DNA of 64,000 bases from assembly GCF_040938485.1 (NCBI RefSeq), contig NW_027271242.1, forward strand, positions 434,001-498,000, written 5' to 3'. A program made the translations under genes and the position numbers. Below are positions 1 through 64,000 of the stretch, piece by piece (position 1 is the stretch's first letter; each line of letters starts with the position of its first letter). The stretch is from Diadema antillarum. Its lineage: Eukaryota. Below the pieces are notes generated by a model. That model did no database searches, was not told the DNA's origin, and was given only the letters and a program-made list of their open reading frames with translations.

Positions 1-23
1 AAGACACTGAATACCAAATAAAA

Positions 24-162
24 CAACCTGGGCACCGTTTCATGAAAGTAACAGTCAGTAACCAGAGCCTCTCAGCCAATCAAAACCAAGGATTTTACTG
101 AAATTGTCAGAGACTGACAACTTGTCAGGGCTGACAAGTTTCATGAAACAGTGCCCAGGTTG
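24..162. mobile_element. Short palindromic MITE (Harbinger-like termini)
   Basis: 24-bp terminal inverted repeats CAACCTGGGCAC(C/T)GTTTCATGAAA with 1 mismatch; lies in RBM45 intron 5. Confidence 0.7.
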
Positions 163-255
163 ACTCTAAAGATAAAAGTATGAAAATCCTCCAAAATTAG
201 TAGTACTAAATGATATCTACAGGCAGCTCCATCATCATGGCATCCACTGGCTTAC

Positions 256-3200
256 CCTTGTAGCCCCAGCTGACTTGTTCTTCCCTGTAGTCACAATACT
301 CCATACCCGGAACAATGCCGAAGAGGGCCTTGATCTGGGCCTCGGACACGGGACCGACGATGTCGGCAACCAGGCGGGGCGACACATTCACATGCAATGC
401 TGTGTGTGGCAGAAAAGTTTATGACATATCAGGCATCATAATTATGATCACATCAGCCAAATATCATCTGCTATGAGTTATTACTGGGCAGCCAACAGTC
501 TAAGCAAAGTTGCAGGACTGCATCAGATGCCATCTTGGACAGAATCTGAGGGGAAAATGGAAGAGTTTGGTAGAGAAGACAAATACCGTATTCGCCGGCG
601 CAAAGGCCGCAGCGCCGTATAAGCCACACCTCCGATTTGTGCAACGCAAAAAAAAAAAAACTAAAAAGTAGCGTGAAAACGGAAATAAACGAGTGGGTAC
701 CATACAAAAAACAATGTTCTCGCACACACGTAGATACATCGTTCAATCGAAAAACTCGAACAAACACTCGAACAAAAACTCACCTCCAAATTTTTGCCAG
801 TGAGGTAATAACTTAACAAAAATGAACAAAACACGCTCATAAGTACGATTGTACTCTGAAAATTAAGGTATAATGATACAAAGGCAAAAGAGAGAAAATG
901 AGAGAAAGGGACAGGAAATCTAGAGAACATACACCACAGGTGTGGGAGTCGAGTCGCTAGTCGAGTCGCATTGTAATAGACAGGTGATTGTCTGTACAGT
1001 CTATAGACAGGTACATTGTAATATAGTTAGACAGGTATTCATGTAATAGACAGGTACTACGGTACATTGTCATAGACAGGTACATTGTAATAGACAGGTA
1101 ATAATGTAATAGACAGGTTCTGACAAACACTTCTTAGTTAGCATAGCGCTACGCTTTGAGCTGAAGTTTTATTTTTGCCTCATTAATATTTCATAGAAAA
1201 GACAAAGAGGACATACTTGATGAGGAAAGTCAAGTTGTGAAACAAACACGGAATGCAGCTTTGCTTGTAAGATTTGTATACCGGTATTCATATCATCGGG
1301 GGATGGTTGCCTCCTTGGTTGCCTATTGTGTAGTCCCATACATGTATAAATGTGCTAGTTTTTACTCCCGATTTGCCGGGTTGCAGAGACCAATTTTGGT
1401 TTTGCCGCCAGAAAGGCCGCACCCCCACTTTTCATTTTTATTTTCTGAAAAATACTGCGGCCTATACGCCGGCGAATATGGTAGATTTTAGGAGATGAGC
1501 CAAAACTGAAGAGAGCACAGTGATACTGTTACGGCATACCTGATCCCGTGGGGAAGAAGAGGCTGTCGATATCAAAGCTTGCAGGTGGGGCGCCAGCTCT
1601 GGGAAGAGGAGGCGGGGAGGTGTATTCCCCTCTCATCGGATAGTCACTCTCCGGTCTGGAGTGGCTGAACCGCCCGTACTCCGACCTGGCTACATCTATT
1701 CGGCCGTAGTCGAGCCTGCCGTGGTCGTACCTGCCGTGGTCCAGTCGGCCATAGTCCGAACGGTCAGATCGATCCAGTCGATCGTAGTCCTCCCTCCGGT
1801 ACTCCCTATCATATCCGTCATCTCGACTGCGCTTCTCTGACTTTCTGGGTTCTGCTATGACTGCTTTGAAACCTGTAATGAAAGACATAAGCAGAATGTG
1901 TTTGCTGGTGATAAATGACTGAACAGAGATTGTCGTTTTAAAACATGTGCAACTAAACTACACCATTAGCAAGGTATGTCCAAACCATCTTATTTTCTTT
2001 ATTCCTGCAGTCTGTATTATGCATACACTTTTGTCATTATCTACATTGGGTTTGTACTTGTATGGGAAAACTTGACAGCATTGTGAAGGGGCACTATAAC
2101 TCTTGGATGATCACTTTGTTACTACAAGTACATCTCTGTGATTATCATACAATTGTAGCCTTTACATTACAAATGAAGAAAAAAAAGACAACAACATAAA
2201 GAAAGCCATGACAGCTATAAAAGCTGCACTAAAAATAGATAATAAAAATGTGCATGCTTGAAGTTTTGGGTGTTTAGACCACCAACAAGTAATGGAGACA
2301 GGCCAAGTCTATTTCAAGGCACATCATCCTTACAAATATATGACACATTTTCCTGTATCTGTGTGTCCATAAACACAAGGAAGAGAAACTACACATGACT
2401 ATTTCAGAGGGATGAATTTGTACATTTGTATGTGTTTACAACCATTTGCTATGAGAGATTGATAGATAGGTACAGCAGATAGAGGGATGGAAGGATTGAC
2501 AGGTGGATAGATAAAGTAATAGAAGCACCACTACTTGTCAGAACCTCTGGACATTACATCCCAGCCACAATTCTAGGTACCGGTAGTGGGCAGTTGATCC
2601 CTCAACCTGTAACATTTACGTTGTACTCTCGTGCAGTGTGGCATACACAGTGACAAACTGGATCTAAAGGCTGTAAGGATGATAACAATGTAAGTTCTTT
2701 TGCAATAAACTGCTCTGCGGGGTGGAAAATTGTTGAGCATCAGACATTCAGCTCACCCTTGTCGCAATTCTCCAATGCTTTGGCTGCGCCCGACACTTTC
2801 CTGAACTTGACATAACCAAAGCCTTTATTTGCTCCAGTTTTCTTGTCTGTGATGATGGTGACATGATCAATTTCTCCATATTCTGTGTTGCAAAATAAGA
2901 AAAAAAAAGGCAAAACTACAAGGTATCCTTTGCCATCATACATTGTTCATTACATTACATTTGCAGTGTAATATGCATGAGAACATATACATCACATTCC
3001 ATTGTTACATTGGGACCAATAAAATGTGCACACCTTTTCTTATTGTTTGAATACAAAGTGTTAGTCAAAACTACACTGTATCTCCACATCAGAAAAGGCG
3101 TAGGTAATATCAAATGATGGTACAGTGAAATCATATTGATTTTTACGGTGAGCAGAGCAGTATGTAAGACTATGATATAAATAAGTTAACTTGACAATTT

Positions 3201-4420
3201 TGTGTCCTTAAATCTTGATATTCTGATGATCCAATTCTAAGCTCTATCTTTCTTTGCCTACGTTTTTACCTTCAAAGTTCTTGTACAGCTCATCATCATC
3301 AAATGAATTTGGCACGACAACAAAAAGGCGCGTTAATTCCAGCTTTTCATCTATGTCTTTGGAACTGTGGGAACCTCTCGAGTTGGCAATGATGACCTGT
3401 GAATGAAACATTTGAAAAGGTATTCAGTAGAACTAGGTTAAAAGCTATACTTCGATCAATTCACATGGTAATAGATAACATACAAAGGAAAGTAGAATCA
3501 ATAATGCACTGTAGAAACCCAGTTGATGTCCCGCTTTTGAAGGCAAAAAGCTGACCTGTGCAACATGCAGCTCATGCAGATGTTCAAATGAAAGTGCTGT
3601 TTACACATAAACTGGAGCAAGTGAAGGAATGTATAATCATGACCATATAAAAAGCAATGTGCATTCTCAAGCAATAATCCCTTTTTGGATTTATCTTATT
3701 CTAAAATGTAGACATGCTAGTTAGAGTGCAGTTTAGCTTCTTTACTACTACATGTACTAGCACGATGACTGGCATGATCCCTAGTGTTGAAAGCTTTCAA
3801 ATACAATCAGGGCTGGGGTAAAAACCATCTACAAGCATGCATTTTGGCAGTCACCACTTTCTTATTCCAGTCTACAAGTAAAACTTTACATTTTGCTACA
3901 TTGTTTACAAGTTTGTAAGAACTCGTTAGCAAAATAAATCTTCAATCTTTACTTTTACTCAACAACAAAAGATGAGCCGACATTTTGTGGCAAAGACCTC
4001 TACATTTGTAGGCTGCAACAGTGAAGTACTACTAACGAATGTTACTAGTGTACGGTACTGCATGTGCCATGTAAATTGTAATGGTTGCAATTGCTGATGT
4101 GCGATGGCTGCCCTTACCTTGATAGGTTTGGTCATGTTCATCACTCGTTTTCCGTCTGAATCCTCCATAGCTTTTGCAGCTTGCGAGAACTTGGCAAACT
4201 TCACATACGCTACCCCCTTGGGCTCTCGAGTTACTTTGTCCTTCACAAGCCAGACATTTTCGACCTCACCAAACTGACTAAAATAATCCTTCAGATCAGA
4301 TTCTGTTTGATTCTTCGAGCAAATGATGAAGAGGCGGCTATTTGGCGGCTTATCAGCATTGCTTGCTGATCCCATTGGACCCTTTCCAGACCGATTCCTC
4401 TCTCTATCCAGAGAAGACAT
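256..4420 (-). CDS. RBM45: RNA-binding protein 45 (multi-RRM); coding exons 1-5, gene continues beyond the left edge
   Basis: Exons 4118-4420, 3270-3396, 2757-2882, 1540-1872 and 256-399 all have GT-AG boundaries and compatible phases. The translation gives RRM1 (PPNSRLFIICSK...KGVAYVKFAKFSQAAKAME), RRM2 (TRLFVVVP...NKGFGYVKFRKVSGAAKALENCDKGFKAVIAEPR) and the start of RRM3 (LFGIVPGMEYCDY), matching the RBM45/Drb1 architecture as I recall it. Confidence 0.93.
586..1481. mobile_element. Non-autonomous Tc1/mariner (pogo-like) DNA transposon with internal minisatellite
   Basis: TA|CCGTATTCGCCGGCG-AAAGGCCGCA ... TGCGGCCTATACGCCGGCGAATATGG|TA: imperfect TIRs flanked by a TA duplication. Internal (ATTGTAATAGACAGGT)-like repeats at about 970-1118. 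Fills most of RBM45 intron 4. Confidence 0.75.
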
Positions 4421-4429
4421 TTTGACGTG

Positions 4430-4960
4430 TTTCGATTACCAGCAACACAACGCCTCAGCTACGTACTGGTCTAGATGTCTAAACGTTAGTGTCTCCTCCT
4501 CTGATGAATCCTAGGGTAGCTCGGGATGTGACTAGATGCCACTGCTGCACAGACGGATGACCGTAGCGAAGACGACACACAAAAGGCTGCAGCTGCAGAA
4601 ACCGGGTCCGGGCCGACACCCACCGCTGCACTGCCCGACACGCACGCAGTGACGAGAGGGTAAGCTTCTTGTACTTGCAGCTCTAGGTCGTTAACGTTAC
4701 TCGATTAGGCCTACCACGATTACTGAAAACGATGTAAGATAGAAACTCATCTCAAGCAGAAAGTTAGCCAAATTATTGCACTGTACGAGCACCAGAGGTT
4801 CAGGAAGCCCTAAAGTGAATGTTCGATATATATTTACCACTTTTCAAGGTAACTGTAAGCTGCAAATAAAGGGCCTTAAGCGGAGATACCGGATCCACGC
4901 ATCTACATAGCTTGTATTAGCAGCTACCAGTCAGGAACATGCATGATGCGTGGCGTGAAT
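4430..4960 (-). promoter_or_regulatory. CpG-rich 5'UTR/promoter region of RBM45
   Basis: CpG- and GC-rich stretch immediately upstream of the ATG at 4420, contrasting with CpG-poor flanks. TSS not determinable. Confidence 0.5.
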
Positions 4961-6109
4961 GATTACTGAGGGCGCTGTTCATCAGCTGCAGAATTCAAGA
5001 GCCCAGCTTGTTATTACTGTACAGATTGTATTGTCAGGGCTTGAACTGCAGACGTGTTTTCATTATGTTCTACTTTTTCCACACTCTTCTGTTTGAAATT
5101 CAATGTTTGTGATTGTCTTCCAGTTTGGCTTGTGTGTGTTAGTAATGCCATTTGATGTTTATAGACCAATGTAGGTAACATATCTTACACTTATGTTTTT
5201 GTTTTTGTTTTTTGTCGTTGTTTTTGTTTTTATTTACAAGACACTATTTTGTGACACACGAGATATCTAGTTGGGTTGAAGATGAAAGAGGATACTAGTA
5301 TATCCTCTCATGTCTGTACCCGTCGTTTTTTTTTTTTTTTTTTACAGCTGTCATGTTTGGTTTTGTTTTTTTTTTCTTGTGAGCCCATGTTAGTTCTCGA
5401 ACCCCTTCCATAGGAGAAAGCCACATTGAATTTATTTCACAAATGTATTCAATTACACCCTTGTGTAATTGCATGGTTCAGAAAATGTTTTTCTTTTCTC
5501 TGTAACATGAGATAAGTTATGAATGTATATTTTGCCTTTCACTAGCTTTTGTAGTCCTTTGTTCCTTGTATAGGCCTTTATTTTTGAAGTTCTTTTTTAT
5601 CATTATGGCATATCTGATGTTACTCTTGTCTCGTTCTCCAGTAGACACCCCCCCCCCCCCCCCACATCTGCACAATCACAAATATTTTAACAGACTTTTT
5701 TGTTGTATTAGATGAGAAAATCAAATACACAGAACAAGATCGGTTTTGGTGGTCTAATGGTATGTAGTAAATACTGATGTAACAAGCTAGGAGTACGATC
5801 ACATAATGTTATGGTATGTGTGATGTCAATGTGATGCATCATCACAATGGTCAGAGGGAAAATAATTTTTTGGTTTATTGCAGATGTGAATTAATGATAA
5901 GTTTTAAATTGATATATAATTTGCCCTACTTCACCACACGATTAATATCTTTCAAATAATTGAAAGTTAGAAAATTGTACAAGTTATGTTGCCAAAGATG
6001 GCTTTTCACACATGGTTCTTCCCTGTATGATCTAAGACTTCATACAGGAAACATGACGGCATACCACAAACAAGAAATTTCTATGCCGTCACCCTCTCAC
6101 AGCGTGTTA

Positions 6110-6140
<31 letters not shown>

Positions 6141-8660
6141 GCAAATAACACTTAGTAAAATTGGTATTAAAAAGGGCTTCTTCATGCCTTCCACGACATG
6201 ACTGTGTATTTTAACCTGTCTATGCATTATATACAGACATTGTATGGTAGCAAAGGCAAAAACATAAAAACTAGTAATCATGAAAGATGAACTGGGAACA
6301 GCTTTTCGTATATACTAACTGTGGATGCAAACAGCAAATTCTTATCAATGTCATAATCATACTCAAGCACAACAAATGGAGAAAACATGAGGAGAGAAAT
6401 TGTTTCCTCTGTAGAAATTTAATCAGCGGCGGTTATTGCAACAACACACACAAATTGAGATAATTTACTTCCATGGACATTCCAAGAATCACTCCTCTAT
6501 AGAGCATGAAAACCACTTGAAATACATGTAGTTGATAATAAGCTTGGAGCTTGTTGCCTGGTCTTACTGAATACATACAGGAATTCATCAAGCACACATT
6601 AGGACATTCACAGGAGAAGTTTAGAAGCATAAAATTTGCTTTATGGAAGATAAGACTACTATGCAGAAATTATACACTGTAAATACTGTATGTGACGGCC
6701 AAAGACAGACAAGGTTTATATAGTTTAATTGGGGACATCAGAATATCTATCCACATGACAGATAATTTTCAACCCCATCCCCCTTTTTAAATGAGATGCC
6801 ATTGTCAAGCCCAATAAGATATTCACAAGTGAACTAACTCCAAACTCGGAACCGATTATGTTCAGACATCCATCCCTTATGGACCCACTGTGCTGGCTCA
6901 TCAAGAAGTCTTCCATCTAATTACATGTGCAAATGTGAATTTCCCAGAAATATGCAAAACAGAGATACCTCAGATGAAATATCTTGCCTGCCGATGGCTA
7001 CATGTAGCATCCAGTCAGGCCAAACCTTTATCCCTTTAAGTTTCAGTTTTCTTGGCACTTGTATACAATTCAATGAAAGGGATCTCTTAAAGCTGCAGCA
7101 CTGTCTTACATGAGAGTTTGTAAGGAACAACATGTCACTAAAAGTCAACAGAATAAGTAATTGATGTGAAAGAATGACCATGAGTTACTCACATATATAG
7201 GTAGCAAGTTTCATGATTTTTGTGGAGCTTGCCTACAAATTTCATGATTTTTTAAAAACATTTTGCATAATTCTAACATCATGGATCACTAAACATTACA
7301 TACTTATGTGACATCAACTGGAGAATAACTTGATATTGTGGTCAGCCCTACTGCAATAAACAAAACAAAATAACACAGAACCAAACATTTAACGCGCAAC
7401 TGTGTGATTGCAATCTGTGTAGCCATTTTAGACAGGGGCCTGTTTGGTGATCGACATGAATACATCAAACCAGCACTTAAAAGAGGTATGAAATGAACCC
7501 TTCAAGCCTCAGAAGGTACATATTTTTCTCTCTTTTAAGTCTCTCCTTCATACCAATATAACATAACTGCACAGCGAAATACAAACTGCAGATGTATAAA
7601 TTAGTGTATTTCAGGTTTAAGATTCAAGTTCTTCCAGTGACATGTGTGAAATACGATTATGTTCTACTCACTTCAAGGTCATGGTTTGGGGAAGAGATAT
7701 ATTCATCAAAATAACAAACAAATAACAAAAAAACATACATTCCTAGTACAGCTGATATAGACTATGATATCAAGTTTACTGCCACGCTGGAGTAGAACAG
7801 TTCGATACAAAGTGTACCTGAAGGCTAACAGATCCAGAAAACGTTCTTCCTGATTGTTTCATACTGGACACAAAGGATAAAAGAGAAGGGTAAGAAATAA
7901 CCATGATATTACATGTCTGAATATTGGAATGCCTGAATATGGACAGCAGCTTTCTGAATATTTCTCAAATATATGATGAAGAGCAACACAGGTCACTCCT
8001 GTTACAATGAACATGGTTTTAAACAAATTTCATTACAACAAAGTAAAAATTCAGGTTCCAAAATTGTTATCATTAAGGTCTTTGGTGAAAAATTTCTATA
8101 TAGAAACAGAAAACTGCCATTCCCAAAGACTATTAAACCTGGGGTTGCCTGTACATGTATTACAAAACTAATTCAGACATTTTATCCAGTCTTCAAGGGA
8201 ACAAAAACAAAATAACATGTTGAAGAAGAAATTCTTCATCAAAAAGATACTCTGTGTCCAAATGTGTTAGTTGCAGATTTCGGCAACAGCCAAGCAGAAT
8301 GAGATGAATTTCAGAGGCATTTGTAGACACTAATCATCACTATTCAAGAGTCATATTGCAGAAAGGGAAGATAATTACTTGAATAGTTCATTGCTAACAG
8401 ACAAGTACAGGGATACTGTATAATTTCTGGTTCATGATCACCTCACCACAGGATCACCTACCCACTGTATGTGACAACTTGAAGGAAACACACACTTGTC
8501 TTTGCATATCTGGCCAGAAAGTGGATATTCCTGGTACATATTCAACACAAATTTGGCTATGAGCCATCTGATGTTAATTTCCATGTGAACACATTTTACA
8601 GAAGATGATAAATCTACATCAACATGACAAAAATTATTTTTCCTAAATAAAAAGTTTTTT

Positions 8661-8666
8661 TTTATT
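8661..8666 (-). terminator. Candidate polyadenylation signal of the pyrophosphatase gene
   Basis: AATAAA on the minus strand about 270 nt after the TAA stop. It is embedded in an A-run, so it could be coincidental. Confidence 0.35.
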
Positions 8667-8935
8667 TTTAATCTGAACATAGCAGATAAACATAAATGTA
8701 CATACATAACCACTATAGTTCCCATCCAGAAGTGAAGATTGTACACCACAGACATGTATAATATAAGGCTATGATAGATCACTCTAAAAATTAAAGGTCC
8801 ACATCACTGTGAAATTCATTCAGAGGCACAAACTATATGATGTAAAGAATAAAAGGTTGGTGACGATGGAATGACAGACAGATTCTAGGTTCAGCGAGGC
8901 ACCGTTCCCATGGTAACATGCTTGATGAATTGACG

Positions 8936-11900
8936 TTACATCTTTGCTTCCACGAAGTGGTTGTTGTTGTCAACTGAAAGCAAGGAACAATATAGACAAG
9001 ATATATGAAGTGGTAAACAAAACAATTGTATGAAGTCATTATTGTACATTAATGAATTAAAAAAAAAAAGAAAATATCCTTACACATTCCAGTTTGCCTT
9101 TTTGTGAAACATTTTTCTCATATAATCATAATTTAATCACAGCGATGTAAAAGTACTGGCTAAAGAGTAAAAAGCTACTTTCAACATATCTAACAGTGAT
9201 ATAGACATTTCTGTGTGCTAGGAATTATCTAAAATGCACCGCTTCACCCAAACACCTAAACAGGCATAAAATATAAGGTGCATGTTTGTTTCCCAGTGCC
9301 AATACCTAGGATAGTCAACTCCTAGGATGCATTCACATTGCCATCTGTCGCGGTGCAACAACGGTGTTGCAACAGGATGCACTCCGGTAACAAAATGTTA
9401 CGGGACTGTACTGGGACGCATCACACCTTTGTAGTCTGTGATGGAGTGTGGTGCGCCTTCACATTGCCACCCGTCCCGGTACAACAGTGGTTCAATACCG
9501 AAACAACACCGGAACATTTGGGCAATGTGAATGAGGTACTAGATTAAAAACTCTGACATCCACTTCAATTTTACCCTATTGCTTCCATAATTTGATAATG
9601 AATTCATAGAGGCAAAACTGTTAAACATCACGTGTTCATAGATAAAGCACTAGGTTATAATATGAAATTGTGTGGATGCTGGACTAAACTACAAAGCAGG
9701 AACTATAAAGAAAGAAGAACAATGTCTTCTTTGGGAGTAAATGGAGTACGATGGATGACAAAAAACAAACAAACAAAACAAAACTTACCTTCTGGGTCTC
9801 TTGGAAGGGGTTCCTTTGGAGCAGGAGACTGTAATGCAACATAAACAATAAATGATATTAAACCTTCTCAAAGGCATAGAAGCTCACTGAGGATTATTGT
9901 ATGCTAAAGGAATCATTGGCCCGTGTCAAACTGAGATGCCATTAAAGGGACTGTACAGTTCTGGTTGAGGTGAGGATTTAGCTTTAAACATTTTGCGAGA
10001 TATTCAGAAACCACTCTACGAGATGTCAAAGAGCATGCAATTCTAAGGGGTATCAAAAGTTTATTTGATGAAAATCGGTTTTGAAATGGCTGAGATATCC
10101 TAAAACAAGGTAAAACAAAGAGATCCTAATAAAAGGCGTGGCCTGACGCCTTTTATTATTATCACTTTTTTGGATATCTCAGCCATTTGAAAACCAATTT
10201 TCATCAAATTAACATTGAATCCTTCTTAAAATTACATGCTCTTTCATATTTCATAAGAGGTTTCTCATTATCTCACATAGGAATGTTATAAACCTGAATC
10301 CCCACCTAAACCAGTACTGTACAGTCCCTTTAACATATCTAAATCTAATACAAATAGAAATACATTTTATATCTCTACTACTACTGTTGTAATAAGTACC
10401 TCCTTTGGATACAGAGGAAAAGGGGATTGTTACTGTAGATCTACAACTAAAATAAATACTTTTGAAATGAGACAAGACTACAAATTACTACACTACAGTT
10501 TCTGGTTTACTACAGTACTAAAGACATACTCACACTCTTTTTTTTTCTGAAAAGTTTGAATGGAATTGTCATAAAATGGACTGTGGTTGTATCAAACTGG
10601 ACCAGTGAACTCGCCTTTTTTTTTCTTCTTTTTTTCTTTTTTTTAGATATTGCTATATCAGGGTTTGAAGAATAAAATATAGAGAAACTATGAAGTTTTC
10701 CATACAGAAATCTACTTTATTATAACAAATATATGTTTTACTAGTGTTCTGTAAAATGATAGTCCACTGCAACATATGCTATTAAATTTGTCAGTTACAC
10801 TATGTTGTCCTTGACATTCTAAAGTCATGTCATCTATCTCACATGAAATCCAAAGTGAGCAGGACAGACTTAGATACAATTTCCAAGTGATTCAGACGAG
10901 AGGTGCACTACCATTGGCTTTCACGGTCAAGGAAAAGTGGCAAGCATCCAACCAATTTGGCAATATCAAGATAATTGCTTACGCCCGGCAAAAAGTCCCT
11001 GAATAAATACTCTTTGAACAATGACTCTAACATCTTTCACTTCCTGAGATTGTCCTACTTCTCCATCTAGAACGAATTATTACGGCACTCACTTGTTGAA
11101 GTGCAGCTTGGGCTTCATTTGCTGGGATCTTGTACTTGCTGGATTCTACCGTGACGTTGGCACTGAAATCAAACGTATAAATAATAGTACAGACACAATG
11201 TTATCACATAGTTGGAAGCCAGTATTACACCGGTCATAAAGTCCGATGTTAAGAGATAGTATCGCTAAAATAATCAAGGTATCGTTTAGACATTTTTAAC
11301 TAACTTTTATCAGATAAGAAAGCCCTCTTAAAACATAAACACATGGGAAATCTAAAAACAATCTCGCTGATATAAAGTGCTAGCAAGGGCAATGATGTGA
11401 TGAAATGCATACATTTTCCATTTCACAAGCTCTCCTCTTTTGTAACAAATAAGTAGTATTCATCTGTATTATATATATATATATATTGCCATTGGTTCTC
11501 TCGTCTTTTTGTTTTTTGTTTTTTGATATGTGTATTCTTTTGGGGATTTTCACAAGGGAAATGGGGTAGAAATGTGAAGGAGCAGCAGGACAAGTCTAGT
11601 TCTGAAAATAGATCCTATCCCAAGAAATACTTGGAGGTCAGTAGTGAGGGAGAGAGAGAGTAATGTAGTATTAGAAGATAGATAAAGCAAAAAATTCCTC
11701 ATTCAGTCAACATAATACAAATAACAGAAGATATATTTTGAATGAATGTTTGAACTGGAGTGCATGCAATTGACCCTGTGCACTAGATGTTTTGTTTGTT
11801 TAAAATGCACCAGCTGTAAAATCCAGCACACCTTAGGGCTGAGGCATAACCATTTTCTTACTAAACACTGTATTTCAGTCATTGCAATGCTGCCATCCAG

Positions 11901-14900
11901 CCAAATATGACCACAGTAAGAAATGTGTGACAAGGATAGATAAAGTACGGTTCATGACCCATCATACTTCTCACAACTTTGGGTAATAACTAAACCTCTC
12001 AAAAAAGTCCTGCAATTCCAATTTGATGCATCATATTTCTCTTAAAACTACATCATTTCATTCAAATGTGGCATAAGAAGAAAGCCTGATTAATTTTATT
12101 TGTAATGACAACTCACTTATTTACATTATGCATTCCTGGAATGCACAGTATGACCGAGTATCAGGAAAGGTCAAAGGTCAAGCAAACAAGCTATGTCAAA
12201 CAGTATAATTTCCGTTTGCTTGGTCGTTTCAGGGAAGGAATGTGCTTGAAAAGAATGCATTGTGAGATTATCATTAGATTCCAGGCTTCATCAATGAACT
12301 AAAAACTGCAGTAGTATCTGCAGATTAAAATTAAACATAAAGGTTGACCAAACAGTCATCTAAATGTTTACGAAGTTTACGGAGTTACGGAGTTTTTGAA
12401 AGTGCTTTTGAAAGTGCATTTGAAAATGTTTACGAAGTTACAGAGTTTTTGAAAGTGCTCTCATTTCAGCATTGCTTATTCCAGTGGCCTTTTTTCATCA
12501 AAACTGTACAGTATCAACAGCAGAATTGTTGCAACTTTTCACTTTTGATCTGTCCTCATACTCAGCTGTTTTGCACATTTCAAGAACACCAAAGCAAGTG
12601 AAGTGTCATTTTAAAGATAAATAATCAGGCTTTATTATGATGTCATATTTAATGAAGACAATGCCGGGATAAGAGAAATATGACATATCAAACTTTAATT
12701 GCAGAAGTTATTTTGAGGGGTGTATATTCAACTGCACATTGAGAGTTCAGGGGACACCTCCATATCCTAGTTTCACTTCTCGCCACTGACATCAGATCTG
12801 TAATAATAATAATACGGTGCTTATATAGGGCATATCACTACCGCAGCGTCTCTGCGCTTGTTGGAGAGAGGTAATCAAGCAGCTGTGAGGTGCTTGATGT
12901 AAGAATATCATCTGCAATGATGCAAAGCTTAGAAACACAACATAAAATACACTTCACAGTATATCCTCTAACTGCACATGGTTCTCATTTTCATCATAAA
13001 GTAGTGCTTACCAGCTCAGTCCTCCCAGGTCTGCCTGGCCATTTACAAGCTTCTTCCACTGCTCGGCAGTCTTATTCACTACGTCTAGCGCAAAATCCTG
13101 AATGACAATAGTAAAACAGGAAGAAGAAACAAGAATGTGAAACACACCAGGTATACAAGTACATCGTTTGTGTTTCACCCTTTCGCGACCAACCGCGAGT
13201 TAACTCGCCGGGCACTGCGCCGCGTCCCAGCCCAATAGCGAGTTAACTCGCCGAAACACCTGTCTATGATTGTGAATAAAAGCTCTGTTTGCGGCCCTCG
13301 TGCGGTGAAAGTTCGCCATTCACGAGTTCGCTGCATCTCCACTTTTTGTAGATACCAAATACGATGGGGGTTGCCATTGAAAATTCTTGAGAAAACTTTC
13401 AATAAAGCTCTGTAATTCATCGCTGCTTCGCGAGTGTAGCGTAGTGTATTTAGTGAGTCTGACTTCATGACAATTTCGCGAGTGGTTAAATTCGCGATTG
13501 TGAAGTTCAGCGCGTGCGGGATGCAGAACGTAGGCATGCACGTCTCGCTAAATTCGCAAAACTAAAATCATTGCGCAATATTCAGCGTAGTACAGGTAAA
13601 TAACGTGTATTAAAGTCTATGGGAGCGCTGCAGTATCGTAAGGTTTGGCTGTATAAATTCTGATTTTCAAGACTGAATATTTATTTTCCTATCGTCTCCA
13701 GAATAACACAAAGCTGATAGCTTGAAAATATGATTATCAGAGAATATCTATTATATAAGAAAATTCCTCATCTGGTCAACAAAACTCCTCCCTCTCGAAT
13801 TTATCGCAAACCTCATCTTGCTGTGGTTCGCAAGTGTAACATAATTACGTGTGAGTCTATGGGAGAGATGCAATATTGTAGTTTAGCTAGTATCAATTCT
13901 GATTTTCTAGACGAAATATTTATTTTTCTATCATCTCCAGGGTAAATTAAAGCTGATGGCATAAAAATATGATTATCAGAGAACATCTTTTACACAGGAA
14001 GTTTTCTCATTCGTGGCTTATGAGAAGATGTAAAGATGAGAAGATGAAAACCAGTTTGCATTGAGCACGCTGCTGCACAAATTCAGTGGTCCTAGCAGTG
14101 GGGTATTTGTAACAGAATGCGGTCGCGAAAGGGTTAATGTCATGGGCTCCTATATTTGGCTTGCACTTTATAATAAAAAACATTAAACTCCGCTTAATAC
14201 GTTTATATTGTGTAAGTCTATGCATTGCAAAGTCTTTTCTAACAAAAGAAAATACATTGTGCAAGTCCACATTTCTACGTCCAAAAATTGCCTATGTTAG
14301 CATGATCTATTGGTTAGTCAGTTCTGGATATGTTGCTTTTTAAAGGTTTACTGCATACTGTAAAACGAGGAATGTTCACGTGCCTTTTGATTTCGCAAAT
14401 TTCGCGAGCGCCAAGATTTGTGAAATTAAAATGCATGCAAAAGTTCTTGTCTACACTACTGTATATGCATTGAATGCCAGTGGCAGTTCACGAAAATTTC
14501 ATGCCGCAAAAAAAATCCGTCGGCTCCAATTCGTGAAAAATTCATGCCGCGAATATATCATGTTTTACAGTATATCTAGTATATAAATCTGTTAAGGAAA
14601 CCAACAAATTTGAAACAATGAATGCCTTCATATCAATGCAGGCATACCTCAATCGATGCAAAATCACAAGACTTATTTTGCTATACCAGGTACAACATGT
14701 ATATCAGTGATATTCCCTTCCAGAACAAAATTTCCATTAATATAAAGAATTTGTAATAATTAAATAATGCACACACATTCTTTCTTCTTCTTCATTTCCT
14801 AAATTCTGTTCATAAATGAATATTTAAGAAACATGACATCCTCTATGACTATCTAAATACGCATCACAATTTCGGTGTGTACGTAGTAAATCATCCTCCC

Positions 14901-17900
14901 CGCTGTCATAATACAAACTGAGATATGGGGCACAGATTGTATCATGGTTTATGCTGTGTAATCTCTCCTTACCCTGTTCTTGGCTTGTCCTTGAAAGGCA
15001 AACTCGTTCAAAGGTTTGCCATCAGGCACCTTGTAGATCTTGAACCAGTTGACAGATGCCTGAAACAACAGCAGGTGATATTCATTACTTGAAAGTGTGA
15101 TGGTTTGTTTGGGTAGTTAATTTTTCGAGAATGTTTGCTAAATGCAACCATGAAAAGGCTCCATAACCGTAAAAACCACCAAGATTACTAAAAATCACAC
15201 CAATCATGCTTTAAATTCATACAAACAGAGTAGGCTATGACCAGAAAGAAAGCTGGGATCATCTACATGTCAAAACTAGATATATCGCTACGGCTACTGA
15301 TATGCCTCCGCCATAATGCATGGTTCTCCTAATAGGTCTATAGTACAATGTCTTGACAATGTGTGATGACAGTTTCACACAATTGGCAAAATATTAAAAT
15401 GACAGGTTTGACACAAATGTGCTAAATGTTCACTTTCCTAGAACCAGGTTCAATTGGATGAATGATTAAAATGTCAGAGTGCAGGTATTTGGGGAACTGA
15501 TGATTTTTACTTGACTTTTGACCCTTTTATAAGTTTATGCATTGAGTAATTTTCAAGGTATTGAGAAAAAGTATAATTTCAGTATCAAATGGGAAAATAG
15601 CATTATCTAAACCTGGCCTTTGACCTTTGACCTCACAGTTCCAAAGAGAATCACTGTTAGGTTGAACATGCATAAATATGTAAGTTTCATGATGATACCT
15701 TGAGTTACTTTCGAGATATGGAGGAAAAAGTGCAATTTAGCACTTTCACTTGACCTTTTACCTTTTGACCTTTGACCTTTTGTCAAGAAACTTCCCCAAA
15801 AATATATATTGGGTAATACATGCCATACATCAAGTTTAAAAAAAAAAAAAAACCTTCAGGCATTGCATTTTAAGGAAAGTAGTGATATTTTGAGGAGTTG
15901 ACCTTGACCTTTGACCCCCCCCCCCCTGACCTTTGACCCATGACCCCCAACTTCCCTAGATAATCACTGCCCATCGGTACAAGCATATATACTAAGTTCC
16001 ATGAAGATACCTAGAACCATTTGCGAGATATGGAGAAAAACATGAAATTTCAAATTTTTTTTCACAAAATAACCTGTGACCTTTGACCTTTGACCCTGTG
16101 ACCCTAAAATTCACACAAAGTATTATCCCCCAAGGATATACCCTCATACCAAGTTTGATGTAAAACCACCACACGGTTCTTGAGATATCGACAAAAACAA
16201 AACGGGACGGACGGACGGACGGACGGACCGACCGACCGACGACCCGAAAACATAATGCCTCCGGCCACTTCGTTGCGGAGGCATAAAAACAAAAATGGAA
16301 TGATAAAAGCAAAGAAACCACTAATGAAAATTGCACTTAAGATCATATGAAAGTTCCCCCATACAACTTCAAAAAATAAATAAATTAATTTTAAAAATTA
16401 ATAGGAAAAGAACACAATGCCTTCCAACCTTTCATAACAGAGGCATAGAAACAATACCTTTGCCCCCCCCCCCCCCAAATGTGTATATACACACTCATGT
16501 ACAACTCGTTTAGACATACAGAGGAAAGAGTCAGTTGGGAAGAATAACATTTTACTAAGTAGTTAGCAGGTGCATTAAAAGTGAGTCAGTAATTAGCTGG
16601 GCAAGATTAGAATTGACGAACAGAAGACACTTACTTCAATGAAACCAGGCATGAGTCTCTGGATGTCAGCTATATCTGCACGAGGATGAAGAGAATGAAA
16701 ATTGAGTTATATTCACATCAAATATGACAGCGAAAGAAAGATTTTACACCACATAGTACACAATTTGAATTAGAAATGTATCATTATCAATTCAACTGCA
16801 TTGAGACTTGAAAAAGAAATGTCTATTTAATGAATATGAACTGTAAGTCTCATCACATTTGACATATCTTCTTTGAAGTAACTGAGATTCTAAAAAGTTG
16901 GCTTTTAATAGAGATCAATACAGATTTCACCCTCTCCCCAAATATTAACAGGCAATCAAGACAACTACAAGGCAAGACAAAGGACATCTGAAATTATATC
17001 GCCTCCTCTACTCCTGAAGAACAGCGGGGAAAAATACACCAACGGAGGAACAGAGTCTATTCAATAATGTTGACCTCTTGTACAAATCCAAAATCTAAGA
17101 GTTGGAATCATACAATATATAATACCATTAAAGAAAAAAAAAAAGAAAATTCATCAGCGACTTTCTTAGGAAGTCTCCTTGTTCATGGTAGCAAAGTTTG
17201 ATGTGGTATGGCCCGAATATGAAATCCACTCCAGCACAGCCACGGCAACATACCATTCATTTCACTTGCCAGGGGGTCAGTGACATCGATGGCGAAGATC
17301 TTCCAGTCCGTCTCGCCTAATTTGAAGAGATAATACAATGAATGCTAAAAGCATGATGATATGACACAGTGTATGTTATAAAATGGGCTTTAGAATCTCT
17401 GCAACCTAATTGGTCAATTGTCATGCATTCATTTTTACTGATCCACACTAAACCATGCATCTGGTAAAATCCGAATGCATGGCCATGCGTCCAGTAAAAT
17501 CCGAATGCATGGCTCAAGTCTTATAAAGTGTTGTAGGCGTACCGGACGCATGATGGGGGAAAAAGGTTGTATTTCATGAATTTACGGGCCTATTTTATAA
17601 CACGAATGATGCACAGGCCTATTTTGGGGATAAGTGAGAATTGGATGCTCTTGTTTAACTTTGGAACAGTCAAAAACCCACTCGTTGCTCTCGTGGGTTT
17701 AAACAGTTCCAATATTAAATTCGAGCATCCAATTCTCACCGATCCACTCTGTTCTGTGCATCATTTGTACAATAATTTCTCCTCCAACACCTGCAACGAT
17801 GCACCATTTACCACATAACTGCCATACCTCAACCCACTCCTTGGGCTAAGGTATCATTCCTGTACTTTAACTGCATGTTTATATCGTCACCACTTCCTTA

Positions 17901-19851
17901 TCACTCAAAGAGAAAAAAATAAATAAACAAGTATTAAAATAACAGAAAATCCAGGTAGTCTTGTGAATATCACAATAGTGACATTTTCTACCCAACCGTA
18001 ATCCATCATCAGTTGCAATTTCATAAAGATCATTAAAATTTTGAGGACTATTAAAGTAAATATTGAGCATATTACGTCCTACTTTTTGCTTTATATACAT
18101 TTGCTCTCTTAGCGACATTTCTTTACATTTAAATTTTCAAAAGGTGGGACTCTGAAGATTCTGCTCCATATGATAACTTATCAAGGACATAGTGTTATTT
18201 CATGGTTTACCTATCTATTATAAGACATTATTATTCTGTTGACTAAAAGCTTGACTAAAGCTATTGCACATATGTGGCAAGAGGATACCAAAATAAGTGA
18301 TTCACTAGCATATCAACTAGACAGCTTTCAATTTCAGAACTTTTATATACATTTCATTACATTACTGCATGCAAATGAAATACTGCTTCTGTTAAAAAAA
18401 GAAAAAGATGATCATCCATTCTAATTAAAGCACAAACTGTCCTTCCTTTACTGCGATGCCTACCTTCATCTATCAAAGCAATGGTACCGAGGATTTTCAC
18501 TTGCAAGACTTCTCCCCTCTTGGCGACCTTGACATGAAGAAAAATGCAAAAGATACACAACCTAATATTCAATATGATCAATAAAATTTGGGCCTTTTAC
18601 ATAACCTGCAGCTTATCATTTGAACTCTTGTTACAAAGATCTGTGTCTATCATTTTGTATGACCCGCTCACCAGCACAAGATTCATCTGCTTAAGACTAG
18701 TTCTCTCATCATGATTGCTGGTTTGTTTGTTCCTTTTATTCATTACACATATACAGTAGCACTCTCAAAAGGCAATATGGAACAGCTGTACAAATATCAG
18801 CCTACCTACATCGATATGTATCCACCTTTTGCACTTTCAGTGGTATCTAATGACTGAATAGTGGAGCATGTTTCCCTATACTGATCATTGCTATCACGAA
18901 AATTTATCCATGAAACATAAACAACACATCAGCTTTTGTGTCCAGTATCATCAATACTTTGCCCCAAAGCATTAAAAACTGGAGAGGGGTGGGGAGTGAA
19001 TAAGTCTTGATATACTGTAAAAGTGGATATTTTCACGCGACTAATTTTTCGCACTTGGCCCGGTAAGAAGAGTTTCGCATGTTTTTCATTCCGCGAAATC
19101 ACCATGTGCATTGACTACAGGAACACATGGCATGCAAAAGTATTCACATGCTTTTATTTTCGCGCTAGCTTCTGGTTGCGCGAAATGCGCGAAAATTTCA
19201 ACACCGCGAAAATTTCCACTTTTACAGTAGTCACTCAAGTTTCGATATGCATGTGCCTTCAAAATGTTTGATTATTGACACAATGATTTGCTTTCATGTA
19301 ATCAATTGATAAGAAAATGAGTCAATATTACAATATCTCACATACCTTTCTCCCAATCTCACAGACATCAATAGGGTCATTGTCTCCTTTACATCCTGTG
19401 CTGTCATCAGTATGATTGGGATCTTCCCAGGTCTGAAACACAGCAAGACGTATACCAAGTGTATATTGCATAATTCATGTGCATTGAAGACATGATTTTA
19501 GATGTACATGTACCTCACTTTTTAATACTGAAAACAAAGCTAAACAAAACAAGCAAAAAGACAAGAAAGGAAACCTTGTTTTGTGTTTCAAGAGAAACAT
19601 ATTGGCTGAACATGTCATCCTGAATGACTCCTACATTTATTTTTTATTTTTGCTTCACATAAAATGTCACATCAGAACTAAAGGTTGTGCTACTACAGTT
19701 GTATTTCAGTTAACTCTTATACAACATCTGTGATTTAAATGTGATTGTCTTTTGTATTGAGACAAGTTGAGCAAAGCTTTACAGAGAATTTTCGTTAATG
19801 GTACCAGACACAAAATGTTCCAAGGAATACTACCTATGATGAAAAAAAAAT

Positions 19852-19899
<48 letters not shown>

Positions 19900-22800
19900 A
19901 CACAATCACATCAAGAACAGTTGCAGTGCACCTTCAGGAGCATAAATCATACGTTAACAAGTATGTCATAGACCAATTGTTATCAGTACATGCATCAAAT
20001 AAAATGCATTTTTTATGTGTTTTCTGTTTCTTTACAGTATCTAAAGTCAATAAAGAAATTTGTTTTCTGAGAACTACCTGTAGGTAATTACTTGCTTCAA
20101 GAATACTTTGTACGGTACACAGGTTTAAAGAGCAAATAAATATTAGACTACATGTTGTATCAATTCAAAACCTGCACAGACATGAAATCATATCAGATGA
20201 TGCTTGATCATGACAAGATACACATGATTTGTTAAATGACAATCAAGATCTACTGCCAGTGCAACAACAACAAAAACAAAAGATAACATAATCAGATATA
20301 CATAAACATTATACATGTATATATGCACTAGAATCAGACCTAGTTTAATCTTGGAACATTTCAAGGCATTGGACATTTTCATGAATTTCACTCTTCCAAA
20401 TTAGCTCAATAATAAGATGTCTGTTATCTTATACAAAATCAGAGAAGAAATGCTCTTTTCCACAAACTTCATATAAACAAGAAAATATCACTGATATCCA
20501 ATGAATCCATAGAATCCACAGTTTAAGAATATCGTTTTTCCTTCTCTCTTTCTCGCTCTCTCACCTGTATAGTCTGTATACATGATTTGAATAATATGAA
20601 CAGAAGTGCAAACAAAACTTTATAACACCACCATCAAACAAAAGATAAATGCCTGATAGTAGGCACTTCAACCTTTTGAGTTTGGTAGTAACTTTTTTTT
20701 TTCTTTCTTTTTTTTTTTTTTTTTTTGTCTGATGAGCATAATCCATGTGCTCTACTCTGAAAACACCAGTGGAATTGAATCATCAGCAATATACAAATCA
20801 CTTTGAGAAAGTTACAAGTACATACTAAAACCCAAACAGTTCATCACCAGTTGTCATAAAGTCTTGCTGTAGTCATTTGTGTTTCTTTGAGGCAAATTTC
20901 AATATCTGCAGTATTCGGCCACACAAAAATGAGAAGACAAACCTCATAAAAATAACAGCAGTGTAAACAGACCTTTCTTGACCGTTCATATGGTAAAAGC
21001 GAATTCTGCTTTACCTTACATAATCTTTGGTTGGTACTGTATGTGTGTATTTGAAGTGCAGCTATTTGGAATTCTCATTTATCCATTATTCTTGGATCAT
21101 GACAGTTTAATAAACATGCTGACTGCAAAACATCATCTGGCTGATATTACCATTATATGCAGTACTGACTTCACAACTGAGTGAATGACTATGAAATGAG
21201 AACAAAAAAGTTGTTACAAAGACAGCTGTTTTTTAAATTTTCTTGCAAAATCTGACAAAATTTGTCAAATGCTGACAGTTCCCCAGTCATACCTGAGGGA
21301 GAGCGCCGTAGTTCCAGATGTACCCGTGGTACGGGAAGCAGTTTCGCACAAAGCGTAGCTTGCCCTTCTTCACATCTTGCTTGATTGGGTTCATGACGGC
21401 TTTGGTGTCAATCTGAAAGAGGAAATGAATTACATGAGAAAACACACATTCCTACCACATCCCTTCAGTACCGCTCTGAGAAGCAAAAGCTCTTGGTTCG
21501 GCATCACCATCATAAACTCACTACATACTAAAGATTTACTGTAAAAGCCTTACAACATGTCACTCTACAACACTGGACAATACTTCCTATTACAATATCA
21601 CATACTGTGCATGCAACTGGTGAAAGTAAGCCCCTGTAATTGTTGAAACAAGTGTTAATGGCATAGATTACTTGGCGACAGAACATACTATCAAACATGT
21701 TGCTGTCAAACAGTTCAATTTGCTTTGGCATGATTTTCTACATACTATGTATTATAATCACAAACGGCTGTATATCAAAAAACCTTCTGGAGAAGATTTC
21801 ATCATGTACAACCATCTGGATGTGTGTGTGTATGAGAAAGAGAACGAATGAGAAAGAGAGATGTTGACAAACTAATAAGAACTACGTAACATTGATTTCA
21901 AATTTCCTTTTTCCGACACTCTCCCTCAAGATACTTGGAAGTCATTCTAGACATGTAACAGTGCAAATGAAATGATTCTAGTCTATTTTTCACTAAATTC
22001 ATTGAAGACTAGACCCGAGTATACTCAAGCAGGTGTCTATGGGAAATGCGTGTTATAGCCAAATCAGCCCATCCTCAAGGGGTTAAAGGGAACACAAACC
22101 CAAAGAGCAATGTGGATTGAGTAAAAGCATTAACATTAAAAGAACACATCAGTGAAAGTTTGAGGAAAATCGGACAATCGGTACAAAAGTTATGTATTTT
22201 TAAAGTTTTGGTGTTGGAACCGCTGGATGAGGAGACTACTAGAGGTTATGACGTATGAGTGGACAACAATATAAAGAAAATATAAAAGGAATTCCACAAA
22301 AATCACTTTTATAGCAAAATGAAAGAGTACTTGACTAACCTCTTTCAGAAAGCAGGGGGAATAAGTGCTACCCCTAACATATGTCAGTATCAAGTTGATG
22401 GAATGTGTAATTTTCATGAAAAATGAATTTCTATTAATTCTCTTTAAATTTCTTCATGTTGCAGTCCTCTCATACGTCATAACCTCTAGTAGTCTCCTTA
22501 CCCAGCAGTTCCAACACCAAAACTTTAAAAATTCATAACTTTTGTATCGATTGCCCGATTTTCCTCAAACTTTCACTGATATGTTCTACTAATGTTACTG
22601 CTTTCACTCAATCCACATTGCTCTTTGGGTTTACGTTCCCTTTAAATTGCAATTTTCCAATTGAAATATGGCTACAGTAGCTGTGATCAGTGTTTGTTTT
22701 TGTTTTGTAATTGTTTTTAGGTCATTATACATACTTACTACCTCTCAATGTTGGTAAATATTTCATAACAGTTACAGATGATACATCCAGTTGCTAATAA

Positions 22801-25800
22801 CACAGATATACAGCTCACTATACATCATTGTACCTTACAGCTTAGCTCACCTCCATCTTTGCATTTGTCCATCTTGGTACTTCCACAACCATGTTGAAAA
22901 TTTGTTTCTGTGAAATAAATGGTGCAAATAAGAAACATTATGTTTGTATATAAAAAACTACAGTATAATAACTTTAGCTTTGACTCTGCATTTTAGCAGT
23001 AAATTTGGACAAATTAATGTCATGAGCAATCACAGCATACTGCTGTAAGAACACATTTTGTACATTTAGACTGTAAAATTCAATTTCATTTACAGTGTAC
23101 ATGTACATCCCCTAGCTCCCCCCCCCCAAAAAAAAAGTGGGTCATTGTTATTATCAATTAAACTCATTTTTAAACATTTACTCTTTTTATTTCAAGAAAT
23201 ATCAAATACAAAAGATGAACATACATGTCAAGTAAATGATGCTAGATGGCTGATTTTCATAACATGGCTTTTTTCAAATATATGACAGCAAATTGTATTT
23301 CCCAACTGTCCCAACACATTAAAAAAGTGTATTTCACATGTAATGTCAAAATTGATGCATAGAAAACACATTCATGCCGAGTACACATAATATTCAAACG
23401 AGCTCTAGCTCTGCATAAAAGATCCTTCATAAATCAGCTTCATGTGCTTCCACAAACTGCACAGCAACCTCTGTGAAGCCATTGCTGAATTTAATGACAT
23501 AAATAAGTTGTCATGACAACATGAAGCCATATAGCAGCAATCACAATACAAATGCAATTTGGTAAATATATGCTGCATGGTTAAAGGGGGAGTTTCTCCA
23601 AATATATTGAGATTTATTGAATGCAAAAGCATTTGTAAAACATATCAATTCTAGTTTTTAAAAAAGTCATCTAAAAGTTTAATATGAATTCATTGCCACT
23701 GATTGACCAATTGTCCTTCATCAATGTCAGTATCAAATACTGATTATAGTGTTTGCATACACGTAGCAGCCATGATATACATTGTATTTCATACAAGTTT
23801 CATGAATTTGTGAAAGCTTTGGTCACATTCTCTAGATGGGAACTCTTACATGTTTATCTATGTCGCAATAGCACAACACTAAGAAAAATATTAAACGATG
23901 AGAATTTAATTTTCAACATCATTAAGAAGGAACTTGACTTGGCTCCTTCAGAACGGAATACTAGTACCTATTTTCCACAGATCTGAATATTTTACAAAGT
24001 TTACTTGAACTACCAAAGTAACTTATCACTGTTCAAAAATGTTGAAGATTCAGAACTTTTGAGCAGAGATGTCCGATGTTCCCAACAAAACAATAAACTA
24101 TCTACCCTAAATGAATCCACATTATGGTGTGGGAAATTCCTCCATATGAGCCTGAATGCTGCATTAATAGCATGCTTGAATACATCCACACTGTACACAC
24201 CAACAGCTATGTACAATGCATGTTCTGATAAACTTTATCTACAGAACATACAAAAACATTTACTTTAGCCTTGGTATTTAAACAACAAATTAATTTCCAG
24301 GTTGAAAGATAGGAAATTTGATATCAATCGTTCAAAAACTTCTACCTGAACTCAAAACACCACAGTAACGCACAGCATAATCAACATGATAATAATGCGT
24401 CCAAACATTATCCGGGGAATAATTTTCCAACTCAAATTTGATTAGCACTTTGTGATGATGAACAATATTTCAAATGGTATCCTGTACACTTCTGCTACTG
24501 CTATACAAAAGATAGTTTGTGTAGCAGTGGTGTAAAAATGCACCTACCAAAGTACCAGCAAATTGTGATGTGATACCAGGAAAATTATTCCCTGTCATCA
24601 GGTTTTCACTCATTACATGTAAGTCCATGTTTCTTTTCTTGATATAGAGGCTGAGGTATATATATCTATAGTTACTCTTCTTATGATGCTGTTCAAATAG
24701 GTATCAGATTTAAATAGCTAGTCAACAACCAATTACTAAAACTTATTGAACATGATCAAAACTGTCATACCTCTGCATCTGCATAAAGTGGTATGTCATG
24801 GAAAGGTGAGATCACGCTGCCATCACTATTCTCTGTTAGAATTGAATAAAAAGATAAAAGAAAACATAAAATATAAATGACCAAAAAAAAAAAAGAGAGA
24901 CAGATTATTGAAAGTCAACTGACGTACTATGTAGCATTTAAACAGGTAGTTCAAAATATCTTTGATCATTAACCTGTGTTGCATGCTGTGAGGTCCATGA
25001 AGCAGTTCTGCTCGACAATAATGCTCAAACAGTCACTAATTTTACACTGTGGTTGAACAGCTTTTGTATACATGTGTGTGTGTATGTGATTCTAAAAAAG
25101 ATGCATAAAATCAACAATACTTCAGTCAATTAACCTGTTCATTAAGGAAAGCTGGTATGTTAGGTTTCGGTGGCATCAATATATACAGCTATATGGGTAT
25201 CCTGGTACAATGTATACCAGGTTCCAAAAAGGTGGCAAAAGGATCCGTGCATTCATGGCCTAAATCCCTGTTTGTATGTGCTATGCTGCCCAGAAAAACA
25301 CGGCTTTGATAGAAATCTTAGAGTTTTATCCATCAATATCTGTTCTCTTTTGTATGAAAACTATGTGTATCACTGTATTATTTGGATAGTAACCTTATTC
25401 CAATGTAGTATGTGCTTGTTTTGCTACATACTCATATGAAGATGTGTCTATACTAGGGTGATCTAGGTTGAGCTCAGTACAAAGTGTAGATTTTGACTTT
25501 CCCTCACCCCATTCATGTGCCTCTTCTGTGTGTAACAAGAGTTTGTGAGCCCATTAGCACATGCTCCATTCATACCTTGCACCCAATCAATATTTTCATT
25601 GTTCGATGGCACATGTAGTTGACCTTGGAAAGGGGATACATGTACTTGTACCACTTGACTGCTTTTGCACAGGTGGATAACCAGCCTGTCTGTTCTCTGT
25701 TAACAAGTAAAAAGAATCTTGTATGGGGGAATTGAAGGCTCTCAGAGAGTTAACAAGATCAAAAGAGTAATTGAGCAGATTATTGACTCAAAGATTAAAA

Positions 25801-27153
25801 GTCAAACAAAAAAGCAAAAGTAAAACATTCTGATATAGTGATAGTGCATTCTTGGGGTAATTCAATGCAATACAAAGTCACACAACCGGCCGGTGTAGTT
25901 ACAGGTATCAACATGAATTTAGGTGTGGCACTTGAATGTAGTGGCCGACAAGTGAAATTACATTTATGGTGAAGGTACACCGTCTGCACTAGAGTACTAG
26001 TGCACAGAGCATGGTTGAATTTCACAAAACATCTCTGGGCAGGTGCAACAGGCTGCATGGGCTAACCACTTGGTCGACGAAACCTGAAAGTGGCAGAAGA
26101 AGTGCAAGTAACGCTTCTTTTAGACTTTATTATTATCATTTTGCTTTACTAGTAGGCATGCACATGTCAGCTGATGAAACCCAGAAGTGGCACCAGAAAT
26201 GATAAACTGCCACACTTTTACAAATGTGGTGCCTGCCATGCATTTCTTAGCTTGTGATGATTTGTTTCTTTTATTTTGTGAGAGACAGCTTGGGTCTGTG
26301 TGCTTTCATTTCCATTTAGGGCTATTGTATGGCTAATATAATAAAATAGATATGCACAAATCCAATTATCTATCAGACCAGATTATTTTCAATTTCTAGA
26401 AAGCTTCGAATTGCCCATCATGGCTTGCACTGCCTCCACAATCTGAAAGTGTAATTGGAGCTTGAGTTAGCCATAATCAAACTTATAACATGAATAGGTG
26501 TCTATAGATTCTAGATTCATGTCAGCATGACTCCAGCCCCAGGGTATCACTATCTAGTAGATTATATGTGTAGAGTCTATCATGTAATCAATGGTGCATG
26601 GTGTCTTGAAGAAGACTGGGCTGGGGCGGGGGAGCATCTACGATTCTAGCAACAATAAAAAAAAAAAAAAAAAAAAAAATCAAACTGATTCGTGAGTGTG
26701 TAAGAAAGTATAATCAGATATTGTGAGATAATGTGTGTTCATGTGCACTCTAGCCGGATCTGCAGTAAAATGACAAACCAGCGTCAGTGGTTACACTAGT
26801 ACGTGTTAAAGAACAGTACACTTAGCTGCACTGCACTGTATACTGTGCTGTGCTACTGAGTGGCATGGCCCGCCGCCGAAAACCCCGGCACCGTTTACCG
26901 ACGGTTCGTGGGTGTACGTGCTCTGTACTGGAGTGGTATGCTACTTACTGAAGAACAGCCGATAGTCCAGTGAGTTTGGTGCGCCTCTGGCTTCTACAGA
27001 ATATGCCATTGCTGCAATCCGTCCGTGTAGATCGAGATAATTTTTGAGACAATTATTTTTTGATGTCAGTGGCGATCGGGTGAAATTAGACCCTCTGCAA
27101 TGGGCAGCTTTACTCGCCGAGAGGACACGTCGGACTGCGACCCTGGCAAACAT
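8936..27153 (-). CDS. PPA1: Family I soluble inorganic pyrophosphatase (PPA1/PPA2/Nurf-38 type), 339 aa from the first ATG, 291 aa from the second
   Basis: 13 exons: 26949-27153, 24771-24832, 22851-22907, 21293-21412, 19346-19432, 18464-18527, 17254-17316, 16635-16675, 14973-15059, 13012-13097, 11093-11162, 9789-9828, 8936-8973 (1020 nt, all GT-AG, frame continuous to TAA). Motifs [54 protein letters not shown] and [12 protein letters not shown] are intact. PPA1 versus PPA2 orthology cannot be resolved; it probably serves as both. Confidence 0.96.
9946..10329. mobile_element. Kolobok-type non-autonomous element, copy 1
   Basis: TTAA|AGGGACTGTACAGT-CTGGTT ... AACCAGTACTGTACAGTCCCT|TTAA. A TTAA TSD with AG..CT termini is characteristic of Kolobok rather than piggyBac. 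Lies in PPA intron 11. Confidence 0.75.
13178..14133. mobile_element. piggyBac-type non-autonomous element with internal ~240-bp diverged duplication
   Basis: 13-bp TIR CCCTTTCGCGACC/GGTCGCGAAAGGG flanked by TTCA and TTAA (mutated TTAA TSD). Internal similar blocks at about 13612-13770 and 13853-14010. CpG-rich relative to the host intron (PPA intron 9). Confidence 0.7.
14358..14570. mobile_element. TA-flanked MITE (CTGTAAAA...TTTTACAG family)
   Basis: TA|CTGTAAAAC ... GTTTTACAG|TA, 213 bp, with internal TTTCGCGA motifs. Related copies at 19015-19227 and about 29790-29978. Confidence 0.75.
15275..16289 (-). mobile_element. Helentron/DINE-1-like non-autonomous rolling-circle element
   Basis: On the minus strand: T-run, then 5' subterminal repeat ATGCCTCCGC with hairpin partner GGAGGCAT, then a (GTCC/GTCG)n microsatellite, body, inverted subterminal repeat GCGGAGGCAT, a short hairpin and a CTAGT end at a T-run. 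This is the DINE-1/HINE layout. Lies in PPA intron 8. Confidence 0.7.
19015..19227. mobile_element. TA-flanked MITE
   Basis: TA|CTGTAAAAGTGGA ... TCCACTTTTACAG|TA, 13-bp perfect TIR, 213 bp. Confidence 0.8.
22087..22641. mobile_element. Kolobok-type fold-back element with ~175-bp TIRs
   Basis: TTAA|AGGGAAC...GTTCCCT|TTAA. The left ~175 bp is the near-perfect reverse complement of the right ~175 bp. Lies in PPA intron 3. Confidence 0.82.
23900..24350 (-). mobile_element. Possible degraded LINE (RT C-terminal) remnant
   Basis: The minus-strand frame ...[19 protein letters not shown]... weakly resembles the YN.AFR.L...P..CS segment of CR1/L2-clade RT C-termini. No catalytic motif seen. Confidence 0.22.
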
Positions 27154-27169
27154 GTGGGCAAATTGGTGC

Positions 27170-27181
27170 TGCGCGTGCGCA
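27170..27181 (-). promoter_or_regulatory. NRF1 (P3A2/EWG family)-type site in the PPA promoter/leader
   Basis: TGCGCACGCGCA on the minus strand matches the NRF1 consensus YGCGCAYGCGCR, ending 17 nt before the first ATG, within a CpG-rich island (about 26850-27660). Confidence 0.45.
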
Positions 27182-28279
27182 GTACCCAGACGCAAGCAAC
27201 AGGAAGAATGGCAATACACGTACAAGTACTGTACACTAGCACTGGGACTCCAGTAATCAGTCAAATCATTGTACCTTGGCTGTGCATGGATGGCTGAGAG
27301 ATGAGATTCTCTGGCAATATACTCAGTAGGTCAAGTAGCTGCCTGTCCTAATTACCAACTCAATGACACCACAAATTGACTCAAAGCAGACTCAATACGA
27401 GAATGTGTAGTAGATTACCTACAGTGCAGTGTCAAGGTACAAAATACCACCACCGCGAACCAGGGACGTCGTTCCGGAATTACGCATGATCCCTGGGTGG
27501 ACTTCAGCCCAGCCGCAAGCAATACGATCTAGAACTTGCTTACTTGGAGAAGTTCGGCAGAAGAGCTACATGGATGTGGAGTTTCTTTTCACCTCCCTCG
27601 GCACATTCGCCGCAACCTTCGTGATTCAATGGGACGGAGCACAGGAATTTATTACACGAGGTACATTCCCCCACATCGCTATAGTTTCTTCAGATTGAAA
27701 AAAACAAACAAACAACAACAACACTCAAACTATAACTAGGATACTAGTAATTGGAGCTTTTGAGGTTACATCCAGCACGGTTCATTAAATGGAAAGGCCT
27801 ATATATGAGATGTTGTTTTAATACATGCCGTGGGGGGGGGGGGGGGAGGGGGTGGACATTTTGTAGATTAATTTGGCGCACACTTTTGGTAGAGTAGTTT
27901 CTAAAATAAACGGCAGCGAATGGATCGGCAGTAGCAACAGAATATCAGGACCCGGCTGTATCACGATATAATGCCATACACACAATGTATAACGAAATGA
28001 GGGATACGCAATCAACAAGCAAAAGAAATTAAGAAAAGCAAATGTTTCATTGAATTGTTTATTAATAGACCCCCTCCTCCAGCCAATGCAGCCATGATAC
28101 TTAATGACTCCTTTGATCTCACCAACGTGGCTCCTCCACTGTGGCCTTTCCTTTTCTCTTAACTGCTTTTCAGCTACAGTGGCCGGCAATTATTATTCAT
28201 GCGACCAATTATGGGTATATATAGTGACCACGCCGTGCATTTGCACCGAGAATTCATATGATGGACCATGACAGCTTAA

Positions 28280-28673
28280 AGGGACTATACAGTATAGGCC
28301 TATACTGGCTTAGGTGAGGATTCAGGTTTATTATATTTTCTGGTAAGATAATGAGAAACATCTTATGAAATATGAAAGAGCATGTAATTTCAAGAAAGAT
28401 TCAACGTTTATTTGATGAAAATTGGTTTTCAAATGGCTGCGATATCCAAAAAAGCGATAATGATAAAATGCGACAGGCCACGACTTTTATTAGGATCTCT
28501 TTGTTTCACCTGGTTTTGGGATAAGTCATTTCAAAACCGATTTTCATCAAATAAACTTTTGATGCCCCATAGATAGAACTGCATGCTCTTTGACATCTCA
28601 CACAGTGGTTTCTCAAAATCTCGCAAAACGTTAAAAGCTAAATCCTCACCTCAACCAGTACTTTACAGTCCCT
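28280..28673. mobile_element. Kolobok-type non-autonomous element, copy 2 (inverted relative to 9946-10329)
   Basis: TTAA|AGGGACT...AGTCCCT|TTAA. The internal sequence matches the reverse complement of 9946-10329. Confidence 0.78.
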
Positions 28674-29283
28674 TTAATTTTGTTAACTGTCAGTGGGGCG
28701 GATAGTATGGCCGATACGCAAGTATTAAAGTTTAACGTACGTGACTTCACAGCACTCCGATCAAAAGAAATTGAATTATAAAGATCAAGATTAGGCCTGA
28801 TCACTTGATTGGAATATGATATCATATCAAAGTGGTGTATAAATGATTTTTTTTTCCGCATTTGCAAGGGATGTACCAAATTCCGGCTTTCAGACGTGGA
28901 TGGCCTATAGTAAACATTGTATGTAAAATCGGGGAGCAGGTAAAGACATAAGTCATAGCATTGTATTTATTGACTTTGCTTGAATGAAATAGGCCTAAGT
29001 TCTTTCATTTTGTATCTAGGCCGAAGTACGTGTGGGCATGCACTATATCTCCCCCAAATCCTGCATAATGATATTCTGGTATCACCGTAATCAGATGTAA
29101 GATGGCCTCCACTGAAGACCCTATCAGCGCTATTGTTGGGAGCAGCGATTACCTCCATTCATATTAGCTGTGACCTTTGAAACCAGGGAGTTGACTTTGA
29201 TTGGCAAGGTCGAGACCTTCGAATTATAAAGGCGGTGTGAATAATATTATACTCATCAGGCAACACACAAAACACCTCGTTCT

Positions 29284-29352
29284 CAGTGGCGGATCCAAGG
29301 GGGTGCACAGGTCGCGCACCCCCTTCATTTTATTAATCATTATCATCATCAT

Positions 29353-29384
<32 letters not shown>

Positions 29385-29506
29385 TTAATAATATTATTTT
29401 TTTTTATTGTCATCATTATCATCATCATATTTTGTCAGCTGATGAAACCCGGAAGTTGCGTTGCGCCCCTCCCCCTCCCTTTATGCAATTCCTGGATCCG
29501 CCCCTG
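29284..29506. mobile_element. Short TIR element (CAGTGGCGGATCC...GGATCCGCCCCTG) carrying a (TAC)n/(ATC)n microsatellite
   Basis: Imperfect ~15-bp TIRs; GTTCT directly flanks both ends. Confidence 0.72.
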
Positions 29507-29789
29507 GTTCTGTCATAAAATTTAATCGAGATGGAGGCCACCCATACCTATGCCTTCTCAACACGGTTTACGCGATAGCGAGACTATCCGTCTTTCAGAC
29601 TAAAGCCCGGTGTGAACTCAATAGCCGAGGACACACTGGCAAAACTTCACGAACTTCACGCAAAGTTGCTTGCCGTTCACCCTGCATGGCAGCTACAAAA
29701 ACTTTCCGAAGTTCAAATCTCGAAGTTAGGGTAACTGGTGCGCATGCACAACAAAGAAGAACATCGTCTAACGACAACCCAAACCGCCG

Positions 29790-29978
29790 GAGGAATGTTC
29801 GCGTGCATTTAATTTCGCGAATAGGGCAGAGTTTCGCGAAATTAAAATGCACGCTGATCTTGTCTACACTACACATGCCTTGAATGTTAGAGGCAACTCG
29901 CGAAAATTTCATGCTGCAAATAAGGCCGTCAGCTCCCATTCGCGAAAATTTCATGCCGTGAAAATATCGTGTTTTACA
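29790..29978. mobile_element. Degenerate copy of the 14358-14570 MITE family
   Basis: Shares GGAATGTTC..GTG, GAAATTAAAATGCA, CTTGTCTACACTAC, GAAAATTTCATGC and a GTTTTACA end with 14358-14570. Left end eroded. Confidence 0.6.
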
Positions 29979-30289
29979 TAGCAGCTTGGGAAATACTCCT
30001 TCCCCGCTATACGGAGGTATCGCCCACAAACCAGCTGGTGAGTACGTGGATGAGTGGTCACGTGACATACCTCGAGAAGTTTCAGGTCGCGAGCGTTTAG
30101 ACTGCACAAACTTTTAGAAGATTTACGGGTGTTCGACAAATTTTCGTACAGTGGAGAGTTACTCTCGAAGAGTAGATTTCGAAAATTTTACAGTCCTCGG
30201 GCAAAACTTGGAGAACTTTAAACCTGCGCGTAGTTTTGCCAGTGTGACGGCGAATAAATATGTATTAAGTTCGTTCTGCGCAACTGAAT

Positions 30290-30740
30290 CCGCTGTCACA
30301 CTGGCAAAAGATCAAAAAGATTAAGATCGTGATGTCTTCGCAATCTTTTGTCGTCCGTCCACATTGGCAGCCAAACTTCTCGATCTTTGGATCAAGATAA
30401 AGTTTTGGTTATAAGTGCATGTTCGCAAGGAAGAAGAAAGAGGGCGCCGTCTGACGGCGGGTGGTTGTGACATAACAATGAACACCTGTACACCATAGTC
30501 GTACGTACACTTTGAAGCAACCGTCCGAAAACAGGTGGTGGACTGGTCACGTGACAAACTTCGCGAAGTTTCAGATTCTAGCGTTCACAATGGCAAAAGA
30601 TCTAAAAGTATCCGTAAATAGTTTGAGGAAGCTTCGTGAGAAGTTTCGCGAGAAGTTTCGCGGGAAGTTTGCGGTTATACTGGCAAAACGTCGAGATCTA
30701 AATAAAGATCGCGATCGATCTTTTGCCAATGTGACTGCGG
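30290..30740. mobile_element. PIF/Harbinger-like non-autonomous element
   Basis: TIRs CCGCTGTCACACTGGCAAAAGATC / GATCTTTTGCCAATGTGACTGCGG. Extra terminus-like copies at 30234-30252 and about 29632. TSD degenerate. Confidence 0.6.
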
Positions 30741-31089
30741 CTGCAGTTTTACCAGTGTCAACGTGTGTCATGTCGAGGACCATAATCATGTTATATCCCC
30801 TTTGGCTCCTACGGTGGAAAACATGTCCTCTATAAGCTTTTTCTTGTCAAATACTTTGTAGGTTAAAAATTTGATGTAATCAGATTTTATATTGATTTTT
30901 TTAATGCCAAATTCAAAATGGTTGAGCACAATCCTTTTTACATTCATTATATGGTATAATGGTAGGCATAATTATTATAGCAACCCTTTAGCACAGCCGA
31001 TAATACTCGTTTGAAGTGTCGTGGATGGCAACAACAATGTACAACAAAACGCCAGCAAAATGCCATTACTGGAGTATGTTGGCGGCAGA

Positions 31090-31095
<6 letters not shown>

Positions 31096-31141
<46 letters not shown>
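31096..31141. repeat. (CA)n microsatellite; similar tracts at about 6113-6138, 19853-19895, 52585-52630, 55171-55225; (GA)n at about 37085-37115, 38578-38597, 39965-39990
   Basis: Directly visible dinucleotide runs. Confidence 0.95.
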
Positions 31142-31142
<1 letters not shown>

Positions 31143-33494
31143 CGTGGATGTGATAAAGACGATGTAGGCCCTAGAGTTGTAAGTTGGTGAGGTGTCTGCT
31201 GTATCACCTTTTGCCTATTATGTTGCTTTTTATGTACTGTTGACAAAATGTTAATACATGTAAATGAGATCTTATGGCAGTAATCGCCGGTTTTTGGTCA
31301 ATCTTGACAGAGATTTGAATTCTGAATATCATGTCAACAACAAAGAAGCAAACGAACAAACACAAGCAATAGGGAGTCATATCATAAAGCAGAAGTCATT
31401 TATTCATTTTCAATCATTCAAGTTTGATGGCAGAGTAGAACATACGAACGAAGCAAGTATACATAAAAAGAAAAGAACGAAATAAAAGCACCAGATCCAT
31501 GCATGACACATTCTATAGGGTATGACATATAAAAGACAAAACTATTATTCTGACGCACAAAAACCCACTGTCAGTCATCCTACTACCACGTACTGATTAC
31601 AGCGACAAGTTAGTGTGCATTGCAAAAACAAGAGACTGTTCTGACAGACGCAACACATTGGAAGACCGAATAAAGTGTATGTTTGGGGGTTAACTACCCT
31701 TTGACCCCCCCCCCCCCCCCCCCCCCCCGGCGCAATCATGCTGTGCTATTTCATTAACTCGTTCTCCGGAGAATACGATATCCCTCCTCGTCAAAGAGAA
31801 TCAATGATGAAAATGCTAAATTGCGAATGATACGAAACTCACAGAGACTGGACGTTTGAATACACGGATTGATCTTTTTAGGGGTTGTCCATGTTTCAAC
31901 AAAGAGATTTCGTCACAATATAATGCTATCAAGGCATGGTGTCTTCCTATACTCACTATACTGTCATCCGTTATATTGCGTTTTCCTCCCTTTTCAGATG
32001 TGTACAATAATGAATGTTTAGATATCGTCACATACATACATCACATTATTCATGTGCCAGTCAAACTGTCTACATTTCAGGCTGAGAGATTTATGAACAA
32101 CGTATACATGAAATCAAAAGAACAATAGTTGTTCCACTCCTCACTAAAGATCTTGCCTGATCTTGGAGAAACACCAACATTTTGCGGAGACCGGCAACGA
32201 ATTGTCTGGAGGTGTATGTTATGTCTTGAAATGTATGTTATAAGACATGATACATCTCTTTGCATAACCTCTTACTCAAAAAGAGAAACAAACACGTTTA
32301 TTAATGACATGGCGTTTTCCATAGGCACATCCCAAAATCATAGTATATTATGAAATATACACATTCAATTAAAGATTACTATACCAACTCCTTTGTACAT
32401 CGGCAAAAACGATAGACCCTATATAGTTATTATACACAACCAACACTTAAACAAAAGTACGCTATGCGCATACAGATATATGTTCTGTACCCATATTTCT
32501 AAAGTGTCATACTAGTATTATAGTCTCATTTTTTTTTTAGTATACTAAAAAAATATAGTTGAACAGACCTTGTACAAGAATTCACATTGAATACCTTCAT
32601 TAAAGAGGGGGTCACTGTCTAGGACAAAATGAAAGTATTCATGCTCTTTTTATGTAGCTAACTCAAAAATGCATAACACACGGTGGTAGAATCAATACCG
32701 AATTTGAAAACAAATTGTATACACCTTGTCAAACACAATGCACATACACAAACGTGTATCAAACGCTTTATATCAATGTGGCAAGGCGCGTAAATGCGTT
32801 ATAGTAAAGAACACTGTACTGGTAATCAATCTGCTACCCCAGTATTCAGGATGCTCGATGAACTTAGGTACATTTTATCAAGCTACGAGTATGTTTTACC
32901 GTGACGCAGGATGTTAACTGCAGTTTTGTATAATTATAGGAAGTATGCAAGCAATTATGATACATTTAATACAATTCTTTGAAAGCTTTGCTATTAACGT
33001 CTGTGTTGTGATTCTTCGATGTATACCTTTTACTATTATACACACCCAGACACACTGCATAATAGTATTGTGAAAGACAGACGCTAGATTTGGTGTTGGT
33101 ATTTAGGAAAACGGTCTTTGTCAGTGATTAGTAAAAGAAACAAATCTTCTCCACACCTGTTTTATCAATGCAATTCACCGTACTCTGTCTTAACCATAAA
33201 GATAAAGAACCCTTTCATACGATTACCTTATAAGGAAATACAGTAATCACTTCCTTTCTTTCAAAACACAAGGAAAAATGATAGTCACATGAAAGACAAG
33301 CATATTAAGCACCATGAAGCACCTCGTTCTTTGTTATTTTTATCCACATACCACAACGATCAGTCCCAAGGCGGTCAGTAGGCAAGTGCATGCGCTAATC
33401 AACTTAATTCAGCTACCTTTTTTACGATAGGAGATGTAATTCATCTTACTCGGTCTATGATAAAGACGGAGATAAAAAAATAAATGACTTTCCT

Positions 33495-33500
33495 TTTATT
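33495..33500 (-). terminator. Candidate polyadenylation signal of the ACSL-like gene
   Basis: AATAAA on the minus strand about 340 nt downstream of the TAG stop. Confidence 0.3.
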
Positions 33501-33838
33501 ATAATAATGATTACCTTATATACGCTGATCGAAATTAGAATAAAGTATAGGAGATATAGATAAGGATCATTTCTTTTCCTTAAAGAAAAAAAAAAGAATA
33601 ATGCAGTTACCTGAGGAAAGATAGCATACTGGCCCGTAAGGTTCAATATTCCCGTGTACATTGCTATTTTGCCCACATTTACAACGACCGGTACACTGTT
33701 TGCACTTGATTTTGCCACCTTGTTTACGCTCGGTAAAAAGAATAAAATCCAATAATATATTCCCAAAAACCTGACCAAACCTGACACTGTATAATTGCCT
33801 TGTTGTTCAAAGAAGGCAGGTAAGAACAGATCAGTCCC

Positions 33839-36800
33839 CTATTCTAGGAGGGCGTACACGCCGTCGATGTCGGCCTGGAAGTGTTCCATGATGGCGTCAC
33901 GTCGATTCTTTCCTGTCGGAGTCAACAAACCGTCCTCGACGCTGAAGGGATGAGGCTGAAAGATGAACTCATTGACCTGCACGCAGTGAAATACCAATAG
34001 AATGGTCTTAATATTAGAAGTTCCCCACTGGTAGATATTCAATCCACAAAAATGTACCATCATTGCGCTATATCCAAGCTTTTTCACATTTAAAAAACAA
34101 ATGTCTCCTTAATACGAAAAGAAAGTTGTTCATAGCAATTAAGGAAATTAATGTAAAAGCACAAGGGTCTGTTTGTTTCATGTTTTATTATTTTCTGTTT
34201 GACTTTAATTTTCAAAATATAATGGTCAAGAAAGCCATAGCTCTGTACAGTCGGAGGATTGTCAGTCAAGCATGGCTATTGTGTGACGTGCTGTAGAGAC
34301 CACAAAATGTCTAGTGCAAGTGACGAACGTGATTTGTTCATTGCAGAAGCTTCTCGGTTGGTTTACAGAGAACAGAAGCTCTCTCAAAATGTATTATAAT
34401 CATGAATGAGTTGCCTCCATCTGTCTGAGAGAGAATGCTGAAGAGAAGTGTGCGAGAGGGTTAGGTCCACGATTATATCCTGTTCAAAGTATATAACAAA
34501 GAAATTGTTTCTGCCGAGGAATTCGTGGTGCATGGCATCATCAATGTCGACATCGAAACTGAGCATCAACGATACATGACGATGAAATCATATATAAAAA
34601 TCATAGGTCTTTCAAAGTGTCTGTAGAACGTAAATCATCAGCAAGCTTTCTTAGCGGTCAAAAATTGTCCAGCCTGTCATTGAATACCTTATGATATTGA
34701 TTTGATTCTCAAGGATCCATTGCATTTATTTCACATCAATCTGTAGACACAATTTTCAATTTGGATTGAATTTCAAAGTTGGATAAAACTACAAACTCAC
34801 AAATCGTTGAAGGAATTAAACTGTCTTTCAACTGATTGACAAATTGCCCTACATCGACGTAAATAAGCACTGAATTGATCAGTGTTTTAGTAGTAGCCAT
34901 GATAAAAAAATCATGGGCGTACATACTCGAGCAGGATTTGAACCTACGACCTCCTGATCACCGGACAGGCGTCATCTCCACTAGACCACCGAGCTTTCGC
35001 CCGACAGCAAGTGTTGGTTCTAATCCTTAAAGCATGCAGCGGGTACTGCTTTGTTATTCAAATTCATGAAGTTCTTCCGTCGAGATGTTTTCATTGCAAC
35101 TGATTGACAAATTGCCCTACATTGACGTAAATAAGCACTGAATTGATCAGTGTTTTAGTAGTAGCCATGATAGTGGCTACTAGCATCTAGTGGAGATGAC
35201 GCCTGTCCGGTGATCAGGAGGTCGTAGGTTCAAATCCTGCTCGAGTATGTACGCCCATGATTTTTTTATCATGAGGGGAGGGGAGGGGTGGGTGAAGAGG
35301 AAAAAACAGCTGAAATCAATAATGCCTATATACGATAAAAAGGCAAAGGTGGATGAAATGTAGCTTGATAAATGCAGGGAGGTGAGACGAAAATGGTCTC
35401 ACCTCCCTGATAAGATCAATGCCGCACTTGCCTTTTCAAAGTCGCAGAGTTCCAATCTTTCATAGATCTGATTCAGGTCAGCTTTCACTTCATTCAAGAG
35501 AATCTGTGAGGATGAGATAAAATATAATATTGCGGGAGCATTAACTTCATCTCTTCATACATAATGTTGCGATCGTCAAAAATACACATGCATGGAATCC
35601 ATCGCACACACCTAGCCGTCTATGTGCGGCTGATATGCTTGCACGTAAACAGGAGAAATATTACCCCTGGACAATTACTGTAGAGTCTTCCCCTGACCCT
35701 TACCCTAATCCTAATCCTGAAGCCTAATCCTAACCCTAACCCTACTAGCATTCACTCCTACGCAACCCTACCACCAACAGGTATTTAGCCAGGGGTAATT
35801 GTCGGGGGGGGGGGGGCATTATTGTCCTGACACGGACAGTGTCATCTTGCCACATTGCTTTCCTTTATCCTTCAGTGATTATCTTCTGAAGATATGAAAT
35901 ATCCACCTTGTTCAAATGGCACATTACAAATGCACACGTCTTTTTTAATTACAAACACGAGTGTATAGTCACTTAAACACACACACACACACACACATAC
36001 ACACAATTATGTATACATTTCAAGCCTATATACATTCACACTCACGTAAGCTTGCTCCCACACAGCATCAATTTCGCTCTGCTGTTAAGCTGTATTGCTT
36101 TTCATCGCAACACGTATTATACCTCCCATCAGGTTATTTACAATTCGGATAATTATATGTTCACAAAGATATAGGCCTAGGTGTCTAGGTATAAAGTGAT
36201 CTGTGGTCTTAGCAAAATGTGTATGATGTCACGCGTGGTGAACGAGCTCTCAGGGAAATAGGGCAGAATATAACCTAGAGAATGCTATTCAGCAAAAATT
36301 TGTTACGTTTCATTTACAGCCTTCAACCAACCTTGTCCTTGCACAGTTCGACGGGAGTTCCCGTGAGGTCGTTATTCTTGGCAAACGTCTCCAGTTCGTC
36401 TTCATCTGCTACGAGGACTGCGATGGTCTCTTTCTGGTAAATCACAGAAATGTATAAAACATAAAGAGGATGACAAGCAAGTTGATGAAAAAGGAAGAAA
36501 TGTTATGTAACATATTCACCATACTATTTATGTACAATTCGAATTCGCCGATTTATTTTCGTAAAAACTTGCATGGTTTTCGTCCCGAAGCCTTATTTGG
36601 ACTACAGTGTATTACTAGATTTACCAAGCTTGCATACATTGTATATAATTATGCATTTCGGTTCTTGGTATCCCTGCAGTTTCAGAGCATTATTGGTTGT
36701 TGATGCCGAGTATAGTCTATGGTAAAGTTTCTTCTTGTCAGAAACTTCAAGCCCTGTTACAATGTATTGGGTGTACGTAAAACATAAATATTTGGATAAA

Positions 36801-37081
36801 CTGGTCGACAGAATCGAGTTATCGAGTTTGTGATCATAATTCAGTATGTGAGAACATTTTTAGAATATTGGCAGAATAAAGCAAAACGAATGCCAGTTAC
36901 TGTGACTAATTTGACTTCCAATAAAAGATAAATGAAAATGCCTGAAACGATTACTTATACTCACATTACATTGCAAGAATGAAATTATACAGATATTTCG
37001 TACACACAAACACTTTATGTAACTCTATGTTTGCATGCATGTGTCTGTATGCTTGTGCGTTAAAGACTTAAGTATTATACA

Positions 37082-37116
<35 letters not shown>

Positions 37117-40100
37117 GTTATACATAATCACGAGGTCTGGAGGAAATTTTATGATGGCGTCGCGACAGCTCCAAAATATTACCTTTTGGTTATTTCCGTA
37201 GACGAAGGCTTGAGAAACAAAGCGACTTTTTGTCATGATGCCTTCAAGCCTTTCAGGAGTGATGCAATGCCCCTCAGAAGTTCTGTACATGTGCTCCTGG
37301 CGCCCGACGATCCTAAGCGCCCCGTTCTATAAGAATCATGAATTTTATAGAACCTTTTTATATTCATTACGTCAAGTCTGCGAGTTTACTTAATTAGACT
37401 TGGTTCTGATTTGGCTTTCTTTTGTTAATTTTCTTTCTGACGCAACACATTGATCACAACACAAATTTTTTTATTTCTTTTTTTTTTCAATAGAGTCTAT
37501 CACTAGGGTGAAATAACCAAGGAAACAAAATCTGCCCAAAGGTCATGTTTTGGGATACTTTTCTCACTTAAAGATGCAATGGAATTGAGATTTGTTTCAC
37601 ACAAGACCCAAGTCCCCAAAATGCTGCAAGGATTTAGGTTCTAGTCAAAATAACACCAAGTTGAATGGAAGGCTGGGGGACAAACATAGCCTGAACATTA
37701 ACTATGATACAGACACAACAAATGGAATATAACGCGGTAAAAATGGGGAAGAAAGAAAAAACAGGCGCAGGAGAGGAAGATATTGATAATCTATTATTAT
37801 AAGAATAGTCAGAGTGTCAGAGGACAGGTTATAAGCAGAAAGTATGCTAAAACATTTCCCGCTATATAAGGACTCATATACCGTACACATAAAGACGCTG
37901 GGTAACGGTACCAAATGTTCCCCAAACAAATAAAATAATATAATGATAAGAATGATTCATAATGATATATCAATGATAAAGTTCAGAAATCGTCACAAAC
38001 CAGTAACCACTCGCCAATGTCTCCAGTATGAAGCCAGCCATCTGAATCCCACGAAGCAGCGGTCCATCGTGTCTCTTTAAAGTACCCTGACGAGACGGCG
38101 GGACCTTTCACACAGATCTGGAGGGAAATTAGAAGAGGAGCAGATTAGCTCCTGTGAGCCACACAATGAAATTGATGGACATCAGATGTGTGTGTGTGTG
38201 TGTGTGTGTGCGAGCATTTTTGTAGGTATGCATGACTGTGTATAAGTGCACGAGTATTGTTAGACGGAAAAATCCTGCTTTTCGTTCGATTTGCATGTTA
38301 ATGAGATTATGAAGCCACTTGTATATGGCCTTTCCGGTCATGAAGTGTAAAATTGTAAGTTTGTTTTAATAAACGTAACGTATTTGAAAGGATTAATTCC
38401 TTTTATCGCCACATAGCAGCCTGTTGGTAGTAGATAATCAATTCATTATGAAACGTATAAGAGTGATTCGTTCAGCTGTCTGGCTGTGTCGGCAAAAATG
38501 GACAGGAATAAATTTACAAAACATTGTATCTCCTATTAGCAGAAACAAAAATTGTCATACAAGCATGACAACGTTAAAGAGAGAGAGAGAGAGAGAGAAG
38601 GCTTGATTTAAGTGTCAGTTTAAAGTATTAAAGCTAAGAGTAAGACTTGAATGAAAACGAGATGATTTGACAGCAGCCAGCCAGACTTGGGCGACATTTG
38701 TTATTCCGAGGGTTCCTTAATCCGAAAATAAATATAAGGTTTGCATAATTCCAGAGGTTCGTTATTCCGAAATCACAAATTCCCCATACCTATGAGTGTT
38801 CGTTAAATCAAGAATGAAAATAAAGGTTTGTATTCCAAAGGTTCGTTTATCTGAAAAATGAAGTAAGGTGCGTTAGTACGAAGGTTTGTTAATCCGAAAT
38901 GAAATAGGTTCGTTTATCCGAAAACGGAGAAAAGGTGTGCACTTACGAACCTTCGAAGCTTCCTAGTTATTTTCTGATTAACGAACCTTCGGAATAACGA
39001 ACCTTCGGGAATAACGAACTGTAACCGCCAACCTCACCTCGCCCTGGTCCTCCTCGGTCCGGTAGCCCATCTCCGGCACGTCGATTAGCTTCACGACGCA
39101 GCAAGGCATCACTGACCCCACGTGGCCGCTTTCCGTCTCCCCCGCCACTGTCCCGCTTATCACGCCACCAACCTCCGTCATCTCGTAAACCTCACTTACC
39201 TGCATATAGAAAACACATTATGAATATTTTATAGATTTTGATGTTCTTGGTCATGATGACAATGGCAATGAATTATCAGATTTGTAATCACAGCATACAA
39301 AATACAGAAATGTCAGTCGAGAGATACAAAAAATAGAATACAATGTCGTATAGAAAATACAGAAGTATGAAAAAACCACATACACTGACATAAAAACTAG
39401 TGGGAATAACGTTCATTGAAGGTTTGTGGTGATAAAGATGTTGGGTCAAGGACCAAACAGTTATGTTTTTCAAGCTTTGTAAAAGAGCATTAATTTTATA
39501 CATTACATTTAGAAACAAGCGAACACACACACACGCTAGCACACACACATACACTCACCAATCAAACAGTGCTCAAAGAACAGAATGATGGAACTTTTAT
39601 CTATGTCTTTTCGAGTTTATGCAAACGTTTTTTTTTTAAATCATTATTATTATGGTGTGCATAGTATGCGTTTCCAGAGAGTCTATTATCATTATAGGAA
39701 AGGTTGTGGACCACAGGGTCAAGGGTTTAACGACAAGTTGAAATAGTGTAATTGTATTTTCCTTATGTCATTATTCTCTGAAACGGTTCAAAGTATTTCA
39801 TAATGTTACGTTTCAGCGTTTAGGTGTTGTTTATTATGTGAGATCAAATTCTGGTGCAAAAATGTGCAATAATGATAACACAGAGTGTTGGTAAGATACA
39901 ATAGTGTATATTTGCTGGTTAGATATACGAGAGAGTGTGTGTATTAGTGGATTGAGAGTTAGAAGATAGAGAGAGGGAGAGAGAGAGAGATGTGCAAATA
40001 TCAAACGCTATTTTAGTATATAACCATGTATTATAATAATTCGAATATAGGATTCATTTATTTATTTATAGATTTGATGTAAAACGCTGTGTGTAGATTG

Positions 40101-43100
40101 AATGTATTTTGATATGAGAGTTCATGTTTAGGAAGAGAAGATTGTGAGAAAATATTTTTTTAATCAAACTGATTATTCTTGCTGTGTAAAATGTGTTGAT
40201 TTGAGCTGTATAACAACATCTGTATTAATAAGTATAAATGACCGGCATATACAATTAACATTAACTCAATTTATTTTTTAACAATTATTGAGAATAGTGA
40301 TATTGCAAAATTGTGATTGTAATATTTGTTTTTGCTTTGTATTATAGGTTGATCTCATTGTGCAATGGTTAAGATGAATAAGATTGATTTTTTGCTGTTC
40401 TATGCATTTTTTTTTCATTGCTACGCTGTATCTTGTGTGTATTTTTAATGTATTCATTTTGTTTACAATGTCTGTAATTCAGCCTCCGGGCTGCGATGGA
40501 TATTGATGAATAAAACTCCTTTTCAACCTTCAACCTCTTCAACGTTATAGTCTCACAAAGCTATAGACAATAAGGGTGTTGAAGGAGGCCTATGTTGATG
40601 GAGTTGTGATATTACGGAACATACCGGACATCCACAGACCACTCGGAGAAAGAGCGAGATTTCGGGAGGGATAGATCCTCCACCGGACAAGATCCACTTC
40701 AGCTTTCCCCCAACAAGATCCTGTGCGATTGAGATGGTAAATAATATACATGATTATGATCAAGGTATTTTTTTATTTGGTTGTTTTCACTCGTCAAAAA
40801 AATTCATGTATATTCCACATTGGAGAGTTTGTAACCACAGATTTTCATTTCTCAACGCCAGTGATGTTATGACATGATACACAATACTCACCTTTATTAA
40901 TACCATTCTGAAAGGCCCATTCAAAAAAGTGACAAAATCTGGGAAAAAAATGTTAGTGTTCTATAAACAAATTATGCAGATTGTTGCCTATGAGGAGTAT
41001 GTCTGGAAAGCATGACGCAAAGAGTCAGGTGTATTTATAAAATTAGCAACTATACCTTCCAATAGCATTAAGGATGAACATCTCCACATTGATAAGAAAC
41101 ATATACAGATTCTCCACGTCAACAGACTGCCTTCTTAGAAAAAGAATAAATATATGAATACACATACATATCATGTGTGTCACCTGTCATTACGTGAAGA
41201 AGAAATGTTGAATGTAATAGATATAAGATTATGACTTCAAATAAAAGTCATTTGAATAGATATAAAAGCTGCGTGAAACCTTACCTGGAATTTGTTGAAG
41301 ACGAGTGTGTCACTCCACGTGTCTCTCCGGAGCACATCACTGTAAGATATTCACAGAAATTTTGTTATTTTTCATCTCGGCCAGGTTTTCAGCCTTTAGG
41401 AAGAGAGCTCATATGGTACAATATAACTTATATAACGCACCATAACACAACACCATTATCGTCATTGTAAGACAGTAGTCAAGAGAAACCGGGAAAACGT
41501 TGTTATTATAAACATCCTACCAGTAGATCATTTCATTTCCTTTTGAGTTTTTTCTTGTCATCTATTCTACATCTGATGTATCATTGGCCTTTTTTTTTTT
41601 TGGAGGCGGCATTGACCTATTACTAAGTACTTATCTTTAAAATGCTTACCGCCATTTTCATTTGGTTCATGTTCACACTATGATGAAATTCCATACGATG
41701 CCAAAATACCAACAAAAACTGCCCTGTTCGTAAAACAATTTATTAGAGCATTGACTCCCCGACAAAGACCCAGGGAATGAGCTAAGAAATTAATAAACAA
41801 CGAAAACCCGTCATGAATAGATAAATTACCTAACAACAAGACGTAATGCACAAAAGGAAAAACGAAGACTGAATAAGATTAATTCAACTTTTTCGCTGCA
41901 GCAAGCTGTACCAGTCGTACAGCAATACAGCATCGAGAACAATTTTTGCTAGCAAAAAAAAAAAATCAAAGTATAAAACTTTCATGTAAGCAATAAACTT
42001 CTTTAGGGCAAGCTTGCATTTCTACTTGTTTGTCAATGTCTTACTCATTGTAGGCAATGAGTCCACTAATCTATTTCCTCCCCTTACTCACTTCTTGGCG
42101 TCTGTTTTCTTGTTGTCGAAGGCCCAATTGATCATCGCTCTCTGGAAATACGACGATGCTCTCATGGTTCCTATGATCTGCAAATTTTGATGATATTTGG
42201 TTTAAAAAACCTGTATGTTTCTACATCTGTGCACACTTTTGCAACTCTCCTATAGAAATTTGGTACTAAATCTGACCCAAACTGTACTGACTCAACTACA
42301 GGTCAAACATGGGTGTGAACCTAGACAGTTCTAGCTGCTCGTCTGCTTTTTATTATTGTTATGTTTTCAATTGGACTCGAACAGAGTGCATCTACTACAA
42401 GTGGCTAGTACCATCAAGTGTGGAACAAAATGTTGAGCTTGATGCGATCGTGGTTGAACTTCTCGGACCCTCTGGTTAAAATTCACATCGCACGACCAGT
42501 GCTTCTTACCTGTAATTCCATAATGACTACATGCCACTTTTTGTTTGTTGGCAGTGCTTACGTCAGAGATGATGAGTCAAAAAAAGTTCAATAAGAAAAC
42601 AACTGGAAGCATATGCGAGCATGGAATACCGTGCACAGTTGCACAAAAGTAAACGTCTTTTCAATTTAGTGTGATCACTCTACTGATAGATAGCTCGAAC
42701 TAATCAGATAATTATTTTGCATGGTTTACATACTCGGAGTAAAAACAAATGACAGGACGATACCAGAATATACGTGGATGCGTCTCAAATGATGACTAGG
42801 CCTATATCGGTCAAACAGAGAGAAATTGATACAACCTATGGATGTATAAGCTTGCATTCGAGATCGATGATATGGGTAGCCTTTATCACGTCCTTTCTAT
42901 AGACTCGGAAAGGAGAATGACGGGAATATAAAACATCAATTTTCATATTGAAGCCAATCAAAGCGTCCACAGCGTGGCATGTTTTCTTCCTATCATAAGC
43001 ATTTATCCAGATAAAAGTCAGTGCAAATCAGAGTGGTTTGTGTAACAATACCTGACGATATGAAAGGATAGGATAATATCACACAAACCTCGTCATAGAG

Positions 43101-46100
43101 TCGAATAACCGTCCTGTGGTCGCACGGAATGAAGTCGGGCTTTAGCTCTTGCATGTCTGCTAGCAGATCGGACGTGTTCCCGCGGGAAAACCCAACGGAC
43201 CCTCCTCGCGTCATGACCAGAGTCTTCGCGAACGAGACAGAAGAGAAAACAATAAGCTAAACGTGTGCGTAGATGATTGCTTTTAACATTATAGTAACAG
43301 TATACTCAGAACGAAATTTGATCACAGTCATTGTTACTGCAAATTTCATCACATTTTCATATCAATATCATACCGAGGCATCACCATCATGATATTTTCA
43401 AACTTGAAAACCAAGTGACTTCATTCCATAAAATGGTAACACGTTCGTGCAACTCTTCTGATTTTACTGTAAGTTTCTTTCCATTCTCTTGCATAGGTGA
43501 GACATTTCCTCTCAACTTTCAATATGGCACTATTTCAACTATCCAAAATTCCCATCCTTCAATTTTCCGATCGTACAGCTCTTCCTATCTTCCAATCTTT
43601 CAACATTCGATTCAACATCTTTTGTCAGTCTTTCAATATTTAAGTGTTTCCCAGCTTTAAATCATCCTATCTGTTAATATTTCATTCTTCCAATTTTCCA
43701 ATTGTATTAGTCTTCAGTTATTCCAATCTGCCAATCTTTCAAGCTTCCAATATCCCTGTCTTCTATGCAGTCTCACCTGTACGGTGTGCTCATATCGCTG
43801 CGCCAGTGGAAGAAATGATATGCTGACACAACCAGACGGGAAGGCATAGATTGTCTGAAATTCACAGGAATGCAAAAGAGAGGAATGAAACATGATCAAA
43901 CTATTTAAAAATTCTCAATTTGATGCACCTGCGAGAACGCCATCTCTAGATTTTCACAAAATTGGGAAACCAAGCAGATATGTTACAAATATTTACACCA
44001 AACGTTTTACGCACGCATTGACATTTTGTGCCACTTTATTGCTTGGGATCATTGTTTCCAAATTCATTAACTGTATATTTTCAAGTGATATGATTTACAG
44101 TAGTAAACAAGAGTCATTCATTTTCCTTGCTCTTGTCAAATACACTTGAGTGCTTGGCATCTACTTTGTTTCCAAAAATTGTTGTCATACTCTAACAGGC
44201 AAGCCCTGGGCCAACCTTCTTGTTTTCAGACGAACAGAAAAAAAAGGAAAACGAGGTATTCAAGTGAATAATCCCTGTTTGTAGGAATAAGATGATAATG
44301 TGGGATGTTCGTGAAGAAGTGTTCCAAAATCACATTTTGGTGACCTATAGCTTGCCAGTGTTATTCTTCATTCATCCGCAATACGTACACCTATCCTTGC
44401 TCCTATATAATGGCGGTAATTGTGCACAAGATTTTTCTGTTACTTATTAGGCCTCGTTTGTATCGGCGTCAATTCTTCATTATCCACACTCGGACTGACA
44501 ACCTTGAAGCTATATAGCTCCCAAGGCACAGACATTTATAATGGTTCTCGGGTCCTTGAACTGTTTTCCGATAATATAATTCGTTTCTGACAAAAAGGTG
44601 CCGCTCTTGCCAATACAGGTGGTCCAGAAGCAAGGTAATCCGTTAATTATTTCTTTCTCCCTGCGCCCTTCCATCACCTTGTCTTGTCCAGCCATGTTCG
44701 CGTAAACGCAGACCTGTGCTTTTATCATAAGGCAGGCCAGCGAACCCCGATGATCTATTTTCACACCTTTCTTCGCTTCATCGTTTTTACATCAATTTCA
44801 TAATCAGGTAGACTTCATTGTACCTTTACTTTACGTCATATCTCGTTAGTCTTTTCGTGTTTACATAAGGATTTCTTTCTTCTGGGAATTTAATTATCAT
44901 AAAGAGTTTTAATCAATAATAACGGGGGTAAGCAAGCGTGGTAGATAGAATGTATTGTTATTGGCTGCCAGACATACCGATTGATAAGTAATTAAGCATT
45001 GTTATAAACGATTGCTAGTATCGGATTAAGTTCTCTATGTGTAATCATCTATTAATCAGTGCATCTGTTTTCATGTCTATAGATATAGATATACTATTTG
45101 ATTAAATCGGGCCAGTTTGTATTCCCTATAATGTGACTGGAGTTCCTGGCCTATAGCTGATGGACAACATAGCCACTTTGAATTGAAAAGACGAGTCTCA
45201 CCCATAGACACGCCAGCATAGCTCCACTATTTGACATGATGTTTCCGTGCGTGATATTTACACCTTTGGGCATACCTGCAGCGAGAGAAATTTGCTATCA
45301 TTGATCTGTTCTGCGAGGGCACTGGGAAAATTGATTATGACATTATTTAGGAATTATAATTAAATTCATTGTAAAATTTGATAAGGAGAACGGCGTTATG
45401 AAGAAACAGCATAATAAGCAACGTATACACAATGATAATAGCAAGAATAGAGATAGTAATCATTGTGAAAATAATACCATGTGATGATTACGATCATAAC
45501 ATTATTAATGATGTAATGCGCACGTTGCAATTCAGATTGCAAAGCTGTAAAAATTAAAACATTGGCAGAGAAAAGGGAAATTTTCGGAGTAGCCATACAC
45601 TCAATAAAACGTACATAAGAATACAACAACCCCCCCCCTAGAAAAAAATAATAAGTTAGGCATATTTATAGTAAAGTGGCAGATAGATACCTGTTGTACC
45701 GCTGGTGTAATTAATCATCGCAAGGTCCTCCGGCTTACAGGGCTATCAGACACGAGATAGAATAAACAACACATAAATGAATTAGAATATACTTCCTTAG
45801 AACATTAAAATCAAACTAATCTTAACTTATGGATTATACATTTTAGGCGAGTATCACCATGATCATATTAAATATCCATTACTAAGTTGTTGCTTTTTTC
45901 TTCAATCTCGTATTTGAAATACTGTACATGTAGCTATATACAAAGCTTTAAAATTCAAGTCAACCTCGTCTTGGTTGTCTGACGTAATTCTAAGGGATGG
46001 ACTTCAAACGACACCCTCATCTGAAATGAAAATAATGAAACATAGTTCCAGATAAAGATAAATGATATGCGTTTCGACAGTTTGCTTGGTATATAGTTTC

Positions 46101-49100
46101 TATCAAAGTGACAGCAAACATTTTAACCACCTGCCTATCAAGTGAACGGTATAGACGTGCCAGATATTAATCAAACAGTGTATTATAGGGTTTTACACAG
46201 ACACCTAATCATAGTACAGGGTTTTACACAGACGCAAAATTATTGGATATTGAATATTGGAGATCTCCCTCGGTTAGGTATACCCTATACAAGATGCAAT
46301 TTCAATTGGAGCCAACCATCAATGCGCGGCATATTCTGACAAGAATGCCACCAGCAGCGACATCATCGTTATCAATAATTGGTGCAACGGCCTTCGGCTG
46401 ACGTCATAATCATTATTCTCTTAACTGACATTAACTTTGCTGACATTCAATTCAATTCAATTTATTTTCGACAAAAGCATATAGACATCACTTTTTTGGT
46501 AACAGAAAATAAAGTGCGTTAAACTATATAAGATGAAAAGAGTGTACAGTATTGTATAACCTTAGAAGAGGTAAAAATGACAGTTTTTACCTCTATTATT
46601 GTACCTCTACTGTTGTCTTTACTGTTAATATCATAAACATTAATGTTTCGCTAATGACTTGTGATAATCTTATCGTGGTTTCATCCCTATCTCTGATAGT
46701 CTCTTTCATACACAATGACTCAGGTTATTCAGTTTGTAATTCTTTTGTTTTGTTTCGTTTTGTTTTGTTTACTTTTGGTCGGTTTTACATGGGATGAATA
46801 TTACTCTCTCCATAAGAATAGGACCTGCTCGTCATGTTCGGGATGTTTTTTATAAGCATGTCTTAAGGTGCCTCAACTCACGGTTGGTTCTCTGGAATTT
46901 GCAAGTCCAATGGCGAGCAGTTCATCGAACCCCAGCAGGGTGATTCCGCTGTCTCGCGCCCGGTCTCTGAGCTCCTCGGAACCAGCGGTTTCCATGACAA
47001 CGATGTACTTTAACGTCATAAGGTACTGACAGAACTCCAGGAGTTCCTTGACTTTCGATAGAGTGTCTACCACAACTAGCTCCATATCAGCTGTCGAAGA
47101 GAGTTAGATTATTTTGCGACTAATTCTATTACAAGTTTACAGCTCTTTGCAAGTGACAAACAAACCATCACCAAAAGTACTTGTAATCTCAAAAGGCATG
47201 ACACGAAAATGTATATACGATTAGATTTGATTTAAGAAGCTTCCGAATCATATGGAATCAGATAAAGACCATGTTGCTATTGATGTATTCTCAGTCAGTA
47301 ATATCGTTAAAATTAGAATACAAAAAGAGGAAGGATTCTATGTTCATTATATCACATCAATTGTGCCCACACAGTAGTTTTTGCTACAGACGGAATTTCT
47401 TGTTAAAATCCTTCTAACAGCAAACTTTATGAATAATCAAAATAGGAAATGAAAGAGAAATGACTATAAGGAATTCCGAGAAAGGAGCTGTTGTAGCTCA
47501 TTGTGTATGGCAAAAGACTGTCAACGAAGAGATCCCTGATTGTCATCTGGTTCATCCCCGAGGCAAGACATTTTTTACTCATTGCCTAAAATCTCTGGAG
47601 GGACATTATAAAGCCGACACTTCGGTCCCGTGGTTGTTCCCTTACAAATGGTAATTGCTTTCACAGCATCCACAAAAAGACGCATTACCTGAATTCAATC
47701 AATTCATTTCAACATAAAGATGAATGACATATTTAGGTGACACAAGAATGGCAAGTATGCATTAGTGTTGCAGTCTAATTCATTATAGGAGATGGAGGGT
47801 GAAAACTTCGTTTATAATACAACGAATTGACACTGAAATCTACATAATCGTACATTGTGCCCTCGTTGTCATTAAGTGAGTTGGGTAAAATCATTTTCTT
47901 TTTAAATCACTGCTCGTTCTGCCGTACACCCTTTGAGGTTAGCACTCTTGCTTGAACAATAAAATACTTCTATAGGGACTTGTTCGTTCGTTCTATATCC
48001 TCATTACGCTTCAAAATGAAGAAATCTGCATGCAATATTTTACATGTACATCATATACGTGGACGCATTACTTTTATTCAACTGTGAGACATGTATAAGT
48101 ATAATTACTATCAAAACAGTCGACACAAGTAACTTCTTCGGTAATTGGTTATAACGGAATCACTTAATTGACTAACGCCTTTGCTTCCTACCGACCGATT
48201 GTTAAGGTAGAATGAAATTATGTGTTTCATTTAGATGAATAATATGATATGATAAATATTGCATTACCTGCGTTTGATTTCTCTCAGCTGTATGTGCGCT
48301 TCAGGAAAAAAAAATCTTAAATATCTCCCGCAGGGATGTGAAGTTTTATATTACACCAGTGTTATAAAAGGCAATGATAATAAAATCTATGTATCACTAG
48401 TCAGTTGGAAGTCATACGTTAAAGTTTACTCACTTTGATTAATGATGTACTGCCATTCTTCTCTCCTGAGATTGCTGTACAGAGGAACAGTTACCATGGA
48501 GAAAGTGACGCAGCCAAGGTCGGTGATCACCCACTGCGAGAGAGTACTTCCGAGTCAGTCAAACTTTTCAAAATACGTTCACGAGAGTGAACGTATACCG
48601 TGTACAACATTGATAGATAGATCAGGGAGGTGCTAGAGAAGGAGAGACAACTACTGCTCTCCTTTGAAGTCATGCGCGGCACCGCCGAGAAGTTATGCGT
48701 TCAACAACAGGTGTTACCCATGTGCTTTGACAAAAGAGAGCATCAATAATCGGGACTAGTGCTCTCACATCTAGAAATTCGCTCTTTCTTTCAATGTGAT
48801 GGCAACAATGAACTTGTGTACCTTGAATTGGAGCAGCGAATCAAAATGCAGTGTAAAACTGACGATTTTAACAGCAAATAGTTTAAAAGCATGCTGGAAC
48901 ACGCTTTAGCGGAGTACTTTATTTAAAAGATCAAAATATCCCAGATTAAAAGATAGAATATTAACATGCGGAAATGTGCGCATTATAGAAAAATATCAGG
49001 TTTTTAAGAGGGCCTAATTTTCATTTCATTTCGATTTGCGCATTACGAAGAAAGTAGAAATACATGTTTATACTATTGAATTCTTTCCTAAACTATTCTA

Positions 49101-50633
49101 AATCAATTCAAGTATTTCATTTGAAATTTAACGGTGAAATAAAGCTTGTAATTCAACGAAAGGTGAAATGCGTTCTCCGTCTCCGAACTTCGTCTTGCCA
49201 CTAGAGCGGTGCAGAGCATGACTTCAAAGCGTAGTGGAATGCTAGACATCCCATTGTAACGCCTTGGACCCAAACATGTGTTTGCATGAATTCCAAAGAG
49301 TTGCCACTCCATCTCNNNNNNNNNNNNNNNNNNNNNNNNNNNNNNNNNNNNNNNNNNNNNNNNNNNNNNNNNNNNNNNNNNNNNNNNNNNNNNNNNNNNN
49401 NNNNNNNNNNNNNNNNNNNNNNNNNNNNNNNNNNNNNNNNNNNNNNNNNNNNNNNNNNNNNNNNNNNNNNNNNNNNNNNNNNNNNNNNCATATGACTAGG
49501 CAGTTCACACGGATTTGAGATAAATCTGTCTGTTATTGATTCAGCGATGATTTTCACTTCTAAACTGCATTCAACTTTGCTTGGCCAAAACTGCAGATCG
49601 TTGAAGCTGAACTCGCTTTGAATTCAGCGTTTCAGTTGAATCGGCATAATCTCCACAACGCCTTATCAAGCGATGCAAACGATTTGAAACAAAAAGGGAC
49701 AAATACCTCGACTTTGCTAAACCATTGTCTTTAGTACACACATTGCTACAACTTTTTACCAGATAAGAAAAATGTGAATGTGAACCTCACACTTACCTTC
49801 ATAGATTCCTACAAAAGTGCAGTAACAAACTAGATTTAAATCTTCATGCGTCATGAAAGTGCCTTTTAATTCTTGATGGTCACAGCATTTGTTTATCGTT
49901 ATATAAATTCTGTAGTATTGTCCTCATGATGTGATTTGAAAACATCTATCATCAATGTAGCCTCTGTCTGGCCATTCTTTACACTTAATGCTGTATTTCT
50001 TTCACTGTTTCTTGTGATGAATAAAGCCGTTGCTGAGCCCTTATAACCCCAAGAACTTATGTAGTCCGGAACTTTGATTAAATTGATTTTGGAACAGGGT
50101 ACTCTCACATAATCTTTCATGGCGGATCTTTCGACCACAGAGGTATCAAAAGGTTGATCAGAGCCGTATAAACTAAAGCAATTAGTACGTGCTTTCGAGA
50201 GTATAGGAAGCCAAGAACTCACGACAGAGCCATCAAGCACTGGCGTAGCCAGGGGGGGGGGGGGGGGGGGCGATGGGGGCGGTCGCCCCCCCCCCCCTAA
50301 GATTTGGACCGGGGATTTGGGAGGCGGAAAAAAAAAATGCGTGTATACTGTATGCATGCACATACATTTCACTCAAAAGTGTGCACCAGATCGTTGAATT
50401 TCAATTCAAAATATGCAAAATCTCTCGTGCTTGGGAGGGGGTATCCCCCTCCCAAACCCTCCCCCTCTGTGCCTCTTTCCCTAGCTAAGTACACTTTTTA
50501 GATTTACAAAAAATTCTGAATAATTCTGAGTGCACAAGACGTATCACTTATATTCCGAAAACTGAAGGTTCCCTCATGTATAAGGGGAATTTCCCCTTTT
50601 AATCGACCCTTTCCTCCCTCAGCCCCCTCCCCC

Positions 50634-50664
<31 letters not shown>

Positions 50665-52582
50665 GGTGATTTCCCAAATGTTGATTCCATCAAATATGCG
50701 TATACGAGATATCTCAATTTCAACCTTAAAAAGATAAAAGCTCCATGGGAAGGGAAGGGTGGAGATAACACTCGCCCACGCCTTCTCCCTGCTCGCCCCC
50801 CGCCATGCAAAGAAGTAGACTGTGGCTATACCCAGATCGCTTTATTTCAATTCTAAAAACGCAAAAGCTCCGCGAGCGGGAGGGGAAATCCCCCTTCCCC
50901 TAAGCTCTACCTCACTAGACTTTATACATACGCACAGATGGTGCACATTCGGAATAAGAGCTAAATTCCGTGATTTTAACACTTCGATGAAAAAGTATCG
51001 CACCAAAAATTTGCACCAGATCGCGGAATTTCAGGTCTGAAAACGCAAAATCACCTTCGTGTGGGAGGGGATATGCCCCTATCTACACCCTCGTGTGCAT
51101 GCTTTTTCTGTTTGATTGCTGAACAGACAGCGTTCATGATATTCAGTGTAAGAATTGATACAAGAAGACTAGTGTATTCATATTATACCATTTCATAGGC
51201 AAATTGTTCAATAATAATCTACACTAAAATATACTGCAACCTTAAACAAGTGGGACTGTTTCAACTCGTTAAAACACGCAAAAACATGCATCAAATTGCA
51301 CCATTTGCAACATCAAAATGCAAAAAGTTCTCACCGTGGGAGGGGGGACACTCCCCTCCCACACCCTCCCCTCCCCCCTCGCTCGGGTTCAGACGCGTTC
51401 ATGATATTCAGTGAACAGAATTAATGCAAGAAGTGTATTTAAATTATACCATTTTATAGGCAAATTGTTCAATAATAATCTACACTAAAATATAGTGCTA
51501 CCTTAAACAAGTGGGACTGTTTCACGTCGATAAAACGCGCAAAAACGTGCATCAAATTGCACCATTTGCAACATCAAAATGCAAAAAGTTCTTACTGTGG
51601 GAGGGGGGACACCCCCCTCCCACACCCTCCCCTCCCCCTCGCTCGCTCCGCTCGCTCGGGTTCAGTCGCGTTCATAATATTCAGTGAAAAGAATTGATAC
51701 AAGAAGTGAATCTAAATTATACCATTTTATAGGCAAATTGTTCAATAATAATCTACATCAAAATAAACTGCTACCATAAACAAGTGGGACTGTTTCACGT
51801 CGATAAAACGCGCAAAACCATGCATCAAATTGCACCATTTGCAACATCAAAATGCAAAAAGTTCTTACTGTGGGAGGGGGGACACCCCCCTCCCACACCC
51901 TCCCCTACCCCCTCACTCGCTCCGCTCGCTCGGGTTCAGTTGCGTTCATGATATTCAGTGAAAAGAATTAATACAAGAAGTGAATCTAAAATATATACCA
52001 TTTTATAAGCAAATTGTTCAATGATTATCTACATCAAAACGAACTGCCACTATAAACAAGTAGGACTGTTTCACGTCGATAAAACGCGCAAAACCATGCA
52101 TCAAATTGCACCATTTGCAACATCAAAATGCAAAAAGTTCTTACTGTGGGAGGGGGGACACCCCCCTCCCACACCCTCCCCTACCCCCTCACTCGCTCCG
52201 CTCGCTCGGGTTCAGTTGCGTTCATGATATTCAGTGAAAAGAATTAATACAAGAAGTGAATCTAAAATATATACCATTTTATAGGCAAATTGTTCAATGA
52301 TTATCTACATCAAAACGAACTGCCACTATAAACAAGTAGGACTGTTTCACGTCGATAAAACGCGCAAAAACATGCATCAAATTGCACCATTTACAACATC
52401 CAAATGCAAAAAGTTCTTACCGTGGGAGGGGGGACACCCCCCTCCCACACCCTCCCCCCCTCGCTCGCTCCGCTCGCTCGGGCTCGGTCGCTTCGCTCCC
52501 TCGCAGACTAACCGCCCCCCCTAAGATGAAATCCTGGCTACGCCATTGCCATCAAGTAACGCAATTTGTCCCCCTTCCGCCC

Positions 52583-52634
<52 letters not shown>

Positions 52635-55183
52635 ACCACCACCACCACCACCACCACGAACACAAAGAAGTTTAAACAAGGAAAAGCATCACCTGTTTAT
52701 TAACGGTTTTCCGAATAAAGTAGTGCCGTTAACTTGTAATTAGTACTAAAAGACGTCTCTTTGGAAAAAAAAAAAGGGGGGGGCAAATTTTGGCTCAGCA
52801 TGTAGACTCTTTGAAACATATGCTGTTCATGTGCTTGGAATAGAAATTAAAGCAATGGGAGCTATCATAGACCTATACTCTAGTCACCCTGTCAAAATTA
52901 GTGTTGATTGTGTCCCACAATTTTTGCTCTTTTGCAAGACTATAAAAAAAAATCAGATATCATAATATAATATACTTCTAACAATATTACAATAAAATAA
53001 CATAAACATAAGATATGAAAGAAAGTGCCACTTTTGGTCAGTGTCAATATCACATTTCACAGTTTAATGTCTGTGCATCCCTGTGATATTTTCTCATGGA
53101 TAACGCCAACAGCGGTCAAGTCAAAGTAGCCTATCATAATACGCTTTCATGCACAATATTGTTAACTGACGTGGAATCGACATTTGAATCCGCGACAACA
53201 TCGAAATAGTTTATCACGCTCTGGCTTTCAAAGGATTTAAGCCCGAACAGTCACCAATTGACACGGTGTAAATATGGAGAAAAGCCCTAAAGAACTGAAA
53301 CGTTGGGGATAATGCAACCATGCATATTGTATGGAAATACAATATACTGTGTGGATGAATGATTTGGCCGCCACTGAGATCCTTCGGGGCATTTGTTACA
53401 CATTTTGGATTATTCTTGGCAAGGTTGCAAGCCAGACATACATATTTTACCTTGTCAATTTGACTTCAGGAAATTGTTACATGCATGTTTTCCCATCATA
53501 ATTCAATTGTATTGGGGATTAACTGAGTTCACAGAAAGGTGCCTGTGAATGAAATTGTTCGTAAGAGTTTGTTTATAAATAACTTTGTTGTATAATAATA
53601 CTCTATTGGTCACTTTCTACTTTCATGACTCTCAGCTGTTTATCCGCAGCTTCTTCAGAATGATAAAAGTGTGTATATCATGACCTTGTTAACAAGGGTC
53701 CTATTGGCTCTTATAGCGTATAAAGCTTTCAGTGGGTCCGACGCACAATATTGTATACTATGATGGCTTTGTCTTTTCAAATCTGCTTTGTGTGTTGAAG
53801 TAAATAACATGGGGTGACATACTTTTTGAGGTTACACGTAGTAATGAGGAAACCTTGAAGGTCTTACCTCAGGGCGATTGTCACTGAAGATGCCGATCTT
53901 CGAGTCGCTTGAAGGCGCGAACCCCTTCTCGATGAGAGCTGAACCAAACTGCTGTGCCCTCATGCGGACCTGCAGTTGCAATGTTGGGCGGTTTTAGTCA
54001 TGACCGTGAATTGCATTCAGTCTTATGTTAACTATAGGCCTATTTCAAATTATTTCTGTTGTAGTTTTCTGTTTTACCTTTCTTGCACATACACATCAAT
54101 ATCATAACACTGTACGAATGAAACTGACGACGATGATGATGACTGTCCATCGATTTCGACAACGACTGAGACAGTTCCTCTTGTGTCTTTAAATCATGTT
54201 CATAGTCATGATACAACAATATACTGTCAGGTTGACTATACATCTGCTACTATATATACACGGCAACTACTGATAATAGTAATAATAACGATGATATTAG
54301 TAATGATGATGATAATAACAAAACGATACAAATAATTAAAATGATTTTATTAATGACAATCAATGATAACAACAATAATAAAGACAATAATGATATTGAT
54401 AACGTAAGAACAGACAGTATATGTAAATAATGTGCATGCGTACATTGCAATTAAACCGTGATATCTTTGCAGATACCGTGACCTCCTTAGTTGGTCTAAT
54501 TTGCCGAATATTTTTCATCTAAAAGTCACAGAAATAACAATGGCAATGCATGAGGGATGGGCTTCGTCATTTGTAAGTCATAATGCAACTTATCTTAACT
54601 TACGATCCAAGAAAGATGATTCATCAATATTGATAGGTCGTTGCATTTCAAACAAAACATTTAAACCTGAACAGCCACAAGCAAAGCGTCATTTAGGAAC
54701 ATAGTTATCGTTAAATATCTTTTAACGTGACGCTGTGGTAGAAAACGCTTAGCCCGGTTTACAGCTGGATTAAGAGTCTTAACATTCGAAAGTTTCGAAC
54801 TTTTCTGTATGACCTTGACATAATTTAAGATAACTGGTTTATTTCGAACTCGTGGATTAAAATGGGGCACAAACTGCATTCTTTGTCACGATCCGTCGAA
54901 AACTCATTGAAAAGGATACAGGTACTGTGTGTTCGTGAAATGCTACCCACTCTTAAACTGCTTAAGTCTTTTGTTTGCGACATGAGTTGATTCATCCAGA
55001 ATCTTGCATTAGACACAAATACGAAGACAAACAAAGCAAGCAGTAATGTAACATCATTCATTATCATGCTTCGATCGGCCGATCATTACCATTTTTTTGT
55101 TGTAAACAAACAGAGTTTAAGTTGACACAACACCCACAAATACAAATGTCATTAGAATATCATAGTAACATGTGTGTGTGTGT

Positions 55184-55214
<31 letters not shown>

Positions 55215-57908
55215 AGTGTGTGTGTATGTTTACAAACGTCAATATCCATACCTCGAGATATGACATCCATTCGTAATGCTTCTCCCCACGCGGTCTCCAA
55301 CCCAAGCAAGGTCCATTGTCTGTATACATAATGAGAACAATTAATTTGCGACTTGTACATTATCTTTATACGGTTTTCCCCTTTTTACCAGTTTCATCAT
55401 TTTTTTTTAACTTACAGTATACCTGCAAAAGATGATAACATTATTGCTTTTCACTTGATATGGACATAAACTACACCAATGTGGATCGAGTTGTTAATAA
55501 AGACAAATGACACAGAGCGCAGCTTTTGCAACTAAACGAGTGAGGGGGAATTATAGTTATGATACAATATAGTGCTTACCGAATGAAAGCAAAATAAAAA
55601 AAAAAAGAGAGAGAGGAAACGGAATACTAAAGACAGACGGGGACTGAGGAAGAAAGTGGTTTGTTTTTTCTTCATTGTTATTATTTCTGACAGACTTGAC
55701 TGTACGAGGGGATACATTGTGAAGGGTTATAGTCCCGGAACACTAGCATGTGCTCAATTTTGAAATCAATATACTCCCTATATTGATTATCAATTTTTGC
55801 GAGGTGCCTGAAACATTAAAAAAAGTATTTTTATTTCAGAGTCAGAAGCACACAAAGCAAAATCAGAAAAAAAAACATTCTTAAAATGGGATCTCCAACA
55901 GAAGCAATCTTGTGAGAGAGTGACCCTATTGTGCATTAGTACACTATTTGAAGATTATGTAAACTCAAACTTGCAGAAGTTAAAAGAAAAATGTTCAGGA
56001 GATCATAAAAATGCTAAAAACAGATTAAAGTCATGAAGGTATAATAAAGAAATGAGAAAGAAGCTGGAGGACAGACTACAGGTCAGTGAGGCGACAATAC
56101 AGTGTATATGAAAAAAAAAATCTAATCATAAGCATTAATTATTGTTCTTTACCTACCAATGTATACGATGGGACATATGCCACTGTCAATGTATTTATGG
56201 TATATGGGCCTACTTCATTACATGAAGTTATATCAGTTAGATATAATATAATCTTCCCACAATTTTAAGCATTAAATTTTGACGTAAAGTTAGCCCTTGA
56301 TTGTAAGTCCTTCTAATATCCTATTAATTTCTGTCTTGGTGTCAGAAGCAACATCAACACCAACAAATATTTTCGCCCTTTCTTTGGAGACTATGGAAAT
56401 CGAATCAGTATACATTAAACATTTCAACCATTTTATTAAGGGTTAGGATTTAACGACTTTCAAAGGTTTGCAATTTTTGTGAAAAGGTGATCGGAATGAG
56501 GATTATAGTCCTTGGATAGAATTCCCCTTTCTTTTATATTATTTAAAGATTTACACATTCCTCAGCCAGAACAAAACAATGAAGGAAAGCTTTATGTTTG
56601 ATACACTGAACAGCGGAAGGCTTGAATGAGCAAACCAGAGACTGTGCATTCTGGACGAACTCGTTCTGTGCAATTTGTGGAGCATTGTAAGCGTAGATTC
56701 ATAGTATAACTTAATGCATTACACTGCAAATTACAGGAAATCATACATAATTATTGAATGACAGCTGCTATAGTTAAAGGACATTGCTTCCAAGTTCTTA
56801 CTGGAAGTTTGCTCTCCCCTTAGAAATCCTTCGTATGTTGTGGACGCATCGTCGTAAAATTTGTCCAGGTAGAACTCCTTTCTTACGAAGTTGGATATCG
56901 GCGACACGTGAATTCGTTCGGGTCCCTATTATGGGAGAGTACACAGGAGTACATTCGTCACATTATGTGTAAAGGGGCCGGGACTAGGGACAAAATAATA
57001 TCTGACAATCTCGAAACGACTTATGGATCCATTCACACATAGAACTGAAGTACTTGTAAGTTATTTGCAACAGCCACAGCTTTTACTGTTTCGTCTACTT
57101 CATTCCACCACCGCTAACGACGTTATAAACTATTATTCTCTAAATTTCTTCCTTGTGTACTACAACTATATCACCCCTTGGCTACCAATGTACCAACAGG
57201 CATTACAATCTGGTAACTATATACTGTCAGCACTTCAGTTGAAGTTGAAGTTCATTATCTATATCCACATGTTTACATGGCATATACAATACATAACAAA
57301 AGACATATGCATGAATACAGAAAATAGCATGAATGCTAATCGAGTCCGATACCTGCCCTGTCTGATACAATAGGCGTTTTCACATCAGCCCGATAAAAAT
57401 CTAAGCTCGAGATATTTTTCGCAGAAAATAGTCAGCAAAACAGCGCGCTATTTCAAAACATCGGGCTGATGTGAAAACGCCTATTGGTTCTAAAAAGGCA
57501 ATAAGTACAGTGCAGTGGATAGCTCTACGTAGTTTGAAAATACATGAAACATGAACATATTTACAAGCATTTATTCTGCCATGGCTATACACGATCCAGT
57601 TTTTTGGTTTGTCTGCTGCGTCAAGCAGACAAACCTTCTTCGACCTCAAGGTCATTTCTAAACTTCTGGGAGAAACGAGGGAATTCAATCATAAAATCGG
57701 CCTATTTGTATACATTGTCAGAAGGCCTATTATTACGATGAAGTCACTTCGGGTGACAGATTTCTGGATATAACGCTGCATGGTCCGCTTTGGACCACAA
57801 TGAAGGTGATATACATACATCTGGGTACACCGACTGCTGATCCAGATCAATGACTTTCTTCGTGAAGGGGTGCATCACTTCTATATTATCGTCCGAAGTT
57901 TCTGCCAT
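33839..57908 (-). CDS. ACSL: Long-chain-fatty-acid--CoA ligase, ACSL1/5/6-like, divergent paralog, about 667 aa
   Basis: 19 coding exons: 57819-57908, 56802-56925, 55252-55319, 53868-53969, 48434-48533, 46882-47090, 45691-45742, 45202-45275, 43777-43854, 43089-43223, 42092-42177, 41285-41339, 40625-40720, 39038-39199, 38001-38117, 37183-37326, 36332-36433, 35432-35503, 33839-33976 (2004 nt, frame continuous to TAG; last intron GC-AG). Motifs [51 protein letters not shown] and GLLTPTGK are present. The start Met is the least certain part. Confidence 0.92.
34829..35273. mobile_element. tRNA-derived SINE, one intact-head copy plus one copy with an inverted head
   Basis: Minus-strand tRNA-like head 34924-34994 with A box TGGTCTAGTGG and B box GGTTCAAATCC, continuing into a non-tRNA body. 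The head is repeated inverted at 35186-35273 and the body is repeated directly (34829-34904 and 35097-35172). Confidence 0.72.
35650..35835. repeat. Degenerate MITE-like element with telomere-like (CCTAAC/CCTAAT)n tract
   Basis: CCTTACCCTAATCCTAATCCTGAAGCCTAATCCTAACCCTAACCCTA at about 35698-35744, bounded by GGACAAT/ATTGTCC-type inverted motifs. Confidence 0.45.
38690..39026. mobile_element. Non-autonomous DNA element built of GTTCGTTATTCCGAA repeats
   Basis: Multiple GGTTCGTT(A/T)ATCCGAA units in both orientations. Ends GGCGACATTTGTTATTCCGA and TCGGGAATAACGAACTGTAACC are imperfect inverted repeats. Confidence 0.6.
43530..43752. repeat. Degenerate pyrimidine-rich minisatellite (TCTTCCAAT-like units)
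   Basis: Recurrent TTCCAATC/TCTTCCAA/ATTCCAA units just inside the intron downstream of ACSL exon 9. Confidence 0.5.
49316..49488. other. Assembly gap (173 N) in ACSL intron 4
   Basis: Run of N. The flanking exons join as ...DNRPE|WVITD..., colinear with ACSL homologs, so no coding exon needs to be hidden here. Confidence 0.97.
50238..52548. mobile_element. hAT-type non-autonomous transposon (2.3 kb) containing a 5-unit ~275-bp tandem array
   Basis: TIRs CACTGGCGTAGCCAGG / CCTGGCTACGCCATTG; perfect 8-bp TSD CCATCAAG (50230-50237 and 52549-52556). No transposase ORF. Confidence 0.88.
51132..52485 (+). repeat. Tandem array of five ~265-276-bp units
   Basis: Units begin GTTCAT(G/A)ATATTCAGTG at 51132, 51397, 51670, 51944 and 52220. 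The duplicated ORFs at 52021 and 52297 are 276 bp apart. Confidence 0.92.
57371..57483. mobile_element. Small palindromic MITE
   Basis: TAGGCGTTTTCACATCAGCCCGAT ... ATCGGGCTGATGTGAAAACGCCTA, a perfect 24-bp inverted repeat; in ACSL intron 1. Confidence 0.8.
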
Positions 57909-59225
57909 GGTTGTCCCAGTAATGGAGCGAGCGTAATCTGTGCCTGATCTCGTTCCTTGCACGTCGATGAGTGAACAAAGCACAGACGATTCCAGTTCTA
58001 CCTCTCGACACAAATAAAGTCGCACGAAACACAATGTATCCATAAAGGCGTAAAGCTATACCGTCGACAGAGAAAAAAAAAAACTGTCAGTGCCAATCCT
58101 ATTCGTTTCTATTCTTTCAGGTCTCCACACATCAGTGCTCAGTATAAATCGCCTTACCCGTATCTTCTCGAGTGTCGGACAACCATAATGGGGGAAATTT
58201 GTGAAAGGAAACAATGTTATTTAGACGCGTTGCGCTGAATTACTTTTCTTGTATTACCTGAGAGACGCACCTATATGTTTAAAGTGCTATTCAACACCAG
58301 TATGCCCATAATATTTATGTTGGCTCTAATAAGCAGAGTAACATCAGAGGGGGGGGGGGGGTATGGGAGACGTTTCATCGGCAGACCTTTATTAAGATAT
58401 AGTTATGACATCTTTTAGTTTATAGTTTTCGAGAAACAATGATGATTGGAGCAATCGTGTATACGCAGATTGGAGGAGGTATATCATTGTCGTCCCTTTC
58501 ACGTCTCAATCTGACCTGTATAAATCATATAACTCTCCAACGTGACAAATCGCACATGTAAAAAAAAAGTTGTGGAATTTTAAATTATAGTTTCACATGC
58601 TTTCATCAAAATTACGACAAACGACTTTGGAAATGGTGTTGATCCAATCACCTTAACAATATAAAGGAGAGTACCACAGCACATGTGATGCCATAATCAT
58701 TCATCACCCTGTAGAAACTGGTTCTATACAACTTTAAAAATAAAAACACACAACTTCACCTGGCCCGATTGTTTATGCTCGCACCTGGTTCTAGTCCAAG
58801 CTATTGTAACAAAAGACTATGACATCATCACTTCTGTACTTTTTTTATCCATTCGATCATTAAACTGATATTATGGAGCTTTATACTTTGGTCGAGGAAT
58901 TAACAAATGCAACCTCAGTGGTTGAGAAGATGATGTCATCACCTCAGAATTCTCCTTTCGGTCTGTACACATGAATAATGCTTAATTTACGAAATTCATA
59001 TCTTGGTCGATGATTTATCATTCCTAACCATTTCTCCCGTCGTTGTTATATTATAATTATAGACTGATACAGTACATGGTCCAAGGATAAATCTTTATAG
59101 CTGATTTCACGTCAAACAGAAGAAATTTAAGATTTATGCCCATTTTAATGGAAAACTTGTTAAGCTGTGCAGGATGACACTAGCTGCTTCATAAGACAAC
59201 AAGGGAAACCTCTATACGGATCTAA

Positions 59226-59380
59226 GGCCCGTTGCATAAAAGTTACAATTATGGTAACTTTGCCATCCAATGGTAACGTCCATGGAATTCTTGATTTTGA
59301 TTGGCTGTTGAGTATTGTTGCCATGGTAGTTACCATTGGATGGCAAAGTTACCATAATAGTAACTTTTATGCAACGGGCT
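59226..59380. mobile_element. Harbinger-like palindromic MITE
   Basis: About 50-bp near-perfect TIRs GCCCGTTGCATAAAAGTTAC.ATTATGGTAACTTTGCCATCCAATGGTAAC. Confidence 0.78.
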
Positions 59381-59901
59381 GCATGGCGCACTGTTAGTCT
59401 GATTTCATTAGGCCTACATCATATTTTGATGAAAGCCACATTGGGCATCGGGGAGTGGAATTGCACACTTGTACTGCAATTACAGACAAAAAAAAAAAAA
59501 TGTGCAGACCATGGGAATTAGGAGGAGGTATCAGGTTTACTAATTCATATTTACTTGACGAAAGTCGTATTTGCGGAGTTATGGCAGCGTCAGTTGTCAT
59601 TCACACACTGCATTTCGTTTTGATCATAGCGCCCTCCGGCTGGTTGGGTTGCCATACATGACACCTCCAATGAGGAGCAACAAAGACACATAAAAGTGGG
59701 GTGTTTTCTCCGTTCATTTTGACTGTTTCAATGACGGTCAGCGACTCATGGTAATATAATCACTATTGTTACCCCTTTACCTGTTCGTTCGCTTCAACCA
59801 TGTAGAGCCAACAGATGGGAGACTGTTTTAGTATCGAAAATTGGAATTATCACTCAGCACACGCACACACACGCGCGCACACACACAGCACCACCACCAC
59901 C

Positions 59902-59932
<31 letters not shown>

Positions 59933-61129
59933 CCAACACCAACACCAACCAACCTAATAAGAAATTACATCGTAAAAGGCAAGCGCTGATTTTAGTTGTG
60001 GTAGGATATTCAGACATTCCTTTTTTTCACTACCAGCTTTTGGGGTGTTTACTTTTAGTAAATCATTATTCTCAGCTCTTATTTGTGTTTTCTTGAAAGA
60101 GAGGTCTACCTGTGCGTTTTGAATGCCACAAAACTTTTTTTTTTTAATGGGGGGGGGGGGGGTGGAGGGGTAAGATTGAAAATGTGCAGCTTTTTCAGAG
60201 TGAGAAATCTGCCCTCCAAGAAATATTATACATAATCATACACAAAAAGTTATATTTATTACAATTTTTGTTAAACTAATCATTATCATTTTCATTATGA
60301 TAGTGAATTCATGATGAGTCCTAAGATCGAGTTCTAAGAGTAAGAGGACTCGTGTATTCATATGGAAAGTTAAAGGGACATTCCAGATGATTTTCATAAT
60401 TTCACATCATGTAGGCCTAGTACATAAATCGACAGCTTCATGCATAGATTCGTGGAATTTATTGTGGTCCTTGAGTAGAGAAACTAATAAACTGAAAATC
60501 TTTAAAAAAACAAATTACACTGAACAGTGTTGATGACATCAGAGCCTCACATATGTGTTCACTTTGACATATTGGTTGTTTAAAAATGTTGTCCATTCAG
60601 TGGCCATTTTTGTGTGGTGGAAAGTGCTTTTGTGTGGGACTTTTGATTTAGTGACCAAGATGATGTGCATATCAAGTTCTTCTTTGTTGTGAAGACATTC
60701 ACTTGCTTATGTGCATGTGATTAGTAAGGGGCATTGTAGCACACCTGTGTACAAAAATTGTTTATTTGTAGAGGGTGAATTTTTGTGTGCGGCCTTTGAC
60801 AGAAATGGGTACTTTCTTTTGCTGTCCAGTGTAGTAAACATACAGCACAACACTATACGACAACAGGCATTTCTTAGGGCGTACATGAAACCCCCAAAAA
60901 GGAAAAATGAAGGTTAAATTACCAGGTGTTATTATTCCTGTCCCATCGTGTATAAAACATACGTGTATAACTTTAACATAGCTTTATGAGGGTGATACAG
61001 GTGTTTGTTTGTGGAAAGAGTTTGGAATTGCAGGATTCAGAATACATCATCTCTCTATTATGTATGAAATTTATCTTGCAGGGAATCCAGCAGAAGCTCA
61101 GCACTAAGGATCCGTTCACTACTGACTTT

Positions 61130-61520
61130 CCACAAGCAGGAATATTTATGCGTGTGGTATGTGGTGACAGTACGCTTTGACTGGCGTCGCCTTCGCTTCC
61201 AGCAACGATTCTCTGCAGGCTGACACGTACACCTGCGCATCGACGGAATGCATTTTTTTTATCGGACGTATACGCGTACCCATATCTGTGTATTGGTATT
61301 TTGTGAAATTACGTCATCGGTTTAGCTGGCAGTAACTCCGTGCACCTTGCACTGTATGGTTTCAAACGGACTTCAGTATCCAGAGTAAGTCACTATTTGA
61401 ATACCTGCTCATTTTAGAGCTTATCTGGCCGAGTTTTCTAAATATGTCGCAACCTGCTACGTCTGCCTACCATCGCCGCGCATCAATATCGGCCATCTGA
61501 TTCGTGTTATGCACATGTAA
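61130..61520. promoter_or_regulatory. CpG-rich promoter region of the CCDC177-like gene, possibly bidirectional
   Basis: Local CpG enrichment; plus-strand donor AGA|GTAAGT at 61384/61385; a weaker minus-strand donor CAG|GTGTAC at 61233/61232. Confidence 0.45.
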
Positions 61521-61973
61521 ACATACACTAACTGCAGTTTAATGTAGTCCCACACATACCTTTTCATGTGAGCATATAGTGATATTTCACTACAGTTTCA
61601 GTTCCGTTCAATTTCAGACATTTGCATGTTGCAAACATGATCTTGAAGTTGATGTAGGGATGTCAGTGGGGAGAAAACCCTCAGAATTTAATTGCATAAT
61701 TGTGTTTGTACTCAACTATCAACTGATGTAGCTGAAAGCACCTCCTCAGCTCAGCAGAGGGACCCGGGACTTACAATCGTGACAATGCATGGTCAATGAC
61801 AATGATATTACATAATTATCTGACCCTGTCTTGTTCTATAGTAGACTAGGTGTAAATATATTATTACATTGGACAAAATAAGTACTGGGTTTCTGATCCT
61901 TGGTTTTTATCATTGCACCTTTCCAGTTGCAGAAGGTTGAGCTTGTGTTCCCCAACAAGAGACCATCCCAGTG

Positions 61974-63248
61974 ATGGATCACCGGGGGATCCTGAACTCC
62001 TCCAGCAATGCCGACATACCTGTGGAGGAATGGAGGTCATCCCTCCTGGAGAAGAAGATTGACCTCTACAACTTTGAGAGTGTTGCTGCAGAGGACTGCC
62101 CCTACATCCTCAGCAGCCCACGGTCACTACGAGCCTGTGCCCGCATGAAAATTCAGGTACACCACAGTATGATACAGTAATAATGATAATATAATAATGA
62201 AATTTTTATAGCACATATAACAAATGAATGTTCCCCATGCGCTTTACAATCTCATCACGAAACATATTATAATTAACAATTTACTTTCAATATACACTCA
62301 CATGTACAAAGAAAAAAAAAAAATTAATTCACAAATAGAAAAGTCTTTAAAGAAGATTTGAATGAGACCAGTGAAGACGACTGACGGATATGTTGTGGTA
62401 GTGAGTTCACAATCTTGGGGCAGCAACTGAAAAAGACCTGTCACCATAAAACTTTGTATTAACTTTAGGAATGTGGAGAAGGGATTGATGTTCCAGTACA
62501 AAGGGAGGAGTGTATAAAATGCGATGAAATGTGTCATTGTGTTAATGTAGTGTTGACTCTGTTAAGCAATGTGGAATCCCAACTGTTTATAATTCCAGTG
62601 TAGACTTGGTGTCAAGAGAATGTGTAAAACGAAATGACTACAAAATATTCTTGGATTATTTATATACGTGTTATATGTTGTGGAGGAAGATATGATAGAA
62701 ATGTCATAGATATCAACATAATTGTTTGTTTGTATCTTTTTTTTTGGGGGGGGGGCACATGTCTAATAGGTCATTGATGGAAGACCACTTCAAATGACTA
62801 GGTACCTGTGAAAAGCTACACAGGCATGCTGAAGGATAAATTCACAAAGGATTTTACAGAGATCAAAGGATGAAAGATTTAAAAGACGGGTCTGTGGAAC
62901 TGGGGAATGGGCTGCAGCAACCTCCACTTTTCTTCTTTCAAAAAATTTGAAAATAAAAACAGAAACGAGAAAAATCACAAGAAAGTGAATCCTACATCAT
63001 GGTTATCCTTGTATGCATAAATTTGCTCAGTATGTTGCATGATTTTTGCGCTGCATTGAATCTTGATCTGCAGAATGTATATTAATGTATTCATATGCAA
63101 AGTGAAGAATATTGACTGCTCTGTCCTCAGCCCATTGAGCTCTTGAGTAAGCCGGAATCTGACTTCGAGGAGGAGCTCCTAGCAGCGGGTCATCAGCCGG
63201 GTGAAACTTCCAGAAAGCTGTATGATGCCCATGAAAGACAGAGACTGA
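61974..63248 (+). CDS. CCDC177: CCDC177/CCDC185-like coiled-coil protein; first two coding exons, gene continues beyond the right edge
   Basis: Exons 61974-62156 (CAG|GTAC donor) and 63131-63248 (A|GTAAGT donor). KIDLYNFE...YILSSPRSLRACARMKIQ|PIELL...LYDAHERQRL resembles the CCDC177 N-terminal signature (LDLFNF...YVLTSPRSLEACAR..VKPVELL...LYEAYE) as recalled from the family. Probable 5'UTR exon ends at 61384 (AGA|GTAAGT). Confidence 0.82.
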
Positions 63249-63353
63249 GTAAGTCAGCATGTTGCAGCATTCACATACTTATTCTGTCATGATAGATGAT
63301 AGTACCTCACTCTCTGATAAAGCATAGGTGGTCTTTAGTGGAATAAAGCTTGA

Positions 63354-64000
63354 AGGTACTGTTTACCATTGGGAGCAATGATTTTTAAAAATGTTCGAAT
63401 TATCACATTTCATGCATATGTGTAGGTCAGTTGTATCACAAAACATCCTACCATATAAACATTTTGCAATAAAGCCTGAAATATAAAGGAGATATCACTA
63501 TTTTCTCAATAAGCCGTAACTGTAGACAATTTTAATAGTCTGGAAACACTTCCGTTTTAACTCTTGTTCACATTTTGTATATTTAACAGTACTTAACATT
63601 GATTAAATGTATACTGATTAACTTGTTTACACTGGTTATTTCTACCCCTAACTCACATTTTAGAACTACTTTGAATCATTAAAGCTGGGTTTTTGTTTCA
63701 TCTGCAAATGGTAAACAATGCCTTTTTAAAAGTAGCCTGAAAGGGAGAAACACCCAGCAATAATGTCAAATCATCAGTGGGAGACTAAATCTTGAATGTA
63801 CAGTTTTGCAAGAAGACTGTCAGCAATTTAGAAAATGGAATGAAATATTCAGACCAGGAAGAAAGCTAAACAATGAAAAAAAAATATTTGTGGTCACCAG
63901 AAAGGGAGAGTTTTTGTGTGTCAAATTTGATTTTTTGTTTTGTTTTTTGGTGCAACCAGATTTGGAAAAATTAGTGGACAAAGAAGATGTGGCACAGGCA
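63354..64000. mobile_element. Probable Kolobok-type element, partial (right end not seen)
   Basis: TTGA|AGGTACTGTTTACCATTGGGA start resembles the TTAA|AGG termini of the other copies. No matching right TIR in the window. Confidence 0.3.

Follow-up and report, generated by a model that had tools for sequence, protein, structure and literature searches.

Long-chain acyl-CoA synthetases (ACSLs) are among the most conserved enzymes of animal lipid metabolism. The locus considered here lies in a 64,000-nucleotide stretch of DNA (the window) from Diadema antillarum, one of two haplotypes (contig JBFRCO010000354.1), and encodes an ACSL copy with replacements at positions that hardly vary elsewhere. 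It raises the question of whether the product still does the work of an ACSL. In this copy the substrate-pocket and CoA-side positions are rewritten, the ATP core is kept and constraint equals that on the canonical sister; judged from its sequence, the protein probably no longer performs the standard ACSL job.

Gene structure and the P-loop exons

A splice-aware model gave an ORF of 19 coding exons with AG/GT borders throughout, bar one GC donor. The original prediction of a 19-exon ORF was upheld, but the interval assigned to it, 37183-45742, contains exons 7-16 only. In the following list the whole gene and exons 2, 4, 5, 6, 11, 12 and 17 are placed by the splice-aware model.

57908-33839, minus strand: whole gene, 19 coding exons, 667-aa ORF
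57819..57908, minus strand: exon 1, start codon, residues 1-30 (ATG-to-GT ORF; also in RefSeq model P0362)
56802..56925, minus strand: exon 2
55252..55319, minus strand: exon 3, absent from RefSeq model P0362; haplotypes identical
53868..53969, minus strand: exon 4
48434..48533, minus strand: exon 5
46882..47090, minus strand: exon 6
45691..45742, minus strand: exon 7, first half of the P-loop (YTSGTTG); 52 nt, as in the canonical paralog
45202..45275, minus strand: exon 8, second half of the P-loop (MPKG...); 74 nt, as in the canonical paralog
43777..43854, minus strand: exon 9, A4/gate motif at 43818-43786, Gln292 at 43800-43798
43089..43223, minus strand: exon 10, motif at 43145-43113 with Asp-His for Val-Pro
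42092..42177, minus strand: exon 11
41285..41339, minus strand: exon 12
40625..40720, minus strand: exon 13, SGGGS at 40687-40673
39038..39199, minus strand: exon 14, A5 VYEMTE at 39190-39173, Glu429 at 39184-39182
38001..38117, minus strand: exon 15, A6/A7, fully canonical; TGDIG at 38027-38013
37183..37326, minus strand: exon 16, remodelled A8 hairpin at 37311-37261, His536-Cys537 at 37269-37264
36332..36433, minus strand: exon 17
35432..35503, minus strand: exon 18, followed by the GC-AG intron
33839..33976, minus strand: exon 19, A10 (TPTGKNRR), Lys645 at 33910-33908, stop codon
33841-33839, minus strand: stop codon

Direct translation recovered all of the motifs quoted previously on the minus strand. 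The P-loop is retained (YTSGTT at 45709-45692, MPKG at 45273-45262), and the Gly codon between its halves is split over the junction of exons 7 and 8. The N-terminus encoded by exon 1 resembles those of P0151/P0152, and the GC-AG intron 3' of exon 18 is conserved in both D. antillarum haplotypes and in D. setosum.

The splice-aware model agrees with the RefSeq models P0001/P0362 at 14 junctions. However, none of the three RefSeq models (from the two haplotypes and D. setosum) includes exons 7 and 8, which carry the P-loop; this bears on the condition, named at the outset, that cDNA might contradict the exon translations. Were the P-loop-less isoform the one actually made, ATP binding would be severely impaired. 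The 5' ends of the three models also disagree, suggesting weak transcript support, and an AlphaFold model of the exon-skipped isoform loses its confidence precisely where the two exons are missing, at residues 215-233. Among the three Diadema sequences, exon 7 has synonymous changes only, and exons 7-8 together have four synonymous changes and one replaced codon (roughly p = 0.03). Reading frame and splice sites are preserved in both exons, and TSGTTGxPKG is perfect, after about 0.9 substitutions per site. The evolutionary evidence says that exons 7 and 8 are coding, although the RefSeq models skip both, and the RefSeq models of the paralog are incomplete in two Diadema species.

Descent from the ACSL family and present constraint

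By sequence, the window gene is an ACSL1/5/6-type paralog and truly ACSL-derived. The RefSeq isoform P0362 scored 151.8 bits with Pfam AMP-binding (PF00501), for which the gathering cut-off is 29.9; single exons gave weak AMP-binding matches, and the Pfam C-terminal domain models no longer matched the paralog. The AlphaFold model of P0362 has the two-domain ANL fold (mean pLDDT 77), and its top Foldseek matches were CAR A domains, luciferases, Thermus LC-FACS 1ULT and 4CL, with E = 1e-20 to 1e-29.

The canonical sea-urchin paralog A (D. antillarum XP_071503714.1, P0152; D. setosum XP_072165747.1, P0365) is 46% identical to the window gene. Both genes have 19 exons, and the 17 internal exon lengths of paralog A, in two species, are identical to those of the window gene (124, 68, 102, 100, 209, 52, 74, 78, 135, 86, 55, 96, 162, 117, 144, 102 and 72 nt). 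Both proteins are about 660 aa long without an N-terminal transmembrane segment, and the two genes lie on one chromosome in D. setosum. Sequence search and tree both place vertebrate ACSL1, ACSL5 and ACSL6 in this subfamily as well; their identity to the window gene is 31-39%, as measured with the 529-aa RefSeq model P0001. They share with it the P-loop, the A10 Lys and the first two-thirds of the fatty-acyl-CoA-synthetase signature but, unlike it, possess an N-terminal membrane anchor.

As the original prediction had proposed, phylogeny placed the gene among its ACSL relatives: it is nested in an echinoid-only ACSL clade, which also contains paralog A, with support of 100/100. The branching supports no particular placement with respect to paralogs A and B. 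The stem is 0.92-0.96 substitutions per site compared with about 0.3-0.4 in canonical lineages, a length approximately 2.5-3 times theirs. The paralog is so far known in one genus only, Diadema.

All 19 exons and their splice sites are intact in both D. antillarum haplotypes (the second being L001) and in D. setosum (L005), and no stops, frameshifts or lost splice sites were found in these three sequences. Between the two species dN/dS is 0.09-0.15 (dS 0.13-0.17) for the window gene and 0.13-0.16 for the canonical paralog. Between haplotypes pN/pS is 0.11-0.17, with 9 of 34 differences nonsynonymous (binomial p = 3e-10), and the mismatch is 1.7% in exons versus 4.1% in introns. The gene underwent a burst of protein change, after which purifying selection has constrained it as strongly as the canonical copy. 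The possibility had been raised at the outset that the gene is decaying; it is contradicted by the intact ORFs in three sequences and the low dN/dS.

Replaced and retained positions

Conservation was assessed against 127 ACSL1/5/6-type proteins, in which 87 columns are at least 98% conserved. The window gene has replaced 17 of these 87 near-invariant columns, versus 0-1 in the canonical urchin copies. The predicted substitutions at near-invariant positions were therefore borne out, and other invertebrate ACSLs do not commonly carry these unusual residues. Many of the motifs originally listed are truly ACSL-atypical. However, 'LKPD' and 'YEH' also occur in canonical sea-urchin paralogs, and 'SGGG', listed as ACSL-atypical, is like 'GR' nearer the general adenylate-forming consensus than TGAAP and DR are.

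The A4 His of LPLAH, found in 117/117, is Gln292 in the window gene. Val334 (126/127) and Pro335 (127/127) are replaced by Asp and His, Ala406 (127/127) by Gly, and the A5 Gly429 (127/127), two residues before the A5 Thr (Y-G-x-T-E), by Glu. Asp524 (126/127) has become Gly, Lys527 (127/127) Glu and Lys531 (127/127) Arg, while adjoining the A8 glycine Glu536 (127/127) has become His and Tyr537 (126/127) Cys. The positions His292, Gly429, Lys527, Lys531, Glu536 and Tyr537 are invariant in the vertebrate enzymes. Paralog A still has LPLAH, VPR, the YGQTE Gly and IIDRKKHIYKLSQGEY, all of which are changed in the window gene. Eight of the 17 replacements fall within residues 524-542 (Fisher p = 5e-5, for a region picked after seeing the data). 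In this A8 hairpin 8 of 11 highly conserved columns are replaced, and Arg525, Gly535 and Glu541 are kept. The first part of the fatty-acyl-CoA-synthetase signature is intact, but the window gene does not match its C-terminal part and the A8 hairpin (IIDRKKxIFKLxQGEY).

Some canonical-invariant sites vary within Diadema. Residue 336 is Arg in the window haplotype and Ser in the other; residue 407 is Ser in the window haplotype and Pro in the other haplotype and D. setosum. The species differ at residue 527, where D. setosum keeps Lys in place of Glu, and at residue 151 (Arg/Ser). At these four sites (151, 336, 407 and 527) it looks like constraint has been lost rather than retuned.

The residues of the adenylation core are retained. 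Thermus LACS Glu328, Gly384, Asp418, Arg433 and Lys524 are invariant in 374 superfamily members (PMC6122825), and their counterparts, mapped by motif register, are all kept (5/5: Glu432, Gly476, Asp510, Arg525 and Lys645). The A5 Thr431-Glu432, A6 Gly, A7 Asp, A8 Arg and Gly, and A10 Lys are likewise present. Approximately 80% of highly conserved columns are kept anyway, so the retention of catalytic residues is statistically not decisive.

The A5 position is Gly in all surveyed enzyme groups bar the short-chain acetyl-CoA synthetases, and in the Thermus enzyme it lies within 4.5 Å of the myristoyl chain (PMC6122825). This "Trp-wall" position (index 487) sets acyl-chain length, with Trp in acetyl-CoA synthetase and, in medium- and long-chain enzymes, a Gly that gives a long acyl chain space to enter (PMC6122825, PMC10455477, PMC8383264). 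The original prediction had expected the Gly-to-Glu change to produce a clash in the adenine pocket. Since Glu429 is at the acyl-wall position, the acyl pocket should be affected rather than mainly the adenine pocket, and the change would bear more on the size and charge of the substrate.

Possible functions of the protein

The reading to which we give about an even chance is that the gene encodes an active adenylate-forming enzyme that has departed from long-chain fatty-acid-CoA ligation. The ATP/adenylate machinery would be kept, with the acyl pocket and the coenzyme-A side rewritten. Glu429 in the wall position should shorten the acyl pocket and make it negatively charged. In the literature, the A4 His/aromatic gate is in contact with the anhydride and controls access to the pantetheine tunnel; Gln292 would remove this gate, the His being gone. 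The A8 hairpin moves into the active site when the CoA step takes place; it is rewritten, and His536-Cys537 would occupy its adenylate-facing positions; index 650 contacts the AMP alpha-phosphate (PMC6122825). The likely outcome would be another carboxylate substrate (shorter, polar or cationic), a modified second half-reaction, or both.

The possibility was considered that the protein is a pseudoenzyme that still adopts the ANL fold and may bind nucleotides or lipids but has lost catalysis, serving in a binding, scaffolding or regulatory role and possibly as a P-loop-less isoform. This is unlikely, though still a serious contender. It would accommodate the omission of the P-loop exons from every RefSeq model, the replacement of Gly429, His292, Lys527, Glu536 and Tyr537 (invariant in the 127 ACSLs), the polymorphism between haplotypes at the canonical-invariant Arg336 and Pro407 and the missing C-terminal Pfam match, and purifying selection fits a non-catalytic role equally well. 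However, the P-loop exons have survived the long stem intact, the superfamily-invariant catalytic residues are complete, the modelled exon-skipped isoform loses confidence at its junction, and the inconsistent 5' ends suggest that the RefSeq models have weak transcript support.

It is rather doubtful that the protein is an ordinary long-chain acyl-CoA synthetase, a fast-evolving isozyme in which the substitutions are tolerated or compensated. Its ACSL descent, identical exon structure and conserved adenylation core with the A8 Gly and A10 Lys are in keeping with this, as is the Lys527 of D. setosum. 'SGGG', 'GR' and the acidic hinge are similar to other active ANL enzymes, and a non-Gly A5 residue is found in active enzymes, namely Trp in acetyl-CoA synthetase and, in the literature, Ala in oxalyl-CoA synthetase. 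Nevertheless, a Glu at the A5 position should obstruct and charge the pocket, given the roles of these positions (PMC6122825), and both the number of near-invariant columns replaced and the length of the stem set the gene apart from canonical urchin copies and lineages. Finally, it is highly improbable that the gene is decaying or that it results from an error of annotation or assembly, as the truncated and inconsistent RefSeq models might suggest, given three independent intact sequences (two haplotypes and a second species), dN/dS equal to that of the canonical paralog and the lower mismatch in exons than in introns.

A more specific form of the active, departed enzyme can be envisaged, though it is a long shot: an ACSL-derived enzyme that would adenylate a short or positively charged carboxylate, drawn in by the Glu429 of its pocket, and pass the acyl group to a non-CoA acceptor, for example its own Cys537 aided by His536. 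This idea comes from the location of His536-Cys537 directly after the A8 glycine, where relatives place the second-conformation adenylate contact. If true, an animal would possess an ANL enzyme of a self-thioesterifying (E1-like) or new-acceptor type. More generally, an active protein would be a natural experiment in retargeting an animal ACSL scaffold, comparable to the transition from acyl-CoA synthetase to luciferase in insects, and an inactive one a clean case of an ANL pseudoenzyme under selection; restriction to one genus limits the present weight of the finding.

Two groups of known enzymes offer a comparison. In acetyl-CoA synthetase the wall Trp (Trp414 in Salmonella, Trp416 in M. thermautotrophicus, Trp439 in C. 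neoformans) closes off the acyl pocket and restricts these enzymes to very short acids (PMC6122825, PMC10455477, PMC8383264). The window gene similarly has a side chain instead of Gly two residues before the A5 Thr; however, it is Glu, not Trp, in an ACSL scaffold, and how it would affect the pocket is judged solely by motif register. Firefly luciferase, fatty acyl-AMP ligases, carboxylic acid reductase A domains and amide bond synthetases are ANL enzymes with a changed second half-reaction and are the closest solved structures to the window protein by sequence and fold. Like them, the window gene combines a conserved adenylation core with altered features of the C-terminal domain or A8, but unlike them it has no insertion, extra domain or carrier protein that could be seen. 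The likeness indicates what could have happened to this ACSL rather than membership in the group.

Gene structure and transcript models

The window is about 37% GC and eukaryotic. Stop-to-stop scanning, together with splice-site enumeration and comparison with homologous proteins, gave a minus-strand gene for an ACSL1/5/6-type paralog, referred to below as the divergent copy. Its acceptors are all AG and its donors all GT, except for a GC after exon 18.

Features of the locus (window positions)
57908-33839, minus strand: gene of 19 exons and 667 residues, with no internal stops
37183-45742, minus strand: interval of the original prediction
35431-35430, minus strand: donor of the GC-AG intron 18, kept in both D. 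antillarum haplotypes and in D. setosum
about 34826-35273, intron 18: 79-88 bp segments that align with the other haplotype in either orientation, which suggests a small, possibly MITE-like repeat present in inverted copies
49316-49488, intron 4: run of N
51130-52491, intron 4: five 276-bp units in tandem, 92% alike, which yield repeated pseudo-peptides on an ORF scan
below about 27 kb: inorganic pyrophosphatase (Pfam PF00719), downstream neighbour
above about 58 kb: DUF4659 protein, upstream neighbour

The interval 37183-45742 had been presented as a full ORF. It covers the P-loop-to-A8 portion of the divergent copy, but reaches only from the start of exon 7 to the end of exon 16; the motif strings reported from it all translate at the window coordinates assigned to them on the minus strand. 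No exon was lost across the N run, because canonical proteins align without a break across the exon 4/exon 5 junction.

With the TGDIG-encoding exon as query, phmmer identified the RefSeq model P0001 (529 aa), which is 100% identical to the window over that exon. The 90% cluster of P0001 contains two further models of the divergent copy, P0362 (607 aa, D. antillarum) and P0363 (485 aa, D. setosum). Over its exons, the P0362 locus (GCA_040938485.1 contig JBFRCO010000354.1) is 100% identical to the window, which is therefore that contig. NCBI used 12 RNA-seq runs to annotate the D. antillarum assembly, among them gonad runs SRR24973326 and SRR24973327, esophagus run SRR29948272, and runs from coelomic fluid and body wall; since this assembly keeps both haplotypes of a single animal (PMC13511894), the locus carrying P0001 (L001) is the other haplotype. 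Mismatch between L001 and the window is 4.1% in introns and 1.7% in exons. Divergence of the two haplotype contigs over window positions 1-64000 is uneven, the aligned flanks (both sides pooled) showing 1.6% mismatch; in BLAST blocks, identity is 96.7% over 25.6-34.7 kb and 94% over 57.5-63.7 kb. The sole PDB match of the A5 exon by phmmer, SLC37A2, was rejected as spurious, and a word search with this exon alone, made uninformative by its length window, gave no match.

The P-loop is encoded by exons 7 and 8 (126 nt, in frame), and both exons are missing from all three RefSeq models. The 5' ends of these models are mutually discordant and start at different exons; P0362 also lacks exon 3 and extends 17 nt into intron 2. 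In the genome the exons are nevertheless intact for every model, in both D. antillarum haplotypes and in D. setosum. Exons 7 and 8 retain their ORF and splice sites in these three sequences; four changes in them are synonymous and a single codon is replaced, at a position also variable among ACSLs. Fourteen junctions of the window gene coincide with the RefSeq models. When the canonical sea-urchin copy, paralog A, was rebuilt exon by exon (P0152 in D. antillarum, P0365 in D. setosum), its 17 internal exons all had the lengths seen in the window gene, among them the P-loop exons of 52 and 74 nt. Between haplotypes, exons 1-3, which P0001 does not include, differ at 3 of 282 nt, vs. 11.5 expected at the intron rate (p = 0.003). 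The AlphaFold model, which represents the exon-skipped RefSeq isoform and not the 667-aa protein, drops in confidence precisely where the two exons are left out, at residues 215-233. Because of the shared junctions, the paralog A exon lengths, the conservation of exons 1-3 and 7-8 and this drop in model confidence, the 667-aa protein is taken as the conserved product. The isoform without exons 7 and 8 would be either an incomplete model or an alternative form.

Descent and purifying selection

Trees inferred under a site-heterogeneous model placed the divergent copy inside an echinoid-only ACSL clade with 100/100 support, bearing out the ACSL paralogy originally proposed. The divergent copy, paralog A (Diadema, Lytechinus) and a second canonical copy, paralog B (S. 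purpuratus, L. pictus), form a trichotomy in this clade. Measured from their common node, the stem of the divergent copy is 0.92-0.96 substitutions per site long, vs. roughly 0.3-0.4 for those of A and B. A canonical paralog B was looked for in Diadema and none was found; given this and the trichotomy, the divergent copy could be either a third copy or an ortholog of B that evolved fast. On D. setosum chromosome OZ188190.1, the divergent copy (29.40 Mb) and paralog A (38.32 Mb) lie about 8.9 Mb apart on opposite strands, and this shared chromosomal placement hints at an old intrachromosomal duplication. The lists of neighbouring genes differ between the divergent copy and the compared paralog loci, and when the flanks of the window were compared by tblastx with 10 kb of flanking DNA at paralog A (Diadema, Lytechinus) and paralog B (S. 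purpuratus), the only match was a repeat. The pyrophosphatase neighbour is conserved in D. setosum.

All 19 exons are intact in D. setosum and encode a 665-aa ORF, the shorter length being explained by a 6-nt in-frame deletion in exon 1. Between the D. antillarum haplotypes, 9 of 34 nucleotide changes are nonsynonymous (p = 3e-10 against neutrality).

Divergence and selection within Diadema (comparison: dN/dS; dS; amino-acid differences)
Divergent copy, two D. antillarum haplotypes: 0.11-0.17; 0.04-0.06; 9
Divergent copy, D. setosum vs. D. antillarum: 0.09-0.15; 0.13-0.17; 19-23 of 665
Canonical paralog A, D. setosum vs. D. antillarum: 0.13-0.16; 0.14-0.16; 30 of 660

The divergent copy is not decaying, and the constraint on it today is at least that on the canonical enzyme. 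Purifying selection is thus borne out by dN/dS in the species pair. At echinoid depth dS is saturated. Because the divergent copies of the two species differ by a total of only 0.027 protein changes per site, we infer that most of the 0.9 stem change occurred in an earlier accelerated phase, the timing of which rests on outside divergence dates.

Change is concentrated at the acyl-pocket wall, A4 gate and A8 hairpin

P0001 and P0362 stood in for the full-length 667-aa protein in the database searches. P0001 is closest to canonical urchin ACSLs (Lytechinus, Strongylocentrotus, Diadema), proteins of about 660 aa with which it shares only 43-44% identity; crinoid, brachiopod and vertebrate ACSL1/5/6 come next at 31-39%. 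Identity between the full-length window protein and the canonical copy in Diadema is 46.5%. Conservation was assessed over 127 ACSL1/5/6-type proteins.

Replacements at conserved columns of 127 ACSL1/5/6-type proteins (conservation: columns; replaced in the window protein; replaced in four canonical urchin proteins)
100%: 41; 8; 0
At least 98%: 87; 17; 0-1
At least 95%: 138; 30; 2-4

The 17 replacements are G151R, H292Q, V334D, P335H, K356Q, A406G, P407S, G429E, D524G, K527E, K531R, L532T, Q534E, E536H, Y537C, K542R and S562N. Residues 524-542, a region picked after inspection, hold 8 of them, with 3 conserved columns left there (Fisher p = 5e-5); the hinge-side DRKK reads GRQE in D. antillarum and GRQK in D. 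setosum. The P-loop TSGTTGxPKG, Tyr428, Thr431, Glu432, a 16-residue A6/A7 stretch, Arg525, Gly535, Lys645 and Arg648 are kept. LKPD and YEH, at first listed as substitutions, proved to be common to canonical urchin paralogs. SGGG, GR and TGK shift towards the general adenylate-forming consensus. Canonical Diadema P0152 has Gln at residue ~252, after the P-loop (...PKGAMTLQKT), where 121 of the 127 ACSLs have His, so the "normal" Diadema enzyme is slightly atypical too.

Five of the 25 sites variable within Diadema fall in canonical-invariant columns (151, 336, 407, 527 and 562). Codons 336 (43115-43113) and 407 (40675-40673), each invariant in the 127 ACSLs, encode Arg and Ser in the window and Ser and Pro, respectively, in the other haplotype; residue 527 is a Glu/Lys difference between the species. 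On this pattern of variation, the old constraint at these motifs seems to have been lost rather than retuned. VYEMTE, LAQRYEH and a 10-residue motif are identical in all three Diadema sequences.

A survey of 374 class I adenylate-forming enzymes found five invariant residues (Glu328, Gly384, Asp418, Arg433 and Lys524 of Thermus LACS), which hold Mg2+, ribose and ATP (PMC6122825). All five are present in the window protein; its adenylation core is retained. In the Thermus enzyme, the residue that precedes the A5 Thr by two positions is a Gly no more than 4.5 A from the myristoyl chain; every enzyme group has Gly there except the short-chain synthetases (PMC6122825), where Trp walls the pocket and restricts it to acetate, and Trp-to-Gly mutation admits C3-C7 and branched acids (PMC6122825, PMC10455477, PMC8383264). 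Glu429 occupies this wall position; the Gly-to-Glu change, first interpreted as a clash in the adenine pocket, is therefore better read as a block of the acyl pocket with added negative charge. The A4 His/aromatic residue, which contacts the anhydride or alpha-phosphate in adenylation and gates or narrows the pantetheine tunnel (PMC6122825 among sources), is Gln292. The A8 Gly, which lines the pantetheine tunnel, is kept as Gly535 and is followed by His-Cys vs. the ACSL-invariant Glu-Tyr. These are alignment indices 649 and 650, the latter contacting the AMP alpha-phosphate and lining the active site (PMC6122825).

Possible activity of the divergent copy

There is roughly an even chance that the divergent copy is an active enzyme of the adenylate-forming kind whose substrate and/or second half-reaction has changed. 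Such a protein would still adenylate a carboxylate; a long-chain fatty acid that enters by the canonical tunnel would be an improbable substrate, and the CoA step would be altered. More speculatively, His536-Cys537 might act as an internal thiol acceptor.

A pseudoenzyme would be favoured if the isoform without the P-loop were a real product; as the superfamily-invariant residues are all kept, we regard a pseudoenzyme as rather unlikely. Our literature searches turned up neither an ANL pseudoenzyme of this type nor such a paralog in echinoderms. Slightly less probable than a pseudoenzyme is an ordinary ACSL that tolerates its changes, for which there are precedents of active enzymes with a residue other than Gly at the A5 position (Ala in oxalyl-CoA synthetase, Trp in acetyl-CoA synthetase); that the motif changes are common in invertebrate ACSLs was ruled out, none of the 127 proteins having them. 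Decay or artefact is very improbable, a pseudogene being rejected by the intact reading frame and splice sites and low dN/dS, and chance ORFs being rejected as well.

By descent, fold and Pfam the window protein belongs to the ANL superfamily and the ACSL1/5/6 lineage, and it lacks three defining sequence features of canonical ACSLs: Gly at A5, His at A4 and, in the signature, the A8 half. The divergent copy is so far known, as sequence, only from the genus Diadema.
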